A DNA stretch of 63,923 bases, filler included, from an uncultured bacterium (GTDB lineage Bacteria; CAZDME01; JAYEMH01): the NCBI GenBank assembly GCA_964506785.1. It is 5 parts of 5 records of this genome, joined end to end, with 100 filler letters (N's around TTAATTAATTAA, not from the genome) between each part and the next. Parts side by side here need not be neighbours in the genome. Positions count along the whole stretch, not along the records: positions 47,318 to 62,186 come from CAZDME010000032.1; 4 more parts are not named here. One strand, given 5' to 3'. This document shows, in pieces, positions 1-63,923 of the stretch. Under the pieces are notes generated by a model that did not search any database, had not been told where the DNA came from, and saw only the letters and a list, made by a program, of their open reading frames with translations. Both the position numbers and the translations under genes were made by a program. How positions within the stretch are numbered: the stretch's first letter is position 1; every line of letters starts with the position of its first letter.

Positions 1-1581
1 CTATATGCCGCCTTTATCCCCGGGGAATTAAAGGAAAAAGAGAAAACCTTATCGCGTTTAAAAAAACTCCTTTCATTGAAAGAAACGGATGATAATAAAG
101 AGGACAACTTAGCAAAATACCACTCTTTTGAGCCGGTTAAAATCAAAGAATTGAATAAAAAAGAGCTGGCGGTTTTATCCGAAAATCTCCTGGATCTTCC
201 CGGGGTTTTTATCGAAGAAGAGCCGAAGCGTCTTTACCCCGAAAAAAAAATGGCCGCTCATCTATTGGGCTACCTGGGCGAAATTGACGAAAAGGAATTA
301 AAAAATCCGGATTATTTCGGCTACCGCCTGGGGGTGTTAATCGGGCAAACCGGCATTGAGAAAAACTTCGAAAAATATCTTAAAGGTGAAGACGGGGGGA
401 AACAAATCCTGGTTGACGCCCGGGGAAGATTTGTCAGGGTTTTAGGCAGTAAACAGCCGTCTCCGGGTAATAAGGTTTATCTAACCATAGATAAAAAAAT
501 TCAAGGAATCGCCGAGAAAGCCTTAGGGGAAAAAGCCGGGGTGATAATAGTCAGCTCAGTAAAAACCGGCGAGATACTAGCTATGGCCAGCCATCCGGCC
601 TTTGATCCGAATATTTTTGTCAGTCCTTTGAAAAGACGGGATTTAGCCCGTCTTTCCCGGCATTCGAAATCCCCATTTATGAACAGGGCTATCCAGTGTA
701 CCTATGCCCCGGGTTCAATCTTTAAAATAATCACTGCCGTAACAGCTTTAGAGAAAGATTTAATCTCACCCCGCCAAAAACTAAATTGTTCCGGGATATA
801 TAAATTAGGCAACCAAACATTTCACTGTTGGAAAGAAGAAGGACACGGTCAGGTAAATCTATTATCGGCCATTGAACAATCATGCAATGTCTATTTTTAT
901 CAGCTCGCCGAAAAAATGGATGTCGACGACCTTAATCTCTACGGACACCGCTTCGGATTAGGCGAAAAAAGCGATATTGAACTTCCCTATGAACAGAAAG
1001 GGGTTTTGCCTTCTCGTAAATGGAAAAGGGAAAAATACCACACTATTTGGTATCCGGGGGAAACATTGAATTTATCTATCGGGCAGGGATATGTTGCCAT
1101 TACTCCAATTCAGATTTTAAATTTAATCTCGATGGTTGCGAACGAAGGCGTAGTTTTTCAGCCTCAGGTGATAAAAAAGATTACCACACCGCAAGGGAAA
1201 CCAATCAAATCTTTTAAACCCAAGCCGCTTAAAACAGTTAGCCTGGCGCCAAAGACCTGGCGGTTAGTCAAAGGAGGTTTGAGAAGGGTAGTAAACGGCA
1301 AGCACGGGACAGGAATGCTGGCCCGTCTGGATAATGTGGAAGTAGCCGGGAAGACCGGAACGGCTCAAGTGATAAAAAATAAAATTTTTCAAGACAGACT
1401 CAAGAAAAATATCCCTTACCGTTTTCGAAACCATGCCTGGTTCGCCGGTTTTGCTCCTTTTACCGATCCAGAGATTGCTATTGTCGTTTTTGTCGAACAC
1501 GGCGGACAGGGAGGTTCGGACGCGGCTCCAATCGCCAAAGAAATGCTTAGTCAAATCTTTCCTCCGGTAGAAAGCCTTTAA
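1..1581 (+). CDS. mrdA: Penicillin-binding protein 2 (5' partial; frame open from base 1)
   Basis: PGSIFK (SxxK), SCN (SxN) and KTG motifs; dimerisation domain; followed by rodA. Confidence 0.95.
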   Translation, partial: LYAAFIPGELKEKEKTLSRLKKLLSLKETDDNKEDNLAKYHSFEPVKIKELNKKELAVLSENLLDLPGVFIEEEPKRLYPEKKMAAHLLGYLGEIDEKELKNPDYFGYRLGVLIGQTGIEKNFEKYLKGEDGGKQILVDARGRFVRVLGSKQPSPGNKVYLTIDKKIQGIAEKALGEKAGVIIVSSVKTGEILAMASHPAFDPNIFVSPLKRRDLARLSRHSKSPFMNRAIQCTYAPGSIFKIITAVTALEKDLISPRQKLNCSGIYKLGNQTFHCWKEEGHGQVNLLSAIEQSCNVYFYQLAEKMDVDDLNLYGHRFGLGEKSDIELPYEQKGVLPSRKWKREKYHTIWYPGETLNLSIGQGYVAITPIQILNLISMVANEGVVFQPQVIKKITTPQGKPIKSFKPKPLKTVSLAPKTWRLVKGGLRRVVNGKHGTGMLARLDNVEVAGKTGTAQVIKNKIFQDRLKKNIPYRFRNHAWFAGFAPFTDPEIAIVVFVEHGGQGGSDAAPIAKEMLSQIFPPVESL

Positions 1582-1588
1582 AAAAACC

Positions 1589-2683
1589 ATGCTTAAACGA
1601 ACCTTTAAAAATTTTAACTGGTCTCTTTTTATCGCCGCTGTGCTCCTAAGCGTTATCGGCATTATTCTCATCCGCAGCTCTACCCATGGGAGGGTTTCTT
1701 CCGGACAGCTAAGCCTGCCGCTTAAACAAATTTTATGGCTGATATTGGGATTTACCGCTTTAATAATCAGTTTCCGCACCGATTACCATCTGCTCATTTC
1801 TTTAGCCATTCCGTTTTATGCGATAACTATTTTTCTTCTTTTACTGGTTTTAATCTTTGGAGAAAGCCGCTGGGGGGCTCAACGCTGGCTGCAAATAGGC
1901 GGATTTGCCTTGCAACCTTCAGAATTTATGAAAATTTCTCTAATCTTAATTCTGGCCTATCAGTTAGAGCAACAAAAAGGGAATTTTTTTCAAATTAAAT
2001 CTTTAGCTGTATCTACCGGTTTATTGCTTCTACCGATGGCCGTAATCTTTAAACAGCCCGATTTGGGAACGGCCATTATTCTTTTCCCTATCTATCTGGG
2101 GATGCTATATTTATCCGGAGTGCGAAATAAACATTTAATCGGGATAATGGTAACGGTTTTATCGCTCCTGCCAATTTTCTGGTTTTTATTAAAAGATTAT
2201 CAAAAAGCCCGGCTTCTGGTCTTTTTAAATCCTAACTCCGACCCTTTAGGTTCGGGATACAGCATAATTCAATCAAAAATTGCCATTGGTTCCGGCGGGC
2301 TGTTAGGCAAGGGGTGGCTTTCCGGAACACAGACGCAGTTACATTTTCTCCCCGAGCATCATACCGATTTTATTTTCTCCGTCCTGGGAGAAGAATGGGG
2401 TTTCTTAGGGGCAATTTTCGTAATTTCCATTTTTATTGTTCTCATCAGACAGGGATTAAAGATTTGCTTTAACGCCCGGGACACTTTAGGCAGCCTTTTA
2501 GCCGGCGGCATTGTCATTATGTTTATTACCCAGATTTTTGTTAATATCGCCGTAACCATGGGTATTTTGCCGGCAACCGGTATACCCCTTCCCTTTATCA
2601 GTTATGGAGGTTCATCCCTTTTAGTCTCCCTTTTTTCTATCGGCATCCTTCTCAATATTCAATCGAAATCATTCCTCTTTTAA
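1589..2683 (+). CDS. rodA: Rod shape-determining protein RodA (SEDS family)
   Basis: Multi-TM; QPSEFMK, QPDLGT, LPEHHTDFIF, P.ISYGGSS motifs. Confidence 0.95.
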   Translation: MLKRTFKNFNWSLFIAAVLLSVIGIILIRSSTHGRVSSGQLSLPLKQILWLILGFTALIISFRTDYHLLISLAIPFYAITIFLLLLVLIFGESRWGAQRWLQIGGFALQPSEFMKISLILILAYQLEQQKGNFFQIKSLAVSTGLLLLPMAVIFKQPDLGTAIILFPIYLGMLYLSGVRNKHLIGIMVTVLSLLPIFWFLLKDYQKARLLVFLNPNSDPLGSGYSIIQSKIAIGSGGLLGKGWLSGTQTQLHFLPEHHTDFIFSVLGEEWGFLGAIFVISIFIVLIRQGLKICFNARDTLGSLLAGGIVIMFITQIFVNIAVTMGILPATGIPLPFISYGGSSLLVSLFSIGILLNIQSKSFLF

Positions 2684-2684
2684 A

Positions 2685-3644
2685 ATGAGCGAAGAAGCCA
2701 GTAAAATGAATGAAGAATCCAACCGGGTTATAATTATTTTAGGGCCGAGTGCTTCTGGAAAATCCGAAATTGCCCTGGTTTTAGCCGGGGAGCTGGGCGC
2801 ATCCATTATCTCCGCAGATGCCTTTCAAATCTATCGGGGAATGGATATCGGAACGGCTAAACCTTCAAAAGAATGCCGCCGGCAGATTAAACATTACCTG
2901 ATAGATGTGGCCGAAACGGATGAAGATTTCGATGTGGCTAGGTTCAAGGCTTTAGCCGAAGAGGCCATTAGGAAAATTAAACAACAAGGGAAAACTCCTT
3001 TAGTCGTCGGGGGAACGGGGCTATACATAAAAGCTCTTACCCGGGGGCTGGTATCAGCGCCAAAAAAGAATAAGAAGCTGCGGGATAAGTTAGAGAAGCT
3101 GGAAAAAAACAGAGGAGAGGGTTTTCTTCACCAGAGGCTTAAAAAAGTTGACCCGGAAGCGGCCCGGCGAATCCATCCTCATGACCAGAGGCGGATTATC
3201 CGCGCTTTAGAGGTTTATGAATTAACCGGACTTCCTTTATCCCGGATTCAAAAGGACGGGGAAAAACCAGATAACAGATTTGAATTTATCAAAATTGGCT
3301 TGATGCGTCCGCGAAAGGAATTATATAAGCGGGCAGAGGAGAGAATAGATGAGATGTTTAAGCAAGGCTGGATAGAAGAAGTAAGGACTTTGCTTGATAA
3401 AAATTATCAGCCAAGACTTGTTTCCATGCATGCTTTGGGTTACCAGGAAATCAGCCGGTTTCTTGCCGGTAAGATTACTTTAGAAAAGGCCAAATCCTTA
3501 ATTAAACAAAATACCCGGCAATTTATAAAACGGCAGTTGACCTGGTTTAAAAAGGAAACGGATATCCACTGGATAAATATAGATAAAAATCAAAGAAACG
3601 AAGAAATTTTATTACAAATTAGAGGGATTTTAGAAAGACGGTAG
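2685..3644 (+). CDS. miaA: tRNA dimethylallyltransferase
   Basis: GPSASGKS P-loop, DIGTAKP, VGGTGLY, KRQLTWF. Confidence 0.95.
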   Translation: MSEEASKMNEESNRVIIILGPSASGKSEIALVLAGELGASIISADAFQIYRGMDIGTAKPSKECRRQIKHYLIDVAETDEDFDVARFKALAEEAIRKIKQQGKTPLVVGGTGLYIKALTRGLVSAPKKNKKLRDKLEKLEKNRGEGFLHQRLKKVDPEAARRIHPHDQRRIIRALEVYELTGLPLSRIQKDGEKPDNRFEFIKIGLMRPRKELYKRAEERIDEMFKQGWIEEVRTLLDKNYQPRLVSMHALGYQEISRFLAGKITLEKAKSLIKQNTRQFIKRQLTWFKKETDIHWINIDKNQRNEEILLQIRGILERR

Positions 3645-3645
3645 C

Positions 3646-4908
3646 ATGGAAAAAAAAGAAAGGGCGATTTTGGTGGGGGTAAAGCTGCGCCGGCAGCCCC
3701 GATGGGCTGTAAATGACTATTTGGCGGAATTAAAAGAGTTAACCGGCACCGCCGGGGCAAAGGTTATTGAAACAGTTGTATCAAACCAGGATAAGTTTCA
3801 GCCGCAATATTTAATCGGGAGCGGGAAAGCAGAAGAGTTAGCCCTTAAGGCAGAGGAAAATGAAGCGGACTTAATTATTTTTGACGAAGATTTATCGCCG
3901 GCCCAACAGAGAAATTTGGAAGAAAAAACCGGCTTAAAAATTATCGACCGGACACAGCTTATTTTAGATATCTTCGCCCAGCATGCCCAGAGCCAGGAGG
4001 GAAAATTTCAAGTAGAGCTGGCACAGCTTAATTATCTGCTTCCCCGGTTGGTAGGCAAAGGCACAATTCTTTCCCGTTTAGGAGGGGGTATCGGGACCCG
4101 GGGGCCGGGTGAAACTAAATTGGAGATTGACCGTCGAAGGGTGCGAGAAAAAATCGGGCGGTTAAAAAAGGATATCGAAAAGATAAGAGGCCATCGGATG
4201 CTTCAGCGGAAGCAGAGGAAAGAACGAGCAGTGCCGACGATTGCTTTAGTCGGATATACGAATAGCGGCAAATCTACCCTTTTAAATAGCCTGACCGGGG
4301 CCCAGGTTCCGGTAGAAGATAAACTTTTTTCCACCCTTGACCCTGTTACCCGAAAGGCGCAGTTATCCAATAATCAACTTATCCTTCTAATCGATACAGT
4401 GGGTTTTATAAGAAAACTCCCTTATCACCTAATCGCTTCATTTAAGGCTACTTTAGAAGAAATCACCGAGGCTGACCTTTTACTGCATATTTTAGACGCC
4501 CATCATCCGCAGGTGATAGAACATGAGAAAACTGTGCGAGAGATACTTGAGGAAATCGGGGCTAAAGGGAAAGAGGTAATCCCGGTTTTAAATAAGATTG
4601 ATTTATTGGAAAACCCGCATGCCTTGCGAAGATTGGAAAAGTCTCTTTCGGATGCAGTGGCTATCTCGGCCTTAAAAAAGGAAAATTTGAATTCGCTTTT
4701 ATCGAGAATTATGGAAAGACTTGAGGGCCGCTACCAGAAAATTCGGCTATTTATTCCTTTATCTCAAGGAAGGCTTATTGCCCGGCTTCACCAGGACGGG
4801 GAGATTCTTAAAGAGGAATATTTAGAAAACGGGGTGGATATGACCCTTCAAATCAGGCGGGAGTGGGTCGAGCAACTAAGGCCGTATAAATTTAATCCTG
4901 ATAGGTAG
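3646..4908 (+). CDS. hflX: GTPase HflX
   Basis: GIGTRGPGETKLE, GYTNSGKS, DTVGF, NKID. Confidence 0.97.
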   Translation: MEKKERAILVGVKLRRQPRWAVNDYLAELKELTGTAGAKVIETVVSNQDKFQPQYLIGSGKAEELALKAEENEADLIIFDEDLSPAQQRNLEEKTGLKIIDRTQLILDIFAQHAQSQEGKFQVELAQLNYLLPRLVGKGTILSRLGGGIGTRGPGETKLEIDRRRVREKIGRLKKDIEKIRGHRMLQRKQRKERAVPTIALVGYTNSGKSTLLNSLTGAQVPVEDKLFSTLDPVTRKAQLSNNQLILLIDTVGFIRKLPYHLIASFKATLEEITEADLLLHILDAHHPQVIEHEKTVREILEEIGAKGKEVIPVLNKIDLLENPHALRRLEKSLSDAVAISALKKENLNSLLSRIMERLEGRYQKIRLFIPLSQGRLIARLHQDGEILKEEYLENGVDMTLQIRREWVEQLRPYKFNPDR

Positions 4909-4932
4909 CGATAAAAAATTTCGGAAAAATTT

Positions 4933-4961
4933 TTGACAAGGGCTATTTTTTATGTTATACT
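4933..4961 (+). promoter_or_regulatory. Sigma70-type promoter for the riboswitch-controlled gene
   Basis: TTGACA (4933-4938), 17 bp spacer, TG-n-TATACT (4956-4961). Confidence 0.8.
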
Positions 4962-4981
4962 TCCTTATGAATTTAGATGAA

Positions 4982-5068
4982 TCTTCGAAAAGGCAATCTG
5001 CCTGATTAAGCGGCAGAACGCAAAACCACGGGTTCTAAAGGATTGGAACAGCCGGGTTACCGAAAAGA
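4982..5068 (+). promoter_or_regulatory. Cyclic di-GMP-I (GEMM) riboswitch aptamer
   Basis: AAAGGCAA-P2(CTGCC/GGCAG)-ACGCAAAACCACGG..CTAA..ACAGCCGGGTTACCGAA matches the GEMM-I consensus; G at the G20-equivalent position. Confidence 0.8.
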
Positions 5069-5087
5069 CGGTAGCCCGGTTTTTTTT
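5051..5087 (+). terminator. Riboswitch expression-platform intrinsic terminator
   Basis: GCCGGGTTACCG/CGGTAGCCCGGT stem followed by a T run; 5' arm overlaps the aptamer 3' end. Confidence 0.85.
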
Positions 5088-5186
5088 GTGGTTCGATAGG
5101 CTTATTACCCTGAGCTGAGTCGAAGGGTCAAGCCGGGTTATCAAAAAATGGTAATTCGGTTTTGTTATTTAAAGGAGGATTAAAAA

Positions 5187-7856
5187 ATGTTCAAAAAGAA
5201 GCTTAAAAGAAGTAGAAGTCTTAAGGTTTTAGCTTTAATAGTAAGCCAGGCCTTTATTGTTACCTCGGCCTTTGCCTATCCGATTTCAGGGGGTCTAGCC
5301 AAAGAGGAATATCTAAGGGTAAAAGCGGCAGCTCATAATAATATCGCGGGGGACATAGTCTCATTCAATAGAGGGATAGGTGTCTCTTTTACAGAAAATA
5401 ATGAAGCTATTGCTGACCCCAAGTTAGAGTTACGGCAGATTTTTGGGCCAACTCAGCTTCCAATGGGTACCGACAAGAAGGTTATAGATGAACGAGAAGA
5501 AGAAAGAGGAAATATTCAAGGGGCATTGCTATTTTTAAGGGTGGCAGAGGACGTAGGCGACGTAGAAGTAAAATATTGGGAAATAGCCGATTTTATTCAA
5601 AATCGGGTTTCAATCCTTCTGACTGTTCCCGAAAATGATTCCGCTTTTTTGGTAGCTAGGAGTCCAAGCGAATACTCAGTCATGCATCACGGTTTAACAA
5701 GAAACACACTGTATATGTCAATAAAAATGTATGAAAAGATAAAAGACGACCCAGAGTTACTTGCGGGGGCTTTAGTATATTCAGGAACTATTCTCAAATT
5801 ATGGCATGACTTTGCGTCAGAACAGGAGATGACTTTAAAGGAGCTTAGTCAGTGGAGAAAAAAGAAAAAAAACCGCGAAGCAGTAAAAAATCTCAGTATC
5901 CTTTTTTCCAAACAAGCTAAGATATTGGAAGAGAAAATCGTTTATAAGAGACTGGACGACATAATTAACGCTTCCTTATTTGCAGCCATAGTAAAAACAA
6001 GGAAAATAAAGATAGCTAACCTTGATGCTGGAATTAAAGTTTTAAGTGGCATATTTTTTAATGACGCGTATAAATCTAATTTTAGCGAAGCTAACCTTGC
6101 ATACATGGAAAAAAGAGCAGGCCTTTTGAAGGAAGAAAGAGATAAACTATATGACGAAATCGAATCTTTTACCAAAGGGCTTAAACCAGCAGAACGAGAT
6201 ATTTTAGAAAATGATTTAGAAAATGATTCCCGTTTTCAATTAGACTGTAACATTGCAGAAAAACAAGGAATAATTGAGCAATTTGAGCGGTTAATGTCAA
6301 TATCTGCGGGAAATTCAAAAATGACTCAATCTTTCAAAAACCAGCTGGTTGATTTTGTTAAGCTAAAGGATGTAACAGAACAACTAATACAGTTAGGAAA
6401 AAAGAGAGCACAATGGAGGCGAGAAGTTAAAGATAGCGCCAGAGAGGAAAAGAAAAATAAGAAACCTAAGGTGCTTGGACGAGTGGATAAAGTAACAACT
6501 TCCGCCATAGATGGTGGGGTTTTGGTTGAAGGTATTAAAACTTTAAGAGATGATTTATACCAAGAGGTCCCCGGAACCAACGGAGTGGCAGTCAGGAGCC
6601 GTTTAGATGCAAATGAGGTTTATGTAGCAACAAGCGAATCAACGGATAGAATGAAAATTTACAGCAAATTCGAGTCTGGAATGGGAAAAAATCAAATTAA
6701 GCTAAGCGATTTTAGACCATTTTTTCGAGAGGTTATTGAGGAAAATAGTCTTGAATATATCCCGGGGTCAGATAAAAAATTAGCGTGGAATCCTGAATTA
6801 CCATCAGTTATTTATGAAGTGAAAAGAGATGAAAACGGGGAAAATTTCCTTTTCGGACCTCAAGGGGGGGGAGTAGTAAAAGTAATAAAGCAGAAAAAAA
6901 CAGAAATAAGCCGGGAAAGAGACATTGTAAACAAGGCTTATAAAACAGCTGAGTTAAAAGGTAAAATTGATGCGTTAGAAACTGTAGCAGCTAAAACACA
7001 ATCCCAGGTAGAGCCCTATTGGCCAAAAGGTAAATTGGCAAAGGAAATTAGTGAATTAGAGAACGAAATAGCTATGCTTGGGTTTTCTGATTTTTATGAC
7101 CAGAAAGTCGTTAACAGCAAAGGGATAGAGAAAGAGCTGGAATTAGCCAGACGGAAGGCGCAGATGGAAAAGTTTGAGGCAATCCGTACTGGTAACTATA
7201 CTAAAAGTTCAAAAGCCGCGGCGGTTAAAGGAATTTTCAACGAAGTATACCCGAAAGAAATGAGAATGTTGGAAGCGCAATTAACCGAAGCATTGGAAAA
7301 AAATAGACAGGCGGTTATAATTGACTGGGAGCTGTTGAAAAATGACCCGGGTTTAGTTTTGATGATTATGGAAGCCAATCAGACATTGAAATTCGGATTG
7401 GCAATGCCAAAGCCTGAAGAAAAAGCCGTTAATTTTTTGAAAGAGGTTGAAAAACAAACATATAAAATCGGTAGTCTAACGGGTAAATTCGATTTTTATG
7501 TTCCCTATGCCTTAAACAAGGCTCAAGTAATAGAGCTGGTTAAAAATATAAAAACGGAACAAGCTGTAGAAAAAATAGCCGCCCTGGGAACTGTTGAGTG
7601 GGCCTCACTTTATAAAGACATCGATGACTGTATTGCCATTGCCTGCCAGATTGGAACCGAAGGAGGCAACGTTGCCCAGGGGCCGGAAGCTCTAAAGGCG
7701 GCCATGGTCTTGTTGAATACAGAAATCTTTAAAGAAGAAGCCGAAAAATATGCCGCCAATAGAGAAAACGGTGTTTATAATTTCGCCTCAAGGGATTTAG
7801 GCCACCGGCTGCAACTCATCATGGATTATCGTAAAGAACTGGCGGTCTTTGAGTAA
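5187..7856 (+). CDS. Large hypothetical secreted protein (889 aa), coiled-coil rich
   Basis: Long ORF, AAGGAGG RBS, N-terminal signal peptide (basic region, hydrophobic core, SAFA); no recognisable domain. Confidence 0.85.
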   Translation: MFKKKLKRSRSLKVLALIVSQAFIVTSAFAYPISGGLAKEEYLRVKAAAHNNIAGDIVSFNRGIGVSFTENNEAIADPKLELRQIFGPTQLPMGTDKKVIDEREEERGNIQGALLFLRVAEDVGDVEVKYWEIADFIQNRVSILLTVPENDSAFLVARSPSEYSVMHHGLTRNTLYMSIKMYEKIKDDPELLAGALVYSGTILKLWHDFASEQEMTLKELSQWRKKKKNREAVKNLSILFSKQAKILEEKIVYKRLDDIINASLFAAIVKTRKIKIANLDAGIKVLSGIFFNDAYKSNFSEANLAYMEKRAGLLKEERDKLYDEIESFTKGLKPAERDILENDLENDSRFQLDCNIAEKQGIIEQFERLMSISAGNSKMTQSFKNQLVDFVKLKDVTEQLIQLGKKRAQWRREVKDSAREEKKNKKPKVLGRVDKVTTSAIDGGVLVEGIKTLRDDLYQEVPGTNGVAVRSRLDANEVYVATSESTDRMKIYSKFESGMGKNQIKLSDFRPFFREVIEENSLEYIPGSDKKLAWNPELPSVIYEVKRDENGENFLFGPQGGGVVKVIKQKKTEISRERDIVNKAYKTAELKGKIDALETVAAKTQSQVEPYWPKGKLAKEISELENEIAMLGFSDFYDQKVVNSKGIEKELELARRKAQMEKFEAIRTGNYTKSSKAAAVKGIFNEVYPKEMRMLEAQLTEALEKNRQAVIIDWELLKNDPGLVLMIMEANQTLKFGLAMPKPEEKAVNFLKEVEKQTYKIGSLTGKFDFYVPYALNKAQVIELVKNIKTEQAVEKIAALGTVEWASLYKDIDDCIAIACQIGTEGGNVAQGPEALKAAMVLLNTEIFKEEAEKYAANRENGVYNFASRDLGHRLQLIMDYRKELAVFE

Positions 7857-7909
7857 TAATGGGTAGACTAATTAAATAGGGAAAAGGGAGGCAAATCCCT
7901 TTTTGATGG

Positions 7910-7945
7910 AACAGTCCGGCTGAAACCAGCCGGGCTGTTTTTTTT
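7910..7945 (+). terminator. Intrinsic terminator
   Basis: AACAGTCCGGCTG-AAAC-CAGCCGGGCTGTT followed by a T run. Confidence 0.85.
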
Positions 7946-7948
7946 ATT

Positions 7949-7977
7949 TTGACAATTGCTTTTTTCTATGTTAAAAT
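7949..7977 (+). promoter_or_regulatory. Sigma70-type promoter
   Basis: TTGACA, 17 bp spacer, TG-n-TAAAAT. Confidence 0.7.
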
Positions 7978-7996
7978 CCGAAACATCAATTAAAAA

Positions 7997-8668
7997 ATGA
8001 AAAGACTAACTTTAATCCTATCGATTTTCGGAATGCTGGTTTATCTTATCCCGGAGGTTAAGGCGGCGGAGCCGTATCAAAAAAAATATCCTTTCAAATC
8101 GGCCATCATTCATTATGAAATAAAAGGCGAGGTGCAAAGCGGGACGGAGGAGTTGTATATTCAAGGGGTTAAAAGTTGTTCCATAAAACACATCACCATA
8201 AAGGTCCTGAACAATATTCAAAAGCAGGACTTGATGGTAATCGACGACGGAGAAAATGTATACTCGATTGATTTAAATGAAAAAACCGGCACCAAAATGG
8301 TCAGTCCATATAAGATGACTCAGGAGTTAACTCCGGAGGAAAGGGAAAAATTAGAGGAGACCGGTCTGGCCCTAGTCAAGGGAATAAGCGGGAAGCTTAA
8401 CCATGAGCCGATTGGGACAGAAAATATTTTAGGCAAACCCTGCAAAATCTATAAGATTTTCGGGGTGAAAAGCTGGCAGTGGGAAGGGGTTCCTTTAAAG
8501 ACAGAGATGCAGATGATGGGGAAAATTACCCAGACAGCCACCAAGATAGATGTCAACAAGGCAATTTCGGATAGCCGGTTTAAAGTACCGGCCGGGATAA
8601 AAGTTAGGGATATAAGCAACGAACAGAAAAATCTGTTTGAAACTAATTTTTTGGAAGGGATAAAATAA
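7997..8668 (+). CDS. Secreted protein, DUF4412-like
   Basis: Signal peptide; GTENILGKPCK.Y, W.G.PLK, FKVPAG motifs. Confidence 0.65.
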   Translation: MKRLTLILSIFGMLVYLIPEVKAAEPYQKKYPFKSAIIHYEIKGEVQSGTEELYIQGVKSCSIKHITIKVLNNIQKQDLMVIDDGENVYSIDLNEKTGTKMVSPYKMTQELTPEEREKLEETGLALVKGISGKLNHEPIGTENILGKPCKIYKIFGVKSWQWEGVPLKTEMQMMGKITQTATKIDVNKAISDSRFKVPAGIKVRDISNEQKNLFETNFLEGIK

Positions 8669-9597
8669 TGAACCCGAAGACATATATCAAAAAGGCAGAA
8701 GAAAAAATCAGAAAAAAGATAGGCGGGAAGAAAGCCCTTTGCGCTACTTCGGGCGGGGTAGACAGCATGACCTGCGCCGTTTTAGCCCACCGGGTGCTTA
8801 AAAATAGGCTAAAATTACTTTTTATCGACGACGGACTGATGCGCCAGGATGAAGGGAAAACGGTAAAAAAAGACCTGGCGAAATTAGGGATAAAATTGGA
8901 GATTCTTTCGGCAGAAAAACAATTCTTTTCCGCCCTAAAAGGGAAAATAGACCCGGAAGAAAAAAGAAAGGCTTTTAGAAATATTTTTTACCGAACCTTA
9001 GGAGGGGCAATTAAAAAAAATCGGGCGGAATTCTTGATACAGGGAACTATCGCCGCCGATGTAAAAGAAACCAAAGCCGGAGTTAAAACCCAGCATAATG
9101 TGCTGGAACAGATTGGTCTAAACCCAGAAAGATTCGGCTTTCAAGTTATTGAACCGTTAGTCAGCTTATACAAAGATGAGGTACGAAAAGTTGCCAGGGC
9201 TTTAGGGTTGCCGGCAAAATATTACCAGCGCATGCCTTTTCCCGGCCCGGGATTAGCCACCCGAATCGTGGGAGAGGTAACTCCAAAAAGAACGGCAGTT
9301 GTCCGCCGGGCAGTTAAAATTGTAGAGGAAGAAACAGTTCACCTTAAGCCGTTTCAGGCTTTTGCCGTCCTTTTATCTGACCGGGCTACCGGGATAATTA
9401 AAGGGAAAAGGATGTTTGGCGAGATTGTTGCCGTTCGTTCCGTTGAATCTGAAAAGGCCTTAAGGGCGGAAGCAACGAATCTTCCCTGGAAAGTCCTGAA
9501 AAAAATTCAAAAAAGAATTATCAGAGAAATCCCTTCGGTGACCAAAGTCCTATATGACCTTACCCCAAAACCCCCCAGCACGATCGAATATATCTAA
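8668..9597 (+). CDS. guaAB: GMP synthase ATP-pyrophosphatase subunit B (no glutaminase domain)
   Basis: SGGVDS, DPEEKRK, KTQHNV, YKDEVR, PFPGPGL, C-terminal KPPSTIEY. Confidence 0.9.
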   Translation: MNPKTYIKKAEEKIRKKIGGKKALCATSGGVDSMTCAVLAHRVLKNRLKLLFIDDGLMRQDEGKTVKKDLAKLGIKLEILSAEKQFFSALKGKIDPEEKRKAFRNIFYRTLGGAIKKNRAEFLIQGTIAADVKETKAGVKTQHNVLEQIGLNPERFGFQVIEPLVSLYKDEVRKVARALGLPAKYYQRMPFPGPGLATRIVGEVTPKRTAVVRRAVKIVEEETVHLKPFQAFAVLLSDRATGIIKGKRMFGEIVAVRSVESEKALRAEATNLPWKVLKKIQKRIIREIPSVTKVLYDLTPKPPSTIEYI

Positions 9598-9600
9598 AAA

Positions 9601-9697
9601 AATAGGGAATAGTGGTAGGTTGAAGGTAATAGGGCGTAGGTTGTAGATAGTGAGACATAGGTTATAGGCAGTAGGTAGTAGGTAATAGGTGGTGGGT
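9601..9697. repeat. Degenerate period-7 array (GTNNTAG-like, about 13 units)
   Basis: gtggtag gttgaag gtaatag ggcgtag gttgtag ... gttatag gcagtag gtagtag gtaatag. Confidence 0.75.
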
Positions 9698-9698
9698 T

Positions 9699-9730
9699 AA
9701 AAGAGCTCTAATAAAAAGAGCTCTTTTTTT
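9699..9730 (+). terminator. Intrinsic terminator
   Basis: AAAAGAGCTC/GAGCTCTTTT stem followed by a T run. Confidence 0.65.
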
Positions 9731-9838
9731 GTCAAAAGGAGGTTATTTATTTAGGGCAAAATGTTAGAAAAGACTTGCTAAAAATGCTATTTTTGATATA
9801 ATCGGTATAAATAAATGTAAAAGGGAGGTGAAGAGAAA

Positions 9839-10195
9839 ATGACGAAAAAAGATTGGGGAGCAACGGATATGGGTATGCAGGCAAATCTGGCGGCAATGTT
9901 AGCTTACCTCTTTGGAGTAATCAGCGGGCTGGTAATTTTTCTAATCGAAAAGAAGAATAAATATGTTCGTTTTCACGCCATGCAGTCTATTCTCTTATCG
10001 GTCGCTTTAGTGGCTATCTGGATTGTCTATTTCATTATTGCTTTGATCCCTGTGGTAGGTGTTTTAATCGCTATATTGGGACCACTCACTGGATTGGCCT
10101 CTTTGATTCTCTGGATAGTGCTTTTGATTAAAGCCTATCAGGGAGAAGAATTTAAACTGCCGATTATAGGGGATATTGCCGAAAAAAATGCCTAA
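9839..10195 (+). CDS. DUF4870 membrane protein
   Basis: Three TM helices; VRFHAMQS and KLPIIGDIAEK motifs. Confidence 0.85.
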   Translation: MTKKDWGATDMGMQANLAAMLAYLFGVISGLVIFLIEKKNKYVRFHAMQSILLSVALVAIWIVYFIIALIPVVGVLIAILGPLTGLASLILWIVLLIKAYQGEEFKLPIIGDIAEKNA

Positions 10196-10324
10196 TTTCA
10201 TTTCCCTGAACGGTTTCTATTGGGGGTTGGCAAAAAATATAACTTTAACAGGGGAGTCGTTATAAAAAACGCTTTATATCCCGAGGAAAGTAAAATCAGG
10301 GGGATGTTGGAGAGAAGTTTCTAA

Positions 10325-11569
10325 ATGTTAAGGACCCGGGGAAAGTTAGAGGAAATCGAAGAGCAAATCCTTGCTCCTTATGCGGTCTTAAGCAAAAATG
10401 CCAGACATCAATACCGGGAGCCGCCGCCTAAAAATAGAACTTATTTCCAGCGCGATTGGCACCGGATAACCCACTGTGAAGCCTACCGCCGCCTTGATTC
10501 CAAGACACAAGTCTTTCCTTTCGGAGAAGGGGACGATGCCTCCAGGGACCGCCTTTCTCACACTCTTGAAGTAGTTCAAATCGCTACCTCTTTAGCCTCG
10601 GTATTAGGGGCGAATGAAGACCTGGTCCGGGCGATTGCCCTGGCCCATGACCTGGGACATACTCCCTTTGGACACGTCGGGGAAAATATTCTCAATACCC
10701 TGTTAAAAAAATGGGGAGGTTTTGACCATAACCGCCAGAGCCTTAAGGTTATTACACAATTGGAAGTCCGTTATCCGCAGTTTCCCGGGCTTAATTTAAG
10801 CACCGAGGTCTTGGACGGAATTCAACGCCATTCAACCGAATACGACAAAAGCAGTACCCACCTTTTGTATTTCAAAAATTATCAAAAACCATCCCTGGAA
10901 GGGCAAATTGTTTCTTTAGCGGACATCATCGCCTTCCGCTCCCATGATTTAGAAGACGGCATTAATATGGGTATTTTAAAAGAGCCGAGAGAAAAAAGAG
11001 AGCTGGAAAGATTAACTCTTTTAAGGGAAATCAGCGCTGAAATCAACCCTATATTGAAAAAATTACGATATAAGGAGGATTACGACCGGGTGCAGAAAGC
11101 GCAGCAGGCCCGCTACCTGATTAATTTTTTGATAACCGATGTTTTAAATGAAACGCAGCGGAGAATCAAAAGATTTGAGGTGAACTCACCTCTGGCGGTG
11201 CGAAAGGCGCCTGAGGATATCGTTTCTTTCAGTAAAGGCATGGAGAAAAAACTCGACCAGCTAAAAAAATATTTAGAAAAAAATTTTTATCAAAATTTCA
11301 AAATACTCCAGATGACTAAAAAAGGCAAAGACATAATCGCAAGCCTGTTCGAAACTTATAATAAAAATCCGGAGATCTTGCCCGGCGGAATACAAATCGA
11401 AATAAAAAAACGCGGCCAGATGAAAAGAAAAAAAGAAGAAAAAGTTAGCCGCCGGGAAGAAACAAAAATAAGAAATATCGTAATTGCCGATTATATTGCC
11501 GGAATGACCGACCGCTACGCCATCGAGCAATATCAAAAAATATTCGAAATTGGAAAACCTGTCCTCTAG
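10325..11569 (+). CDS. dgt: Deoxyguanosinetriphosphate triphosphohydrolase (HD family)
   Basis: FQRD, RRL..KTQVF, RLSHTLEV, AHDLGHTPFGH.GE, DYIAGMTDRYA. Confidence 0.92.
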   Translation: MLRTRGKLEEIEEQILAPYAVLSKNARHQYREPPPKNRTYFQRDWHRITHCEAYRRLDSKTQVFPFGEGDDASRDRLSHTLEVVQIATSLASVLGANEDLVRAIALAHDLGHTPFGHVGENILNTLLKKWGGFDHNRQSLKVITQLEVRYPQFPGLNLSTEVLDGIQRHSTEYDKSSTHLLYFKNYQKPSLEGQIVSLADIIAFRSHDLEDGINMGILKEPREKRELERLTLLREISAEINPILKKLRYKEDYDRVQKAQQARYLINFLITDVLNETQRRIKRFEVNSPLAVRKAPEDIVSFSKGMEKKLDQLKKYLEKNFYQNFKILQMTKKGKDIIASLFETYNKNPEILPGGIQIEIKKRGQMKRKKEEKVSRREETKIRNIVIADYIAGMTDRYAIEQYQKIFEIGKPVL

Positions 11570-11576
11570 GAATTAA

Positions 11577-12596
11577 ATGATTTTTATAAAATTTTTAACT
11601 GCAGCGGCCATAATTTTTGTAGCCGGGTTTAAATTAACGAAATTCGCGGAAATCTTAGCAAAAAAATGGAGGGTGAGCCATCATGTAATGGGTTTCATCC
11701 TTCTTTCCTTGATAACCGCTTTGCCGGAATTATGCGCCAGTTCCACCGCCGCCTATATCGGCAATTCCGATTTGGCATTAGGAAACCTTTTCGGAAGCAA
11801 CGCCTTCAATATTTTTATAATCGTCATTCTCGATTTTTTAAATAAAGGCCGACCGATTGTTTTTCAGGTCGAACGGACACTCCTTTATACGGCACGATTG
11901 GGAATTATACTAACCCTTATCGCTATTGCAGGTATTGCCTTGAGCAACGGAGCGACGCCCATTTCTGCCCTTTTTGTCCGCCGATTAAATATTTTTCATA
12001 TCGGCCTCTTCAGTTTAATCCTTGTCATGCTATATATCTGGGGAAACAGGAAAATTGCCAATTTCAGCCAAAGGGAGAAAAATGTTTTTCCGGACATAAA
12101 AGATAAAAAGGATGAAGTAAAATTTGCCTTAGCAAAATTTCTAAGCTCGGCGGCAGTCATTATTGCTACCGGGATTTATATTTCAAAGCTGGCTGATCAA
12201 ATTTCTTTGTTTTCCTTTAAGGGGGCAATCCTCGGGGGGACTGTGGTGGGAACATTCCTTTTAGCCGTGGCGACATCTCTGCCGGAATTAGCCGTAGCCT
12301 CATCCGCAGTCAAAAAGGGATTTTACAGTATGGCCTTAGGGAATATTCTGGGGAGCAACCTGGTCAATATGCAAAGCATCTTTTGGGCGGATATCTTTTA
12401 CCGGCCGGATACAATCTTCAATGCGGCCAGCCCCCTTCATATATTCAGCGGCTTTTTGGTTATTCTCCTCACTTTAATCGTTGCCCTGGGAATTATGAAA
12501 CCTGTTCAAAAAAAGTTTCTAAAAATCAATCTGGTTACTTTAGCCATATTGATAACCTATCTTGGAGGGTTCTTTTTTATTTTTAAATATCGATAA
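11577..12596 (+). CDS. Sodium/calcium antiporter (CaCA family)
   Basis: Two alpha repeats T(A/S)LPEL ... GN..GSN. Confidence 0.9.
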   Translation: MIFIKFLTAAAIIFVAGFKLTKFAEILAKKWRVSHHVMGFILLSLITALPELCASSTAAYIGNSDLALGNLFGSNAFNIFIIVILDFLNKGRPIVFQVERTLLYTARLGIILTLIAIAGIALSNGATPISALFVRRLNIFHIGLFSLILVMLYIWGNRKIANFSQREKNVFPDIKDKKDEVKFALAKFLSSAAVIIATGIYISKLADQISLFSFKGAILGGTVVGTFLLAVATSLPELAVASSAVKKGFYSMALGNILGSNLVNMQSIFWADIFYRPDTIFNAASPLHIFSGFLVILLTLIVALGIMKPVQKKFLKINLVTLAILITYLGGFFFIFKYR

Positions 12597-12608
12597 AGGA
12601 GAGCAGAA

Positions 12609-13025
12609 ATGACCGCTTACTATCTTGCCTTACTAACAGCTTTACTCTGGGGAATTGTGCCTATTTTAGAAAAGGTCGGACTGCGGCAGGCACCGCCTTT
12701 AGCGGGATTAGCGGTTCGAAGCGCCGGGGTGATTTTAGGATTGCTATTTCTTTTAATTTTTTCTCCCCCCTGGCCGGAATTGGCTAAAATGCCGCCCAAG
12801 ACAATTGTGTGCCTTTTAAGCGCCGGGCTTTTAGCCAGTTTTATCGCGCAGATCGCTTTCTATCACGCTTTAAAAGTCGGCCAGGTTTCTATGGTAGTTC
12901 CTATCTCGGGCAGCTATCCTTTGATTGCTTTTATTCTGGGGATACTTATTCTCGGTGAAAAATTAACCCTGGCTAAAACATTTGGCGCCGCTTTTGTAAT
13001 TGCCGGGATTTTTCTTTTGAAGTAA
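12609..13025 (+). CDS. EamA/DMT family small transporter
   Basis: Four to five TM helices; ALLWG and LGEKLT motifs. Confidence 0.85.
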   Translation: MTAYYLALLTALLWGIVPILEKVGLRQAPPLAGLAVRSAGVILGLLFLLIFSPPWPELAKMPPKTIVCLLSAGLLASFIAQIAFYHALKVGQVSMVVPISGSYPLIAFILGILILGEKLTLAKTFGAAFVIAGIFLLK

Positions 13026-13071
13026 GTTGGCGCGGTTAAATCTTAAATACAGCTTTTTCTAATGGCCTAAA

Positions 13072-13998
13072 ATGAAAAATAAAGATAAAAAAATAGTCGC
13101 CAACGTACTGAATAAATGCCTGGGTTATAAAAAAGGCGAGTTAGTTTTAATCATTACCGACGATAAACTTCAAGAAATGGGGGAGTTGTTCTACCAGGGC
13201 GCCTTATCTTTAGGAATAGAAACCATCCTTTTAAAAATGAAGAGCCGTTTCATCCACGGAGAAGAACCTCCCCGGCTGATCGCCGAGGCTTTAAAGAAAA
13301 CCGATATCGCCCTTCTGGTTACCGAGAAATCGCTTTCTCATACCCAGGCCCGTCTTGTTGCCTCAAGAAAGTTTGGGGTGAGGATTGCCAGCCTCCCCGG
13401 AATTGATAGAAAAATATTTGCCCGAAGCTTACTAATCGATTATAATAAACTGAAGAAACAGTCACAGAAGCTGGCGGCAATCCTGACTAAAGGTAAATCG
13501 GTCCGGGTGGAAACAGATAAGGGAACAAAGGTTAATTTTTCCATTGCCGGAAGGCGAGGCCTAACCGATGACGGCCTTTATACCAAGAGGGGGGCTTTTG
13601 GCAACCTGCCGGCAGGTGAGGCCTGTATCGGGCCGATAGAAGGAACAACAAAAGGAAAACTTATAGTTGATGCCAGCTTTGCCGGATTTGGAAAAATAAA
13701 AAAACCGATTGAGATCGAAATAAAAAAAGGAAAGGCAGAAAAAATCAGTTTCGCGCCACTTCGGAATTTACTTAAACCTTTCGGGAGAAAAGCCTTGAAT
13801 ATTGCCGAGTTTGGCCTGGGTTTAAATCCCAAAGCAAAGGTTACCGGTAATGTCCTGGAAGACGAAAAATGTTTAAACACGGCGCATATTGCCCTGGGAA
13901 ATAATCGGTTTTTCGGCGGCAAGGTAGACGCTCCCTGTCATTTAGACGGCGTTTTCTATAATCCCAGGGTTTTTGTCGACGGAAAAAGAATTCTGTAG
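13072..13998 (+). CDS. Aminopeptidase (thermophilic metallopeptidase M29 family)
   Basis: EEPP, GNLPAGE, AEFGLGLN, EDEK, HIALG, HLD. Confidence 0.88.
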   Translation: MKNKDKKIVANVLNKCLGYKKGELVLIITDDKLQEMGELFYQGALSLGIETILLKMKSRFIHGEEPPRLIAEALKKTDIALLVTEKSLSHTQARLVASRKFGVRIASLPGIDRKIFARSLLIDYNKLKKQSQKLAAILTKGKSVRVETDKGTKVNFSIAGRRGLTDDGLYTKRGAFGNLPAGEACIGPIEGTTKGKLIVDASFAGFGKIKKPIEIEIKKGKAEKISFAPLRNLLKPFGRKALNIAEFGLGLNPKAKVTGNVLEDEKCLNTAHIALGNNRFFGGKVDAPCHLDGVFYNPRVFVDGKRIL

Positions 13999-14017
13999 CG
14001 GAAAGGAGGAAGAAATA

Positions 14018-14206
14018 ATGGCAAAAAAAACAAAAGCCAAAATTCTAATAATTTTGGGTATACTGGGGATTGCCTTTATTTGCACATGGGATATTATCAC
14101 CGGAAAGGCAGTTAACGATATTAGCGGGCCCAGATCAATAGCCGTTCTGGTTATTTCCGGTCTAATGCTAATTCTGGGCGTTATAAAGGCAAAAAGCAAA
14201 AATTAA
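14018..14206 (+). CDS. Small two-TM hypothetical protein
   Basis: AAGGAGG RBS before ATG 14018; two hydrophobic segments. Confidence 0.7.
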   Translation: MAKKTKAKILIILGILGIAFICTWDIITGKAVNDISGPRSIAVLVISGLMLILGVIKAKSKN

Positions 14207-14223
14207 AATAAAAGGGGGTAAAA

Positions 14224-14553
14224 TTGGAAAAAAAGATTTTAAGCGTAAGTCTGCTGGTTGTAATAATCTTGGGGATAACGCCAGCTATTTATGCGCAAGA
14301 CAGCGCCTTTAGCAAATTGGGCAGGGGAGCGGCAAATTCTTTGACCGGCTGGTTAGAAATTCCGAAAAATATTTATGAAATCAGCTCTACAGAAAATCCT
14401 CTCAAAGGAGTAAGCTGGGGATTAGTAAAAGGTTTGGGTTTGGGGGCCGCCCGGACGGCGATTGGACTTTATGAGGTGGTCACTTTCCCGTTTCCTCTTC
14501 CGGAAAATTATGAACCAATTATGACTCCTGAATACGTGCTTGGGCCAGAGTAA
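14224..14553 (+). CDS. Exosortase system-associated protein (TIGR04073-like)
   Basis: Signal peptide; KLGRG..N..TGWLEIPK, G.YEVVTFPFP, P...PEYV. Confidence 0.8.
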   Translation: MEKKILSVSLLVVIILGITPAIYAQDSAFSKLGRGAANSLTGWLEIPKNIYEISSTENPLKGVSWGLVKGLGLGAARTAIGLYEVVTFPFPLPENYEPIMTPEYVLGPE

Positions 14554-14570
14554 AATTTCGAGACTGACAT

Positions 14571-14948
14571 ATGTACTGGTTTGGAAAAATAGTCATAGCT
14601 CTTTTAGGGATTTGCTGGGTAGCCGCCGGTAGCATAAGCTTGTTTAACCCATGTGGGACGAAAAGATATCTGGTTCGCCTAAAAGGGGTAAATTTTCATA
14701 TACTGGCTTGGTTGCCCTTGATTTCAGGAATTTTCATTTATTTAAGCTCTTACTTGAGTTCTTTGGAATGGTTTTTAAAGGTTATTGGCATTCTGGGAAT
14801 TCTTAAAGGGCTTTTTTTATTGTTTGTTCAGGTGAAAACAACCCGAACCTTTTTAAATTGGTGGATAGAGTTGCCAGATGGTTTTTATCGAATCTATGGG
14901 GTTTTAGTGCTGGGTTTGGGAGGCCTGGTTATATATTCGGTGTTTTAA
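14571..14948 (+). CDS. Hypothetical membrane protein
   Basis: Four hydrophobic segments; operon position. Confidence 0.7.
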   Translation: MYWFGKIVIALLGICWVAAGSISLFNPCGTKRYLVRLKGVNFHILAWLPLISGIFIYLSSYLSSLEWFLKVIGILGILKGLFLLFVQVKTTRTFLNWWIELPDGFYRIYGVLVLGLGGLVIYSVF

Positions 14949-14958
14949 TCAACCGAGA

Positions 14959-14986
14959 ATGTCTGATAATATATCTTATGTTATCT
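14959..14986. other. dif-like XerC/XerD recombination site
   Basis: ATGTCTGATAA-TATATC-TTATGTTATCT: 11-6-11 layout with the ATAA/TTAT inner palindrome and a TTATGTTA XerD-like arm; intergenic. Confidence 0.6.
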
Positions 14987-15155
14987 TTTTGAAGCGAGCA
15001 AAATCTTTTTTCCTTCATTTCCGCTCTTTTCTTTCTTTCCTTTAATATACCACATTCCTAAAATTGAGTCAAGCTCTTTTTTTACTTTTTTTTATCCCCC
15101 TTTTTTATGCTAAACTTTTCCCCTGGTAGCCTAAAAGTCAGGGAAAGGAGTTGTT

Positions 15156-15776
15156 ATGTCAATTTATGACACCGAAAAGGTATATTTGCCGCAGGTTAAG
15201 CTATCTGAATGGCAAAAGCAGTTTCTATATGACTTCCTAAAAATCTTTAATCGGAAATATGCGGATTTTATAAGGGATATTTGTGATGCCATTTTAAAAT
15301 GGGATATTGAGAATAACCGGCCTACCTTTAATGAACATCTTAATAGGGCTTCTAAGCAAATTAGCCAAGAGTATATAAAAAGGGACTGCTTCTATTATAA
15401 AACTCAATGTAAAAAGACTTGTTTGCCCAGCCCTATTTATATTGCTTGCCGGGACTTACCTATTAAGAAAACCGGAAGGCTTCCCCAGGTTTCAGTATCA
15501 CAATGGCAAGCCGAAAATCTGTATAAGTTCTTAGCTACTTTTTCTAAATCCTATGCTGATTTTGTCCGAATGTTATGCGATAATTTATCTTTGAATATTA
15601 TTGAAGCTCAGGCAGAAGCAGTAGAATTTTCAAAGTCAAATAATAATATATTTAAAAATACCTTTGATAAAATTATCCATATGGAGAAATTAAGGAAAGA
15701 AACAGAAAAGCCGAATCAATGGCCAGCTAACTTTTGGACAAGGCGTTCCCTTATAAAGAAAAGTAAATCTACTTAA
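15156..15776 (+). CDS. Hypothetical protein with two internal repeat domains (possibly ribbon-helix-helix-like)
   Basis: LPQVKLSEWQKQFLYDFLKIFNRKYADFIRDICD and LPQVSVSQWQAENLYKFLATFSKSYADFVRMLCD; AAGGAG RBS. Confidence 0.7.
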   Translation: MSIYDTEKVYLPQVKLSEWQKQFLYDFLKIFNRKYADFIRDICDAILKWDIENNRPTFNEHLNRASKQISQEYIKRDCFYYKTQCKKTCLPSPIYIACRDLPIKKTGRLPQVSVSQWQAENLYKFLATFSKSYADFVRMLCDNLSLNIIEAQAEAVEFSKSNNNIFKNTFDKIIHMEKLRKETEKPNQWPANFWTRRSLIKKSKST

Positions 15777-15908
15777 TAGTAATATATTAATAGTAATATA
15801 GAAATAAGGTAATATCCTTATTTCTTTAAAGTGGCTTCGGATCATCTATATCAACCGAACTCCACGCATCTATCATATACTTCTTGATATACTTATAAGG
15901 AAGAAATC

Positions 15909-16008
15909 NNNNNNNNNNNNNNNNNNNNNNNNNNNNNNNNNNNNNNNNNNNNTTAATTAATTAANNNNNNNNNNNNNNNNNNNNNNNNNNNNNNNNNNNN
16001 NNNNNNNN
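15909..16008. other. Assembly gap / contig linker
   Basis: N run containing the TTAATTAATTAA six-frame stop linker. Confidence 0.99.
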
Positions 16009-16026
16009 AATCCGTATTCATCATCT

Positions 16027-18114
16027 CTAACTTTCCATCATAAGGGTCAGTATATGAATCCAGATTTTAGCCTCTATGGAAAAGGAGAGAGGCATTTCAG
16101 GGAATGCCTTTATCCAAAGCATTAACCAAAGTTCTGTTTCATCTCTTCTTTTTACATAACTAAATGAGGACATCCAGCAATGGAGATCCCGATATACGTT
16201 ATAGCGTTGTTCTTCAAATTTGTTGTCGCTAAAATCAAAACGCTCGTAGAGGTCTATTGTCCATTTTGGAGTAAGCTTCCACTTTAAGCCACCATAGATA
16301 TCCTCATTTGCTCCATCTTCATAGCGGTTACCCAAAGTAAAGCTCCAGATATCGTCTTTTCCATAGAGGCTAAAATCCGTATTCATCATCTCTAACTTTC
16401 CATCATAAGGGTCAGTATATGAATCCAGGCCAAAGCCTAACCAGTTTTTCGGCCTTAAGTCTAACTTGGCTCTAATATTTTTCCAGCGCTTCTCATCGCT
16501 GGGCTTTTTTAGATGGAATCCGCTTTCAATCTTAAAAGCAGCTAAATCAACACTTTGCATCCTGGCATCTACCATTCTTTTAGTCTGTAATTTGTTCTCT
16601 AATCCCAGATGAACGAAATTCAATTTATCAAGAGTATCTACATTATCAAATTGGATTAATTCGCTTGGTTCTGCCGTTGTGGTCCGATATTCGTATCTTA
16701 CTGTCGGGGTGATAAGGTGGCGTAAACGGTGGATATCGAGTTTTTCGCTTTCTACGTCAAAAATCCGGGAAATTCTGGTGTTGGCCTCAAAACCTGAATA
16801 AAACATACTGCGCCAGGCATCTTCTCCGTTTATATCTTTACTATACCAGGTTTCCCGCATTCCTAAATAGGGGTTTAAATTAAGCCAGTGGAATACCTTC
16901 ACCGGATAAGAGACCTGGTTATAAGTATCAACCCGGCTGGCTTCATCGGAACTACCGGAAACATCAGCTATTTTTTTATCCAGATAAGCGGCGTGATAAT
17001 GGCCTTTGTAATAAAAGGGCGTATCCCAGACTTTCTGATTGGGAAAATTAACTTGAATCTCCGGCAGGCGTTCGGTCACCGAGTAAAACTTATTAACTCT
17101 TTTTTTAGCCAGAATATTCCAATTCCAGCGGGGATAAACCCCGGTTAAAGAAAGGTATGTCTCTGGCTGAGACTTATTAACATAATCATCGTAAAAATAA
17201 TCCTTTCTAAAATTGATATCGCTCATGCGGTGCACTTCAAAGGTCCCCACGATATTTTCTTTCAATTGTTCGCGGTGAGAGATTTCGGCCCGCCAGCGGT
17301 CCTTTCTCGTTCCCGCCTCCTTATCTTTCTCCCTTATATAATACCCTTGCCAAAACCCCCGTCTTTCTTGGGAATGATATTTTAAATCCACCCCTTCCGC
17401 CCAGCCCTTTTTATCCCGCCAATCAGCATGCAGCGTCCCATAAATCACCTTGGTTAAATCAAAATTATAACCTCCCAAAACATAGGTTCCCCAGTCGGAA
17501 GAATGGCCGGGGATAATAGTCACCCGGGACCTTTTGTCTTCGAAGGACCGCCGGTAATACGGGAAATAACATATGGGGATTCTCCCGACGATAAAAAAGC
17601 AATGATGGGCAATAATTTCTTTTTTATCGAGATAAATGTCGATTCTTTTTGCCGTAATCCGGTAATGAGGTTTTTCTAAATCACAGGTGGTCATTGAACC
17701 CCGGTGGATATTGAGAGCATCCTTGCCTATTCTTTCAACCTCTTTTCCTTCAGCAAACCAGGGTTCGTGATAAGTCCGGGCATCAAGCAATTCCCCCTTG
17801 TTTTTTTTGAAATTGTATTTTATTTTTTCACCCCGGATGACATCTGTTTTCCCATAGAGGACAACATTACCTTCAGCCAGCAGTTCTTCCTTTTCTATCC
17901 AAAAAGTCACCTTTTCCGCTGTTAAACGGATATCGGCGCTTCTGATATCGACTTTTCCCCGGGCAACAGCCATTTTTCCATTCTCAAGGTACTCTACTTC
18001 ATCGGCGCTAAGGGTAACCGGAATTTCCTCTGCCCAAACCGGAGAAAAAATAAAAAAAGATAATAAGACGATTAAAAAGGGATACAGGGAAACCTGGCGT
18101 TTTACTGGGTTCAT
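16027..18114 (-). CDS. lptD: LPS-assembly protein LptD (C-terminal tail probably artefactual)
   Basis: Signal peptide, OstA-like N-domain, TTCD..PHY motif, beta-barrel with RDLHCW. Confidence 0.85.
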   Translation of the reverse strand: MNPVKRQVSLYPFLIVLLSFFIFSPVWAEEIPVTLSADEVEYLENGKMAVARGKVDIRSADIRLTAEKVTFWIEKEELLAEGNVVLYGKTDVIRGEKIKYNFKKNKGELLDARTYHEPWFAEGKEVERIGKDALNIHRGSMTTCDLEKPHYRITAKRIDIYLDKKEIIAHHCFFIVGRIPICYFPYYRRSFEDKRSRVTIIPGHSSDWGTYVLGGYNFDLTKVIYGTLHADWRDKKGWAEGVDLKYHSQERRGFWQGYYIREKDKEAGTRKDRWRAEISHREQLKENIVGTFEVHRMSDINFRKDYFYDDYVNKSQPETYLSLTGVYPRWNWNILAKKRVNKFYSVTERLPEIQVNFPNQKVWDTPFYYKGHYHAAYLDKKIADVSGSSDEASRVDTYNQVSYPVKVFHWLNLNPYLGMRETWYSKDINGEDAWRSMFYSGFEANTRISRIFDVESEKLDIHRLRHLITPTVRYEYRTTTAEPSELIQFDNVDTLDKLNFVHLGLENKLQTKRMVDARMQSVDLAAFKIESGFHLKKPSDEKRWKNIRAKLDLRPKNWLGFGLDSYTDPYDGKLEMMNTDFSLYGKDDIWSFTLGNRYEDGANEDIYGGLKWKLTPKWTIDLYERFDFSDNKFEEQRYNVYRDLHCWMSSFSYVKRRDETELWLMLWIKAFPEMPLSFSIEAKIWIHILTLMMES

Positions 18115-18239
18115 CTGGAACTTATACCCCGCTAATAGATTACTTATTTAAGCTATACATCGCTCATGGATAGAAAATAGCCTTCAAGTTTTTACTTGAA
18201 GGCTATTTTAACATCTCTCTCATTCTTTTGCAAGCAAAT

Positions 18240-18887
18240 TTATCGAGATTTCAGAGATTTCCAGTCTGATAGAAACCTTTCTATCCCTTTATCGGTCAGG
18301 GGATGTTTAACCAATAATTTAGCTATTTTGAAGGGTACGGTGGCAATATCGGCCCCGCAAAGCGCCGCTTCTAAAACGTGAACGGGGTGGCGGACGCTGG
18401 CGACGATTATCTCGGCAGAAAAGTTATAATTTAAAAAAATCTCTTTTATCTCTCTGACCAGGTCCATCCCTACCTGGCCGATATCATCAAGCCGGCCGAT
18501 AAAAGGGCTGACGTAACTTGCCCCGGCTTTAGCGGCGAGAAGCGCCTGGTTGGCAGAAAAGATTAAGGTTGTATTTGTCCTTATTTTCTTCCCCTTCAAA
18601 ATTTTTATTGCCTTAAGTCCCTCTATGGTTATGGGAATTTTAATCACGATATTTTTGTGAATCTTAGAAAGAGCCTCTGCCTCTTTAACCATCCCTTTAG
18701 CTTCCAGACTTATCACCTCGGCGCTAATCGGCCCGTCGACAATACCGGCAATCTCTTTAATGACCGCATAAAAATCCTTTCCTTCCCTGGAGACCAGGGT
18801 TGGATTGGTAGTGACTCCGTCGATTATTCCCCAGGAAGCCCCTTCTTTAATATCTTCGATGTTTGCCGTATCTAAAAATATTTTCAT
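18240..18887 (-). CDS. tal: Transaldolase (FSA/TalC type)
   Basis: [35 protein letters not shown]. Confidence 0.93.
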
Positions 18888-18907
18888 CTTATCCCCCCGT
18901 TTTTAAG

Positions 18908-19020
18908 TATCAAAGTGTCATCGCTCACTTCGTGAGCTCGTGTCAAAGCAACTCTGACATCGTGCCTGCCCGCCTACGTTTTGTGGCGGGACACTCTGAC
19001 ACTCTGACACTTTAACACTA
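18908..19020. repeat. Period-8 repeat cluster (TGACACTC / GTGTCAAA) with embedded small hairpins
   Basis: gtatcaaa gtgtca...gtgtcaaa, then ggacactc tgacactc tgacactt taacact. Confidence 0.6.
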
Positions 19021-19023
19021 ACC

Positions 19024-19779
19024 TCATCCCCACCGGACTGACACCTTATACCGGTGAAGTTGATTCATGATTTTATTGCTAAGTCTTCTGTTGGTAACAA
19101 TCGAATGAACTTCTGCCAGCGGACAAACTGAAGCAAAAGAAACCTGGCCAAAATGTTTCGCCGTGGCTAAAACAAAGGTTTTATCTGCCTTCTTAATCAT
19201 CATCGCCTTCATCTGGGCGCCTAAAAGGTCATCGGTGGTCAAGCCTTTGTCGAAATCAAGACTTACACCGTCAAGAAAAGCCTTATTGACATGAAGGCGG
19301 TTTAAAGTTACCTCTGTTAAGGGGCCCTGTAAAGTAAATTCAGGAAGTTTTAAATTCCCGCCGGTGAGAGATAGATTGATGTTGCCTCTGGCGGCAAGTT
19401 CCATGGCAATTTTCAATGAATTGGTTATCACCCCAACATTTAAATCATTTTTTAACAACCGGGCCAGGGATAAGGTTATGCTGCCGCCGTCCAGATAAAT
19501 ACTGTCTTTGGGTTTAATTAAGGAAAAAGCCAGTTTAGCAACCTTGGAAATTTCCCGGTAGCTTTCTTTACCTTCTTCTAAATCCGAATAAAATGAGGCT
19601 TCCCAGGGTATTGCTCCTCCGTGCGTGCGCCGGAGGCAATAAGCAGACTCCAAAAGTTTAAGGTCTCTCCTGATAGTGGAAGGAGAAACAGACAATTTTC
19701 TGCTTAAATCGGCAACACTTACCGATCTTTTCTGGCTTAGTATCTCTTTAATTGCCTCAGTTCTTTCTCCGGATAACAT
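19024..19779 (-). CDS. DeoR/GlpR family transcriptional regulator
   Basis: VSPSTIRRDL, RTHGGA, IYLDGG, ITNS. Confidence 0.92.
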   Translation of the reverse strand: MLSGERTEAIKEILSQKRSVSVADLSRKLSVSPSTIRRDLKLLESAYCLRRTHGGAIPWEASFYSDLEEGKESYREISKVAKLAFSLIKPKDSIYLDGGSITLSLARLLKNDLNVGVITNSLKIAMELAARGNINLSLTGGNLKLPEFTLQGPLTEVTLNRLHVNKAFLDGVSLDFDKGLTTDDLLGAQMKAMMIKKADKTFVLATAKHFGQVSFASVCPLAEVHSIVTNRRLSNKIMNQLHRYKVSVRWG

Positions 19780-20737
19780 TTTTTGCTAAAACTGCAGCCC
19801 CGATTAATCCGCCGTCTTTACGGAATTGTCCCGGCACTAGTTTAAGATTTTTTCGATAGACTTTCATAACGTGGGTCTGTAAGGATTTGCGGATGGACGG
19901 GAAAATAAACTTTCCGGCAAAAGAGACCCCCCCGCCGACAATAATCAATTCGGGATTAAAAATATTGACCAGTCCGGCTAAAACCATTCCTATTTTTAGG
20001 CCGGCTTCTTTCCAGATTTCTTTGGATAAGGAATCTCCCCTCTCGGCTGCTTGTTTCAAAAGAAGGGGAGTAATACTCCTTAGATTGCCCCGGGCCATTT
20101 TTTTTAAAAGAGACCTCCTCCCTTTCTTTATCGCTTTTTGGGCGATACGGGAAAGATAACTATTACCGACATAGGTCTCCAGGCAAGCTTCTCCCCCGCA
20201 GTTACATTTTTTCCCCTTGCTGCTTACCGGGATATGGCCGATTTCTGCGGCGGTGAATTTTCCCCCGTGAAAAAGCTCCCCTCCGACGATAATACCGCCG
20301 CCCACTCCGGTTCCTAGGGTAAGAGAGATTATGTTTGTTTTGCCTCTGCCTTTACCTAATTGCCATTCCCCTAAGGCAGTGAGATTGGCATCATTATCGA
20401 CGACAGTAGGAATTTTTAACCGGCGCTGGATAATTTTAGCCAAAGGCACATTCTTCCAACCCGGGATATTGGTCAATTCGTAAACAATTCCTTGGCGGTC
20501 AACCAATCCAGGGATGCCAATACCAATAGCGGCGATACTTTTAGGATGAAGGGTTTGAGCTTGAAGAATCTTATAAAATTGGGAAACAATTGCTTCAATT
20601 AAACGATTTTTCCCTTTATATTTTTTTGTTTCAAAGGTTGCCTTCTTAATAATCCTGTAATTTAAATCGAAAAGGGCCAGTTTTGTTATTGTCCCCCCAA
20701 TATCAATTGCAAATACATATCCCCGGCTCAAAAACAA
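19757..20737 (-). CDS. ROK family sugar kinase (glucokinase-like)
   Basis: IDIGGT, DNDAN, TLGTGVGGG, EIGH, CNCG...CLE. Confidence 0.92.
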   Translation of the reverse strand: MFLSRGYVFAIDIGGTITKLALFDLNYRIIKKATFETKKYKGKNRLIEAIVSQFYKILQAQTLHPKSIAAIGIGIPGLVDRQGIVYELTNIPGWKNVPLAKIIQRRLKIPTVVDNDANLTALGEWQLGKGRGKTNIISLTLGTGVGGGIIVGGELFHGGKFTAAEIGHIPVSSKGKKCNCGGEACLETYVGNSYLSRIAQKAIKKGRRSLLKKMARGNLRSITPLLLKQAAERGDSLSKEIWKEAGLKIGMVLAGLVNIFNPELIIVGGGVSFAGKFIFPSIRKSLQTHVMKVYRKNLKLVPGQFRKDGGLIGAAVLAKNVIRRKN

Positions 20738-20847
20738 TTTCCCCTTTTTGGCTCTTTGCTCATAGATTTTCGCTCATAGTCGTATTTCTTTTTTTTGCTA
20801 TCAGCCATGAGCCATTTGCCATCAGCCAATTAGCGTTATGCGCTAAT

Positions 20848-22395
20848 TCATCCCTTCCACTTTATATCGGCTTTTCTCTCTGAAATAAAGCGGCAAACCC
20901 GATTTCTGCCTAAACGTTTAGCCTTAAGCAGCATTCTGTCAGCCCTGTTGATTAAATCTTCGGCAGAATGAGCGTCTTCGGGGAAAGTGGCTGTGCCGAT
21001 ACTTATAGTAACTTTAATCTCCTGCTCATAAGCTTTAAAAACATGGTCAGAAACTGCCTGGCGGACCCTTTCCGCCACATAATAAGCGCCATCTTTCCAG
21101 GTTTCCGGAAGCATTATGACAAATTCTTCTCCGCCGTAACGGGCGACCAAATCTACCTCCCTCGTATTAGCATTGAGAATTTGAGCTGTTTCTCTAAGGA
21201 CCAAATCTCCCACCAAGTGGCCGTATTTATCGTTGCAGTCTTTGAAATAGTCTATATCGAGCATTAACACCGAAAGAAATAAACTTCTACGGAGAGAACG
21301 ATTCATCTCTTCATGCAGCCTTTCTAAGAAATGCCGCCTTAAGAAACACTGGGTTAAACTATCAAAAGTAGCCATCTCCTGAATACGGGCATATGATTTG
21401 GCAATTTCTAATTCCATGCTGAACTGAGGAGCTAAAACATTTAATTTTTCCAGACACTCATCGTAATTTACCGTCTCATCTTCTTTATAACAAAAGTTTT
21501 CTAAAGTTAAAGCTCCGATTATCCGGCCGCCGCTTATTAAAGGGACCCCGACAAATACACTAACATCAAGAGGAAACTGTAACCGTCTCAGGACTGTTTC
21601 TTCAGTAATTAAAACTGGCTCACCGCTTTTAACTATCTGATCCTTAACCGAAGAATTAAACCAGCTTTCCCAATCAGATTTCATTTCTCCGTTTTTTAAA
21701 TCAAAAAGTAAATAAGAAAGAAAATTCGGTTTTTTGCCTTCCCCGTTTTTTTGAATAAGTAGTTCGCCTTTTTCGAAATCGAACATTTTTTCTAACGTTT
21801 CTTTGACCATCTTCATCCTTGCCTGCAAATCAAGCGTCTGCTTCATTTTTTTTGTCTCTTCATAAAGCCCTGATCTTTCCTCAATGGCTGCCTCTAAATT
21901 TTTATTCGAGGCAGCTATCACTTTATAATTTGCCTTTAATTCGTCTAATCTCTCTTCTCCCCCTTCCGCCTCTAATTGGTATTGGTAATTGCTTCTCGCC
22001 CGGAAATGTTCATATAAAACGTAAATAGCGGTAGTAAAAATCGTGAAAAGGAAAAAAGCGAATAAATAGACATTTCTTAAAAACAAATACTTTTCGCCAT
22101 TCAGCCTTAAATCAAGAAGGAAAAAAGCTATAGAGATTAATAAAATAACGCCGGCAAATTCAAGCATCCCCTGAAAACGATAAAAATACAAAACAGCTAA
22201 AAAAGGCAAGAGCAGCAAAAAGAAAAAAAGGCTGCGCCCGACAATAGAATTTTGCCTGAAGACAAAAAGAAAAGCGACAAAAATCACCGCTCCCGTTACC
22301 GGTATCAGCCACTTTTTATTTGCCAGCCAAGTATCAAACAATTCAACCATTACTCTCTTTTTCCTATCAGCAGTGAGCCATGAGCTAAATCCCAT
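20848..22395 (-). CDS. Membrane-anchored GAF-GGDEF diguanylate cyclase (I-site present)
   Basis: N-terminal TM helices, GAF, DIDYFK, REVD-LVARYGGEEF. Confidence 0.9.
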   Translation of the reverse strand: MGFSSWLTADRKKRVMVELFDTWLANKKWLIPVTGAVIFVAFLFVFRQNSIVGRSLFFFLLLLPFLAVLYFYRFQGMLEFAGVILLISIAFFLLDLRLNGEKYLFLRNVYLFAFFLFTIFTTAIYVLYEHFRARSNYQYQLEAEGGEERLDELKANYKVIAASNKNLEAAIEERSGLYEETKKMKQTLDLQARMKMVKETLEKMFDFEKGELLIQKNGEGKKPNFLSYLLFDLKNGEMKSDWESWFNSSVKDQIVKSGEPVLITEETVLRRLQFPLDVSVFVGVPLISGGRIIGALTLENFCYKEDETVNYDECLEKLNVLAPQFSMELEIAKSYARIQEMATFDSLTQCFLRRHFLERLHEEMNRSLRRSLFLSVLMLDIDYFKDCNDKYGHLVGDLVLRETAQILNANTREVDLVARYGGEEFVIMLPETWKDGAYYVAERVRQAVSDHVFKAYEQEIKVTISIGTATFPEDAHSAEDLINRADRMLLKAKRLGRNRVCRFISERKADIKWKG

Positions 22396-23864
22396 CAGGC
22401 GGCGCAGACTTTATTCCGTCCTTCTCGTTTAGCTCTAAGCAAAGCATCGTCAACTTTCTTCATCAATCCTTCCCGGGTTATTCCGTCTCTGGGATAGGTA
22501 GCTACGCCGATACTTACCGTAATTCTTGTTTCTTTCCTCCTTACATAAATAACTTCCCTTTCCAAAGAAATTTGGATATCTTCAGCGATCTCGATAGCTT
22601 TTTCCCTTTCAATACCGGGAAGTATCACTGTAAATTCTTCGCCGCCAAATCGAAAAACCTTGCCTTTTGAGGCAATTTTTTGCCTAAGGAAAAGGGCAAT
22701 TTTCTTTAAAACGGTGTCACCGACAATGTGGCCATAGGTATCGTTGTAATCTTTGAAATGGTCGATATCAACCATTAACAGAGAAAGAGGTTTATGTTCT
22801 AAACTGGCCATTTTTAAATCCTTAACCAAAAGTTCCTCGAAATATCCACGCACATAAAGATCAGTCAAACCATCCACCGTAGCCAAATATTCGGTCCTCT
22901 GGTAAAGGCGGGCGTTTCTTAACGAAGCGGCGGCTAAATCAGCCAAAATAGACAAAAGCCGCAAATCCTCCACGGAAAAAGCCTCAGTTTTCAAACTACT
23001 CAGCCGCAAAAGTCCCAAAGTTTTGTTGCCTCTCAAAAACGGGTAGCTGATAATTGAATTTTCTTGAACCCTTTCACTATCCATTTGAAACCGAAAATCA
23101 TTTTGGGCATCGGTAATCAGAAGCCCCTGGCGATTCTGCACCACCCAGCGCTCGAAAATAGTCTCTTGTTTTAATTTTTCCTTTACCTCTAATGCCAATT
23201 TATTATTTTTAACTTCTCCCTCAATCCGGAGGATTAAATCCTCCCGCCCTTCTTTAGTTAAGAATATTTTGAGATTTTCGCCTTTTCCAATCAACTCAAA
23301 TAACTTAGCGGCCACCAGATTAAGTATCTCCTCAACCTTTATTGTATAACTCAAAATTTCGGCAATCTTGCTGAGTTGAGAAAATTTTTCGAATCTTTTC
23401 TTAAAAGCTAAAGTTAGAAACTTCTGCTTTTCGTATTCGTTTTTGAGCGTATTATAATCCTCGCGGACACGTTCAAGGTCTATAACTTCCTGGCTTTGCA
23501 TTTTTTTCTCTTTCCCTCTTTGCTGGTGGAGAAAAAAGATAACACCCGAGAAGATAACTAAATTAAGAAGAAAGAACGGATTATGAGAAATGAGGAAGGA
23601 AAAAAAACTGACCAGAGATGCAAGAAGGCTAAAGATGGAAGCTTCGTTAAATCCTAAAAAAAACCCGGCGAAAATGATTAAAACGGCAAAAGATGAGGTA
23701 ATAATCGGTAAAGCAACCTGGGAAAAAATAGTTTCCAATCCTCTGGCGACAATAATTAAGCGCAGCCAGACTATGGTTAAAGCAAGAAAAGCGATAATTG
23801 CCGACACCCAGCCGAAATAGTAATATAAGCTAGGGTTTTCCCTCTTACTGCTTTCAACCAACAT
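22395..23864 (-). CDS. Membrane-anchored GAF-GGDEF diguanylate cyclase (no I-site)
   Basis: N-terminal TM helices, GAF, DIDHFK, SKGKVFRFGGEEF. Confidence 0.9.
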   Translation of the reverse strand: MLVESSKRENPSLYYYFGWVSAIIAFLALTIVWLRLIIVARGLETIFSQVALPIITSSFAVLIIFAGFFLGFNEASIFSLLASLVSFFSFLISHNPFFLLNLVIFSGVIFFLHQQRGKEKKMQSQEVIDLERVREDYNTLKNEYEKQKFLTLAFKKRFEKFSQLSKIAEILSYTIKVEEILNLVAAKLFELIGKGENLKIFLTKEGREDLILRIEGEVKNNKLALEVKEKLKQETIFERWVVQNRQGLLITDAQNDFRFQMDSERVQENSIISYPFLRGNKTLGLLRLSSLKTEAFSVEDLRLLSILADLAAASLRNARLYQRTEYLATVDGLTDLYVRGYFEELLVKDLKMASLEHKPLSLLMVDIDHFKDYNDTYGHIVGDTVLKKIALFLRQKIASKGKVFRFGGEEFTVILPGIEREKAIEIAEDIQISLEREVIYVRRKETRITVSIGVATYPRDGITREGLMKKVDDALLRAKREGRNKVCAA

Positions 23865-23868
23865 AATA

Positions 23869-24972
23869 TTAGACTATCACCTCCTCAGTCGCTTGATCGA
23901 AAAGATGGATTTTATTCATATCAAAAACCATTTCAACCTCTTGATTCTCGATAGTTTGATTATTGGAATCGACGCGGGCAATGAAATCCTGCTGTCCGGT
24001 TTTCAAATGGAGGTAAACCTCTGAACCTATCGGCTCGACAATATCAACATTGGCTTTGATTGTATTAGTTTGATGGGCCTCATTGGAAAAAACCTTATCG
24101 TAAATATCCTCAGGGCGAACACCGAAGGCAACCTTCTGATTGTCATATTTTTCTATTTTGGGGGTGAATTTATCCAGCAATTTAATAGCGAAATCGCCGG
24201 AATCAAAAAAGAACCCTCCGTCTTTTTTTAGGATTCTCCCGTCAATAAAATTCATCGGCGGGCTGCCAATAAATCCCGCCACAAATTTATTTGCCGGGCG
24301 GTTATAGACATTAATCGGCACATCGATTTGTTGAATAAAGCCATCCTTCATAATGACAATCCGATCCCCCATGGTCATCGCCTCGACCTGATCGTGGGTG
24401 ACATAAATGATTGTTGCCTGCAGGCGCAGATGAAGTTTGCTTAATTCACTGCGCATTTGCACCCGTAATTTCGCATCCAGGTTGCTCAATGGTTCATCAA
24501 AAAGGAAAACCTTGGGTTTTCGAACAATGGCCCGGCCGACAGCCACCCGCTGCCTTTCTCCGCCGGATAGGGCGGCTGGCTTATTCTTGAATAATTTCTT
24601 AATGCCCAGGATTTCCCCGGCTTCGTTTACCCGCTGATTAATCTCTTTCCGCGGATATTTCTTTAATTCCAGGCCAAAAGCCATATTCCGATAAACACTC
24701 ATATGGGGATAAAGGGCATAGTTTTGAAAAACCATGGCAATATTCCGATCCCTTGGCGGCACGTTAGTAACTACCTGGCCATTAATGCTGATTGCTCCCT
24801 CTGTCGGCTCTTCAAGTCCAGCAATCATTCGAAGCACGGTCGATTTACCACATCCAGAGGGGCCGACTAAGATAATGAATTCTTTATCCCTAACCTCTAA
24901 ATTGAAGTTTTTAACCGCTTCTACACCATTAGGGAAAACCTTAGTTATTTCCTTTAAGCCGACATTAGCCAT
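23869..24972 (-). CDS. Carbohydrate ABC transporter ATP-binding protein (MsmX/UgpC/MalK family)
   Basis: GPSGCGKS, FQNYALYPH, LSGGERQR, DEPLSNLD, TOBE domain. Confidence 0.93.
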   Translation of the reverse strand: MANVGLKEITKVFPNGVEAVKNFNLEVRDKEFIILVGPSGCGKSTVLRMIAGLEEPTEGAISINGQVVTNVPPRDRNIAMVFQNYALYPHMSVYRNMAFGLELKKYPRKEINQRVNEAGEILGIKKLFKNKPAALSGGERQRVAVGRAIVRKPKVFLFDEPLSNLDAKLRVQMRSELSKLHLRLQATIIYVTHDQVEAMTMGDRIVIMKDGFIQQIDVPINVYNRPANKFVAGFIGSPPMNFIDGRILKKDGGFFFDSGDFAIKLLDKFTPKIEKYDNQKVAFGVRPEDIYDKVFSNEAHQTNTIKANVDIVEPIGSEVYLHLKTGQQDFIARVDSNNQTIENQEVEMVFDMNKIHLFDQATEEVIV

Positions 24973-25051
24973 TTTTGCTCCTTATTTATAATCATGAAAG
25001 CCCCTATAAATGCAGACTACCTGAAAATTATACCCTATATACCACTGAAAG

Positions 25052-26452
25052 TCAATTTTTTTTACCCGTCTCTTTTTGCTGCCTAAAGGCACGGGCAACT
25101 TCCCCGGCTAAATAAAGTGAGCCCGTAATAAGGATTAAATCCTTGATTTTGGCCTGGTTTAAAGCATATTTTAGAGCCTCTTTAACCCTTCCCTTAACCA
25201 CGCCGCTCCTGCCATATTTATTAAGGTTTTGAGAAATTATTTTAGCTGCCAGGGCCCGGCTGTTTTGGGGCTGGGTTATGACCACCCGATTAACCAAAGG
25301 AAGAAAAGCCTTTAAAATCCCATCGGCATCCTTATCTTTTAAACAACCAAAAATAAGAAAAGATTCTTTATACCCCCTTAATTTTTTCAAGGTTTTGGCT
25401 ACGGCAACAGCCGCCGAGGGATTATGGGCGCCGTCAAGTAAAACCATCGGCCTGGTAGAAATCAACTCAAGTCTCCCCGGCCAATAAACAGATTCTAAAC
25501 CCCTTCTGATTGCCTGACGATGAATTTCTATTCCGAAAAAACTCAGGCTTTCTACCGCCCCAATGGCTATGGCCGCATTTTCCGCTTGATATTCTCCCCC
25601 AAGAGACAATTTTAAATTTGAATAAATTCCCTTTAAGCCCTTAACCGTAATCACCCCACCCCAGGATTTAGGTGATTTGCCTTTGGGTTGAATAATTCGA
25701 AAAGAGAGAATTTTGATATCTTTACCAACTTTGATAAACTTTACCTTTTTCCGTTTACACCTCCCCTTTATAATCTCTAATATTTTGGGGTCTTTCTCGG
25801 CACTAATCACCACTCCCCCACCTTTTATTATCCCGGCCTTTTCTTTGGCAATTCTTTCTTTAGTTTTACCCAGGTACTCTGTATGTTCCAGACTGACATT
25901 AGTAATTACAGAAACCAGGGGATTCCCGATATTGGTAGCGTCCAACCGGCCGCCTAATCCCACCTCCATTACGGCAAAATCTACCTTTTTGGCGGCAAAA
26001 TAATCGAAGGCCAAAGCCGTTAAGGCCTCAAAAACCGTCGGCCCGTTTTTCTCTCTTTTTAATTTACTTATAACCGGCCTTGCTTTTTCTATCCCCTCGG
26101 CAAACTCTTTTTTGGATATAAAGGATAGTCCTTTCCCTTTTAAAATAGCCAGGCGTTCCTGCCAATCGGCTAAGTGAGGAGAAGTAAATAATCCAACCCG
26201 GAAACCGGCCGCCTCAAGGATATAGGCAACCATAGCCGCCGCTGACCCTTTGCCGTTAGTCCCGGCGACATGAATAATTTTAAGTCCTTTCTCGGGATGG
26301 CCTAAAAAAGCGGCCATCTCTTTGATTCTTTCCAGCCCCAGTTTTATGCCAAAACGCTGCAGGCGGGCAAGTTGACTCACCCCGTTAGAAAATTCGCCCG
26401 ACTTTTCTCTCTTCAAGTTAGCCCGTCCTTTCTTATTCCTAAATGTTTCCAT
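25052..26452 (-). CDS. folC: Folylpolyglutamate synthase/dihydrofolate synthase; native start (ATG 26528) separated by an inserted element
   Basis: AGTNGKGS, TSPHL, EVGLGGRLDATN, DGAHN, GSLYL. Confidence 0.93.
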   Translation of the reverse strand: METFRNKKGRANLKREKSGEFSNGVSQLARLQRFGIKLGLERIKEMAAFLGHPEKGLKIIHVAGTNGKGSAAAMVAYILEAAGFRVGLFTSPHLADWQERLAILKGKGLSFISKKEFAEGIEKARPVISKLKREKNGPTVFEALTALAFDYFAAKKVDFAVMEVGLGGRLDATNIGNPLVSVITNVSLEHTEYLGKTKERIAKEKAGIIKGGGVVISAEKDPKILEIIKGRCKRKKVKFIKVGKDIKILSFRIIQPKGKSPKSWGGVITVKGLKGIYSNLKLSLGGEYQAENAAIAIGAVESLSFFGIEIHRQAIRRGLESVYWPGRLELISTRPMVLLDGAHNPSAAVAVAKTLKKLRGYKESFLIFGCLKDKDADGILKAFLPLVNRVVITQPQNSRALAAKIISQNLNKYGRSGVVKGRVKEALKYALNQAKIKDLILITGSLYLAGEVARAFRQQKETGKKN

Positions 26453-26505
26453 CTTTCATGACCGTTTTGTAATTTGGGCGTTTGGCAGGTTTTTTTCTAA
26501 CGGGG
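26380..26505. mobile_element. Palindromic mini-element copy 1 (CCCCGTTAGAAA...TTTCTAACGGGG), 126 bp, in the folC 5' end
   Basis: 13-bp perfect terminal inverted repeat; flanks CTCA/CAAG (target duplication not preserved). Confidence 0.8.
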
Positions 26506-26530
26506 CAAGTTGCTTCAATGTAGTTCATTA

Positions 26531-27370
26531 TTAAGAGAGGAAAATTTTGAAGATTTTCGTAATGGTTGGGACTAAGTCTTTACGGGAGACGATAAGGTCA
26601 ACTAAACCATGTTGGAGCAAGAATTCCGAACGTTGGAAACCCGGCGGAAGTTTCTGCCGGATGGTCTGTTCGATAACCCGCGGTCCGGCAAAACCGATTA
26701 AAGCTTTAGGTTCGGCAATAATGATATCCCCTAAAGAAGCAAAGCTGGCCGTCACCCCGCCCATAGTCGGGTCAGTCATCAAGGATATATAAAGTAGTCC
26801 GGCTTCACTCAATCTGGCTACCGCCGCACTGGTTTTGGCCATTTGCATCAGCGACAGCACTCCTTCATACATTCTGGCGCCGCCGCCGGAGCCGGAAACG
26901 CTTATAAAAGGCACCTTTTTCTCAATGGCTTTTTCAATAGCCCGGGTTATTTTCTCGCCTACTACCGAACCCATACTGCCCATAATAAAATTAGAATCGG
27001 TGAGGGCGATTGCGATATCATAGGCGCCGATTTTCCCCTCACCGGTGATTACCGCCTCTTTGAGCCCGGTAGCTTTTTGGTCTCCGATAAGTTTATCTTT
27101 ATAAGCTTTTGTCCCTTTAAACTCCAGCGGGTCATTTGATTCCATCTGGCTATCGTATTCCTTAAAACTCCCTTTATCTAAAAGATAATCTATTCGTTCC
27201 CAGGCACCTATTCTGAAATGATAATTGCATTTCGGACAAACCTTGAAGTTTTCCCTCAGGCGTTTATTGAAAATAAACTCTTTGCAGTCGGGGCAGCGTA
27301 TCCAGAGCCCGTCGGGAATACCCCTTTTTTTAGGCTTGATAGGCGTATACTTTCTTTTAAACCAGCTCAT
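26531..27370 (-). CDS. accD: Acetyl-CoA carboxylase carboxyltransferase beta subunit
   Basis: CPDC/CPKC zinc finger, [29 protein letters not shown]. Confidence 0.97.
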
Positions 27371-27429
27371 TTTCCTCTCTTACCCCCGCCGTCAGCTCGA
27401 AGGTAGTTAGTAATCTACAAATAGCAAAT

Positions 27430-27681
27430 TTAGTCACGAAGTTTAGTAATTAATGGATGGAGCATCGCTTGGATTTCATCTACCTGAGTTATTCGTTTGC
27501 CAACAATTTCTTTTGTCAAAAAATTCTTACACCTGGCGTATCTGCCTTTAGTTTCACTTGCAGAACCGCGAGAAACTCTAAAAAAATATTTTAATTCCTT
27601 ACCTGCCTTTCTTCCATAGCCCTCTTCCATGTTGGCACATATAGAGTCTAAACTTCTAATTTGTTGTTTTGCTAATTCTCT
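27430..27681 (-). pseudogene. Four helix bundle (23S rRNA IVP family) protein, 5'-truncated
   Basis: RELAKQQIRSLDSICANMEEGYGR...SRGSASET; in-frame TGA immediately upstream at 27682-27684. Confidence 0.75.
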
Positions 27682-27691
27682 TCAATCTTTC

Positions 27692-27762
27692 CCACTGTCC
27701 ACTGCCTACTGTTACTATCTACTGTCCACTGTTAACTTTTTACTCACTGACTACTGCCCACT
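27692..27762. repeat. Degenerate period-7 array (ACTGTCC/ACTGCCT)
   Basis: actgtcc actgcct actgtt actatct actgtcc actgtta ... actgact actgccc. Confidence 0.75.
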
Positions 27763-27782
27763 CCTTCGCCAAAGGCGAAGGT

Positions 27783-27857
27783 TGGAGCTGACGAGTGGAG
27801 TTGAACCACCAGCCTGAGCTTTACGAAAGCCCTGCTCTGCCATTGAGCTACGTCAGC
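27783..27857 (-). tRNA. tRNA-Thr(CGT)
   Basis: Cloverleaf: acceptor GCTGACG/CGTCAGC, anticodon loop TTCGTAA, T-loop TTCAACT, encoded CCA. Confidence 0.95.
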
Positions 27858-27907
27858 AAATCTACCTTCATACTATACTGCCAAAAAATATGATTAGTGC
27901 TATTTAG

Positions 27908-28351
27908 CTAAATATTAACCTGTGGCCCTTTTGTAAATCCCTGAGCCCTTTTAAGGAAATCTTTAGCTGCTTTTAAAGCGAATTTAGCTCCTTCTTCCGA
28001 CCATCTATTATAATAATCAGCATCTTCTCTTAGCCTCTTACCTTTTCTAAGAGACTCAATTAAACTACCCGGGAGTAATCTTGTTTCTACATAAAGAGCC
28101 CGAAGGGCAACAATTAAACAGTAATGGCTTCGTTCTCGATAATTCTTAGCATACAGAAGAGCCCTGGCGGAATGGAACATGGAATAATAGGACTGGACAG
28201 TTGACCATTTGTAATTTTTATTGTTGAAACTTCCCTCGGCAGCTTCAAGGTCTTCTTGAGCGGTTTTAATATCCTTTGCCGCAAGCGCCTTACCCCGGGG
28301 GAATTCCTTTATCTTGTCTCTTTTCAAACACTTTTCAAATTCTAGACTCAT
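27908..28351 (-). CDS. HEPN domain protein (toxin of a HEPN/MNT pair)
   Basis: YYSMFHSARALL, SH, REDADY (RxxxxY); overlaps the MNT gene. Confidence 0.88.
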   Translation of the reverse strand: MSLEFEKCLKRDKIKEFPRGKALAAKDIKTAQEDLEAAEGSFNNKNYKWSTVQSYYSMFHSARALLYAKNYRERSHYCLIVALRALYVETRLLPGSLIESLRKGKRLREDADYYNRWSEEGAKFALKAAKDFLKRAQGFTKGPQVNI

Positions 28352-28880
28352 CCTTGGATTCCCACAGGGTTATGCCGTATTCTATCTCTTCAAAAAATAC
28401 CGGTTCTTCTTTTTCCATCTCCACAAACTGAGTCGAATTACGAACAACGGGTTGAAGATTTCCTCTAAGGCTGCTTTTCTTAATGTTTTCTTCGGTGGTT
28501 TTTGGACTATTGGTAAGAATGAAAAGGTCAATATCGCTATTGGCTGCGTTTTCTCCTCGGGCGCAGCTACCAAAGAGAACTATTTTCTGGGAAAATTCTT
28601 TCAGTTTCTCTATCAGCGGTTGTAAGCATACTACTGTTCTTAAGACCTTTAACTGTTTAATAACGGGATTATTATAGTCAACGGAATAAAGATAAATTTT
28701 CGCTTTTTTTTCCCGAAGGACGAGTTTTTCTTTAGCAAGCTTGCGGAGAGAAAAATTGACCCCTGCCCTGCTCACTTTAGCAGCTTTCTCGATTTCCTTG
28801 GCCAGGAATTGCTTGCCTGGATTTTGAATGAGAAATTCTAAGACCTTCTGGGCGTTAGTTGATATAAGGCTGTTATTCAT
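28335..28880 (-). CDS. wHTH-fused minimal nucleotidyltransferase (MNT antitoxin)
   Basis: N-terminal HTH; LFGSCARGE...SDIDL (GSx10DxD). Confidence 0.88.
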   Translation of the reverse strand: MNNSLISTNAQKVLEFLIQNPGKQFLAKEIEKAAKVSRAGVNFSLRKLAKEKLVLREKKAKIYLYSVDYNNPVIKQLKVLRTVVCLQPLIEKLKEFSQKIVLFGSCARGENAANSDIDLFILTNSPKTTEENIKKSSLRGNLQPVVRNSTQFVEMEKEEPVFFEEIEYGITLWESKDESRI

Positions 28881-28908
28881 ATAAAGTTCCAGTGTTCTAT
28901 CTAAAAAA

Positions 28909-28954
28909 TTAGATGTACATCTAAAATAATATATGATTGCCCAAGAGATGTCAA
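28909..28954 (-). promoter_or_regulatory. Sigma70 promoter plus palindromic operator of the MNT-HEPN operon
   Basis: Minus-strand TTGACA-17-TATTAT; perfect palindrome TTAGATGTACATCTAA at 28909-28924. Confidence 0.7.
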
Positions 28955-29511
28955 GAAGTTTTTCTCGCCGCGTTTACCTTTAAAAACACCAAACTTGACA
29001 TCAATATATCAAAATATCCCCCAAAGTCAACTAAAAACTCAAAAGCTCAGCTTATTAACCCCTCCTTTGAAATAAAACATATATTCAATTTTTTGTAGCC
29101 TATATTTTATACCTAAACTCAAAGAAACTTATCTTTGACAATAAACCAAATCTATCTTAAAATGTAGCCGCACGGACAAATTTTATGAAAAAACTAACCC
29201 TAATCTTAAGCCTTATTCTCCTCTTCTCTTTCATCTCCATCCCGCCCAATTATAGGATATCCGATATCCTATAATTTTAGCGGCGAATAAATCAAATTAC
29301 CTATCTATCCCTCCGCAGATTTCTTCGAAATCTAAGCGCTGAAGCCCCCTCCCTTACCAATCCAGCCAGCTTTCTGCCTGTCTTTTCTGCTATCTCCCTT
29401 AGGCAGAGTATCATAGTTTTCCTAACCTAATTTAGTCCCAAAATAAAAATTCGGCCTTCTAAACAACTTGGCCGAAACCTTCCCCACCTTCTATCCCCGG
29501 GCTGAGCTTTA

Positions 29512-29593
29512 CACCGGTAGAAACCCTTATCTGCCGTCAGAGAAGTCCGCCGAAAGCATGGTGCCTATTTGCGGTGGATTATTTCTAACGGGG
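29512..29593. mobile_element. Palindromic mini-element copy 2 (82 bp, intergenic, degenerate left end)
   Basis: TTTA-CACCGGTAGAAA...TTTCTAACGGGG-TTTA (4-bp duplication). Confidence 0.7.
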
Positions 29594-29662
29594 TTTACTA
29601 CCCCCCTCCTGCCATTAAGCGGCAAATACCGGACTAAAAGACAACACAATGCTTTTAGCCAT

Positions 29663-30628
29663 TTATAATAATTCCTCTGCCAGATACGAAACTTTTTCGT
29701 CCAACTGCTTAATTATTTTATATTGCTCCTCTAATACAGTAATGCCTCCGTTCATTATTAAATTACGCAAGCTGTCTTTATATCCGCAATAGCTAGATAA
29801 AACACCCAACCAAAACATAAACTTTGACTTTACATCCTGGTTTTGAATCAAGCTGAGCACGTTTTTTTCTGCTTCGTCCGCCAGAGAAAATGAAATTTTC
29901 TTAAACCACCTGAAAGTCGCATAGAAATATCCTAATTCCCAGAAAGGGTTTACCTCATTTGAGAAATAATCGAAATCTGTGCTCAAAGCCTCTATTCTAT
30001 CAAAACTTCGCATAACTCTAAAATTCCAAATATGAGGGTCTTCAATACCGCAGCCATAGGAAAATTTATTGATTGAATGTTTAAGTTTCAATAAACTAAT
30101 TCTAGTTTTGGGTAAAAATTCAAAACCGTAGGTAGAGTCTTTTGCCAATTCTAAAGCGACTTGAACAATAGAAGGAATCACGAATGGTTTATAACTCTGG
30201 TTAATAGAGTTTATCTCTTTGAGATATTCAAAGACAGAAATTAAACTTGAAACAAGGTCATTAGGATTATTTAGCAAATGATCTATCAAGAACTCTCCTA
30301 TCCGTTCGCATAGCACAGTATTATCATAGGGGTATAAATTGACTATTTTGGGAAATAATTTGTTGCGGCACTTCAAAAAGGTTGTTGTTTCAATAAGTTT
30401 TAGATAATCGTCCTTTTTTGCATAAGTTGTAGAGACATATTGTTTAAATTGTTTGTCTATAATGCTGCAGACAATTTTAGCCGGCCATCTATTTTCGTTA
30501 TTGAGAGGAGCTTCCATTATATATCCATATTGCCTTAAAGGAAAATGTGATTGCAGATATGGATTTTGTAATTTTTTATACCCCCTATCTAATAAAAAAT
30601 CTATTTTACCTACCGCTAAATGGTTCAT
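29663..30628 (-). CDS. Hypothetical protein, possible APH/choline kinase-like phosphotransferase
   Basis: EDPHIWNF (Brenner-like DxxxxN), TDFD, PFWELG; low GC. Confidence 0.5.
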   Translation of the reverse strand: MNHLAVGKIDFLLDRGYKKLQNPYLQSHFPLRQYGYIMEAPLNNENRWPAKIVCSIIDKQFKQYVSTTYAKKDDYLKLIETTTFLKCRNKLFPKIVNLYPYDNTVLCERIGEFLIDHLLNNPNDLVSSLISVFEYLKEINSINQSYKPFVIPSIVQVALELAKDSTYGFEFLPKTRISLLKLKHSINKFSYGCGIEDPHIWNFRVMRSFDRIEALSTDFDYFSNEVNPFWELGYFYATFRWFKKISFSLADEAEKNVLSLIQNQDVKSKFMFWLGVLSSYCGYKDSLRNLIMNGGITVLEEQYKIIKQLDEKVSYLAEELL

Positions 30629-30912
30629 TTGCAGATACTTTCGCCTTCAAGTTCGGTTTTGGCCAGCCATAGAGGGCGGCACATCCCGGCAGAAAGGCCC
30701 CTTCACGTCTTCAGGTTATTTCAACTCCATGAACGTTTCCCTTATTAAATTTTATCTTTATAAAATCTGTCCAAAAGTTCTTTAATTAATCTTTTTCCCT
30801 CCTCTTTATCCTTTGCCAGCTTCCTGATTATTGCCTTCTGGCGTCTTATATATTTTCTAAAACCTTTAGCTAATTTTATCTTTGACATTGTTTACTAATT
30901 AAGCGGCTAAGT

Positions 30913-31308
30913 TTAATATCCCTCTACAGGCATTTCTTCTTCGGTCTCTTCATATAATTTTATGAAACTAGCAATCCTTTGCCCCTTTTCATCTACTAGA
31001 TAAGCAATGTCAACCTCACTCCCAACGGGAATTTCCTCCCAGGAAGCTATATTTTCGAGTTCTATTTCCGGATGAATCAAATAAGTGACATTTACCTCTC
31101 GGTCGCTATCCCAATCACGTTCTTTTGTAGTAATTTTATTTGCCGTCTTATCTATAGCGGCTACTCTTCCATAGGCATATTTCATAGATTCGCTTTTTTC
31201 TTCCTGCTCCTGTAAAATATCACCCAAGATGTCTTCCTGAGATAAACACAAATTTGAACAAGAAAAAATGAAACCAACGATTGACATAAAAACCCAGCAT
31301 TTATTCAT
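30913..31308 (-). CDS. Hypothetical secreted acidic protein
   Basis: GGAGG RBS, signal peptide, small beta-rich domain. Confidence 0.7.
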   Translation of the reverse strand: MNKCWVFMSIVGFIFSCSNLCLSQEDILGDILQEQEEKSESMKYAYGRVAAIDKTANKITTKERDWDSDREVNVTYLIHPEIELENIASWEEIPVGSEVDIAYLVDEKGQRIASFIKLYEETEEEMPVEGY

Positions 31309-31323
31309 ATTGTTTACACCTCC

Positions 31324-31569
31324 CTAAATGTTATCTTTCGATTCTCTTGCTTTTTTAAGCTTGTTTAACTTAACTAAATCTTTTTTAAAAATTTCTAATT
31401 CCGACAACCCTGAAGTGATAGTATCAATGAGTCCCCGATGAGCTTTATCTTCAGGCTTATTTAAATGATAGTAGACATTAAGACCCTTTCTTTTGTCAAT
31501 CACCACACCAGTCAAGCGTAAACGGGCAAGATGTTTCGAGACACTTGACTGGCTTGAGCCAAGGACTTT
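31324..31569 (-). CDS. ArsR/SmtB family regulator (5' partial at contig end)
   Basis: LGSSQSSVSKHLARLRLTGVVIDKRKGLNVYY. Confidence 0.85.
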   Translation of the reverse strand, partial: KVLGSSQSSVSKHLARLRLTGVVIDKRKGLNVYYHLNKPEDKAHRGLIDTITSGLSELEIFKKDLVKLNKLKKARESKDNI

Positions 31570-31570
31570 A

Positions 31571-31670
31571 NNNNNNNNNNNNNNNNNNNNNNNNNNNNNN
31601 NNNNNNNNNNNNNNTTAATTAATTAANNNNNNNNNNNNNNNNNNNNNNNNNNNNNNNNNNNNNNNNNNNN
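31571..31670. other. Assembly gap / contig linker
   Basis: N run containing TTAATTAATTAA. Confidence 0.99.
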
Positions 31671-31719
31671 TGTTTGCTGCTTAAGCTGTAATAACACAGG
31701 TGCAAATCTAAGGAAGTAA

Positions 31720-33108
31720 ATGTTAAGAAGCAGGTTTTTATCGGTTTTTATCTTGGCTGTTTTCCTCTGTAATCTCGGCTTGGAAAGCGATAAAGGAAAC
31801 GTTCTTTCTCAAGTCTATTATCTTAAAGGAGCCAGGGCCTTGAATAAGGGAGAGTATCCCGAGGCAATAGCGAAGTTAAGAAAGGCCTTAGAAATCTCTC
31901 CGGAGTCCAAAAAGATAAAACGGGCTTTAGCGACCGCTTTGAATAATTACAGCCAATCGCTGCCGGATGACGAAATAGAGAAATCAATCGAACTTATCGA
32001 GGAGTCCGTTGAGATTTGTCCGGAAGAAGAACAGCTTAAAAAAAATTTAGCAGTTCAGTATACTAACTGCGGATTGAAACTGCAGGAGAAAGGGGATTTG
32101 GCGGAGGCAATCGAAAAGTTTAAAAAATCCATAGACCTTTATCCCGAAGAAGACAAATATCAAGAAAACTTAGGAAGAGCGCTCAACTATAAAGCTAACG
32201 GCTGTTTTAAGAAGGGCGAGTTTGAGGAAGCAGTAAGGACATTTAGTGAAGCCCGGCAGTATATCCCTGAAAATTTTTACCTCTGGATAATGCTGGGAGA
32301 ATCCTATTATAAATTAGACAGGTTAGAAGAAGCGATAGATTGCTGGGGAGAGGCGGAGAAGTTATCGCCGGAAAACCAGATTTTGAAGCAAAAATTGGCC
32401 AAGGCTAAAAAAGAATGGCCGGTGCAGAAAGATTTTCGGAAGTTTAGCTCCAGCTACTTCCAGGTAAATTTCTCACCGGATTTCAGCCGCGACAAAGCCT
32501 ACGAAGTTTATAATTACGTTAAAGAGGCAATCTGGAGCATCGGCCGGGATTTTGGTGTCTATCCTAAGGAGAAATTTTCTGTTTTTGTTTATCAAAGCGG
32601 TGAATTCAATGAGATTTTTGACGAGAGGGAGCATATAGGGGGAGTTTATGACGGAAAGGTGCATCTGCATATAAATGAGAGGACATCTTCAGAAAGAATG
32701 TCAGAAATTATCCGGCATGAGTATACCCATGCAGTAATTTTCTGGACAACGCATGGGAGGTGCCCAGTTTGGCTTAATGAAGGTTTGGCCTGTTTCGAAG
32801 AAAAAAAAGACAAGCCAGTCGATTTTAGCGGCTTAAAAAAATTGGCCCGGCAAAATAAACTGCTCCCTCTATCCGAATTATCAGCGGCCTGTTATAACCT
32901 AAAAGACTTAGGGTTATCAAATTTAGCTTACAAAGAGGCTCATAATCTGGTAAAATACATAATTGCCGAATATGGCTTCTGGCAGGTAAGAAAGATGTTA
33001 GCTTTATTTGGAGAGGGGAAGAAAGAGCCAGATGTAATAAAGGAGGTTTTGCACCTAGAACCTGAAACATTGGAAAGGGATTGGCAGAAAAAATTGCTTT
33101 ATGAGTGA
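31720..33108 (+). CDS. TPR-repeat protein with C-terminal peptidase MA-like (gluzincin) domain
   Basis: Signal/TM, multiple TPRs, HEYTH...PVWLNEGLA. Confidence 0.85.
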   Translation: MLRSRFLSVFILAVFLCNLGLESDKGNVLSQVYYLKGARALNKGEYPEAIAKLRKALEISPESKKIKRALATALNNYSQSLPDDEIEKSIELIEESVEICPEEEQLKKNLAVQYTNCGLKLQEKGDLAEAIEKFKKSIDLYPEEDKYQENLGRALNYKANGCFKKGEFEEAVRTFSEARQYIPENFYLWIMLGESYYKLDRLEEAIDCWGEAEKLSPENQILKQKLAKAKKEWPVQKDFRKFSSSYFQVNFSPDFSRDKAYEVYNYVKEAIWSIGRDFGVYPKEKFSVFVYQSGEFNEIFDEREHIGGVYDGKVHLHINERTSSERMSEIIRHEYTHAVIFWTTHGRCPVWLNEGLACFEEKKDKPVDFSGLKKLARQNKLLPLSELSAACYNLKDLGLSNLAYKEAHNLVKYIIAEYGFWQVRKMLALFGEGKKEPDVIKEVLHLEPETLERDWQKKLLYE

Positions 33109-34168
33109 AGTATTCTTTAGTAAAATTGAAAGAGCTGACCGGGGAAAAATCATTGGAGAAAAGCTAAGGGAACTCTATCAAGTTAGCGGTTTAGAAAGGT
33201 TATTTGGTAAAGGCGACTTTTTGGCAGTAAAGATTCATTTCGGTGAAGCCGGGAACCGCGGTTTTATTAACCCGCTCTGGCTAAAGCCTTTAGTAGCCTG
33301 CGTGAAGGAAAAAGTGCCCCGGGTTTTTTTTACTGATTCCAATACCCTTTATCAAGGCAGGCGGGCCAATGCGGTTGACCATCTGAAATTAGCGGTGGGG
33401 CATAAATTCAGCCTGCAAAATTTGGGGGCGCCGGTAATTATCAGCGATGGTTTATTAGGGAGGAACTATCGGGAAGCCAATATTCCCGGAAGGTATATTA
33501 AAAAGGCAAAAATTGCCAGCGCCATTATTGAATCTGACGGATTATTGGGTTTAGCTCATCTAACCGGCCATTGCCAGACGGGATTAGCCGGGGCGATAAA
33601 AAATGTGGCCATGGGTTGTGCTTCCCGGGCCGGGAAATTAGAACAGCATGCCGATGTGCTTCCAGAAGTTGATGAGGAAAAATGTCTCGGCTGTCAGGAG
33701 TGTCTCCGCTGGTGCCCGGTAGAAGCGATTGAATTTGTCGGCAAGAAAGCAAGAATAAAAAAGGATATCTGTATAGGCTGCGGCGAATGCACAGTAGCCT
33801 GCCGGAACGAGGCCATAAAAATTTTCTGGGATGAGAATCTCCAGAGGCTGCAGGAGAAAATGGTAGAATATTTTTTAGGGGCAACTAAAGGGAAAGAGAA
33901 AAAAACAGGCTTTATAAATTTTCTCACCTCTTTCACTAAAAATTGCGATTGTATGGCTAAGGATGAACCGCCTTTGATTGAAGATATCGGGATACTCGCT
34001 TCCCTTGACCCGGTAGCCATTGATAAAGCCTCAGCTGATTTGATAAATCAGAAGGCGGGGAGAGATATCTTTCGTCAAAATTTTCCGGAAATTGACTGGT
34101 TCTTCCAGCTTAAATATGCCTCGGAATTGGGACTGGGTGATTTAAATTACAACCTGGTAGAGATATAA
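33101..34168 (+). CDS. DUF362 family Fe-S protein with 2x[4Fe-4S] ferredoxin insert
   Basis: KIHFGE, two CxxCxxCxxxC motifs, CDC, DPVAID. Confidence 0.88.
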   Translation: MSEVFFSKIERADRGKIIGEKLRELYQVSGLERLFGKGDFLAVKIHFGEAGNRGFINPLWLKPLVACVKEKVPRVFFTDSNTLYQGRRANAVDHLKLAVGHKFSLQNLGAPVIISDGLLGRNYREANIPGRYIKKAKIASAIIESDGLLGLAHLTGHCQTGLAGAIKNVAMGCASRAGKLEQHADVLPEVDEEKCLGCQECLRWCPVEAIEFVGKKARIKKDICIGCGECTVACRNEAIKIFWDENLQRLQEKMVEYFLGATKGKEKKTGFINFLTSFTKNCDCMAKDEPPLIEDIGILASLDPVAIDKASADLINQKAGRDIFRQNFPEIDWFFQLKYASELGLGDLNYNLVEI

Positions 34169-35479
34169 ATGAAATGTTTGAGTAGATTTTTTCATTTCCA
34201 AGAATTGGAAACTAATTTTCGGACCGAGATTTTGGCCGGTTTAACCACCTTTATGACCATGGCCTATATCATTGTGGTTAACCCGGCAATTTTAGAAGCG
34301 GCCGGTATCCCTAAAGGCCCTTCGATGGTAGCGACGATTCTTTCTGCTTTTTTTGGGACTATGCTGATGGGCGTTTATGCCAGGCGTCCCTTCGCTATTG
34401 CCCCATACATGGGGGAGAATGCATTCATTGCCTATACGGTAGTGAAGATTTTAGGTTACAGCTGGCAGACGGCTTTGGGAGCAATTTTTATCGGCGGTCT
34501 TCTTTTTACCCTCTTGACGATTTTTCGGATGCGTTCCTGGCTGGCCGAAGGTATTCCGGCCGGGTTGAAATATAGTTTTGCCGTGGGCATTGGACTGTTT
34601 TTAATTTTTATCGGGTTTAATGAAACCGGAATAGTTGTTACGGGGTCTCCCGGAGCGCCGGTAAAGGTTGGCCCGGTAACAAGCATCCCGGTGCTCTTAG
34701 CGATTTTTTGTTTTCTTTTGATGAGTATATTAGTCATAAAGAGATTCAAAGGGGCGATTCTTTTAGGCATCTTGGTAACTACCTTTATTTCTTTTCCGTT
34801 GGGGATTGCCCAGGCCCCGGCGCGCTGGATAGCTTTACCGCCGAGTATAGCTCCTATTTTTTTACAGATGGATATTTTGGGAGCTTTGAGCTGGGGATTT
34901 TTTGCCGTAATCCTTACCGTTTTTATTATGGATTTTGTGGATACTATGGGTACTTTAATCGGTGTTTCCGCCCGGGCTAATTTTCTTGATGATGAAGGAA
35001 ATCTTCCGCAGATTGAAAGACCGATGTTAGCCGATGCTTTAGCCACTGTATCTGGTGCTTGCCTGGGAACGACAACCTCCGGGACCTATATTGAGTCAGC
35101 CGCCGGTATTGAAGCGGGCGGCCGCTCGGGCCTTACGGCAGTAGTTACCGCCGGGCTCTTTCTTTTGGCTCTATTTTTTGCGCCGTTCTTTACGGTAGTG
35201 CCGCCTCAAGCCTATGGCCCGGCCTTAATTATAGTTGGATTTTTAATGATGTCTCCAGTAACTAAAATTGATTTTTCCGATTATACCGAAGTCATTCCGG
35301 CTTTTAGCGTAATTGCCCTGATGAGTTTTACTTATAATATCGGGGTCGGGATTACCGCCGGATTTGTTCTTTATCCAATTTTTAAAATAATTTCCGGACG
35401 GGTGAGAGAAATTCATCCGGGCCTCTGGGTTTTGGCGGTTTTATCGCTCCTCTTTTTTATTTTTTACCCGTATCATTAG
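34169..35479 (+). CDS. NCS2/AzgA family purine permease
   Basis: EILAGLTTFMTMAYII.VNP, APYMG.NAF, YIESAAG..GGRSGLT. Confidence 0.92.
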   Translation: MKCLSRFFHFQELETNFRTEILAGLTTFMTMAYIIVVNPAILEAAGIPKGPSMVATILSAFFGTMLMGVYARRPFAIAPYMGENAFIAYTVVKILGYSWQTALGAIFIGGLLFTLLTIFRMRSWLAEGIPAGLKYSFAVGIGLFLIFIGFNETGIVVTGSPGAPVKVGPVTSIPVLLAIFCFLLMSILVIKRFKGAILLGILVTTFISFPLGIAQAPARWIALPPSIAPIFLQMDILGALSWGFFAVILTVFIMDFVDTMGTLIGVSARANFLDDEGNLPQIERPMLADALATVSGACLGTTTSGTYIESAAGIEAGGRSGLTAVVTAGLFLLALFFAPFFTVVPPQAYGPALIIVGFLMMSPVTKIDFSDYTEVIPAFSVIALMSFTYNIGVGITAGFVLYPIFKIISGRVREIHPGLWVLAVLSLLFFIFYPYH

Positions 35480-35493
35480 AAGATGCGTTATTT

Positions 35494-35537
35494 ATAGTTA
35501 ACAGTTTACAGTGGACAGTTCAAGGTTTACAGTCAAG
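35494..35537. repeat. Degenerate period-7 array (ACAGTTN)
   Basis: atagtta acagttt acagtgg acagttc aaggttt acagtca. Confidence 0.7.
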
Positions 35538-35623
35538 AAACGTTTCTAAGTCGCCAGATTTTTTAGCAATTTATCAGTATAAATTATACCTGGTAATAGT
35601 TTAAGTATGGAGGAGCGAGATTG

Positions 35624-35968
35624 ATGAGTGATTGTTTGTTCTGCCAGATTATTGAAAAGAAAATTCCGGCTGAGGTTGTTTATGAAAACGGAAAGGTCCT
35701 GGCATTCCGGGATATTAACCCGCAAGCCCCGGTTCATATTATCATTATCCCTAAAAGCCACATTGAGAGGGTTTCTGATTTAAATCGAGGAAACGGTGAT
35801 TATGGGACGGAGTTGGTTTTGGCAGCCAATGAGATAGCTGCGGAGTTAAAAATAAGAGAGAGCGGTTACCGTTTGGTGATTAACTGCAACCGGGATGCGG
35901 GTCAGGCGGTTTTTCATCTGCATCTCCATCTTCTCGGCGGAAGAAAAATGAGCTGGCCGCCGGGATAA
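35624..35968 (+). CDS. hinT: Histidine triad nucleotide-binding protein
   Basis: CLFC, FRDINPQAPVH, GQAVFHLHLH, WPPG. Confidence 0.93.
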   Translation: MSDCLFCQIIEKKIPAEVVYENGKVLAFRDINPQAPVHIIIIPKSHIERVSDLNRGNGDYGTELVLAANEIAAELKIRESGYRLVINCNRDAGQAVFHLHLHLLGGRKMSWPPG

Positions 35969-36024
35969 TATCGGTAAAGACTAAATAGTAAACGGCGGCG
36001 ATTCACGAAACAGGGGGGGGGATT

Positions 36025-37230
36025 ATGGTTCCGTTAGAGTTAATCTCAAAGATTAGCGTCGAAAATAAGGCAAAAATAGTTTATTTAGTTATTGACGGTT
36101 TAGGCGGGTTACCCTCAAAAGAGGGGAAAACAGAATTAGAATCTGCCTTTAAACCTAATCTGGATGAATTGGCATCCGAGTCTATTTGCGGTTTAAGTAT
36201 CCCTGTTTCTTTTGGCATTACCCCGGGCAGCGGCCCGGGGCACTTAAGCCTGTTTGGATACGACCCGCTTAAATATGAAATTGGCCGCGGAGCATTATCG
36301 GCGGCCGGTATCGGTTTTCATCAAGGGGAAAATGATTTAGCGGCCCGAATTAACTTTGCTACTCTGGATTCAACTGGCCGGATAACTGACCGGCGGGCTG
36401 GAAGGATTCCTACCAGCAAAGCGGCACAATTATGCCGGTTAATTGAAGAAAACCTGAAGTTAAAAGAGGCGAAGGTTTTTATCCGGGCGGAGAAGGAGCA
36501 TCGGGGAGTAGTTATTTTTCGCGGCAAGGGACTTTCTGATAGGTTAACCGATTCCGATCCTCAGGTTGCCGGTATTTCTCCTTTGGTTGTCAAGGCGAAA
36601 GAAAAAAAGGCCCAGCCTGCGGCTAAAATGGTTAATGAGTTCTTATCTAAGGTAAAAAAGATTTTAAAGGCTGAATTGCCGGCTAATATGATTTTAATGA
36701 GAGGTTTTGCCAAAGTGCCTTCTCTTCCGCAAATGGGGGATATCTTCAAATTAAATGCGGCGGCCATTGCTGTTTACCCGATGTATAAGGGAATCGCCAG
36801 GCTTTTGGGGATGGAAATTATTGAAGCCGGAGAAAATATTGCCGATGAATTTAACGCATTGAAGAAAAACTTCTCGAAGTTTAATTTCTTTTTTGTCCAT
36901 ATCAAAGGAACGGATAGCGCCGGAGAAGATGGTGATTTTGAGCGAAAGGTTAAAGTTATTGAACAATTAGATGCGAATCTATCCAAGTTAAGGCAGTTGA
37001 ACCCCGAAGTGATAGTCGTAGCCAGCGACCATTCGACGCCGGCAGCTTTAAAGTTGCACAGTTGGCATCCTTCTCCGTTTATGTTGAGGTCCCGCTGGTG
37101 CCGCCGGGATGAAGTTAAAAATTTTTCGGAAAAGGAATGTTTACGCGGCGGTTTGGGTTTATTCCCGGCGATAGACATTATGCCTTTAGCCCTGGCTAAC
37201 GCCCTCAAGCTTAAAAAATTAGGAGCCTGA
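36025..37230 (+). CDS. apgM: 2,3-bisphosphoglycerate-independent phosphoglycerate mutase (archaeal type)
   Basis: [37 protein letters not shown]. Confidence 0.9.
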
Positions 37231-37231
37231 A

Positions 37232-38428
37232 GTGAAAAACCAGCCAGATGTTCGTGGATATTTTGGCAGATTCGGCGGACAGTTTGTCCCGGAGACTTTA
37301 ATGTCGGCTTTAGAAGAACTGAAGCGGGCTTATAAAAAAGCCAAAGCTGATAAAAAGTTCCAAAAAGAGCTGAAGTATTATTTAGAAAAGTATGCCGGCC
37401 GTCCCACGCCTCTCTATCAGGCAGAAAGACTTTCGAAGTTTTTAGGCAAGGCAAAAATCTATTTAAAAAGAGAGGATTTAGCCCATACCGGCGCGCATAA
37501 AATTAACAATACCATCGGCCAGGTGCTTCTGGCCACAAAGATGGGCAAGTATCGGGTTATTGCCGAAACCGGAGCCGGACAACATGGTGTGGCTACGGCA
37601 ACGGCAGCGGCTCTCTTTGGGTTGGACTGCGAAGTTTATATGGGTGAAGAGGATATGAAGCGGCAGGCGGTAAATGTTTATCGAATGAAGCTATTAGGGG
37701 CAAAGGTTAATTGTGTCTCGGCCGGCAGTAAAACTTTAAAGGATTCTATCAACGAAACTTTACGTGACTGGGTAACTAATGTTCGGAGTACCCATTACGT
37801 TTTGGGCTCGGTAGTTGGCCCGCACCCTTTCCCGGTGATGGTCAGGGATTTTCAGACGGTAATCGGGCGGGAGGCCCGCCGGCAAATTTTAAAAGCCGAG
37901 GGACGCCTGCCCAGCTATTTAGTTGCCTGTGTCGGCGGCGGAAGTAATGCGATGGGATTATTTTATCCCTTCCGGAAGGACCCGATTAAATTTATCGGGG
38001 TAGAAGCCGGGGGAAAAGGGATTCAATCAGGAAAGCATGCGGCTACTTTAGTTACCGGTGAATTAGGGGTGCTGCACGGAAATTTGAGTTATCTTATGCA
38101 GGATAAATTCGGCCAGATTCTTCCAACCCATTCGGTTTCGGCCGGTTTGGATTACCCCGGTGTCGGCCCCGAGCATAGTTTTTTAAAGGAGACGGGACGG
38201 GCGGAATATGTAGCCGTTACCGATAAAGAAGCGGTTGACGGGTTTCACTCATTATCTGAATTAGAAGGGATTATTCCGGCTTTGGAACCGGCTCATGCCA
38301 TTGCTTATTTGAAGAAAATGGCCGGCCGTTTGACCAGGAAAGATTTAGTGATAGTTTGTCTCTCCGGACGGGGTGACAAAGATATTGATTTAGTTAGACT
38401 CTGGGAAAAAAATGGATCGAATCGCTAA
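37232..38428 (+). CDS. trpB: Tryptophan synthase beta chain
   Basis: [29 protein letters not shown]. Confidence 0.97.
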
Positions 38429-39215
38429 TAGATTTAAAGAGTTAAAAAAGAAAAGGCAAAAAGCCTTTATTGCTTTTATTATGGGAGGGGATCCGAGCTT
38501 GAAGGCGAGTGAATCTTTGGTTTATGAGTTAGAAAGAAGAGGCGTGGATATGATTGAAATCGGCGTTCCTTTTTCTGACCCCATTGCTGATGGTCCGACT
38601 ATTCAAAGAGCCGGACAGCGGGCTTTAAAAAACAAGGTGTCTTTACCGGTCATTCTGGCAATGGTGAAGAAAATCAGGAAAAAATCAGGGATTCCAATAC
38701 TGCTTATGACTTATTATAATCCCGTTTTGAAGTTCGGTTTGGCAAATTTTGTTAAAGCTTCTCAAGAAGCCGGCCTTGACGGGGTAATTATCCCGGATTT
38801 AACTCCGGAAGAAGGCGGGGTTTTATCTCCTTTGTGCCGGAAGAGGAATCTCGATTTGGTTTTTTTTATTGCGCCAACCAGCACTCCAAAAAGAATCAAA
38901 GAGGTTAATTTAAAAAGCCGCGGTTTTATCTATTGCATTTCACTTTTAGGGGTGACTGGAGAAAGGAAAAATCTTTCCCGGGAAACCAAAGGTTTTCTTA
39001 AAAGAGTGAAGAATCAAGCAAAGCTGCCTCTAGTTGTCGGTTTCGGGATTTCTACTCCGAAGCAGGCTCGGGAGGCAGGCAGTTTTCCAGGGGTTTCCGG
39101 AGTTATTGTCGGAAGCGCCATTGTTAAAAAAATAGAAGAGGATCGCAAAAAGAGAGATTTTGTGGAAAGGGTTGGCAGATTTACCGGGTGTTTGGTTAAA
39201 GGACTTAAGGGTTGA
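38412..39215 (+). CDS. trpA: Tryptophan synthase alpha chain
   Basis: [26 protein letters not shown]. Confidence 0.96.
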
Positions 39216-39240
39216 GTACCATGGGCGCTTAATTTTTAGT

Positions 39241-39269
39241 TTGCATTTTAGAAGTATGTATGTTATATT
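39241..39269 (+). promoter_or_regulatory. Sigma70-type promoter
   Basis: TTGCAT, 17 bp spacer, TG-n-TATATT. Confidence 0.6.
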
Positions 39270-39335
39270 CTAAGAACAGTTGCATTCAGCAAATTTAAAG
39301 CCCGAATTGTCATAATGATGGAAGGAGGAGGAATC

Positions 39336-39479
39336 ATGGAAGGTTATTGTGTTAAGTGTAAAGCAAAGAAGGAAATGAAAGACGCTAAAGAGGTTTCGAT
39401 GAAAGGAGGCCGCAGAGCTATGAAGGGTAAATGCCCTGATTGCGGCACGGTCATGTTTAGAATCCTTGGGAAAAAATAG
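39336..39479 (+). CDS. 47-aa basic zinc-ribbon protein (DUF5679-like); absent from the ORF track
   Basis: MEGYCVKCKAKKEMKDAKEVSMKGGRRAMKGKCPDCGTVMFRILGKK; AGGAGG RBS; own promoter and terminator. Confidence 0.85.
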   Translation: MEGYCVKCKAKKEMKDAKEVSMKGGRRAMKGKCPDCGTVMFRILGKK

Positions 39480-39532
39480 TTATCATTTTATGTGAAGAAT
39501 TCGTATTACCACTTTTAGGTATTATCGGAATC

Positions 39533-39572
39533 AGCAGAGTCGATAGAGATTATCGGTTCTGCTATTCTTTTT
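39533..39572 (+). terminator. Intrinsic terminator
   Basis: AGCAGAGTCGATA/TATCGGTTCTGCT stem with T-rich tail. Confidence 0.6.
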
Positions 39573-39649
39573 ACCTTCTTTGTTATCTCTAACGGGGCAG
39601 GTGCGGATTTTCAGGTGGACAGGCTTTATAGGGTCTATGGGATAAGTAA

Positions 39650-40717
39650 ATGGTTATTGTTCTAATTTTAGCCGGCGGCCGGGGCGAACGTTTTTGGCCA
39701 AAAAGCCGAAAAAACTTCCCTAAGCATTTATTAAAGTTTTATGGGCAGGACTCTCTCTTTACTCAAACCATTAAAAGGGCAAAAGGATTAGTGAAGGATG
39801 AACATATCTGGGTAGCGACGAATCAGACACAGGCAGGGTTAATCAAGAAATCATGGAAAGGGAAGTTCCCTTTCCATTTTTTAATTGAACCAGAAGGAAG
39901 GAATACGGCGGCGGCAATAGGGCTGGCGGCGATTAGGTTCAAAAAGAGCTATGGTCCAGAGGCGGTCATGGTGGTATTGTCAGCGGACCACCGGGTAGGT
40001 AAAACAAAAGAGTTTAAAGATAGTCTGCGCGCTAGTATAGATTTGGCTGAGAGAGAAAAAGGACTGGTAACTATCGGAGTGAAAGCCCTTAGGCCAGAGG
40101 CGGGATTTGGCTATCTTGAAAAAGGAGACAAACATTCTTTTATAGCGGGAGCGTTCAGAGTAAAAAGTTTTATCGAAAAGCCTGAAATTTCCCGGGCAAA
40201 AAAGCTTCTGGAAAGTTCCAGGTACCTTTGGAATTCAGGAATTTTTGTCTGGACGGTCGAAGAGATTCTTTCGGCTTTTAAAAAACACCTTCCCGGGCAT
40301 TCCAAGCTTTTGTCTCAAATTGAGAAGAAAAGGGACTATTCGAGTAGGGCCCTTAGGAATATTTATCATCGGTTCGAAAGTATCTCTATTGATTACGGGA
40401 TAATGGAAAAGGCAAAGAATGTTTGGATGATGGAAGGTAAATTCATTTGGGATGACGTTGGCTCCTGGGTTTCCTGGGCGAGGCTTAAAGGTAAAAGGGC
40501 CGGCAAGAATATTACTATCGGTGAAGTTATCCCGATAGATACAAAAGATTCGATTATCTGGAGCGATAAGCAGTTAGTCGCTGCCTTAGGGATAAAAAAT
40601 TTAATTGTCATAGCTGATAAAGATGTCGTTTTGGTCTGTGCTAAGGACCGGGCGCAGGAGATTAAAAAAATTGTCTCCGGGCTTAATCAGAGAAAAAAAT
40701 GGCAAAGGTATGTGTAG
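39650..40717 (+). CDS. manC: Mannose-1-phosphate guanylyltransferase
   Basis: LAGGRGERFWP.SR..PK, EPEGRNTA, EKP, WNSG, SIDYG.ME, WDDVGSW. Confidence 0.93.
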   Translation: MVIVLILAGGRGERFWPKSRKNFPKHLLKFYGQDSLFTQTIKRAKGLVKDEHIWVATNQTQAGLIKKSWKGKFPFHFLIEPEGRNTAAAIGLAAIRFKKSYGPEAVMVVLSADHRVGKTKEFKDSLRASIDLAEREKGLVTIGVKALRPEAGFGYLEKGDKHSFIAGAFRVKSFIEKPEISRAKKLLESSRYLWNSGIFVWTVEEILSAFKKHLPGHSKLLSQIEKKRDYSSRALRNIYHRFESISIDYGIMEKAKNVWMMEGKFIWDDVGSWVSWARLKGKRAGKNITIGEVIPIDTKDSIIWSDKQLVAALGIKNLIVIADKDVVLVCAKDRAQEIKKIVSGLNQRKKWQRYV

Positions 40718-40847
40718 AGTGAACAGTTAACAAAAACAGAGGACAGGGAACAGGGGACAGAGGGCAGTAAAAAAAGAAGGCTTCTAAATTGCCAGATTTA
40801 TCAGCAAAAACTAAAAATGACTATAACACAGTTAACAGAGGACAGGG
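40716..40847. repeat. Degenerate period-7 arrays (ACAGRGR)
   Basis: acagagg acaggga acagggg acagagg gcag; a second run acagtta acagagg acaggga abuts the pgm start. Confidence 0.7.
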
Positions 40848-42239
40848 ATGGAAAATTTACCTAAAATAAAATTCGGAACTGACGGTTGGCGGGCAGTTAT
40901 CGATAAAGATTTTAATGTGCCTAATGTAAAATATGTTGCCCAGGCCATAGCCGATTATCTAAAGAAAGGCAAGGTTATTGTTGGGTATGATACCCGCCGT
41001 CTTTCGCCGGAATTTGCCCGGGCAGCCGCCTCTGTTTTAGCCAGTAATGGTTTTTCCGTAGTTTTATCAAAGGCTTTTGTTCCTACCCCGGTTCTTTCCT
41101 ATAAAATCAGGATAGAAAAAGCGCAAGCCGGAATTATGATTACCGCCAGCCATAATCCAGGTGAATATAACGGTTTGAAAATGAAGGGGGGGTTTGCTGG
41201 CCCCGTAGGCGCTGAGGTGACTGGTAGCCTTGAGGATTTACTGGGGAAAAACCCGGTCAAAGAAATAAAAGATTCAGAAAAAAACATCAAAACCGAAGAT
41301 TTTAGCTTGGATTATTTAGCCGGCATAAAAAAATACACCAAAGCGGAGTTTTTTAAAAAATGCCGCTTCAAGGTTATCGTTGATGATATGTTCGGAGCCG
41401 GAGGCGATTATTTACCCCGGGCTTTAGAGGAAACGCCGATTGAACTAAAAATGATACGCCATGAGCGGAATACATCCTTCGGGGGAATTCATCCCGAACC
41501 AATCGCCGAAAACCTACAAGCCCTAATGGATAAGGTGAAAGAAGAAAAAGCGGTTTTGGGTTTAGCCACGGACGGGGATGCTGACCGCTTGGGCGTAGTT
41601 GACAGCCGGGGGAATTATGTTAGCGCCCAGTTAGTTTTCTCCCTGCTTTTTCTGAATTTGCTGGAAAGCCGCCTTTGGCGGGGAGGTTTAGTTAAAAGCG
41701 TTGCCTCTACTTTTTTGCTTGATAAAATTGCCCAAAAGTTCAAATTACCGATTTATGAAACTGCGGTTGGTTTCAAACATGCGGTCCCCTATATGCTTGA
41801 CCAGGATATTCTTATGGCCGGCGAGGAGAGCGGCGGTTATGGATTTAAGGGACGGCCGCCGGAAAGGGATGGAATACTGGCCGGATGCCTTCTTTTAGAA
41901 ATGATGGGTAGAAGGGGGCAGTCTTTAATTGAGATATTGAAAGATTTAGAAAAAGAGTTCGGCTCATTTTTCTATAAAAGAATGGATATAGAATATTCCC
42001 AGGCGAAAAAAGAAGAATGCCTCAAAAAGCTTAAAACAACTTTACCCAAAATTTTAGGAAGGAAAAAAGTAAAAAAAACTAATTTAAAAGATGGGCATAA
42101 ATTCATTCTTGAAGATAATAGCTGGCTTCTTTTGCGTTTTTCCGGCACCGAGCCGTTACTGCGCATTTATAGCGAAGCGGGAAGCCCTGAAGATGTTCAG
42201 GAACTGCTGGCCGAAGGGAAAAGATTGGTTGAAGCTTAA
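40848..42239 (+). CDS. Phosphoglucomutase/phosphomannomutase
   Basis: FGTDG.R, TASHNP, DGDADR, GEESGG, R.SGTEP. Confidence 0.93.
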   Translation: MENLPKIKFGTDGWRAVIDKDFNVPNVKYVAQAIADYLKKGKVIVGYDTRRLSPEFARAAASVLASNGFSVVLSKAFVPTPVLSYKIRIEKAQAGIMITASHNPGEYNGLKMKGGFAGPVGAEVTGSLEDLLGKNPVKEIKDSEKNIKTEDFSLDYLAGIKKYTKAEFFKKCRFKVIVDDMFGAGGDYLPRALEETPIELKMIRHERNTSFGGIHPEPIAENLQALMDKVKEEKAVLGLATDGDADRLGVVDSRGNYVSAQLVFSLLFLNLLESRLWRGGLVKSVASTFLLDKIAQKFKLPIYETAVGFKHAVPYMLDQDILMAGEESGGYGFKGRPPERDGILAGCLLLEMMGRRGQSLIEILKDLEKEFGSFFYKRMDIEYSQAKKEECLKKLKTTLPKILGRKKVKKTNLKDGHKFILEDNSWLLLRFSGTEPLLRIYSEAGSPEDVQELLAEGKRLVEA

Positions 42240-42280
42240 GCGGTACCGATTAACTGGATTAAACCTTTGAAAGGAATGAA

Positions 42281-42823
42281 ATGAAGAAGAGAAAATCAAT
42301 TTTCAGAGAATATGTAGAGACGATAATCATCGCCGTGGTTTTAGCCTTGTTTATACGCACTTTTATTGTCCAAAGTTTTAAAATTCCTTCAGATTCCATG
42401 GTGCCGACTTTACTTTCAAAACCGATTAACGACCGGATAATGGTTAACAAATTTATTTATAAATTTAATCCGCCGAAGCGCGGAGATGTCGTTGTTTTTC
42501 GTTCTCCCCTGGAACCCAAAAAAAATTTTATTAAAAGGGTGGTTGCTTTGGGAGGAGAAGAGGTAGAGATAAAAAACGCCAGTATCTATATTGACAGAAT
42601 GAAACTGAACGAGCCCGAAGAAATTGCCAATATTTATTATTACTCCTCCGGCCCCTATGGAAGCGGAAAGGTTGATGTGCCTTTAGGCGAAATCTATGTT
42701 TTAGGCGATAATAGCGCCAATAGCCAGGACAGTCGTTATTGGGGTTTTGTCCCTTTAGAAAATGTTGCCGGGAAGGCAATGTTTATTTTCTGGCCTCCTT
42801 ATCGGATGGGAAAGGTACGATAA
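42281..42823 (+). CDS. lepB: Signal peptidase I
   Basis: IPSDSMVPTL, FIKRVV, GDN..NSQDSRYWG. Confidence 0.95.
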   Translation: MKKRKSIFREYVETIIIAVVLALFIRTFIVQSFKIPSDSMVPTLLSKPINDRIMVNKFIYKFNPPKRGDVVVFRSPLEPKKNFIKRVVALGGEEVEIKNASIYIDRMKLNEPEEIANIYYYSSGPYGSGKVDVPLGEIYVLGDNSANSQDSRYWGFVPLENVAGKAMFIFWPPYRMGKVR

Positions 42824-42951
42824 CTTCCCCGCATTTCCAACAACCAGAAAAAACGTAAAACCACATTTGTGGTTTGGTTTTATTATGGATATTCTATTGA
42901 CAAAATAGTTGGAAGGTGGTATAAAAAAGAAGAATACGGGGGAGAAAGGAA

Positions 42952-43650
42952 TTGGCTGGCCGGTCGCTTTTTAGATTTTGTTTTATCCTATCTTTATGCC
43001 TGCATTTTGGTTTTAGTTTTTTCCCTTTCTTTGGCGGTTCTCAAACAACACAGGCTCATTCGCCGAAATTTCTAGAGGTAGCTTTTCTAAAAAATAAGGT
43101 AAACAAGCATCTTTTGGCGCGGAAGAATGAGAGTAAAGAGCTGCCGGACAAACAGGAAAAGCCGCAGCTTAGTTCAGATAGTTTGCGGCCGGTAAGCGAA
43201 ATTATTAATAGAATTGAAATTTCCCGGGCAACCCAAGATTTACCGCTTCCGGTTAGCCGCAAAAAGAAAAATGACAACAAAAAAGCCGATATAAAGACTG
43301 TCGTTATTACCGACTCATTGGAACTTGATTTAGGTGATGACGGGGTTGATTTCTTCCCGGCTCTTTTCGCTGACTATGCCCATATTTTAAGGGCCTATAT
43401 TTTAGAAAACATAGTTTATCCTCAGGCAGCTTTTAGAAAAAATATGGAGGGCAGCGTTCAGCTGAAATTCGTGCTTTCACCCGACGGGAACTTAAAAGAC
43501 ATCTATATTCTTAAATCCTCTAATTGTTTAATTCTTGATGTGGCGGCCCTTGATGCCGTAGAAAAGGCAAGCCCTTTTCCTTCCTTCCCTAAAAATTTAA
43601 ATGCCAAAGAATTATTTGTCAAAGTTCCCATTGTTTATAAATTGAATTAA
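42952..43650 (+). CDS. TonB family energy transducer
   Basis: TM with SLCLH; C-terminal YP..A....EG.V, SS...LD.AAL. Confidence 0.8.
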   Translation: MAGRSLFRFCFILSLCLHFGFSFFPFFGGSQTTQAHSPKFLEVAFLKNKVNKHLLARKNESKELPDKQEKPQLSSDSLRPVSEIINRIEISRATQDLPLPVSRKKKNDNKKADIKTVVITDSLELDLGDDGVDFFPALFADYAHILRAYILENIVYPQAAFRKNMEGSVQLKFVLSPDGNLKDIYILKSSNCLILDVAALDAVEKASPFPSFPKNLNAKELFVKVPIVYKLN

Positions 43651-43712
43651 AACCGCCACCCGTATTTCTTTAACGTAACGCGAAATACCAGATAACAAAT
43701 ACGAAAAGCAGT

Positions 43713-44441
43713 ATGTATGTAGAAAAAACTTACCGCCGGTCCGTCAAGACAAATGATTTGATAAATTTCTCCGTAGCTGAAAAAGAAACGGACCTTTTAA
43801 TTTCTGCCGAAAAAGACTTAAGACAAGTTGCCCGGCGGGCAGTTTTGGAAAATCGCCGGGTTTTAGAAGATTACATTAAAAATAAGCCTTATTTTTACAG
43901 CAGCCTCAAGCCGTATAGGTTGGAGCCTCATGCCCCGCTTTTGATTAAGGAAATGTCGGCGGCGGCAAACCTTGCCGGCGTAGGGCCGATGGCTGCAGTC
44001 GCCGGCCTTTTAGCCCAAAAGGTGGGAGAGGCCCTTTTCCCTTTTTCTTCTCAAGTTTTAGTCGAAAATGGCGGAGATATTTTTATAAAAACCGAGAAGA
44101 AAAGGAAAGTCGGAATATATACCGAGAATAAGGATTTTTCCGATAAATTAGCCCTGGAGATTTCTCCCGGAGATTCTCCTTTGGGGATTTGTACTTCATC
44201 CGGGAAGTTCGGACATTCTTTAAGTTTCGGAAATGCCGATGCGGTCGTGGTTATTTCTCGTCAAGCGGCATTGGCTGATGCCGCGGCTACGGCAATAGCT
44301 AACCGGGTCAAAACTGTAGAAGATGCTTCTTTAGCTTTAAGTTGGGGGAAGACGATTCCAGGAATTATAGGCGTTTTAATTATCATAAAGAAGAAAATTG
44401 CCGCTTGGGGGAAAATAAATTTATTAATAGGCGATAAATAA
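43713..44441 (+). CDS. UPF0280 / ApbE-like protein
   Basis: GPMAAVAG, ENGGDI, CTSSG..GHSLSFG.AD, ADAAAT. Confidence 0.88.
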   Translation: MYVEKTYRRSVKTNDLINFSVAEKETDLLISAEKDLRQVARRAVLENRRVLEDYIKNKPYFYSSLKPYRLEPHAPLLIKEMSAAANLAGVGPMAAVAGLLAQKVGEALFPFSSQVLVENGGDIFIKTEKKRKVGIYTENKDFSDKLALEISPGDSPLGICTSSGKFGHSLSFGNADAVVVISRQAALADAAATAIANRVKTVEDASLALSWGKTIPGIIGVLIIIKKKIAAWGKINLLIGDK

Positions 44442-44547
44442 AAGGTGATAGAGATTAAGTGATAGGTAGTAGGGAATAAGGACGAAAATATAACGATATT
44501 CTGAAAAGGTATAGCCTATAACTTGATTTAAAGAAAGAGAGGGATGG

Positions 44548-45318
44548 ATGCAAGACTTCGATTTAAATATTTTGAAAGTTAGAAACCAATTGGTTGAGTT
44601 TATAAAAGCGGAAGTAAATAACCGGGGGTTTTCTAAAGTGGTCATCGGTCTTTCCGGGGGGCTCGATTCCACGGTTACAGTTTATTTAGCGATCAAGGCC
44701 TTGGGAGTAAATAATGTTACCGGTATATTGTTACCTTATGGAAAGAATATGATAACTGATTTGACCTTAGCAAAACTGGTGGCCGAAAACCTTAAGATAA
44801 AAACGGTAGAGATTAATATTGGGCCGGTAGTGAACGAGCTTTCTTCTTTAGTCGGGGCTGATGAAGATAAGGTGAGAAAAGGTAACATTATGGCCCGGAT
44901 GCGGATGATTATTCTTTATGACCAATCCCGCCTTTTTAATGCGCTGGTTTTAGGAACAAGCAATAAAAGCGAAATGCTTCTGGGATATTATACCCTTTGG
45001 GGAGATATGGCCTGTGCCATTGCTCCCCTGGGAAATTTATATAAGACCCAGGTTCGTAATCTGGCTTATTACCTGGGTGTCCCTCAGACAATTATCAAAA
45101 AACCGCCTTCAGCCGGTTTATGGGAAGGACAGCTTGATGAAGAGGAATTGGGATTTACTTATGAAGAAGTCGACCGGATACTACATTTTATGGTAGATAA
45201 AAAATATAATTTTACTAAACTGCGAAAGGAAGGATTTCAAGCAAGCTTCATTTATCGGGTAAAAAGCCTTTTAGCGCAGACAGATTTTAAAAGAGCATTA
45301 CCTGTGGTGCCAAAGTAA
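44548..45318 (+). CDS. nadE: NH3-dependent NAD+ synthetase
   Basis: GLSGGLDS, GNIMARMRM, GTSNKSE, LYKTQV, PSAGL. Confidence 0.95.
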   Translation: MQDFDLNILKVRNQLVEFIKAEVNNRGFSKVVIGLSGGLDSTVTVYLAIKALGVNNVTGILLPYGKNMITDLTLAKLVAENLKIKTVEINIGPVVNELSSLVGADEDKVRKGNIMARMRMIILYDQSRLFNALVLGTSNKSEMLLGYYTLWGDMACAIAPLGNLYKTQVRNLAYYLGVPQTIIKKPPSAGLWEGQLDEEELGFTYEEVDRILHFMVDKKYNFTKLRKEGFQASFIYRVKSLLAQTDFKRALPVVPK

Positions 45319-45341
45319 GGTGACTCAAGGATTTCTCCGGG

Positions 45342-46682
45342 CTAAATAATCGGTAAATACTTTTTTAATTCATGGGAGGTTATCTGAATACGATATTCCT
45401 CCCATTCTTTCTTTTTATTCAAAATGAAGCGGTTGAAAATGTGCTCGCCCAGGGCTTCTCTAACAAACTTACTCTTCTCTGTTTCCATAATGGCTTCAAG
45501 AAGGCTACCGGGCAGGGCAGTTAGTTTTCGGTTTTCTATCTCTGCATTTTTCATTTTATAAATATTCGGTTCAACCGGCTTAGGCAGTTTGTATTTTTTC
45601 TCAATTCCTTCCAATCCTGCCGCCAGCATTACCGAAAAGGCCAAATAGGGATTGCAGGCTCCGTCCGGGCAGCGCAGCTCGGCCCGGATTGCCTCTTCTT
45701 TTCCCGGGTGATAATGTGGTACGCGAATAAGAGTAGTGCGGTTACGCTGCGCCCAGGAGATATAAACGGGGGCTTCGTAGCCGGCGACTAAACGTTTATA
45801 GGAATTTACCCATTGGGCGGTCAAGGCGCAGATTTCCCGGGCGTGAGTGAGCTGCCCGGCAATAAATTGTTTAGCCGTTTCTGAAAGGTGATATTTATCA
45901 CTGGGGTCAAAGAAACTGTTTTTATTGCCGCTTTTTAAAGACTGATGGAGATGCATACCGCTTCCATTTACTCCGAGTAGAGGTTTAGGCATAAAGGTGG
46001 CGTAGACGCCGTGGCGCTGAGCAATTTCCCGAATAACCATTCGAGAGGTAATAATGTTATCAGCCATACTAAGGGCTTCATTATACTTCAGGTCAATTTC
46101 ATGCTGGCTGGGAGCGACTTCATGATGGCTGGATTCAATGGTTATTCCCATCTCTTCGAGCATTTTGATGGTTTGGTTACGAAGGAAATTGGCCAAGTCA
46201 TTAGGGATAACTTCAAAATAGGTTCCTTGGTCAAGCGTTTCGGGTCTTTCATTATTTTTGAAATAAAAGTATTCTAATTCCGGGCCGACATGATATCGGA
46301 ATCCCATTTTTTCGGCTCGGGCTATATTTCTTTTTAAAGCATAGCGGGGGTCACCCGGATAAGGATTGCCGTCAGGGCTTAAAAGGTCGCAAAAGAGCCG
46401 GGCAGTTCGCGGCTGATCGCTTTGCCAGGGTAAAATTTGTAAGGTAGCCGGGTCCGGCTTAGCTAAAATATCACTTTCCTCTGCTTCGGCAAAACCAGTA
46501 ATAGAAGAGCCGTCGAAACCTTTACCCTGGTTAAGGGCTTCTTCCAGTTCACCTCGGGTGATAGAGACACATTTTAGAATCCCCAGGATATCGGTAAACC
46601 AGAGCTGGATAATTTCTATCTTTTCATCGGAAATTTTGGAAAAAACCGCCTGCTTAGTCAGTTTTTCTTTCTTGGCCATCAT
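45342..46682 (-). CDS. glnA: Glutamine synthetase type I (copy 1)
   Basis: FDGSSI, ESD, HHEVA, TFMPKP, NGSGMH, SYKRL, ELRCPD. Confidence 0.95.
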   Translation of the reverse strand: MMAKKEKLTKQAVFSKISDEKIEIIQLWFTDILGILKCVSITRGELEEALNQGKGFDGSSITGFAEAEESDILAKPDPATLQILPWQSDQPRTARLFCDLLSPDGNPYPGDPRYALKRNIARAEKMGFRYHVGPELEYFYFKNNERPETLDQGTYFEVIPNDLANFLRNQTIKMLEEMGITIESSHHEVAPSQHEIDLKYNEALSMADNIITSRMVIREIAQRHGVYATFMPKPLLGVNGSGMHLHQSLKSGNKNSFFDPSDKYHLSETAKQFIAGQLTHAREICALTAQWVNSYKRLVAGYEAPVYISWAQRNRTTLIRVPHYHPGKEEAIRAELRCPDGACNPYLAFSVMLAAGLEGIEKKYKLPKPVEPNIYKMKNAEIENRKLTALPGSLLEAIMETEKSKFVREALGEHIFNRFILNKKKEWEEYRIQITSHELKKYLPII

Positions 46683-46758
46683 TTCCCCCTTTTAATAGTG
46701 TCAAGGTATTCCGCCATAAAGCATTAGCGGAGAGGTAAGGTATCAAAGTATTAAAATA

Positions 46759-46787
46759 ATTATAGCCCAAATCGATTTTTTAATCAA
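46759..46787 (-). promoter_or_regulatory. Sigma70-type promoter of glnA copy 1
   Basis: Minus-strand TTGATT-17-TATAAT. Confidence 0.7.
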
Positions 46788-46795
46788 GCAAAAAT

Positions 46796-47217
46796 GATAG
46801 TGTAAAATATTCTGGGCGCTTTAAGAATAAAAGTTCTTTGAAAAGCAAATAAAAATGGCATACCTTAATATGGTTGTTGTTGCCTCAACCAATGACCATT
46901 AACCGGGGCAAAGCCCCAGAGGAGGTATACCATGAGAAGCGTAAACTTCTCAAAGGAGAGTATAGCATTTCAGTGGCAATATTTAAATTGGAGACAGCTT
47001 CAGTCATATAGTTTTTTCCAGATTAATAAAAGGGTTGGGAGAGGAGCTGAGAGAGTTCAGGGCAAAGCCGACAGAGGACAAATACAAGTATTTACTCATA
47101 GATGGACTTTGGGTGCATTTAAAAGAGAAATCAATTTGCAATCGGCCGATATGTTATACCCATAAACTTAGGGATGTGTCTAAAAGTATTAGACATAAAG
47201 CAAAGAATCGGCGGGAG
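46796..47217 (+). mobile_element. Degenerate IS256-family element fragment at contig end
   Basis: EELREFRAKP..YKYLLIDGLWV and CYTHKLRDV (CxxH.R) motifs juxtaposed by internal deletion; GTGTAAAATATT end-like sequence. Confidence 0.65.
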
Positions 47218-47317
47218 NNNNNNNNNNNNNNNNNNNNNNNNNNNNNNNNNNNNNNNNNNNNTTAATTAATTAANNNNNNNNNNNNNNNNNNNNNNNNNNN
47301 NNNNNNNNNNNNNNNNN
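47218..47317. other. Assembly gap / contig linker
   Basis: N run containing TTAATTAATTAA. Confidence 0.99.
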
Positions 47318-47744
47318 TCAAAGATTCGGCATAGGATTAGCTTTGTATAAAAAGACTCATTTCTATATGTATAGTTTTATTTTCTCTGCCTTGTTGAATT
47401 TAGGACTCAACCTTTTATTCATTCCCAAATATGGTTATCTGGCCGCCGCGGCTACGACCGTCGTTTCTTATGCCTTTTTATTAGGGCTGACCGTTATTTT
47501 TTCCCGGCGGTTTTTTATCTGGAAATTCTCTTTTTTATCTTTTGGCAAGGTAGCCTTTTCCTCGGCGATAATGGGGGGAAGCCTTTATTTTGCGATTAAC
47601 CATTTACGGTCTTCCTCTTTATCAAAATTGATATTGCTGGTGCCCTGCGGAATAATAATTTATTTTTTGATGCTTTTTTTGCTAAAAGAGGTTAAAATAA
47701 AGGAAATGCAAACAATATTCAAAAAAAGGGGGGAGGCCCTATGA
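47318..47744 (+). CDS. Polysaccharide flippase / Wzx-like C-terminus (5' partial)
   Basis: LNLGLNLLFIPKYG.LAAA.TT motif; TM helices. Confidence 0.75.
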
Positions 47745-48061
47745 GAAAGATTGAATGTATAATCAGACCGGAAAAATTCGAGGATGTTTACCAGGCCATT
47801 AGAAAATCGGGGGCCGGGGGGATGTCGGTTACCGAAATTGAAGGCTTTGGCAATCAGCGGGCTCCGGGTAAATCTATGGTCGAAAAAATCAAGATTGAGA
47901 TTTATGCCGACGCTTTTCAAACCGATTCTATTATCGATACGGTAATGAAAGCGGCCCGGACAGGAAAAATCGGAGACGGTAAAATTGCCGTTATTTCCCT
48001 TGAAGATATGTACCGCATTCGGACCGGGGAAAAAGGAGCCAGGGCAATTAAAGACATTTAA
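47741..48061 (+). CDS. P-II family nitrogen regulator with shortened T-loop
   Basis: IIRPEK, GMSVTE..GFG.Q, TGKIGDGKI, RIRTGE. Confidence 0.9.
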   Translation: MRKIECIIRPEKFEDVYQAIRKSGAGGMSVTEIEGFGNQRAPGKSMVEKIKIEIYADAFQTDSIIDTVMKAARTGKIGDGKIAVISLEDMYRIRTGEKGARAIKDI

Positions 48062-48088
48062 ACCTTTATAACCAAAAAGGAAGGGCTA

Positions 48089-48871
48089 ATGAATTTTAAA
48101 AAAGTTTTTTTGTTAAGTTTCATTATCAGTTTGGGGGTTATTACAGGGAAAGCCGATGTTACCTTAGCTGAGCCGCAAATCGAATTCGAAGGTTATTACT
48201 GGCTTCCGGATTTATCGGCGGAAGGCCGGGTATCCAAATCCGGCATTGGGACAGATATTGATTTCAAGAATGACCTGGGTTTAGACGATGAGAACTTTCC
48301 TGAGGCACGATTCACCTGGTATATGGGGCCGAAAAGCCGATTGAGGCTTAGTTATATCCAAGTCGGCTATAGCGGCGATAAGCATGTAGCCAAAACCATA
48401 GATTTTAACGGGAAAACCTATGCTGGAAACACCCGGGTTGTTACTGACCTTGAGGCAAAATATGCCAGGTTTGGATTGATAAATCAGTTTATAAATATAG
48501 CGGACGGCAAGGTAAAATTCGGACCGCTTATCGAACTAAAAGGATTCTGGGTAGATGCCTCCCTTGAAGCCCCGGATTTATCTTTACCGATTAAAGAGTC
48601 CGAAGATTTTGCCATCGGCCTGCCGACACTTGGCTTTGCCCTTGATATTGCCCCGCATAAAAAAGTGAATTTGTTTGCTGAAGTATCAGGAATGCCGGCG
48701 GGCAATTACGGATATTTTTTTGACGGCGAAGCGGGAATTAAAATAATCCCTATAGAAAATTTGAGTATCGCGGGAGGATACAGAGTATTTAAGATTGAAG
48801 CCAAGAATGATTCTGATTACGCCGATTTAGATATATCGGGGCCATTTATCGGGGCGACTTTGAGATTTTAA
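48089..48871 (+). CDS. Outer-membrane beta-barrel protein
   Basis: Signal peptide, amphipathic strands, C-terminal GPFIGATLRF. Confidence 0.8.
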   Translation: MNFKKVFLLSFIISLGVITGKADVTLAEPQIEFEGYYWLPDLSAEGRVSKSGIGTDIDFKNDLGLDDENFPEARFTWYMGPKSRLRLSYIQVGYSGDKHVAKTIDFNGKTYAGNTRVVTDLEAKYARFGLINQFINIADGKVKFGPLIELKGFWVDASLEAPDLSLPIKESEDFAIGLPTLGFALDIAPHKKVNLFAEVSGMPAGNYGYFFDGEAGIKIIPIENLSIAGGYRVFKIEAKNDSDYADLDISGPFIGATLRF

Positions 48872-48883
48872 AAAAAAGGATGC

Positions 48884-49771
48884 CTATTTTGCATCCGTCA
48901 CTTCTTTATATTTCTCGAAATCTATTTTTTTATGTGTTCTGGCTTCGGCCAACTCCCAGACATATTTGTAAAGGTGGAGCCCTTTACTTAATGCCACTAT
49001 TTCTCCGTCCGCAACGCCAATCTCATCGGCCATAAACTTCTTCACCAGTTGTAATCCGGCCAGATTTGAAGGAAAGCCGCTCCAAAGATCCCAGGAACGA
49101 AAATAAATAATAAAATGGAGTTTGCCGTATCGGATCCTCGTATCAATTAAACGCAGGCAGGGCGGGTCTTGCAGGGTGATGTCCGGAGGCATGCCTATCT
49201 CTATTGTTTCCTGATTGGTGCCAAAGCCTCTTTCTTTATAGTCTTTTATAACCTGCTGAAACGGATTAACATTAAATGGTATTTCCTTGCCTAATATAAT
49301 TTCCTTATCGCTTTTTTTAACAGCAATAGTATAGGGATATAATTCTTTAATTTGTCCATCGGTTAATTCATCCAAGGATATTCCTGTTTTTCCTTTAATC
49401 TTTTGTATATCCAAAGTTTCTTCAAGCCTGGCTTTGGGATTGTGAATTCTTTCTCCATAGGTGTAATCCTCCCCTTGGGCTTTCTGGTCAGTCATAAGAT
49501 AGGGCAGGTAGGTTTCATTTACATACTTCATATCGGTTGGGGAGGGGATTCCCGAGCCCTCAGGCATTATTGGTATTATCGGTTCTCTCCCCGGATTTTT
49601 CACTCTGATGACGACAAAGTCGAACCCCAGTCTTTCTTCTTCGTTTTCGAAGCTTCCCTTTGTTATTTTGTATCTAAAGCCATGGTCAAGGATTTTGCTG
49701 ACAGCTTGAAACCAGGCATCATCCAGATTAAAAGCTTCTATATGGACTATGTCTAAAAGTTTCTCTTCCAT
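48884..49771 (-). CDS. thyA: Thymidylate synthase (archaeal-like ThyA)
   Basis: YTYGER, DPPCL, FRSWD..GFPSN, LHLY. Confidence 0.85.
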   Translation of the reverse strand: MEEKLLDIVHIEAFNLDDAWFQAVSKILDHGFRYKITKGSFENEEERLGFDFVVIRVKNPGREPIIPIMPEGSGIPSPTDMKYVNETYLPYLMTDQKAQGEDYTYGERIHNPKARLEETLDIQKIKGKTGISLDELTDGQIKELYPYTIAVKKSDKEIILGKEIPFNVNPFQQVIKDYKERGFGTNQETIEIGMPPDITLQDPPCLRLIDTRIRYGKLHFIIYFRSWDLWSGFPSNLAGLQLVKKFMADEIGVADGEIVALSKGLHLYKYVWELAEARTHKKIDFEKYKEVTDAK

Positions 49772-49967
49772 CTTTTGATTTAGAAACAACAGTCCGTTTT
49801 TTAGTTAGAATCGGTTAGTATTGTAACCGAAAATCTATTTCTGTTCAAGAAATTTCATTAAGACGGGATGGGCAAGAAAATCCCTTTTTTGTTTCTTTCC
49901 CGGCCGCTTCGGCTCCGGCAGAAATATTGTTTGGATAGCGTTTTTTGAGTTAATCCGCAAGATTTTA

Positions 49968-49996
49968 TTGAGAAGTTAAAAGAGGAATGGTATAAT
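49968..49996 (+). promoter_or_regulatory. Sigma70-type promoter
   Basis: TTGAGA, 17 bp spacer, TG-n-TATAAT. Confidence 0.65.
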
Positions 49997-50063
49997 TAAG
50001 AGGTGTTTTTTGTCGCGCTAAAGCAGAAATTTACTTTTGTCCTCAGGAAGGGATTCGATAAAA

Positions 50064-50456
50064 ATGGCTAAATTTAAAATTAGTGAAAGATATAACAGTT
50101 TTAAATATGCGGCGAAGGGCATTTTTACAATGATACTTTCTCAACATAACGCCTGGATACATGCTCTAATTACTGTTTTAGCCGTTATTGCCGGTTTTTG
50201 TTTCGGGCTGACAAAACCTGAATGGTGCTGGATTATCCTGGCTATCATAACTGTTTGGACAGCCGAGACACTGAATACCGCTTTTGAATTTCTTTTAGAT
50301 GTTGCCTCTCCGGAATTTCACCCCTTAGCGGAAAAAGCTAAAAATGTTGCTGCCGGCGCCGTGCTTATTTCAGCCATTGGCGCGATGCTAATCGGCCTGC
50401 TAATTTTCAGCCCGCATATTATAAAAGCCTTGCAATTTAAACGCCACTTTTATTAA
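50064..50456 (+). CDS. dgkA: Diacylglycerol/undecaprenol kinase family protein
   Basis: SFKYA..G, N..IH, ETLNTAFE, AKNVAAGAV. Confidence 0.88.
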   Translation: MAKFKISERYNSFKYAAKGIFTMILSQHNAWIHALITVLAVIAGFCFGLTKPEWCWIILAIITVWTAETLNTAFEFLLDVASPEFHPLAEKAKNVAAGAVLISAIGAMLIGLLIFSPHIIKALQFKRHFY

Positions 50457-50472
50457 TCTTTATAAAACGAAT

Positions 50473-50886
50473 ATGGGCCTATACATATACTGCCTGAGAG
50501 AAGATTATATCTATAAATCTTCCATAAAAGGCCGCCAATTCGAAAATGAATGGTTTAAGTTAGAAAAGGACGGCAGAGTAATCGTTAAGGGTACCAACAG
50601 ACGTGGTTATGCCTGGGATGGTTGCAGCCCCAAGATTAAAATAAAGGATATTTATATCGGCATACCAGAAGCGGTGTTAAACTTTGACACAGGGAAAAGC
50701 AAAACATATTACGCCTCTTTAATTCACGATGTGTTTTATCAGTTTGCTAAAGACGTAAAATCAATTGTTGGACGCAAAGAAGTCGACAGGGAATTTTATA
50801 TTATTCTTAAAGAGAATAGATTCAGATTGGCAGAATTGTATTATGGGGTTGTGTTTCTTTTGGGATGGTTATTCTGGTATTTCTGA
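50473..50886 (+). CDS. DUF1353-like hypothetical protein
   Basis: GYAWDGCS, ASLIHD.FY, R.EVD.EF. Confidence 0.6.
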   Translation: MGLYIYCLREDYIYKSSIKGRQFENEWFKLEKDGRVIVKGTNRRGYAWDGCSPKIKIKDIYIGIPEAVLNFDTGKSKTYYASLIHDVFYQFAKDVKSIVGRKEVDREFYIILKENRFRLAELYYGVVFLLGWLFWYF

Positions 50887-51052
50887 TTCAGGTTAATTCT
50901 TGATTGAAAGATTTATTGAGTTTTGATTTAGAAAGTGGTAACATAGAGCTATCAGTTACGTTAATTTTCGGATGGTCTTTTTATGGTTGTGCGGGATGTT
51001 GCTTGCGCCCTTGGTGATATAGAGATATGGGTAAAAAAGACAAGGACCAGAA

Positions 51053-51763
51053 ATGAAGTCTTTAGATAGTAGACGGATAATAGACGGTTTAGCTAAAATA
51101 AGCGGCGCGATTACCTCCGATTTGTATTTAGAAGATATTCTAAAACTGATTATCGCAGTAAGTGCCGAAGTCATGAATTCAAAGATATGTTCGCTTATGT
51201 TATTCGATAATTCTGGCAAAGAGCTTATAGTCAAAGCCACTCAGTCTGTGAGTAAGGAGTATAATAAAAAGCCCAATATAAAATTAGGAGAGGGAATTGC
51301 CGGAAAGGTGGCCAAAGAAGGCAGACCGATAACGGTTGTCGATGTGCGTCAGGATAAACGCTATATCAATTCAAATATCGCCAGAAAGGAGAAGCTTTGT
51401 TCTCTTTTATGCGTGCCCCTTATTTTCAAAGGTAGAATAATCGGTGTATTAAATAGTTATACCTCAAGGCTTCATAAATTTAGCGAGAATGAAATCAATA
51501 TCTTAGAATCGATAGCCAATCAGGCGGCTATTGTTATTGAAAACTTTAGATTGGTTGTCGAATCCAAGGTTATCAAAGAGGAATTAGAAGCAAGGAAAGC
51601 GATAGAAAGAGCAAAGGGTATTTTAATGAAACAAGAGAATTTAACAGAGGAAAGCGCTTATAATCTTGTCAGGAAATACAGTATGGATAACCGTAAGAGC
51701 ATGAGGGAAATATCAGAGGCAATCATATTAACTGAAGAAATGAAGAAGTCCTCGCAAAAATAA
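51053..51763 (+). CDS. GAF-ANTAR RNA-binding antiterminator
   Basis: GAF (LGEGIAGKVA, SLLCVPL) plus ANTAR (LEARKAIERAKGILM..EESAY..RKYSMDNRKSMREISEAII). Confidence 0.93.
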   Translation: MKSLDSRRIIDGLAKISGAITSDLYLEDILKLIIAVSAEVMNSKICSLMLFDNSGKELIVKATQSVSKEYNKKPNIKLGEGIAGKVAKEGRPITVVDVRQDKRYINSNIARKEKLCSLLCVPLIFKGRIIGVLNSYTSRLHKFSENEINILESIANQAAIVIENFRLVVESKVIKEELEARKAIERAKGILMKQENLTEESAYNLVRKYSMDNRKSMREISEAIILTEEMKKSSQK

Positions 51764-51777
51764 GACAAAAATAAATC

Positions 51778-51806
51778 TTGACAATCTCAGGGGGTTGTGG
51801 TATATT
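51778..51806 (+). promoter_or_regulatory. Sigma70 promoter of the sigma-factor gene
   Basis: TTGACA, 17 bp spacer, TG-n-TATATT. Confidence 0.8.
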
Positions 51807-51820
51807 TATCCCGGAAGCAG

Positions 51821-52101
51821 GGCACAGAGTCAGTGCCTAGAAAAGGGCGAGGCGGCGTTCGAAAGAACGCCTTTTTTAATAGGGCCGCAATTTACGGAAC
51901 GAAGTGAACGTAAATTGGGAGGCCGGATTAATCCCGAGCGGAGTCCTGGGCAAAACCAGGAATCTCAAACAGCCCTTTTTTCATAGTTAGAAAAAGCGGA
52001 TAAAGACGTCCTTTTTAGTAGCAAGGTCTGCTAGGAAGGGCGTTTTTCTTTTTGGAACAACGGCGTTCTACTGCCTTGAAAAGGTGAAGAACGCCTTTTT
52101 T
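51821..52101 (+). promoter_or_regulatory. Leader with three ANTAR-type dual-hairpin + terminator units
   Basis: P1 loops AGAGTCA (51826), ATAGTTA (51983), AAGGTCT (52023); P2 loops AAAGAC (52002), AACGGC (52059), first P2 degenerate; terminators with T runs ending near 51877, 52053, 52101. Confidence 0.8.
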
Positions 52102-52121
52102 ATTTTTGGGAGTGGTTGGAT

Positions 52122-52679
52122 ATGGATTTTGAGGGATTATTGGAAAAAATATCTCCAAGATTAAAAAGAATAGCAACGAAGTGTAATGGCCATGGTTCTT
52201 TCATTGATAAGGAAGACCTATACCAGGAGATGTGTATTTATCTATGGGAGAACTATCGAGAAGGGCAACCTTGCGGCATAAACGAAGCCTACATAGTGAA
52301 AGGTTGTGAATTCCATATATTGAACTACCTCAGGACGGAAAGAGAAAAGGCAAGAATTGTAAGTTTAGAAGAACCTATTAACGAGGAAGGAGATACCTTA
52401 AAGGATGTATTGCCGGACGGTAGAGAGTCATTGGATAAATTTATAGATAGGAAATTGGTTATCGAAGATATAAAAAATGACGGCTTCAGCAAGAGAGAAA
52501 AAGAAGTGTTTTTGCTTATATTGCAGGGCTATACGATACGAGAAATAGGAAAGAAATTAGATGTTTCGCATGTGATGGTCATCAAGCACAAACAGAGAAT
52601 AATTAAGAAGTGGCAGAAAAGGGAAGAAATACAGGTTACCAGCAGCCCCAAATATTTACTTTCTATAGTAGGAGCTTAA
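52122..52679 (+). CDS. Alternative RNA polymerase sigma-70 family factor (ECF/SigH-like, regions 2 and 4 only)
   Basis: DKEDLYQE..LWE (region 2), VSLEEPI, SKREKEVF..GYTIREIGKKLDVS (region 4 HTH). Confidence 0.88.
   Translation: MDFEGLLEKISPRLKRIATKCNGHGSFIDKEDLYQEMCIYLWENYREGQPCGINEAYIVKGCEFHILNYLRTEREKARIVSLEEPINEEGDTLKDVLPDGRESLDKFIDRKLVIEDIKNDGFSKREKEVFLLILQGYTIREIGKKLDVSHVMVIKHKQRIIKKWQKREEIQVTSSPKYLLSIVGA
52634..52661 (+). promoter_or_regulatory. Putative alternative-sigma promoter, copy 1 (amtB-glnK)
   Basis: GGTTACC-N14-TTTACTT with identical spacing at three loci. Confidence 0.75.
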
Positions 52680-52697
52680 AATTAGAAAATTGTAAAA

Positions 52698-52751
52698 GAC
52701 ACGTTGTTGTGTCAAAACAAAGGCGTTCTACAAAAGAACGCTTTTATTTTT
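52698..52751 (+). promoter_or_regulatory. ANTAR dual hairpin + terminator (amtB leader, unit 1)
   Basis: GACAC-GTTGTT-GTGTC; AAC-AAAGGC-GTT overlapping terminator GCGTTCT/AGAACGC-TTTT. Confidence 0.8.
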
Positions 52752-52760
52752 GACGGTTTA

Positions 52761-52841
52761 CCCCGTTAGAAATATTGGAAATAAAGGAAAAACTTTAAAG
52801 GGCGATGTTTCTAATGGAATGAGGTAGAGTTTCTAACGGGG
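52761..52841. mobile_element. Palindromic mini-element copy 3 (81 bp) in the amtB leader
   Basis: TTTA-CCCCGTTAGAAA...TTTCTAACGGGG-CTTA; degenerate inner end TTTCTAATGG. Confidence 0.8.
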
Positions 52842-52847
52842 CTTAGC

Positions 52848-52923
52848 TACGAAGTAAGTATTTATCTGGACGGAGGCGTCCAATTTAATGCCGCGATGGC
52901 AGGCAAGATTGGGCGCCTTTTTT
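52848..52923 (+). promoter_or_regulatory. ANTAR dual hairpin + terminator (amtB leader, unit 2)
   Basis: TAC-GAAGTAA-GTA; TGGAC-GGAGGC-GTCCA overlapping terminator GGCGTCCAATTT/AGATTGGGCGCC-T6. Confidence 0.75.
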
Positions 52924-52952
52924 GTTTGATGTGGAAAGGAGGAGGTAAAGAT

Positions 52953-54212
52953 ATGGAAGAGGCAATATATGCAAGTAGAGTAGGTTTAAATACGCTCTGG
53001 GTTTTGGTCGCCGCTTTTTTAGTTTTTTTTATGCAGGCTGGATTTGGTATGGTCGAGGCTGGATTTATCCGGGCTAAAAATACCTGTAATATCCTTACCA
53101 AGAATTTTCTTGATTTCTGCATGGCCTCCCTGGGTTTTTTTATGTTTGGCTACGCAATTATGTTTGGTTCCGGGAATAGCTTATTTGGCCTAAAAGGATG
53201 GTTTTTGGTAGGGGCTGAATCGGGAGCAGATATACCTCTATATGCATTCTGGCTTTTCCAGGCAGCGTTCTGTGGTGCCGCGGCAACTATAGTGGCTGGC
53301 GGAATGGCTGAAAGGATGAAGTTCTCAGCTTATTTAATATATTCCTTTATTATATCGGCTTTTCTTTATCCGATTGTTGGGCACTGGATTTGGGGAGGCG
53401 GCTGGCTGGCAAGATTAAATTTTGCTGATTTTGCCGGTTCTACAGTTGTCCATACCGTAGGAGGATTCGCCGCTTTAGTCGGGACAATTATTTTAAAACC
53501 GAGAATAGGAAAGTATAAACCAGACGGCACGGCTAATGTTATCGCCGGGCATTCTATCCCTCTTGCATCGTTAGGTGTGTTTATTCTATGGTTTGGTTGG
53601 TTTGGATTTAATCCCGGCTCCACACTGGGAGTTGGTAATGGAGACCTTATAGCCCGAGTGGCAATTAATACTAATTTAGCAGCGGCAATGGGTGGAATAT
53701 TGGCTATGGGTATAGTCTGGAAGATGTTTGGAAAACCCGATTTATCTATGGCAATGAATGGAGCTTTGGCAGGACTGGTAGCCATTACCGCTCCTTGTGC
53801 ATTTGTTGAGCCTTGGGCAGCTATTGTCATAGGAGCTATCGGAGGCATTATTGTAGTTTTAGGTGTCGTGGTGTTGGATAAATTTAAAGTCGATGACCCT
53901 GTGGGCGCGGTTGCCGTCCATGGTTTTAATGGAATATGGGGAACCCTGGCTATAGGTTTATTCGGAGAGAAGGCATTGGGTTTAGCAAATAACGGGCTAT
54001 TTTATGGCGGCGGCTTTAAACAGCTTGGAATACAGGCTCTGGGGGTTTTGACCGTAGTCCTGTTTATTATAGTTACTATGGGAGCTGTCTTTAAATTAAT
54101 AGATATCTTTATCGGCCTTAGAGTTTCCAGAGAAGAAGAACTAAAAGGATTAGATATCGGCGAGCACGGCATGGAGTCTTATGCCGGCTTCCAGATATTT
54201 ACTACAGAGTGA
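52953..54212 (+). CDS. amtB: Ammonium transporter
   Basis: [52 protein letters not shown] before ATG 52953. Confidence 0.96.
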
Positions 54213-54231
54213 TGAAGGGAGGGTAAAGAAG

Positions 54232-54573
54232 ATGAAATTAATAATCGTAATGATACAACCACATAAATTACCTGATGTCAAAAAGGCGCTATATGATGCC
54301 GAGGTTTATAAAATGACAGTTAGTAATGCTTTGGGATGCGGCCAGCAAAAAGGCTATACCGAAACTTATAGAGGTGTTATTCACGAAGTCAATCTACTTA
54401 AAAAAGTGAGATTAGAGATAGCCGTTAATGAGGATTTTGTCCAGCCAACCATTGATGCCATCATTAAAGGCGCCAAGACCGGCAATATCGGCGATGGCAA
54501 GATATTTATTTTGGATTTGCCCGAGTGTATACGAATCAGGACAGCTGAGCGTGGAGGGAAGGCTATTGGATAA
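54232..54573 (+). CDS. glnK: P-II nitrogen regulator
   Basis: G.GQQKG...[17 protein letters not shown]; directly after amtB. Confidence 0.92.
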
Positions 54574-54612
54574 TACTAAAATGGAGGTGGTCGGCAAGCT
54601 CGCCATCTTTCG

Positions 54613-54686
54613 CCCTTCGATTCCACTCAGGACGAACACTGAACGAAGTCGAATGTGTTCGGGCCATCTTGAGCAAAATCGAAAGG
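54613..54686. repeat. REP-like interspersed palindrome (CCCTTCGA...CTCAGG / CTGA..TCGAA)
   Basis: Nested inverted repeats; related sequence at 5091-5127. Confidence 0.55.
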
Positions 54687-54712
54687 TTACCAAAAAGGGC
54701 GATTTTTTACTT
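54685..54712 (+). promoter_or_regulatory. Putative alternative-sigma promoter, copy 2 (glnA-GOGAT operon)
   Basis: GGTTACC-N14-TTTACTT. Confidence 0.75.
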
Positions 54713-54733
54713 AACATAGTAGAGCAAAGAGCG

Positions 54734-54812
54734 AGAGCACAGGGTTTGTGCTCTTTAGTATCAATGACAAAGATGTTCTAAGCGGTGTTGCGCTTGGAAC
54801 GTCTTTTTTTTT
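54734..54812 (+). promoter_or_regulatory. ANTAR dual hairpin + terminator (glnA leader)
   Basis: AGAGCAC-AGGGTTT-GTGCTCT; GAC-AAAGAT-GTT overlapping terminator AGATGTTCTAAGCG/CGCTTGGAACGTCT plus T run. Confidence 0.85.
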
Positions 54813-54828
54813 AAAAAGGAGGGAAGAA

Positions 54829-56163
54829 ATGGCTAAAAAGACAAAAGAAGAAATTTTAAAAGTAGTAAAAGAACAAGATGTGAAGTTTATCCGTCTCTGG
54901 TTTACAGATATCTTGGGCCAGGTGAAAAGCTTTGCCATTACCGATGGCGAATTAAAAAATGCCTTGGAGAATGGAATGGGATTTGACGGGTCCTCAATAA
55001 CGGGTTATCAGTCTATCGAAGAAAGCGATATGTTAGCCGTGCCAGACCCAGCCACTTTTCAGATTCTTCCCTGGAGACCGCAGGAAAAAAAGGTTGCCAG
55101 GATGATTTGTGATATTCTTACGCCTGAGAGAAAACCTTATGAGGGAGACCCGCGTTATGTTTTAAAAAGAGCTTTAGAACGAATGAAAAAAATGGGATTT
55201 AATCATTATTATCTGGGGCCAGAATTGGAATATTTCTACTTCAAGAATAATGCCTCAAGCACCGATATACTGGATAAGGGAGGGTATTTCGATTTAACTA
55301 CTCTGGATGTGGCCAGCGACCTTCGCCGGGATACAATCCTGGCTTTGGAATCCATGGGTATTCCAATAGAATACTCCCACCATGAAGTAGGTCCAAGCCA
55401 ACACGAGATTGATATGAGATACACCGATGCCCTACAGATGGCCGACCATGTTATTACTTACCGAATAGTTGTCAAAGAGATAGCCCAGAAATATGGAGTC
55501 TATGCTACGTTTATGCCAAAGCCTTTGTTCGGCCAAAACGGAAGTGGAATGCATACGCACCAGTCTTTGTTTAAAGGCGACAAAAACGCCTTCTTTGACA
55601 AAGATAATAAGTACCATCTATCCGATACAGCCAATAAATTTATTGCCGGTCAGCTCAGGCATGCGCGAGAAATGAGTGCTATTTTTGCGCAATGGGTGAA
55701 TTCATATAAGAGGCTTGTTCCAGGATACGAGGCGCCGGTTTATATCGCTTGGTCAAAAAGAAACCGTTCAGCTCTAATTCGCGTACCCGTATACCACCCA
55801 GGCAAGGAGAAAGCTACACGGGCCGAACTTAGATGTCCCGACCCAGCCTGCAACCCTTACCTTACCTTTGCGGTAATGCTTCAGGCAGGGCTGGAAGGGG
55901 TAGAGCGAAAATACAAACTTCCCGAGCCGATGGAAAAAAATCTATATCATTTATCCAGCGAAGAAAGAAAGGAGTTGGGTATCGAATCTCTGCCTGACAG
56001 TTTAGGAGAAGCGGTTCTCATTACCGAAGGAAGCGGGCTTGTTAAGAAGGCTTTAGGGGACCATGTGTTTACGAGATTCATAACATTGAAAAAAAAGGAC
56101 TGGGAAAATTATAGAATACAGGTTACAAAGTATGAGCTGGACAATTTTCTCCCTATATTATAA
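54829..56163 (+). CDS. glnA: Glutamine synthetase type I (copy 2, regulated)
   Basis: FDGSSI, EESDM, HHEVG, TFMPKP, NGSGMH, SYKRL, NRSALIR; AGGAGG RBS before ATG 54829. Confidence 0.96.
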   Translation: MAKKTKEEILKVVKEQDVKFIRLWFTDILGQVKSFAITDGELKNALENGMGFDGSSITGYQSIEESDMLAVPDPATFQILPWRPQEKKVARMICDILTPERKPYEGDPRYVLKRALERMKKMGFNHYYLGPELEYFYFKNNASSTDILDKGGYFDLTTLDVASDLRRDTILALESMGIPIEYSHHEVGPSQHEIDMRYTDALQMADHVITYRIVVKEIAQKYGVYATFMPKPLFGQNGSGMHTHQSLFKGDKNAFFDKDNKYHLSDTANKFIAGQLRHAREMSAIFAQWVNSYKRLVPGYEAPVYIAWSKRNRSALIRVPVYHPGKEKATRAELRCPDPACNPYLTFAVMLQAGLEGVERKYKLPEPMEKNLYHLSSEERKELGIESLPDSLGEAVLITEGSGLVKKALGDHVFTRFITLKKKDWENYRIQVTKYELDNFLPIL

Positions 56164-56282
56164 ATGATAATAATTATTAAGTATATCCCATCGTTTTTCC
56201 ATTGAGCAGAAAGGGAAAAAATAGAATAATAAAAAAATTTATCTCATCGTGCTTAAATTTTAGGCATGAAGATAACGGAGAT

Positions 56283-57446
56283 ATGATGGAGGCTAAAGTT
56301 AAATTCCAAGAAAAGGACATAAGCGGCTGTGCCATAGTCGGCATAATGGATAAAACGGGCAAAAGGTCTTCTGGTAAAGATATTATTACCTCAATTGCCT
56401 CTATGCGCGACCGTGCCAATGGCTTAGGCGGCGGATTTGCCGCTTATGGAATTTATCCCGAACACAGAAACGACTGGTGTTTTCATATGATGTTTGAGAA
56501 TAAATCCAGCCTGGTTCAGACGGAAGAATATCTTAAGGATAATTATAAAATAGTAAAAGATGGGATTATACCTACAAGAGAAGATAAATCCATAAGGTAT
56601 CGGCCTCTACTATGGCGGTATTTTCTGCAACTCAAGGTAGAAAAGACAAAGCTATATTACGATTTAACAGAAGAAGATTTTGTGGTGAAGACAGTAATGG
56701 AGATAAACACCAAAATCCCCGGGGCTTTTGTCGCCTCGAGCGGTAAAAATATGGGCATATTTAAAGGAGTGGGGTATCCAGAAGATATCGGAAGATTTTA
56801 CAGATTAGAGGAATACGAAGCCTATATCTGGACAGCGCACGGTCGGTTCCCTACAAATACAGTCGGTTGGTGGGGGGGGGCGCATCCCTTTGGCCTTCTG
56901 GATTGGTCGGTTGTGCATAACGGAGAGATTTCCTCTTATGGAATTAATAAAAGGTTTCTGCTAAATTACGGATATATCTGTGCATTTTTTACTGATACCG
57001 AAGTGATAACTTATCTTTTTGACCTTTTGGTTAGAAAACATAACCTTTCTTTTGAGGTAGTCGCAGATATACTGGCAGCTCCCTTTTGGGACGAAATAGA
57101 CCCCGTTAGAAATACCAATGGGTCTAATAAAAGAGAAAGAATTTCTAACGGGGTAGAAAGGCAGCCACAGGGAAAAAAAGAATTTCTAAAGGCACTTCGT
57201 ATAATTTATGGCAGCGCCCTGGTTAATGGCCCTTTTAGTGTTATTCTTGCCAATTCCTCTACTATGGTAGGGTTAAACGACCGAATAAAGCTTCGGCCTT
57301 TGGTGGCGGCAACTTCGGGCGATAAAGTTTATATTGCCTCTGAAGAATCAGCCATCCGGGAGGTTTGTCCTGGCCCGGATAAAGTGTGGATGCCTGAGGC
57401 AGGAAAGCCAGTTGTCGGCAGGCTTATTGAGGTAGAAAATGGCTAA
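56283..57446 (+). CDS. Class II glutamine amidotransferase, GOGAT subunit (GlxB/GltB1-like)
   Basis: GCAIVG N-terminal Cys, R.NGLGGG, HGRFPTN, HPF, HNGE, TDTE, DRIKLRP. Confidence 0.9.
57101..57153. mobile_element. Palindromic mini-element copy 4 (53 bp), in frame within the amidotransferase
   Basis: TAGA-CCCCGTTAGAAAT...ATTTCTAACGGGG-TAGA; 53+4=57 bp; adds [19 protein letters not shown]. Confidence 0.9.
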
Positions 57447-59007
57447 GAGACCGATACCCCCAGAATTTATTGTAGAAAGAGACGATGAGAAATGCGTTGC
57501 CTGTCAGGCTTGCGTTAGGATGTGTGCTAATGATGTACATTCATACGATCCTGAGACTGATACAATATCGTCTGACAGCGCCGAATGCGTTGGCTGTCAT
57601 TTTTGTGAAACTTTCTGTCCTGCTGGCGCGATTACAATAAAACGCAATCCCTCTGAGTTTAAACTAAATGCTAACTGGAATGCCCAGGTAATCAAAAATA
57701 TTACTAAACAGGCAGAAACCGGGGGAGTGTTACTTACCGGAATGGGCTCTGATAAGCCTTATCCAATTTACTGGGACCATATTGTCCTTAATGCTTCACA
57801 GGTAACTAATCCTTCAATCGATCCTTTGCGTGAACCAATGGAGCTGCGTACTTATATCGGAAGGAAGCCGGACAGAATCGAATTTAGCAGTCAGAAAACA
57901 GAAGACAGAAATCAGAAAAAGAAAAAGGAAGAGAATCTGTCGCCTGACATCTGTCATCTGACATCCGGGATTCCGCCACAACTAAAATTAGAGACTCCGA
58001 TTTTATTCAGTGCAATGAGTTATGGTTCAATAAGTCTTAATGCTTGCAAGTCGCTTGCCAGAGCGGCGCAAGAAATGAGGACTTTTTATAATACCGGTGA
58101 AGGCGGACTTCATAAAGAGCTGTATAAATACGGTCCTAACACGATTATCCAGGTAGCTTCGGGAAGATTTGGAGTGCATAAGGAATATTTGGAAGCAGGT
58201 TCTGCGATTGAGATAAAAATTGGCCAGGGGGCAAAGCCTGGAATTGGCGGGCATTTGCCAGGAGAAAAGGTGTCGGAAGAAATCAGCCAGACCAGAATGA
58301 TACCGGTTGGGACCGATGCCTTGTCTCCCGCGCCTCACCATGACATTTATTCCATAGAGGATTTGAAGCAGTTAATCTTTGCCTTGAAAGAAGCGACACG
58401 ATATAAAAAACCAGTAGGGGTGAAAATCTCTGCGGTGCATAATGTCGCTCCTATTGCCTCCGGTATAGTCAGGGCAGGGGCAGATTTTGTCGCCATAGAT
58501 GGTTTACGAGGCGGAACAGGAGCGGCTCCGCAAGTTATAAGAGATAATGTTGGCATTCCTATCGAGTTGGCAATTGCCGCAGTAGACCAACGCCTGCGAG
58601 AGGAAGGTATCAGGAATCAGGCATCTTTGATTGCCGGTGGAGGTATAAGGTCCAGTTCCGACGCGATCAAGGCTATTGCTTTAGGAGCAGATGCCGTTTA
58701 TATCGGTACGGCCGCTTTAGTGGCGATGGGGTGTAACCTCTGTCAGAAATGTTATACAGGGAAATGTAACTGGGGCATTGCCACCCAGGACCCTTATCTT
58801 ACTAAAAGGCTTAATCCAGATATAGGTGCGCAAAGATTGGTTAATTTGTTGCGTGCCTGGAGTTTAGAGATAAAGGAGATGCTCGGCGGCATGGGTATAA
58901 ATGCTATCGAGAGTTTAAGAGGCAACAGAGAACAGCTCAGAGGTATAGGACTGTCCGATACAGACTTGAAATTATTGGGCATAAAAGCGGCAGGTGAGGC
59001 ATGGTAA
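57439..59007 (+). CDS. FMN-binding glutamate synthase subunit with N-terminal 2x[4Fe-4S] (GlxD/GltB2-like)
   Basis: [48 protein letters not shown], Cx2Cx2Cx4C. Confidence 0.93.
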
Positions 59008-59103
59008 CGCGCCTTCGGCGCGAGTTTTCAGTTGACAGTTAACAGAAGACAGAAAACAGCAAAGTGTAAACACGTCTTGTGAACAATACAATAGAGAAAA
59101 GAG

Positions 59104-59547
59104 ATGAAGAAGATAATAATCAGAGAAGAATATTGTATGGGATGCAGACTTTGCGAAGTTCATTGCCTGGTGCAGCATTCTAAAACGAAGAATATAATCA
59201 AGGCATACAAAGGAGAATATCCGAAACCAACTCCAAGAATTATCGTGGAAGAAAAAGGGTATGTTTCATTTGCGCTTCAGTGCCGGCATTGTGAAGATGC
59301 CCCATGTTTAGAGGCCTGCATAACAGGCGCACTGTATCGGGATAAAAAAATAGGGGCGGTTCTTTTAGACGAAGATAAATGTGTAGGCTGCTGGATGTGC
59401 ATTATGGTTTGTCCATTCGGGGTGATATCAAGAAATGTAGAAGGGAAAAAGATAGCTTCTAAATGTGACTTATGTATGGGGGAAGAAATACCCGTTTGCG
59501 TGAAAAATTGTCCTAACGGAGCGATAGTTTACGAGGAAAAGAAATGA
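59104..59547 (+). CDS. 4Fe-4S dicluster protein (HydN/CooF-like), GOGAT electron-transfer partner
   Basis: Four Cys cluster motifs; KCDLC. Confidence 0.9.
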   Translation: MKKIIIREEYCMGCRLCEVHCLVQHSKTKNIIKAYKGEYPKPTPRIIVEEKGYVSFALQCRHCEDAPCLEACITGALYRDKKIGAVLLDEDKCVGCWMCIMVCPFGVISRNVEGKKIASKCDLCMGEEIPVCVKNCPNGAIVYEEKK

Positions 59548-60878
59548 ACCCCGTTAGAAATCAAAATAACCCTGTAAGAAAACAAGATATTTCTAACGGG
59601 GTGAATTATGTAATTATTGGTAATTCGGCAAGTGGAATTGCATCCGTAGAAGCAATTCGCGAGTATGATAGGAAGGGTAAAATAACCGTTATATCTAATG
59701 AGGCGCAATTTAATTATTCACGGCCCTTAATATCGTATCTTTTAGGGAAAAAGGTGCCGATGGAGAGGATGCCTTTCCAGGCGAGAGATTTTTATAAGGA
59801 TAATAAAATAGATTTGATTTTAAATAAGGAAGCAACAAAATTGGATTTGGAAAGAAAATATGTAATTTTAGCCGATGGAGGAAAAATCCCTTTCGATAAG
59901 CTGCTTATTGCCACAGGAGGTAGACCGATTGTACCCGAAATTAAAGGGATGAATCTAAACGGGGTATTTACTTTTACCAATCTCGACGATGCCCAAAGGA
60001 TAGAAAGGCATATCAAGGCCAACAGGGTTAAAAGAGCGGTTGTCTTAGGAGGTGGGCTGATAGGGCTGAAAGCAACAGAGGCTCTTATCGAATTAAAGAT
60101 TAAAATTGCTATTGTAGAACTTGCGGATAGAATTTTATCGGCAACCTTTGACCGAAAGGCTTCACGTATAATCGAAACTGCTTTGGAAAAAATAGATTGC
60201 CGCGTTATTGCCAATAATACGATTGTCGAGATAAAAGGCAGGAACAATCAGGTGGAAGAGGTGATTCTAAAAGACAAGAAGAGAATCCCGGCAGAATTGG
60301 TTATCATTGCAATCGGCGTCAGCCCTAACGTGGAATTGGCGAAGAATAGCTCTATAAAGATGAATAAAGGTGTCCTGGCAGATAATTTTATGCGGACAAA
60401 TATCTTGGATGTTTATGCGGCCGGCGACTGCTCGGAAGCACGAGATTGTCTTTTAGGCAAAAATCGCCCTATTGCCATTTGGCCGGTGGCAAAAAGGCAA
60501 GGCAAAATTGCAGGTTTCAATATGGCCGGAATGAAAAGAGAATATCAGGGAAGTTTTGCCATGAACTCTGTAGAGCTATGCGGTATTCCTACTATTTCTT
60601 TAGGACAAACACTGTCTGAAGGAAAGGACTGCCGGATTTTAGAGCATTTTGATAAAAACAAGGCTATATACAAGAAGATTGTTCTAAAAAAGGGAATGAT
60701 TATCGGTATTATTTTCGTAAATGATATTGAGCGGGCAGGAATTTACGCCGGCCTTATTAAAGATAAGGTTGATGTAAGTGGTTTCCAAGAAAATCTTTTA
60801 AAAGAAGATTTTGGATTTATCAGTTTGCCCAAGGGATACAGAAAGCATCTGGTAACCGGAGAGGTCTCGACATTATGA
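59544..60878 (+). CDS. FAD/NAD(P)-dependent oxidoreductase (NirB-like N-domain), GOGAT partner
   Basis: IIGNSASG, DKLLIATG, LGGGLIG, YAAGD. Confidence 0.9.
   Translation: MNPVRNQNNPVRKQDISNGVNYVIIGNSASGIASVEAIREYDRKGKITVISNEAQFNYSRPLISYLLGKKVPMERMPFQARDFYKDNKIDLILNKEATKLDLERKYVILADGGKIPFDKLLIATGGRPIVPEIKGMNLNGVFTFTNLDDAQRIERHIKANRVKRAVVLGGGLIGLKATEALIELKIKIAIVELADRILSATFDRKASRIIETALEKIDCRVIANNTIVEIKGRNNQVEEVILKDKKRIPAELVIIAIGVSPNVELAKNSSIKMNKGVLADNFMRTNILDVYAAGDCSEARDCLLGKNRPIAIWPVAKRQGKIAGFNMAGMKREYQGSFAMNSVELCGIPTISLGQTLSEGKDCRILEHFDKNKAIYKKIVLKKGMIIGIIFVNDIERAGIYAGLIKDKVDVSGFQENLLKEDFGFISLPKGYRKHLVTGEVSTL
59549..59601. mobile_element. Palindromic mini-element copy 5 (53 bp), in frame at the oxidoreductase N-terminus
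   Basis: TGAA-CCCCGTTAGAAAT...ATTTCTAACGGGG-TGAA; removal gives MNYVIIG. Confidence 0.9.
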
Positions 60879-61774
60879 GCCCCGTTAGAAATTACGACAG
60901 CCAAAAAATGAAGAATGTTTCCAATGATAATTATAGTTTTGACAGATTTAGGTCAAGCAAATTTTCTAACGGGGTGAGAATAGATGCCAAGGGGATGTTT
61001 TATAAAGAACTCAATGAATTAATCCATCAGGCAGCGGATAGCGGGAAGAAAAATATTACTTTAGATAATGTCAATGGGCAGCGTTATATCGGGACCGGGC
61101 TATCTGGTGATATGAAAGTTACCATTAACGGAGTGCCGGGTAATGACCTTGCCGCTTTTATGGATGGACCGACCATTATAGTTAATTCTAACGGGCAGGA
61201 TGGTATAGGTAATACCATGAATGCCGGCAAAATCATTGTCCATGGCGATGCTGGCGATATTGTTGGCCATTCTATGCGAGGCGGTAAGATTTATATCGAG
61301 GGAAACACTGGCTATAGAATCGGCATCCATATGAAATCCTATAAGGATTTATATCCGGTTATAATAATAGGGGGAAACGTTAGAGATTTTTTGGGAGAAT
61401 ATATGGCTGGTGGACTGATAATAGTATTAGGGCTACACGGGGAAGAAGGTGTCAGGTATGAGGGATTAGGTGACAGAAAAAAAGATAAGCCCCAAGAATC
61501 CATAACCTACAACCCGTTACCTATAGTGGGTAGCTACTGTGGTACAGGTATGCATGGCGGGACAATATATATTCGCGGCAATATAGAAAATTACCGATTA
61601 GGCAAAGAGGTACAAAAGGGCAAGTTGAGTAAAGAGGACAATAAAATATTAAGGGCGTATTTGAAAGAATATTGCGCTTATTTTTCGCTGAACCCGGAAA
61701 ATATTCTAAAGAGCAGCTTCGTCAAGCTCAGTCCTTCAAGTTATCGTCCTTATGGGAAATTATATGCGTATTGA
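60875..61774 (+). CDS. GXGXG-domain glutamate synthase subunit (GlxC/GltB3-like)
   Basis: GQRYIG, GVPGNDL.AFMDG, G.TMN.G, FLGEYMAGG, GTGMHGG. Confidence 0.9.
   Translation: MSPVRNYDSQKMKNVSNDNYSFDRFRSSKFSNGVRIDAKGMFYKELNELIHQAADSGKKNITLDNVNGQRYIGTGLSGDMKVTINGVPGNDLAAFMDGPTIIVNSNGQDGIGNTMNAGKIIVHGDAGDIVGHSMRGGKIYIEGNTGYRIGIHMKSYKDLYPVIIIGGNVRDFLGEYMAGGLIIVLGLHGEEGVRYEGLGDRKKDKPQESITYNPLPIVGSYCGTGMHGGTIYIRGNIENYRLGKEVQKGKLSKEDNKILRAYLKEYCAYFSLNPENILKSSFVKLSPSSYRPYGKLYAY
60880..60974. mobile_element. Palindromic mini-element copy 6 (95 bp), in frame at the GXGXG subunit N-terminus
   Basis: TGAG-CCCCGTTAGAAA...TTTCTAACGGGG-TGAG; 95+4=99 bp; removal gives MRIDAKG. Confidence 0.9.
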
Positions 61775-61782
61775 TGGAAAGG

Positions 61783-61810
61783 GGTTACCAAAGAAGAGAA
61801 TTTTTTACTT
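61783..61810 (+). promoter_or_regulatory. Putative alternative-sigma promoter, copy 3
   Basis: GGTTACC-N14-TTTACTT. Confidence 0.75.
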
Positions 61811-61835
61811 TAATAATTAAAGACTAAATCCAAAA

Positions 61836-61909
61836 AACACAAAGTTAGTGTTGTAGATTGGAACGACGGCGTTCTTGAGCCTCATCGGTAGAGGTAAAAG
61901 GGCGCTTTT
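61836..61909 (+). promoter_or_regulatory. ANTAR dual hairpin + terminator
   Basis: AACAC-AAAGTTA-GTGTT; GAAC-GACGGC-GTTC overlapping terminator GCGTTCTT/AAGGGCGC-TTTT. Confidence 0.8.
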
Positions 61910-61932
61910 CCATTTTTGGCTCCGGGTAAGAA

Positions 61933-62181
61933 ATGACAGATATAAATGAGAAAATTTGGCTCAGAACGGCACTTTACGATGTGAAGAACCAAATGCGAGA
62001 AAACAACCTGGAAGGTTTTAAAGCCGTACTCAAGGTTCTATCCCGCGATTCCTTAAAAACTTTAGAAAATGCAGAGATGGAATGGACACTTGACCATGAT
62101 ACTCAGGAATTGAGAGAAAAATTCGATTTAGTGCGCCATTATTTGAATCACTTAAAGAGATTTTGCCAGAGAGTAGTCTGA
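61933..62181 (+). CDS. Hypothetical 82-aa helical protein
   Basis: Complete ORF downstream of the promoter and ANTAR leader; weak RBS. Confidence 0.6.
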   Translation: MTDINEKIWLRTALYDVKNQMRENNLEGFKAVLKVLSRDSLKTLENAEMEWTLDHDTQELREKFDLVRHYLNHLKRFCQRVV

Positions 62182-62186
62182 AGGGA

Positions 62187-62286
62187 NNNNNNNNNNNNNN
62201 NNNNNNNNNNNNNNNNNNNNNNNNNNNNNNTTAATTAATTAANNNNNNNNNNNNNNNNNNNNNNNNNNNNNNNNNNNNNNNNNNNN
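62187..62286. other. Assembly gap / contig linker
   Basis: N run containing TTAATTAATTAA. Confidence 0.99.
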
Positions 62287-62415
62287 AATGGGTTTAAAGA
62301 AGATAAGATAACAAGTATCGAAACTGAAATTAACAGTAAGATTAATGAAGCGGTCGCTAAGGCTAAGAAAGCGACATTTACCGGAGAATCTGAATTATAC
62401 GAAGGGGTATTTTAA
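62287..62415 (+). CDS. TPP-dependent dehydrogenase E1 alpha subunit C-terminus (partial)
   Basis: IETEINSKINEAVAKAKKA.F...ELYEGVF; stop overlaps the E1 beta start. Confidence 0.65.
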   Translation, partial: NGFKEDKITSIETEINSKINEAVAKAKKATFTGESELYEGVF

Positions 62416-63455
62416 TGAAAAAAATGACTTATTGCCAGGCTTTGAGGGAAGCGATGTTTCAAGAGATGGAAAGGGATCCTAATGTTTTTGTCTACGGAAT
62501 AGGTGTTCCGGACCATAAAGGGATATTTGGGACTACCTTGGGGTTGGCAGAAAGATTCGGCAAGGAACGTTGTTTCGATACGCCTCTTTCCGAAGATGGT
62601 ATGACCGGATTTGGCTTAGGTGCGGCTATTAATGGAATGAGGCCGATTCACATTCATATCCGAGTAGATTTCCTCCTTTTAGCTATGAATCAGTTAGCGA
62701 ATATGGTTTCATGCTACCGCTATACCTCCTGCGGAAAATTAAAAGTTCCTATGGTTATAAGGGCGGTTATCGGCCGGGGTTGGGGCCAGGGTTCGCAGCA
62801 TAGTAAAAGTATGTTGTCTGTTTTTGCCCATATTCCGGGGTTAAAGGTTGTTGTGCCAACCACCCCGAAAGATGCCAAAGGATTACTTATTTCAGCGATA
62901 AGGGATGATAACCCGGTGATAGTTATAGAGCACCGCTGGCTTTATTGGCAGGAAGGAGAGGTTCCCGATGGAGATTTTACCATACCTTTAGAAGAGGCCA
63001 ATATTTTACACCCGGGTAAAGATGTAACCGTTGTGGCTACCTCATGGTTGAATGTTGAAGCCCTTAAGGCAGCTGAAATTCTAAATAGAAGAGGCGTAAG
63101 CATCGAAATAATCGACCCCAGGACCATAGCTCCGTTTAATGATAGAATTATTATCCAATCGGTGAATAAAACCGGCCGGTGTATTGTTGCCGATAACGAT
63201 TGGCTGCATTGCGGCTTTAGTGCCGAGGTGGCCGCCCGGGTGGCTAAGGGTTCATTTGGAAAATTAAAATGCCCGATAGAGAGGATAGGGTTTGCCCCGA
63301 CACCCTGCCCGACGGTAAGGCATTTGGAAAATGAATTTTATCCTAATGCAGTTAAGATTATCCGTACCGTTGAGAAAATGATGAAATTAAGCCCGGCAGA
63401 TTTATCAAAAGAAGAGTTTTACAGCCACGAGAAAAGATTTAAAGGGCCGTTTTAA
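62415..63455 (+). CDS. Alpha-ketoacid dehydrogenase E1 beta / transketolase-like subunit (probably in a sugar/O-antigen cluster)
   Basis: DTPLSE, G.RPI, QHS, HIPGLKVV.P, DPRTIAP. Confidence 0.88.
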   Translation: MKKMTYCQALREAMFQEMERDPNVFVYGIGVPDHKGIFGTTLGLAERFGKERCFDTPLSEDGMTGFGLGAAINGMRPIHIHIRVDFLLLAMNQLANMVSCYRYTSCGKLKVPMVIRAVIGRGWGQGSQHSKSMLSVFAHIPGLKVVVPTTPKDAKGLLISAIRDDNPVIVIEHRWLYWQEGEVPDGDFTIPLEEANILHPGKDVTVVATSWLNVEALKAAEILNRRGVSIEIIDPRTIAPFNDRIIIQSVNKTGRCIVADNDWLHCGFSAEVAARVAKGSFGKLKCPIERIGFAPTPCPTVRHLENEFYPNAVKIIRTVEKMMKLSPADLSKEEFYSHEKRFKGPF

Positions 63456-63470
63456 AAAGAGGAATAAATT

Positions 63471-63923
63471 ATGGGTGAGGTGACAATAGAGGGTTTTGCC
63501 CGTTCCTTTGGAACGAACAAAGAAGATATTCCCTCGGAGTGCAAGCAATTAATTAAAGAAAACAACTTTAGATATAAGGTGCTTGCCGGAAAAAAACGGG
63601 ATAAAGTTATTTTGGATGTCCTTAAAAAAATTGCATCTGACCGGCAGGTTATCGGGGCAAAAGAAAGACAGGCCGTTTGGGAAAAAGGATGGATGGAAAA
63701 TCTCGATGAATTTATAAAAAGCGGTTATGATTTAAACAAATTGGTTCCAAAATTTATCAGGCCTAATCAGGTGATAAGGCTGAATCAAAATTATATAGAG
63801 CCGGTTAGCGCCAGCTTTGAATGCGATTATTTTTCAGTTTTTCGGCTTTGGCTTTTCAAAAAATATTTCGAGAGTTTTGAACACATCTATGAATTCGGCT
63901 GTGGCACAGGTTTTAATCTGGTG
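63471..63923 (+). CDS. Class I SAM-dependent methyltransferase (3' partial)
   Basis: Open to window end; IYEFGCGTGFNL motif I. Confidence 0.8.
   Translation, partial: MGEVTIEGFARSFGTNKEDIPSECKQLIKENNFRYKVLAGKKRDKVILDVLKKIASDRQVIGAKERQAVWEKGWMENLDEFIKSGYDLNKLVPKFIRPNQVIRLNQNYIEPVSASFECDYFSVFRLWLFKKYFESFEHIYEFGCGTGFNLV

Follow-up and report, generated by a model that had tools for sequence, protein, structure and literature searches.

The question raised by this locus is how the ammonium-assimilation genes of an uncultured bacterium are switched on. In the window, namely the whole 63.9-kb stretch of DNA that was analysed, the elements follow one another on the plus strand: a GAF-ANTAR gene, a sigma70 promoter, a three-terminator leader, the gene of a 185-aa ECF-like sigma factor, and three co-directional target units (amtB-glnK; glnA with a split glutamate synthase, GOGAT; and an 82-aa ORF, ORF82), each of which opens with GGTTACCA-N13-TTTACTT and then has ANTAR-type hairpins overlapping a terminator. 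An earlier note on this DNA had described this architecture, and our analysis confirmed that it is real and is also kept in relatives. Judging from these elements, a small sigma factor dedicated to the ammonium-assimilation genes appears to switch them on, while a single RNA-binding antiterminator seems to gate the sigma gene as well as every sigma target operon. Comparison with relatives supports the predicted wiring well, in which the antiterminator acts on sigma and the two together act on the targets; the interpretation given in the note is, as a whole, partly supported.

The putative antiterminator gene and the sigma gene with its leader

The first gene (51053..51763, +) encodes a protein of 236 aa in which Pfam identified a GAF_2 domain (87 bits, residues 26-163) and an ANTAR domain (68.4 bits, residues 175-225). 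The GAF domain is nearest to the PtsP and NifA GAF models of NCBIfam and, in the PDB, to the GAF domains of PtsP and Nlh1; the ANTAR part is nearest to 6wsh, 1s8n and NasR (4akk). We propose that this protein may be a nitrogen-status sensor and RNA-binding antiterminator.

Downstream of this gene lies a sigma70-type promoter, TTGACA-17-TATATT with an upstream TG (51778..51806, +; 11/12 matches), followed by a leader in which the terminator scan and MFE fold revealed three terminator-like hairpins with T runs (51854-51871, 52002-52047 and ~52062-52095), each with a hairpin ahead of it that shares RNA with the terminator, its 3' arm doubling as the 5' arm of the latter. Unit 1 (51821..51877, +), which has equivalents in relatives, was delimited from the sequence, terminator scan and MFE fold and consists of P1 (GGCAC-AGAGTCA-GTGCC, 51821-51837), P2 (GGGCG-AGGCGG-CGTTC, 51845-51860) and the terminator GGCGTTC-GAAA-GAACGCC followed by T6. 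By the same means, unit 2 (51977..52053, +) was found to contain P1 (TTTTTC-ATAGTTA-GAAAAA, 51977-51995), P2 (GGAT-AAAGAC-GTCC, 51998-52011) and a long terminator with a T run; L001-L008, L010-L012, L016, L018 and L019 all keep its GGATAAAGACGTCCTTTTT...AAGGGCGTTTTT ahead of their sigma gene. Unit 3 (52054..52101, +), to which the P2-pattern scan also contributed, has the hairpin GGAAC-AACGGC-GTTCT (52054-52069) and the terminator GGCGTTCT...AGAACGCC (52062-52095), then T6.

The sigma gene itself (52122..52679, +) was assigned the ATG start common to the relatives, with an alternative start at 52116. Its product scored 61.1 bits against TIGR02937 (NCBIfam; cut-off 42.9) over residues 5-168, and the AlphaFold model, only moderately confident with a mean pLDDT of 67.6, has two helical domains. 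The family is small and distinct: at E<=1e-10, a search found 170 representatives in 1.84 billion. The succession of GAF-ANTAR gene, sigma70 promoter, three hairpin/terminator units and sigma gene, as first described in the note, was borne out by Pfam, NCBIfam, the promoter and terminator scans and the MFE fold.

The predicted target units and their common motif

The note had also placed one non-sigma70 bipartite motif at the head of the three downstream units, and a search of the window with GGTTACC-N12-20-TTACTT agreed with it, returning three copies, all on the plus strand and starting at 52634, 54685 and 61783, against 0.02 expected (0 of 100 shuffles reached three). In the window and L001-L024 together, 31 strict copies were found, all on the sigma strand, and 30 of them have the same span of 28 nt; positions that the pattern does not constrain were conserved as well (A at position 7 in 30/30, T at position 22 in 28/30).

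The first copy, GGTTACCAGCAGCCCCAAATATTTACTT (52634..52661, +), is the predicted promoter of amtB-glnK and lies inside the sigma ORF, in its final 46 nt, and in most relatives the motif is likewise at, or just past, the sigma stop codon; the intergenic GGTTTACC at 52756 is a poor match. The amtB leader carries two attenuators. Attenuator 1 (52698..52751, +; terminator scan and MFE fold), with P1 GACAC-GTTGTT-GTGTC (52698-52713), P2 AAC-AAAGGC-GTT (52716-52727) and a terminator at 52719-52745 followed by a T run, was the top match of covariance model R1 (47.5 bits). Attenuator 2 (52848..52923, +; sequence, MFE fold and P2-pattern scan) combines a weak P1 (TAC-GAAGTAA-GTA, 52848-52860) with P2 GGAC-GGAGGC-GTCC (52868-52881) and the terminator GGCGTCCAATTT...AGATTGGGCGCC (52875-52917), then T6, and has homologues in L002, L004, L005, L008, L011, L015 and L018. 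The genes that follow (52943..54573, +) are amtB, which starts with an ATG after an AGGAGG ribosome-binding site and ends at 54212 (Ammonium_transp, 434 bits in Pfam), and glnK (54181-54573; P-II, 93 bits).

The second copy, GGTTACCAAAAAGGGCGATTTTTTACTT (54685..54712, +), is the predicted promoter of glnA-GOGAT, and its leader has a single attenuator (54733..54815, +; terminator scan and MFE fold) composed of P1 GAGAGCAC-AGGGTTT-GTGCTCTT (54733-54755), P2 GAC-AAAGAT-GTT (54766-54777) and a terminator at 54769-54806, then T9. The unit (54830..61774, +; Pfam) comprises glnA, which ends at 56163, and a five-gene split glutamate synthase at 56202-61774 (GATase_2, Glu_synthase+Fer4, Fer4, Pyr_redox_2 and GXGXG), and its gene order is unchanged in L003 and L016.

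The third copy, GGTTACCAAAGAAGAGAATTTTTTACTT (61783..61810, +), is predicted to serve ORF82 (61933..62181, +), again with a single attenuator (61836..61920, +; MFE fold and P2-pattern scan) made of P1 AACAC-AAAGTTA-GTGTT (61836-61852), P2 GGAAC-GACGGC-GTTCT (61860-61875) and the branched terminator GCGTTCTT...AAGGGCGC, then TTTTCCATTTTT. ORF82 had no Pfam or NCBIfam match and just three other proteins, of 64-68% identity, were found among 5.8 billion clusters. Directly 3' of it, N runs flank a TTAATTAATTAA linker, so the locus ends here at a contig junction with ORF82 as its last gene.

Attenuators and motif across relatives

The hairpin/terminator units that the note had seen after each motif copy were recovered, as dual hairpins with a terminator, both in the window and in relatives. 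A P2-like pattern (stem, R..GRY hexaloop, stem) matched the 63.9-kb window five times when both strands were searched, and all five matches were on the plus strand, inside these leaders and within 55 nt of a T run. In 346 kb, 57 matches lay on the sigma strand versus three on the opposite strand; 50 of the 57 were followed by a T run, 47 were inside leaders, and 31 of 35 motif copies had a P2-like match within 160 nt. Covariance model R1 gave 43 matches, 42 of them on the sigma strand. Changes on both sides were seen at 7 of 9 base pairs, and 0 of 500 shuffles reached the observed values. Published ANTAR targets have a hexaloop whose first position is A and whose fourth is G, and the leader loops follow this rule with several departures: many P1 loops have 7 nt, some loops begin with G, and the first P2 of the sigma leader in the window has C at loop position 4. 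Rfam gave no match in the locus region at E<=1.

Among the 24 close relatives of the sigma factor (L001-L024, mostly Omnitrophota MAGs), the strict bipartite motif was present in 20 and a one-base variant with unchanged spacing in three (L015, L019 and L024), always on the sigma strand, and nearly all have a sigma70 promoter and ANTAR-type attenuators 5' of the sigma gene. A TTGACA/TATATT-type element was found there by regex in 19 of 25 sources, and by eye a sigma70 promoter with TATAGT instead in L004 and L007. The motif is rare, with just one to three copies genome-wide in four of five related genomes.

In a phylum sample of 151 genomes, 24 with the sigma factor and 127 without, the strict motif occurred in 21/24 and 17/127 genomes, respectively (Fisher p=1.5e-12, a test that overstates independence because related genomes share sigma and motif by descent). 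The latter count is about the chance or control rate, and the three sigma-bearing genomes that miss the motif are all incomplete MAGs. In the sigma-bearing genomes, 25 of 39 motif matches, from 16 genomes, were on the contig and strand of the sigma gene and no more than 6 kb downstream of it. By this adjacency and co-occurrence, the motif is assigned to the neighbouring sigma factor as its probable promoter.

The GAF-ANTAR gene lay inside the fetched locus in 10 of the 24 relatives, and an orthologue was present in all five related genomes tested and, within the phylum sample, in 23 of 24 genomes with the sigma factor, the remaining one being an incomplete MAG. In some genomes it is unlinked (~20 kb away in G001, on another contig in G003). 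Orthologues are far commoner than the sigma factor (93/151 genomes), and the protein is therefore not specific to this circuit. In the sigma-less genome G070, a GAF-ANTAR gene is followed by a sigma70 promoter and a homologous two-terminator leader directly 5' of amtB-glnK-glnA. The sigma54 DNA-binding domain was detected in 6/24 genomes with the new sigma versus 76/127 others, and TGGCA-N6-CTTGC promoters stand 5' of amtB in sigma-less relatives of the same phylum.

Proposed mechanism, alternatives and known systems

The best explanation, which we consider probable, is that Omnitrophota-type bacteria have a conserved module for the control of nitrogen assimilation, in which the ANTAR protein controls the sigma factor and both control the targets. 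The elements, their conservation and their co-occurrence are observed; the pairing of proteins with their binding sites, the signal sensed and the regulatory logic are inferred. The GAF domain would sense nitrogen status, with 2-oxoglutarate or glutamine as ligands guessed from its nearest relatives, and the active protein would bind the paired small hairpins in nascent leader RNAs; as the second hairpin and the intrinsic terminator have one arm in common (3' in the former, 5' in the latter), binding is proposed to prevent termination. The three-terminator leader would stand as a gate, preceded by a sigma70 promoter that looks strong and constitutive and followed by the sigma gene, so that sigma may be made only while the antiterminator is active. 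The sigma factor would then steer RNA polymerase to its two or three promoters per genome, at amtB-glnK, glnA-GOGAT and one small gene. Since each sigma-started transcript would again begin with one or two ANTAR-type attenuators, the antiterminator is proposed to act both upstream of sigma and alongside it.

The feed-forward AND gate claimed in the note stands in part: the arrangement of ANTAR protein, sigma and targets holds and is strengthened by comparison, but a strict AND gate is not implied by the sequence and is doubtful, since transcripts from the sigma70 promoter upstream might read through. With the same parts and partners, sigma70-started transcripts might continue as far as ORF82, and the sigma promoters could then act as internal boosters that amplify or prolong the response. 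We regard this as possible, though rather unlikely. The units are co-directional and contiguous (51.8-62.2 kb) with nothing but these conditional terminators to divide them, so that such transcripts could pass into amtB and the genes after it while the antiterminator is active; the end of the sigma ORF and the first sigma-type promoter overlap, and the homologous leader of G070 would drive amtB-glnK-glnA directly, without a second promoter. However, sigma-type promoters are also found on contigs other than that of the sigma gene (G120, G130, G024 and G038) and 5' of the GAF-ANTAR gene (L017 and L003), where read-through from the sigma operon could not serve them, and a separate promoter kept at every unit suggests that read-through alone is insufficient. 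The leaders, in turn, might be controlled by another RNA-binding protein, by the direct action of a metabolite on the RNA, or by nothing, as constitutive partial terminators. The loops that depart from the ANTAR rule, the empty Rfam search and the unlinked GAF-ANTAR genes would agree with this, but the A1/G4 hexaloops with a second hairpin overlapping the terminator, as published for ANTAR targets, together with the adjacency and co-occurrence of the GAF-ANTAR gene, make it improbable.

It is similarly hard to credit that the bipartite motif is the site of another factor, whether an alternative sigma or a DNA-binding activator, co-inherited with the locus. Such a factor would be compatible with an assignment made by association only, with the nearly palindromic GGTTACC core, as dimeric regulator sites often are, and with the missing motif 5' of the sigma gene, unlike typical autoregulated ECF sigmas; yet the spacing is fixed, the orientation strictly single and the A/T-rich second box ~20-35 nt before the first leader hairpin, the motif falls to about the control rate in sigma-less genomes, and the loci have no other conserved regulator gene in common. 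Very improbable, finally, is a reading of the 185-aa protein as a LuxR/GerE-type activator that works through its C-terminal helix-turn-helix with the sigma70 holoenzyme. Its best Pfam match is indeed GerE (31.5 bits, above the cut-off), Sigma70_r2 (22.6 bits) and r4_2 (21.5 bits) being just under theirs, and PDB sequence matches are mostly NarL/GerE-type domains at weak E-values. Against this, TIGR02937 is above its cut-off from end to end, N-terminal region 2 included, sigma factors or complexes that contain one make up nearly all of the Foldseek PDB matches listed (best E 2.4e-6), and the target promoters have no sigma70-like -10 box.

The protein resembles ECF (group 4) sigma factors of TIGR02937 in its two domains, length of ~180 aa, small dedicated regulon and bipartite promoter of fixed spacing. 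A missing autoregulatory motif and a missing neighbouring anti-sigma gene are unusual for ECF sigmas; here, no bipartite motif was seen 5' of the sigma gene, no anti-sigma gene lies near it, and its control is predicted to come from a sigma70 promoter and transcription attenuation. The usual ECF boxes are of the GGAAC/CGTC type, unlike the GGTTACC/TTTACTT of this small, well-separated family. As in sigma54/NtrC control, a specialised sigma would serve nitrogen-assimilation promoters, but neither the protein family nor the promoter is related, and the proposed scheme has no enhancer-binding protein.

Concerning novelty, published work already places nitrogen-assimilation leaders under ANTAR control: the sections consulted of Ramesh et al. 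(2012, PMC3369931) and of a review (PMC12591593) give predicted ANTAR leaders 5' of P-II, ammonium transporter and glutamine/glutamate synthase genes, and the former calls the GAF sensor class of ANTAR proteins uncharacterised. The present targets are likewise ammonium-assimilation genes. As far as the sources consulted describe them, EutV, NasR and AmiR systems share the ANTAR protein and two small A1/G4-loop hairpins, the second competing with an intrinsic terminator; unlike them, this locus has a GAF sensor, a sigma factor gene among the targets, a special rather than housekeeping promoter at the other targets and several P1 loops of 7 nt. The closest known case, from the parts of the report consulted, is the feed-forward nitrogen cascade GnfL/GnfM - GnfK/GnfR of Geobacter sulfurreducens (Ueki and Lovley 2010, PMC2995071), where an initiation-level regulator and an ANTAR antiterminator also share target operons and one controls synthesis of the other. 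There, the hierarchy is the reverse: the ANTAR system depends on a sigma54 activator to be switched on, whereas here the ANTAR protein would switch on the initiation factor, and the components are a two-component REC-ANTAR protein with an enhancer-binding protein in Geobacter and GAF-ANTAR with an ECF-like sigma here. In actinobacteria, ANTAR-target RNAs on mRNAs of LacI/TetR-type regulators, mostly under translational control, likewise yield a two-step cascade (Mehta and Ramesh 2021, PMC8164766); the portion of that text consulted does not contain the term 'sigma factor', nor does it describe a further ANTAR site on the targets of the regulator. No description of the present wiring was found in the literature, in line with the novelty claimed in the note, but both ANTAR nitrogen leaders and a feed-forward cascade of ANTAR protein and initiation factor precede it. 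The new part is the dedicated sigma factor and its place in the loop, and not the regulon concept as a whole.

Genes of the nitrogen locus and the sigma-like protein

Searches with Pfam and NCBIfam identified, all on the plus strand, a gene for a 236-aa GAF-ANTAR protein (51053-51763), a gene for a small sigma-70-family protein (52116-52679, the common start of its relatives being the ATG at 52122), amtB, whose real start lies near 52943, 3' of an AGGAGG site, followed by glnK, then glnA with a start near 54830 and a split glutamate synthase (GOGAT) of five genes (56202-61774). An 82-aa open reading frame, ORF82 (61933-62181), matched no Pfam or NCBIfam family. In the GAF-ANTAR protein, the ANTAR domain (PF03861) covers residues 175-225 with 68.4 bits against a cut-off of 27.3, and Pfam found a GAF domain and no receiver domain. 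The nearest relatives of this GAF domain are found in PtsP and in NifA-type regulators, and GAF domains of these types respond to glutamine and 2-oxoglutarate. Neither an enhancer-binding protein nor a kinase was found by Pfam among the ten locus genes scanned.

Just 3' of ORF82, positions 62188-62287 hold the TTAATTAATTAA linker between two N runs; therefore, the locus ends at a contig junction, and the transketolase-like gene at 62415-63455 is possibly no true neighbour. A second nitrogen cluster lies upstream (44548-48061), comprising an NAD synthase (44548-45318), the second glutamine synthetase of the window (45342-46682, minus strand) and a P-II protein (47741-48061). The motif and hairpin-pattern scans of the window detected neither a sigma-type motif nor an ANTAR-type hairpin in this cluster.

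The 185-aa product of the sigma gene appears, from its sequence and predicted structure, to fit the group 4 (ECF-type) layout, with regions 2 and 4 in about 170-200 aa. The general sigma70/ECF model of NCBIfam, TIGR02937, matched residues 5-168 with 61.1 bits (cut-off 42.9); Pfam regions 2 and 4_2 each fell just below their own cut-offs, and the best Pfam match was GerE. The AlphaFold model, computed from an alignment of 25 relatives, consists of two helical domains with a disordered linker between them (mean pLDDT 67.6), and the matches listed by Foldseek against the PDB are, almost without exception, sigma factors or complexes that contain one (best E 2.4e-6). With 170 representatives at E<=1e-10 among 1.84 billion, this small family stands well apart from the bulk of ECF sigmas; its members are named just 'sigma-70 family RNA polymerase sigma factor' and come from MAGs labelled Omnitrophota, Elusimicrobiota and Caldiserica. 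A nearby cognate anti-sigma gene and an autoregulated promoter are typical of the ECF family, though not universal. Beside the present sigma gene there is no anti-sigma gene, the flanking genes being those for GAF-ANTAR and AmtB, and the GGTTACC motif described below is absent 5' of it, where a sigma70-type promoter is found instead.

Leader hairpins and the bipartite motif

The order of a GAF-ANTAR gene, a sigma70 promoter, a leader with three terminators and the sigma gene, as proposed in the earlier note, was confirmed by the domain searches and by promoter and terminator scans. The promoter, TTGACA-17 nt-TATATT with an upstream TG, is near consensus and lies 344 nt 5' of the sigma start, and three terminator-like hairpins with T runs follow at 51854-71, 52002-47 and about 52062-95. 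In the three units, the 3' arm of the second hairpin (P2; GGGCG-AGGCGG-CGTTC, GGAT-AAAGAC-GTCC and GGAAC-AACGGC-GTTCT, respectively) is the 5' arm of the terminator, and a first hairpin (P1) precedes it in units 1 and 2 only (GGCAC-AGAGTCA-GTGCC and TTTTTC-ATAGTTA-GAAAAA).

The same note had held that one bipartite motif begins the three target units (amtB-glnK, glnA-GOGAT and ORF82). The pattern GGTTACC-N12-20-TTACTT indeed occurs three times in the window, at 52634, 54685 and 61783, always on the plus strand and against 0.02 copies expected; what had to be corrected is the coordinate of the first copy, which falls within the last codons of the sigma ORF and not in the intergenic region. The intergenic GGTTTACC at 52756 was rejected as the amtB promoter, since the copy at 52634 matches the other two copies and those of the relatives and 52756 is poorer. 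The sigma ORF runs through its own putative downstream promoter, and the conserved C-terminal tail of the sigma (..VT....YLL) is the translation of GGTTACC...TTTACTT (window 52634-52679, relatives' alignment).

The claim that each motif is followed by ANTAR-type hairpin/terminator units held at all three target units, where P1 comes within 35-55 nt of the motif and is followed by P2 and a terminator sharing the 3' arm of P2. The first hairpins, on the plus strand like the second, are GACAC-GTTGTT-GTGTC (amtB), GAGAGCAC-AGGGTTT-GTGCTCTT (glnA) and AACAC-AAAGTTA-GTGTT (ORF82), and the second ones are AAC-AAAGGC-GTT, GAC-AAAGAT-GTT and GGAAC-GACGGC-GTTCT, respectively; the amtB leader carries a second attenuator unit at 52848-52923 (plus strand). 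A search of both strands of the 63.9-kb window with the P2 pattern gave five sites, all on the plus strand, all in leaders and each with a T run within 55 nt. Every one of the seven units in the window has a terminator with a T run behind it, and the 5' arm of this terminator includes the 3' arm of the hairpin. P2 is thus predicted to be mutually exclusive with an intrinsic terminator, as ANTAR systems require.

The ANTAR target, in published descriptions, consists of two adjacent small hairpins with A1/G4 hexaloops, the second of which competes with a terminator (PMC12591593, PMC3369931). The predicted layout of the present leaders is a good but not perfect match: among the seven P2-type loops of the window, six have G4 and five have A1, one having C at position 4, and G4 is present in every P1 loop, although many of these loops comprise 7 nt and one of them begins with G. 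An Rfam search of 48000-63923 (E<=1) gave no match in the locus, just a weak CRISPR-repeat-like match outside it, and Rfam may lack an ANTAR-target family.

A joint MAFFT alignment of short- and long-linker leaders placed P1 in two registers, and the covariance model R1 was based on short-linker leaders only, 12 in number; as a result, it misses long-linker (glnA-type) leaders or gives them low scores. R1 gave 43 matches (E<=1) in 346 kb of window and relatives' sequence, 42 of them on the sigma strand. Its alignment, which leans towards structure because it is fitted to the model, has both-side changes in 7 of 9 base pairs, and 87% of its cells pair; none of 500 shuffles reached the observed covariation values, and slid registers were only 23-58% paired. 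Independently of R1, the P2 pattern was found in 346 kb at 57 sites on the sigma strand versus 3 on the other; T5 or longer follows 50 of the 57, and 47 lie within defined leader zones. Conversely, 31 of 35 motif copies have a P2-like hairpin within 160 nt. These data indicate that the hairpins are real structures. In five genomes without the sigma, R1 found no match among the 150 candidates scored per genome, a number too small for the result to be informative.

Other features of the leaders were observed. The P1-P2 linker of glnA-type leaders (window 54756-54765; relatives' loci L008, L013, L020 and L021) often contains a conserved AAATAG. Structured inserts occupy 51878-51985 and 52760-52845, both absent from the closest relative, L001; the former resembles copies in the sigma leader of L021, and the latter is bounded by a 12-bp inverted repeat, CCCCGTTAGAAA / TTTCTAACGGGG. 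Either small mobile repeats or additional regulatory RNA may explain these inserts.

Conservation and co-occurrence in related genomes

A scan for relatives of the sigma, with one genome per species, gave 58 loci, of which L001-L024 are close (E at most 1e-30, mostly near full-length matches). The other 34 (L025-L058), which match the C-terminal helix-turn-helix only (E 1e-6 to 6e-4), were rejected as family members. Nitrogen-assimilation genes (amtB, glnK, glnA or GOGAT) lie 3' of the sigma in 18 of the 24 close loci, and the GAF-ANTAR gene is inside the fetched stretch in 10 of 24, several of the remaining loci being short contigs.

The motifs and leaders, on whose conservation in homologous loci the earlier proposal depended, were found to be retained. 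A pattern search located TTGACA-N16-18-TAnnnT 5' of the sigma gene in 19 of 25 sources; as for the sources without a match, L004 and L007 have an upstream sigma70-type promoter with TATAGT, the second box is poor in L024, the upstream sequence is missing in L002 and L023, and L022 has coding sequence there. The units of the sigma leader are recognisably homologous throughout the relatives. An NAD-synthetase-like gene also accompanies the system: by eye, L006 and L022 have a nadE-like gene that ends directly 5' of the sigma gene or its leader, and in the related genome G003 (L063, C18) a motif copy without hairpins lies 5' of an NAD-synthetase-like gene.

The window and L001-L024 together contain 31 copies of the strict motif, all on the strand of the sigma gene and placed either at its stop codon or 5' of amtB, glnA or, in L017, the GAF-ANTAR gene. 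Thirty of the 31 copies have an identical 28-nt span, and positions outside the search pattern are also kept, namely A after GGTTACC (30/30) and T two positions before TACTT (28/30). Variants were AGTTACC in L015 and L019 and GGTTAAC, with equal spacing, in L024, the most distant relative (39% identity). With its fixed spacing, single orientation and place just before the first transcribed hairpin, the motif looks like a promoter.

In some relatives the motif precedes the gene of an unknown secreted protein that itself precedes amtB. This protein of 250-270 aa, located between promoter/attenuator and amtB in L004 (10666-11412), L015 (10621-11433), L011 and L024, has a signal-peptide-like start, and the two examples tested had no Pfam match. 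It has no similarity to the outer-membrane barrel protein of the window (48089-48871), and it might be an outer-membrane channel for ammonium.

In the five related genomes first examined, all of which have a GAF-ANTAR orthologue, the motif is rare, with 0 to 3 copies each, and G001 has exactly two, both in the nitrogen locus. An even sample of 151 genomes from the phylum to which G001 belongs contained 24 with the sigma, in single copy each, and 38 with the strict motif. The motif is present in 21 of 24 sigma-bearing versus 17 of 127 other genomes (Fisher p=1.5e-12, a value that overstates the case, because related genomes are not independent samples); the latter count is about the rate of a reversed-pattern control, and the matches there are mostly unlike the consensus. 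The pattern of co-occurrence is nonetheless clear. Among the 39 motif matches in sigma-bearing genomes, 25, from 16 genomes, share contig and strand with the sigma and are located no more than 6 kb 3' of it. By association, the sigma may direct initiation at the motif.

GAF-ANTAR orthologues (E<=1e-40) are present in 93 of the 151 genomes, including 23 of the 24 with the sigma; GAF-ANTAR is therefore the broader component, with the sigma nested in its range, and is probably the older of the two. These comparisons indicate that two dozen or more uncultured species have kept the module.

Genomes without the sigma have other arrangements, and the one in G070 supports the view of GAF-ANTAR as the broader, probably older component. 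In G070, a GAF-ANTAR gene and a glutamate-synthase-like gene are followed by TTGACA-N17-TATAAT, a multi-terminator leader and amtB-glnK-glnA, and no second leader was found 5' of glnA. Since the promoter and first two terminator units of G070 can be aligned to the L013 and L014 sigma leaders (67% mean column identity), one conditional leader feeds the assimilation genes directly in G070 and the sigma in the other lineage; in this unrooted comparison, the sigma may have been either gained or lost. The sigma-less Omnitrophota genomes G031, G035, G041, G111 and G149 (loci L078-L083) have sigma54-type TGGCA-N6-CTTGC promoters 5' of amtB. The closest GAF-ANTAR orthologues (68-74% identity) are in these five genomes, the orthologue status of G111 and G149 coming from the 151-genome census alone, and L078-L083 share a conserved pair of small hairpins, TACAAAAATGTA and GACnAATTCGT, near the ribosome-binding site, and no terminator follows the pair. 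A search for the DNA-binding domain of sigma54 detected it in 6 of 24 sigma-bearing versus 76 of 127 other genomes (Fisher p=0.003, uncorrected for lineage and MAG completeness), a hint that genomes lacking sigma54 favour the new sigma.

Circuit logic, known systems and significance

ANTAR-type attenuators are located 5' of the sigma gene and of all three target units, and the sigma-type promoter 5' of all three. Based on this layout, the GAF-ANTAR protein would bind the leader hairpin pairs and prevent termination, so that the sigma would be made only when antitermination occurs; the sigma would then start transcription at GGTTACCA-N13-TTTACTT promoters, and the target transcripts would need the same antiterminator again. 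The signal sensed by the GAF domain might, as a guess, be glutamine or 2-oxoglutarate. At the level of sequence elements, this wiring corresponds to a coherent feed-forward loop, in which X acts on Y and both X and Y act on Z, and the same layout is present in the relatives. In L003 (10470-10650) and L017 (10512-10680), a sigma-type promoter and an ANTAR-type attenuator also precede the gene for GAF-ANTAR, which would add positive feedback there.

The elements, their arrangement, their conservation and their co-occurrence were observed directly, and they support the wiring that the earlier note had interpreted as an AND gate; a strict AND gate is doubtful, given possible read-through. Since all units of the window are co-directional and separated by conditional terminators only, transcripts started at the sigma70 promoter may, when the antiterminator is active, read through the sigma gene into amtB and beyond, and the sigma promoters may then be boosters and not half of an AND gate. 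However, motif copies also occur on other contigs or 5' of the regulator gene, and at least there the sigma would be needed. Returning to the feed-forward reading, we tentatively propose, at slightly less than even confidence, that this unrecognised ECF-like clade is a dedicated nitrogen sigma distinct from sigma54, with two to three promoters (amtB-glnK, glnA-GOGAT and sometimes the regulator gene), that it is made purely via GAF-ANTAR attenuation, that its targets are double-locked by the metabolite-sensing GAF-ANTAR protein in a coherent feed-forward loop, and that this circuit stands in for sigma54/NtrC control in the carrier Omnitrophota, which mostly lack sigma54.

Several parts of this arrangement have precedents in the literature. 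In 2012, Ramesh et al. (PMC3369931) predicted ANTAR leaders 5' of genes for P-II, ammonium transporters and glutamine/glutamate synthases and called the GAF-ANTAR class uncharacterised; from actinobacteria, Mehta and Ramesh in 2021 (PMC8164766) described regulator mRNAs that carry ANTAR targets. Geobacter has a nitrogen feed-forward loop in which the ANTAR response regulator is switched on by a sigma54 activator and the two share their target operons (PMC2995071). The Geobacter Gnf cascade comprises a sigma54 enhancer-binding master, a REC-ANTAR protein and a kinase, whereas none of these was found among the ten scanned genes of the window locus, and the hierarchy would be mirrored here, with attenuation above initiation in the loop. 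A search of the literature found no ANTAR-controlled sigma gene, no description of this sigma clade or its promoter and no reversed hierarchy, although a sigma gene could be among the predicted ANTAR targets in the supplements to the 2012 and 2021 papers. The arrangement appears to be new and is built from known kinds of parts.

If confirmed, the circuit would provide a new sigma and its promoter, a pair that could serve as an orthogonal expression part because its regulon is clean and very small, a possible function for a GAF-ANTAR protein and a natural example of attenuation above initiation in a feed-forward loop. Textbook nitrogen control in bacteria comprises a handful of systems, namely NtrBC/sigma54, GlnR/TnrA, NtcA, AmtR and NrpR. 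The present locus points to one more solution, used by members of a large uncultured phylum, in which a tiny dedicated sigma would be made only when allowed by an RNA-binding antiterminator that its few target operons need again. Its confirmation would permit a comparison, within one phylum, of three designs for the same genes: a sigma54 promoter, a sigma70 promoter with an attenuator, and a dedicated sigma with an attenuator.

Follow-up and report, generated by a model that had tools for sequence, protein, structure and literature searches.

Very small MITE-like elements with 12- to 13-bp inverted ends in the glutamate-synthase operon of an uncultured bacterium and in genomes carrying at least six phylum labels

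Introduction

In the glutamate-synthase (GOGAT) operon of an uncultured bacterium (assembly GCA_964506785.1), three genes each carry a short palindromic segment, bounded by the same inverted ends and read through in frame. What are these segments, and how did they come to lie within conserved enzymes? A preliminary description proposed a non-autonomous element with inverted ends that duplicates a 4-bp target, inserts in frame into proteins, and has unrelated interiors. We addressed these proposals in the window, that is, the whole stretch of 63,923 nucleotides analyzed here, and in copies collected from other genomes.

Copies in the Window

The element ends in the window are CCCCGTTAGAAA/TTTCTAACGGGG, and eleven perfect 12-mers were found, making five perfect pairs. 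All six copies listed in the preliminary description, 53–126 bp long, were present, five of them with perfect 12–13-bp inverted ends; none is assigned a strand. Three lie in the glutamate-synthase operon: 57101–57153 (53 bp) inside the GATase_2 subunit gene (56202–57446), 59549–59601 (53 bp) at codon 3 of the Pyr_redox_2 oxidoreductase gene (59544–60878), and 60880–60974 (95 bp) at codon 3 of the GXGXG subunit gene (60875–61774). The other two perfect pairs are at 52761–52841 (81 bp), between the genes for a LuxR-type regulator and amtB, and at 26380–26505 (126 bp), around codon 8 of a FolC-like Mur-ligase gene (25052–26452, minus strand). The sixth copy, at 29512–29593 (82 bp), is intergenic and has a degenerate left end, CACCGGTAGAAA, with two mismatches. 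Allowing up to two mismatches, the window held 21 end matches compared with 9.3 expected, a number reached in 1 of 100 shuffles. A seventh site, missing from the preliminary description, is a solo intergenic right end of the AGAGA variant on the minus strand at 39586–39597 (TCTCTAACGGGG on the plus strand), whose partner has decayed.

The flanks agreed with the four perfect and one near-perfect target duplications reported before: TAGA at 57097–57100 and 57154–57157 around copy 57101, TGAA around copy 59549, TGAG around copy 60880, TTTA around copy 29512, and TTTA/CTTA around copy 52761. Copy 26380 is without a 4-bp duplication, and an imperfect repeat of about 12 bp flanks it on both sides instead. 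Decayed inner ends, also reported before, were found at 59570 within copy 59549 (a left end, CCCTGTAAGAAA) and at 52808 within copy 52761 (a right end). No Rfam family matched the window elements, and no transposase was found among the 44 window ORFs scanned against Pfam, 4 of which were without a Pfam match.

Insertions in the Glutamate-Synthase Operon and Other Genes

In the GOGAT genes the three copies account for 57, 57, and 99 additional bp, read in frame as PVRN...ISNGV, so that translation bore out the earlier reading; deleting each element with one duplicate reproduced the clean sequences WDEIERQ, MNYVIIG, and MRIDAKG. Copy 57101 inserts 19 residues into the GATase_2 subunit, and all 32 aligned orthologues were 18–22 residues shorter exactly at this insert, meaning that empty sites, for which the preliminary description had proposed a search, exist and that the segment is not ordinary shared protein sequence. 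The insert was modelled as an unstructured loop (pLDDT <50; mean pLDDT of the whole model, 84). Copies 59549 and 60880 both sit in ATGA stop/start overlaps, the latter adding 33 residues. The Pfam match of the Pyr_redox_2 protein begins at residue 21, GXGXG subunit orthologues align from residue ~34–36, and orthologues of both proteins align only from just past the insert. These results support the proposal that new peptide segments were added to real proteins. The best matches of the GOGAT proteins, at 72–73% identity, come from MAGs with mixed labels, and a search with HflX yielded no close relative.

Strong hairpins at translation starts, another earlier claim, were recovered by computation: hairpins at or near start codons have energies of roughly −20 kcal/mol (−20.6 kcal/mol for copy 59549). 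In the FolC-like gene, the old ATG at 26528 now meets a TAG inside copy 26380, and an ATG at 26452, also inside the copy, reads ...EFSNGV into the protein. Among the elements as a whole, some interiors likewise contain a Shine-Dalgarno-like motif and an ATG that read via ISNG into LeuRS, Memo/AMMECR1, and FolC-like genes. In contigs of three other samples all four sites were occupied and no empty allele was seen, although rare forms may escape contigs; a further sample contributed small pieces only.

Target Duplication, Size, and Frame

The duplication statistics below refer to 138 copies in other genomes, the ORF analysis to 137, and the lengths to 132. Perfect 4-bp duplications flank 78 of the 138 copies, compared with 8.4 expected and a maximum of 20 in 2000 shuffles, and in 102 copies the flanks agree at three or more of the four positions; offsets of 2, 3, 5, and 6 bp gave only 0–5 duplication matches. 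The target is Y-N-N-R, mostly TTTA/TAAA, TGAA/TTCA, or TTGA/TCAA: flank position −4 is T or C in 251 of 262 ends and position −1 is A or G in 258 of 262, and TTAA accounts for 1 of the 76 perfect duplications tallied. Together with the inverted ends, these duplications support the earlier proposal of a non-autonomous mobile element.

Copies range from 29 to 131 bp. The smallest, of 29 bp (12+5+12), are multi-copy, and some have intact duplications; minimal copies of 29–33 bp carry TAAA/TTTA duplications. In the 29-bp copies all 24 stem bases are perfect, and within one genome no two 5-nt loops are alike; the perfection of these stems is partly a matter of ascertainment, because the search was seeded on perfect ends. 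The loops of 35-bp copies in one genome (G003) are related to one another. Near-identical copies occupy different sites of one genome, and two 59-bp copies that differ by 1 nt (L113) carry different duplications; these, like a 123-bp family with 91–95% identity at many loci of G007, are signs of recent movement.

Starting at position 13 and moving inward, base counts are close to random. The view that the interiors are unrelated was overstated: conserved-interior subfamilies exist, and much of the variety comes from nesting, which was commonly observed. Examples are a 53-bp subfamily, "ATACC...AAGAT," that includes copy 57101 and families of 101 and 120 bp in one Desulfobacterota MAG. The arms matched perfectly in 158 pairs, and one arm carried one, two, or three mismatches in 40, 19, and 25 pairs, respectively. 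End variants are mostly symmetric, as expected for subfamilies matched to variant enzymes: both arms are identical in 6 of the 8 single changes and in 4 of the 5 double ones. One variant end, TCCCGTTAGAGA, was seen in three genomes.

Of the 137 copies, 30 lie in ORFs that stay open for 50 codons or more on each side, all of them in frame and free of stops; only 2 of the 137 had the look of an ORF disruptor after in silico removal, which leaves 30 of 32 candidates within ORFs open and in frame. In 83 of 132 copies the length is 2 mod 3. Each end holds a stop in one of the three reading phases, and intragenic copies are essentially only those whose length plus 4 is divisible by 3 and which lack stops, read as PVRN...ISNG(V). 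Some copies at the beginning of a gene provide its ATG. The in-frame copies of the earlier claim are real; about half of all copies, however, lie outside long ORFs, and the in-frame copies are most simply survivors of selection, with frame not being a property of insertion.

Distribution across Genomes

Scanning other genomes for both ends, much as the preliminary description had suggested for the genome and its relatives, revealed carriers in many phyla, and the frame statistics showed the in-frame bias given above. The same end pair matches at least 120 stretches beyond the window, in MAGs labeled Omnitrophota, Planctomycetota, Patescibacteria, Desulfobacterota, Nitrospirae, and Elusimicrobia. 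Its ends are the same under at least six phylum labels, and the element is not tied to one lineage. Every carrier is a metagenome-assembled or single-cell genome, and the assemblies are independent, from several studies and assemblers. At least four ends per strand were present in 12 of 151 Omnitrophota genomes (control pattern, 0–3), and the paired pattern occurred in 3 of 151 Planctomycetota genomes, in none of 151 Pseudomonadota genomes, and in none of five named control genomes. Ends per strand reached 57–89 per genome, compared with 0–3 for reversed-pattern controls; G001 alone has 57 copies.

Genes between closely spaced copies were all housekeeping genes, as were the gene families common to 120 loci among the matches listed. 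Real paired elements were present in only three viral contigs. The single-end 14-mer has at least 120 matches in viral contigs, which we rejected as chance matches within phage genes, and recurrent viral "pairs" of 744 and 1623 bp proved to be homologous phage ORFs with identical flanks.

Search for a Mobilizing Enzyme

A transposase flanked by the same ends, which the preliminary description had proposed to look for, was sought and not found among the genomes examined. In the 2.45 Mb examined, long-read MAGs included, there were neither orphan end pairs 300–8000 bp apart nor an autonomous copy; MAGs are often without their IS copies. In two long-read MAGs, 20 of 21 perfect ends that looked orphaned belonged to short elements whose partner end has one to three mismatches, and the remaining one was truncated.

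The ends flank none of the 30 DDE_Tnp_1 loci examined (of 55 matches), and DDE_Tnp_1 was absent from three of the five top Omnitrophota carriers. PF01609, which detects the IS1380 copies of G006, gave no match in G019, G069, or G029, and the IS701 and IS630 families were each absent from G019, G026, and G069. The IS1380 profile NF033539 had no match in G001, G002, G004, G009, or G010 and only a weak one in G008. No cognate IS with the same ends lay beside 30 DDE_Tnp_1, 19 IS1380, 2 IS701, or 5 IS630 matches, and among the genomes examined no transposase of these four kinds was common to the carriers. The piggyBac family PF13843 matched in none of five genomes, but it also matched in none of 14 control genomes, so that this result is no proof of absence.

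Several candidate parents were discarded. The ends flank none of the DDE_Tnp_1, IS1182, IS701, and IS630 elements in the carriers, and at an IS630 copy in G001 two elements merely adjoin, each with its own TAAA flank. Every IS1380 copy examined has other ends: the types in G003, G005, G006, and G007 end in CCTGAAAAAAGCG, CCCTGAAAAAGATA, CCCAAATCCCGATA, or CCCTAATCCGTAAT, and the copies in G003, G005, and G006 have 5-bp duplications. The stretch CCCCGTTTGAAA near one IS1380 transposase stop is internal sequence, because homology runs past it in relatives. In the literature searched, main texts only, the end sequences in 10–12-mer forms turned up in nothing beyond unrelated primers, and no IS examined has these ends; thus, the match to a described IS and its MITE that the preliminary description had named as a test was not found.

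Comparison with Known Repeats

Bacterial MITEs such as Correia, ERIC, Nezha, and Chunjie resemble our elements in their terminal inverted repeats, target-site duplication, lack of coding capacity, multiple copies, stable RNA hairpin, and occasional in-frame intragenic copies, as far as described in excerpts of PMC3184786 and PMC10969869. The elements studied here likewise are small, multi-copy, and non-coding, with terminal inverted repeats, a duplication of fixed length, and signs of recent movement. Chunjie has 21-bp terminal inverted repeats and 9-bp repeats according to the excerpt of PMC3184786. Because of these lengths, the element is not Chunjie. Unlike bacterial MITEs in general, only 12–13 bp are conserved here, copies as short as 29 bp look functional, the carriers bear at least six phylum labels, and a parent IS was not found among the genomes examined.

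Rickettsia palindromic elements (RPEs) are about 100–150 bp long, have a sequence conserved throughout each family, and are not known outside Rickettsia. Our elements share with them the in-frame entry into unrelated housekeeping ORFs and the tolerated peptide segments (PMC10969869, as excerpted), with the modelled disordered loop as a further likeness. In contrast to RPEs, the 12–13-bp ends alone are shared and define the family, the 4-bp duplications are clear, roughly half of the copies lie between genes, and the carriers belong to many phyla.

A third likeness is to the transposons of the IS1380 family and the related eukaryotic piggyBac, whose ends begin with CC(C) and which make 4–5-bp duplications at A+T-rich targets; our elements also start with CC(C) and have 4-bp duplications. 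The IS1380 types examined, however, end in CCTGAAAAAAGCG and CCCTGAAAAAGATA with 5-bp duplications, and their transposase is absent from several carriers, which sets the elements apart from an IS1380-derived MITE. The piggyBac hallmarks, TTAA and DDE_Tnp_1_7, also differ, given the single TTAA among 76 duplications; the PF13843 search is weak on this point, with 0 control matches.

Integron attC sites are ~57–141 bp, imperfect palindromes with conserved ends and variable centers, and the cores GTTAGA and TCTAAC fit GTTRRR and YYYAAC. The order here is GTTAGAA...TTCTAAC on either strand, whereas in attC it is RYYYAAC...GTTRRRY; unlike attC, the elements have target duplications and intragenic sites and form no cassette arrays. 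Elhai and co-workers reportedly described in 2008 very small dispersed cyanobacterial repeats, tens of bases long, that nest and enter genes. To our knowledge, no enzyme has been recorded for those repeats, and they are lineage-restricted; compared by description alone, they differ from ours in sequence and taxa.

Origin of the Elements

We consider it probable that the copies represent a very small, MITE-like non-autonomous DNA transposon moved in trans by an enzyme. The conserved part is the 12–13-bp terminal inverted repeat alone, CCCCGTTAGAAA(T), which a trans-acting transposase would recognize, and entry occurs at a 4-bp staggered cut that duplicates a Y-N-N-R tetranucleotide. The transposase gene may be without the same ends, or may lie on DNA outside these assembled genomes. 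Interior diversity would have arisen by nesting, internal deletion, and drift, with only intact-ended elements going on to move; the in-frame copies would be the residue of purifying selection, and the same or closely related enzymes may have passed horizontally between anaerobic lineages of sediment and groundwater. Against this reading stand the absence of a transposase from our searches, the occupation of the four sites in three other samples, and the perfect stems with differing 5-nt loops, which neutral descent alone does not give.

The last point could favor a mobilizing gene that is single-copy and vertically inherited (domesticated), as in REPIN/RAYT systems, with the hairpins kept as useful to the host, for example as mRNA stabilizers, translation dampers at operon junctions, or portable starts. 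REPINs are short hairpin doublets whose arms are better conserved than the spacer, with no transposase inside and a mobilizer that is not a normal IS. The absence of an autonomous copy even in near-complete long-read MAGs, the perfect stems beside diverging loops and interiors, the symmetric arm variants, the Shine-Dalgarno-like motifs with ATG leading into LeuRS, Memo/AMMECR1, and FolC-like genes, and the insertions fixed in three other samples would all suit such a system. HUH/RAYT enzymes, however, are not known to make 4-bp duplications of variable sequence such as those seen here, and the arms are not palindromic REPs and are without the GTAG/CGTC tag described for REPs in the available part of PMC3733652; it is on arms and duplications alone that the elements are set apart from REPIN/RAYT. 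The very patchy distribution within phyla is also easier to square with invasion than with long vertical co-inheritance, many arms are decaying (40, 19, and 25 pairs with one, two, and three mismatches against 158 perfect), and no candidate gene was found, so we regard this explanation as unlikely. The minimal copies, pure hairpins with 12-bp perfect stems and 5-nt loops that vary in one genome, could also be read as templated insertions in which, for instance, a reverse transcriptase or polymerase copies a 12-nt template and snaps back, with a fresh loop at each event; the symmetric variants and the searches that yielded no transposase agree with this. Yet the non-palindromic 27–100-bp interiors of longer copies are inherited as families, beyond snap-back synthesis, the loops of the 35-bp copies are related, and a 4-bp duplication, exact and at a preferred target, is the mark that the staggered cut of a transposase or integrase leaves. 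Such templated synthesis is therefore very improbable.

Even less probable is that the segments are intervening sequences, removed by IES-like DNA excision, by RNA splicing, or by translational bypass via the duplicated 4-mer, so that the inserted peptides are never made. Ciliate IESs do have conserved ends and variable interiors, identical 4-mers surround each copy here, and a stable hairpin could stall ribosomes; but frame and freedom from stops would be needless if the segments were removed, and 30 of 32 candidates are in frame (30 copies against 2 doubtful disruptors, of 137) with 83 of 132 lengths being 2 mod 3. Moreover, contigs of three samples, from which rare forms may escape, showed neither joints nor indels at the four sites, and no Rfam family matched. 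That the palindromes arose by chance, that the segments are ordinary conserved protein sequence, or that assembly or sequencing created them could be suggested by the metagenome-assembled or single-cell nature of all carriers and by the chance occurrence of a single 14-mer end in phage genes; this can be practically dismissed, since reversed-pattern controls gave 0–3 per genome against up to 89, the duplications, frame bias, and orthologue gaps oppose chance, and independent assemblies from several studies and assemblers, as well as contigs of three other samples with the same insertions, carry the elements.

Returning to the transposon moved in trans, a bolder version is conceivable but doubtful: a near-minimal transposon of 29 bp, with identical ends in at least six phyla and without an autonomous parent, whose mover is a conserved enzyme, not itself flanked by the ends, that spreads horizontally or has been domesticated by the host, and which supplies the core genes of uncultured anaerobes with new peptide loops, new N-termini, and portable start codons.

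Implications for Genomes and Proteins

If the transposon reading holds, few mobile units seen in bacteria are smaller, and the elements would join the short list of MITE-like families whose ends are identical from phylum to phylum. Such identity would point to an unrecognized transposase, broadly transferred or domesticated, in groundwater and sediment lineages that cannot be grown in culture, and once the enzyme is known, an element with 12-bp ends could serve as a compact engineering tool. The copies also offer a natural experiment in protein evolution, with dozens of independent in-frame insertions of 11–40 residues in conserved enzymes such as the GOGAT subunits. Copies near starts or supplying them occur in LeuRS, FolC-like, and Memo/AMMECR1 genes, and at element sites gene callers would mis-set start codons and predict odd N-termini (M..K.KISNG).

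Copies of the Element in the Window

The window (63,923 bp, 41% G+C) contains 11 perfect matches to the 12-mer CCCCGTTAGAAA, both strands counted, forming five perfect inverted pairs at 26380-26505, 52761-52841, 57101-57153, 59549-59601, and 60880-60974. Together with a copy at 29512-29593, whose left arm has two mismatches, these are the six copies with conserved inverted ends reported in the preliminary description; a seventh site, at 39586-39597, is a solo end of a variant type. When up to two mismatches were allowed, 21 end matches were obtained compared with 9.3 expected, a number reached in 1 of 100 shuffles. The 4-bp target duplications were likewise recovered, being perfect around the intergenic copy 29512 (TTTA/TTTA), copy 57101 in the GATase_2 subunit gene (TAGA/TAGA), copy 59549 at codon 3 of the Pyr_redox_2 oxidoreductase gene (TGAA/TGAA), and copy 60880 at codon 3 of the GXGXG subunit gene (TGAG/TGAG), and near-perfect around the intergenic copy 52761 (TTTA/CTTA). 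Each pair is predicted to fold into a stem of 13-14 bp, with a folding energy near -20 kcal/mol or lower, and the codon-3 copies bear out the strong hairpins proposed at translation starts.

Copy 26380 has no 4-bp duplication; in its place, the flanks (26366-26379 and 26506-26517) hold an imperfect 12-bp repeat (10/12), possibly the result of a secondary rearrangement where folC starts. Degenerate copy 29512 lies in a stretch of ~780 bp (28880-29663) that contains no ORF of 100 residues or more, near a tRNA gene (27786-27857, minus strand).

Insertions in Host Genes

The gene content of the window is that of an ordinary chromosome (cell-wall, LptD, tryptophan, sugar-nucleotide, and nitrogen genes), and no transposase was found among the 44 window ORFs compared with Pfam. 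Three copies (57101, 59549, and 60880) are housed in a split glutamate-synthase cluster, the latter two exactly in ATGA stop/start overlaps. As had been claimed, they add 57, 57, and 99 bp in frame, with the translation PVRN...ISNGV. The segment in the GATase subunit is missing from each of the 32 orthologues aligned, which are 18-22 residues shorter exactly at the insert (between ..FWDEID and RM..), and the orthologue alignments of the Pyr_redox_2 and GXGXG proteins begin only just behind their own inserts. In an AlphaFold2 model of the GATase subunit (28 orthologues in the alignment; mean pLDDT 84), the insert is an unstructured loop between two helices with pLDDT below 50, a value to which the low alignment depth across the insert may contribute. 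A GATase-subunit match in a Methanoperedens MAG (L140:1820-3067) contains two stop codons; this gene may be broken, or its N-terminal part misaligned.

Copy 26380 is inserted near the eighth codon of a minus-strand FolC-like gene; three of the four coding copies fall at or within about the first eight codons, as first described. The old ATG of this gene now meets a stop within the copy, and an internal ATG reads through ..EFSNGV into the FolC-like protein. In three further samples, which are metagenomes from sediment and seawater, contigs cover each of the four sites between 52761 and 60880 and differ from the window by 0-7 letters, with no indel or joint at the elements, rare empty alleles being invisible in contigs.

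Occurrence in Other Genomes

The ends were then sought beyond the window genome, as had been suggested for its relatives. An exact search for two ends 25-55 bp apart in contigs from one genome per species returned at least 120 stretches under at least six phylum labels. Among the 120 matches listed, all from MAGs or single-cell genomes, the record titles named 48 Planctomycetota, 32 Patescibacteria, 17 Omnitrophota, 9 Desulfobacterota-type, 2 Nitrospirae, 2 Elusimicrobia, 2 Clostridia (one MAG), 1 Gammaproteobacteria, and 7 unclassified organisms. A 1.4-Mb Omnitrophota MAG contained 57/57 ends and a 3.1-Mb Desulfobacterota MAG 85/89, compared with 0-1 for the reversed-pattern control in each. 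At least four ends per strand were present in 12 of 151 sampled Omnitrophota species (control at most 3), and the paired pattern occurred in 3 of 151 Planctomycetota species, seed genome counted, in none of 151 Pseudomonadota species, and in none of five named control genomes. The element is not private to the window genome, and its distribution is patchy.

Real paired copies were also present in three viral contigs. Separately, homologous phage ORFs (L431, L433, L458, L504, L520; L473, L481, L498) hold the 14-mer end by chance, in frame as PLEM.., and generate spurious "pairs" at fixed spacings of 744 and 1623 bp, a trap for pattern scans.

Target Sites, Lengths, and Reading Frame

The 120 loci among the matches listed yielded 138 copies, 28-200 bp long, in which neither end had more than one mismatch. 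A perfect 4-bp flanking repeat was found in 78 of the 138, whereas shuffling of the partners predicted 8.4 (and never more than 20 in 2000 shuffles), and 24 more matched at three of four positions. Offsets of 2, 3, 5, or 6 bp yielded only 0-5 matches; thus, the duplication is exactly 4 bp. The flank consensus is Y-N-N-R (T/C at -4 in 251 and A/G at -1 in 258 of 262 ends), and G is over-represented at -5; the duplications seen most often were TAAA (15), TTTA (11), TGAA (7), and TTGA (7), and TTAA occurred once.

Lengths start at 29 bp, with modes at 53, 59, 62, 65, 68, and 77-79 bp, and are 2 mod 3 in 83 of 132 copies, so that element plus duplication preserves the frame. The frame statistics point the same way: 30 of 137 copies are located in frames that stay open for 50 codons or more to each side, every one in frame, and in-silico removal opened a long ORF in only two further cases, both weak. 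Part of this bias arises because one phase of the end reads CCC CGT TAG, a stop; inside ORFs, the PVR phase was used 25 times and the PLE phase 4 times. By our own reasoning, the common targets TAAA and TGAA would start with a stop codon in the PLE phase. Five gene-start copies, 26380 among them, have an internal stop and an internal ATG whose frame continues via ISNG into an ORF of 100 codons or more, as in LeuRS (MAISNG..) and a Memo/AMMECR1 protein (MCKKAKISNG..).

Interiors and End Variants

The preliminary description regarded the interiors as unrelated, and base counts inward of position 13 are indeed close to random; however, families with conserved interiors exist. The Desulfobacterota MAG G007 carries 101-bp and 120-123-bp families with hairpin-rich interiors, full-length copies being 78-95% identical and their duplications almost always TAAA/TTTA. 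A 53-bp family, in which the ends are followed inward by ATACC...AAGAT, has three copies in the Omnitrophota MAG G001 and one in a Planctomycetia MAG, with window copy 57101 as a diverged member, and a 59-62-bp Planctomycetota family has an internal ATG. From genome to genome, members of one family occupy loci that are not homologous. Several Omnitrophota genomes contain multiple minimal copies of 29-33 bp (12+5+12); some of these retain an intact duplication of TAAA or TTTA, and the loops vary between copies. Nested and tandem copies are frequent, in line with the nested insertion suggested by inner decayed ends; in copies 59549 and 52761, such ends can come from nesting together with deletion between repeated ends.

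The same change was present in both arms in six of eight pairs with one change per arm and in four of five with two, and the variant TCCCGTTAGAGA recurs in three genomes; we read these symmetric variants as probable sub-families. Besides 158 perfect pairs, one arm had one mismatch in 40 pairs, two in 19, and three in 25, some of the last being likely chance; because such one-arm decay is common, the "perfect ends" are partly a product of how copies were found. In G001 contig 148 (L398:1350-1546), an IS630-like element has two adjacent elements of the AGAGA end variant immediately beyond its end; TAAA follows each of the two, and their left flanks are TAAA and TTAA.

Search for a Mobilizing Enzyme

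Orphan-end pairs 300-8000 bp apart were absent from the 2.45 Mb scanned. Two long-read MAGs, one of which comprises 5.2 Mb in two large contigs, contained 21 perfect ends that looked like orphans; 20 of them had a partner at a distance of 40-150 bp with 1-3 mismatches and one was truncated, a result that carries more weight than the other enzyme negatives. Since IS1380 elements have ends beginning with CC and 4-5-bp duplications, this family was the first candidate. Some carriers do have IS1380 copies, but the ends of these are different and their duplications are 5 bp long; an end look-alike proved to be internal sequence, and IS1380 was not detected in G001, G002, G004, G009, or G010. The long-read Desulfobacterota MAG G006 holds 12 identical copies of one IS1380-family element, with ends CCTGAAAAAAGCG and 5-bp TANNA-type duplications, and two copies of a second (loci L340, L342, L344-L346; L335, L338).

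For DDE_Tnp_1, none of 30 loci (of 55 matches in five carriers) was flanked by the ends, no match occurred in three of the five top Omnitrophota carriers, and the two G001 matches are IS1182 elements with other inverted repeats. None of the IS copies examined carries the ends of the element. The IS701 and IS630 families were each missing from G019, G026, and G069; piggyBac gave no match, the control search being equally silent; and genes between close copies, like families common to the 120 loci listed, were all housekeeping. A transposase flanked by the same ends, which the preliminary description had proposed to seek, was found neither in these scans nor among the IS families of the carriers, a weak absence because MAGs often lose IS copies.

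Nature of the Element

Several features together make it probable that this is a MITE-like element moved in trans: the duplications are of fixed length but variable sequence and fall at a preferred target, the ends are inverted, copies nest in one another, near-identical copies occupy different sites, the spread is patchy, and orthologues show gaps. It would be a DNA transposon mobilized by an enzyme encoded elsewhere, and the in-frame, stop-free genic copies would be what selection left; that this enzyme is an IS1380/piggyBac-like DDE enzyme can only be guessed from the style of ends and duplications. A REPIN/RAYT-like domesticated system, the heaviest of the rivals, is unlikely, and the element failed membership of the REPINs as it did of IS1380-derived MITEs, piggyBac, Rickettsia palindromic elements (RPE), and attC. 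We consider a templated hairpin-insertion process quite improbable and removable intervening sequences slightly more so, and artefact or chance would be the most surprising explanation of all.

The MITE-like element works like a MITE and resembles RPE in genic behavior. It differs from described families in that only 12-13 bp are conserved, elements are as short as 29 bp, no parent element was found, and genomes with at least six different phylum labels share identical ends. The end sequences are printed in the main text of no paper among the literature searched, although they may be listed unnamed elsewhere (e.g., in ISfinder or supplements), and a keyword search returned general MITE papers only (among them PMC10969869, PMC3184786, and PMC3733652).

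Other Features of the Window

Two glutamine synthetase paralogues lie within 10 kb, at 45345-46682 (minus strand) and 54748-56163 (plus strand), the second in an amtB/P-II/glnA/split-GOGAT cluster headed by a LuxR-type regulator gene. In addition, a c-di-GMP-I riboswitch (4982-5064; 52 bits) is located directly upstream of an ORF of 889 residues (5187-7856) without a Pfam match.
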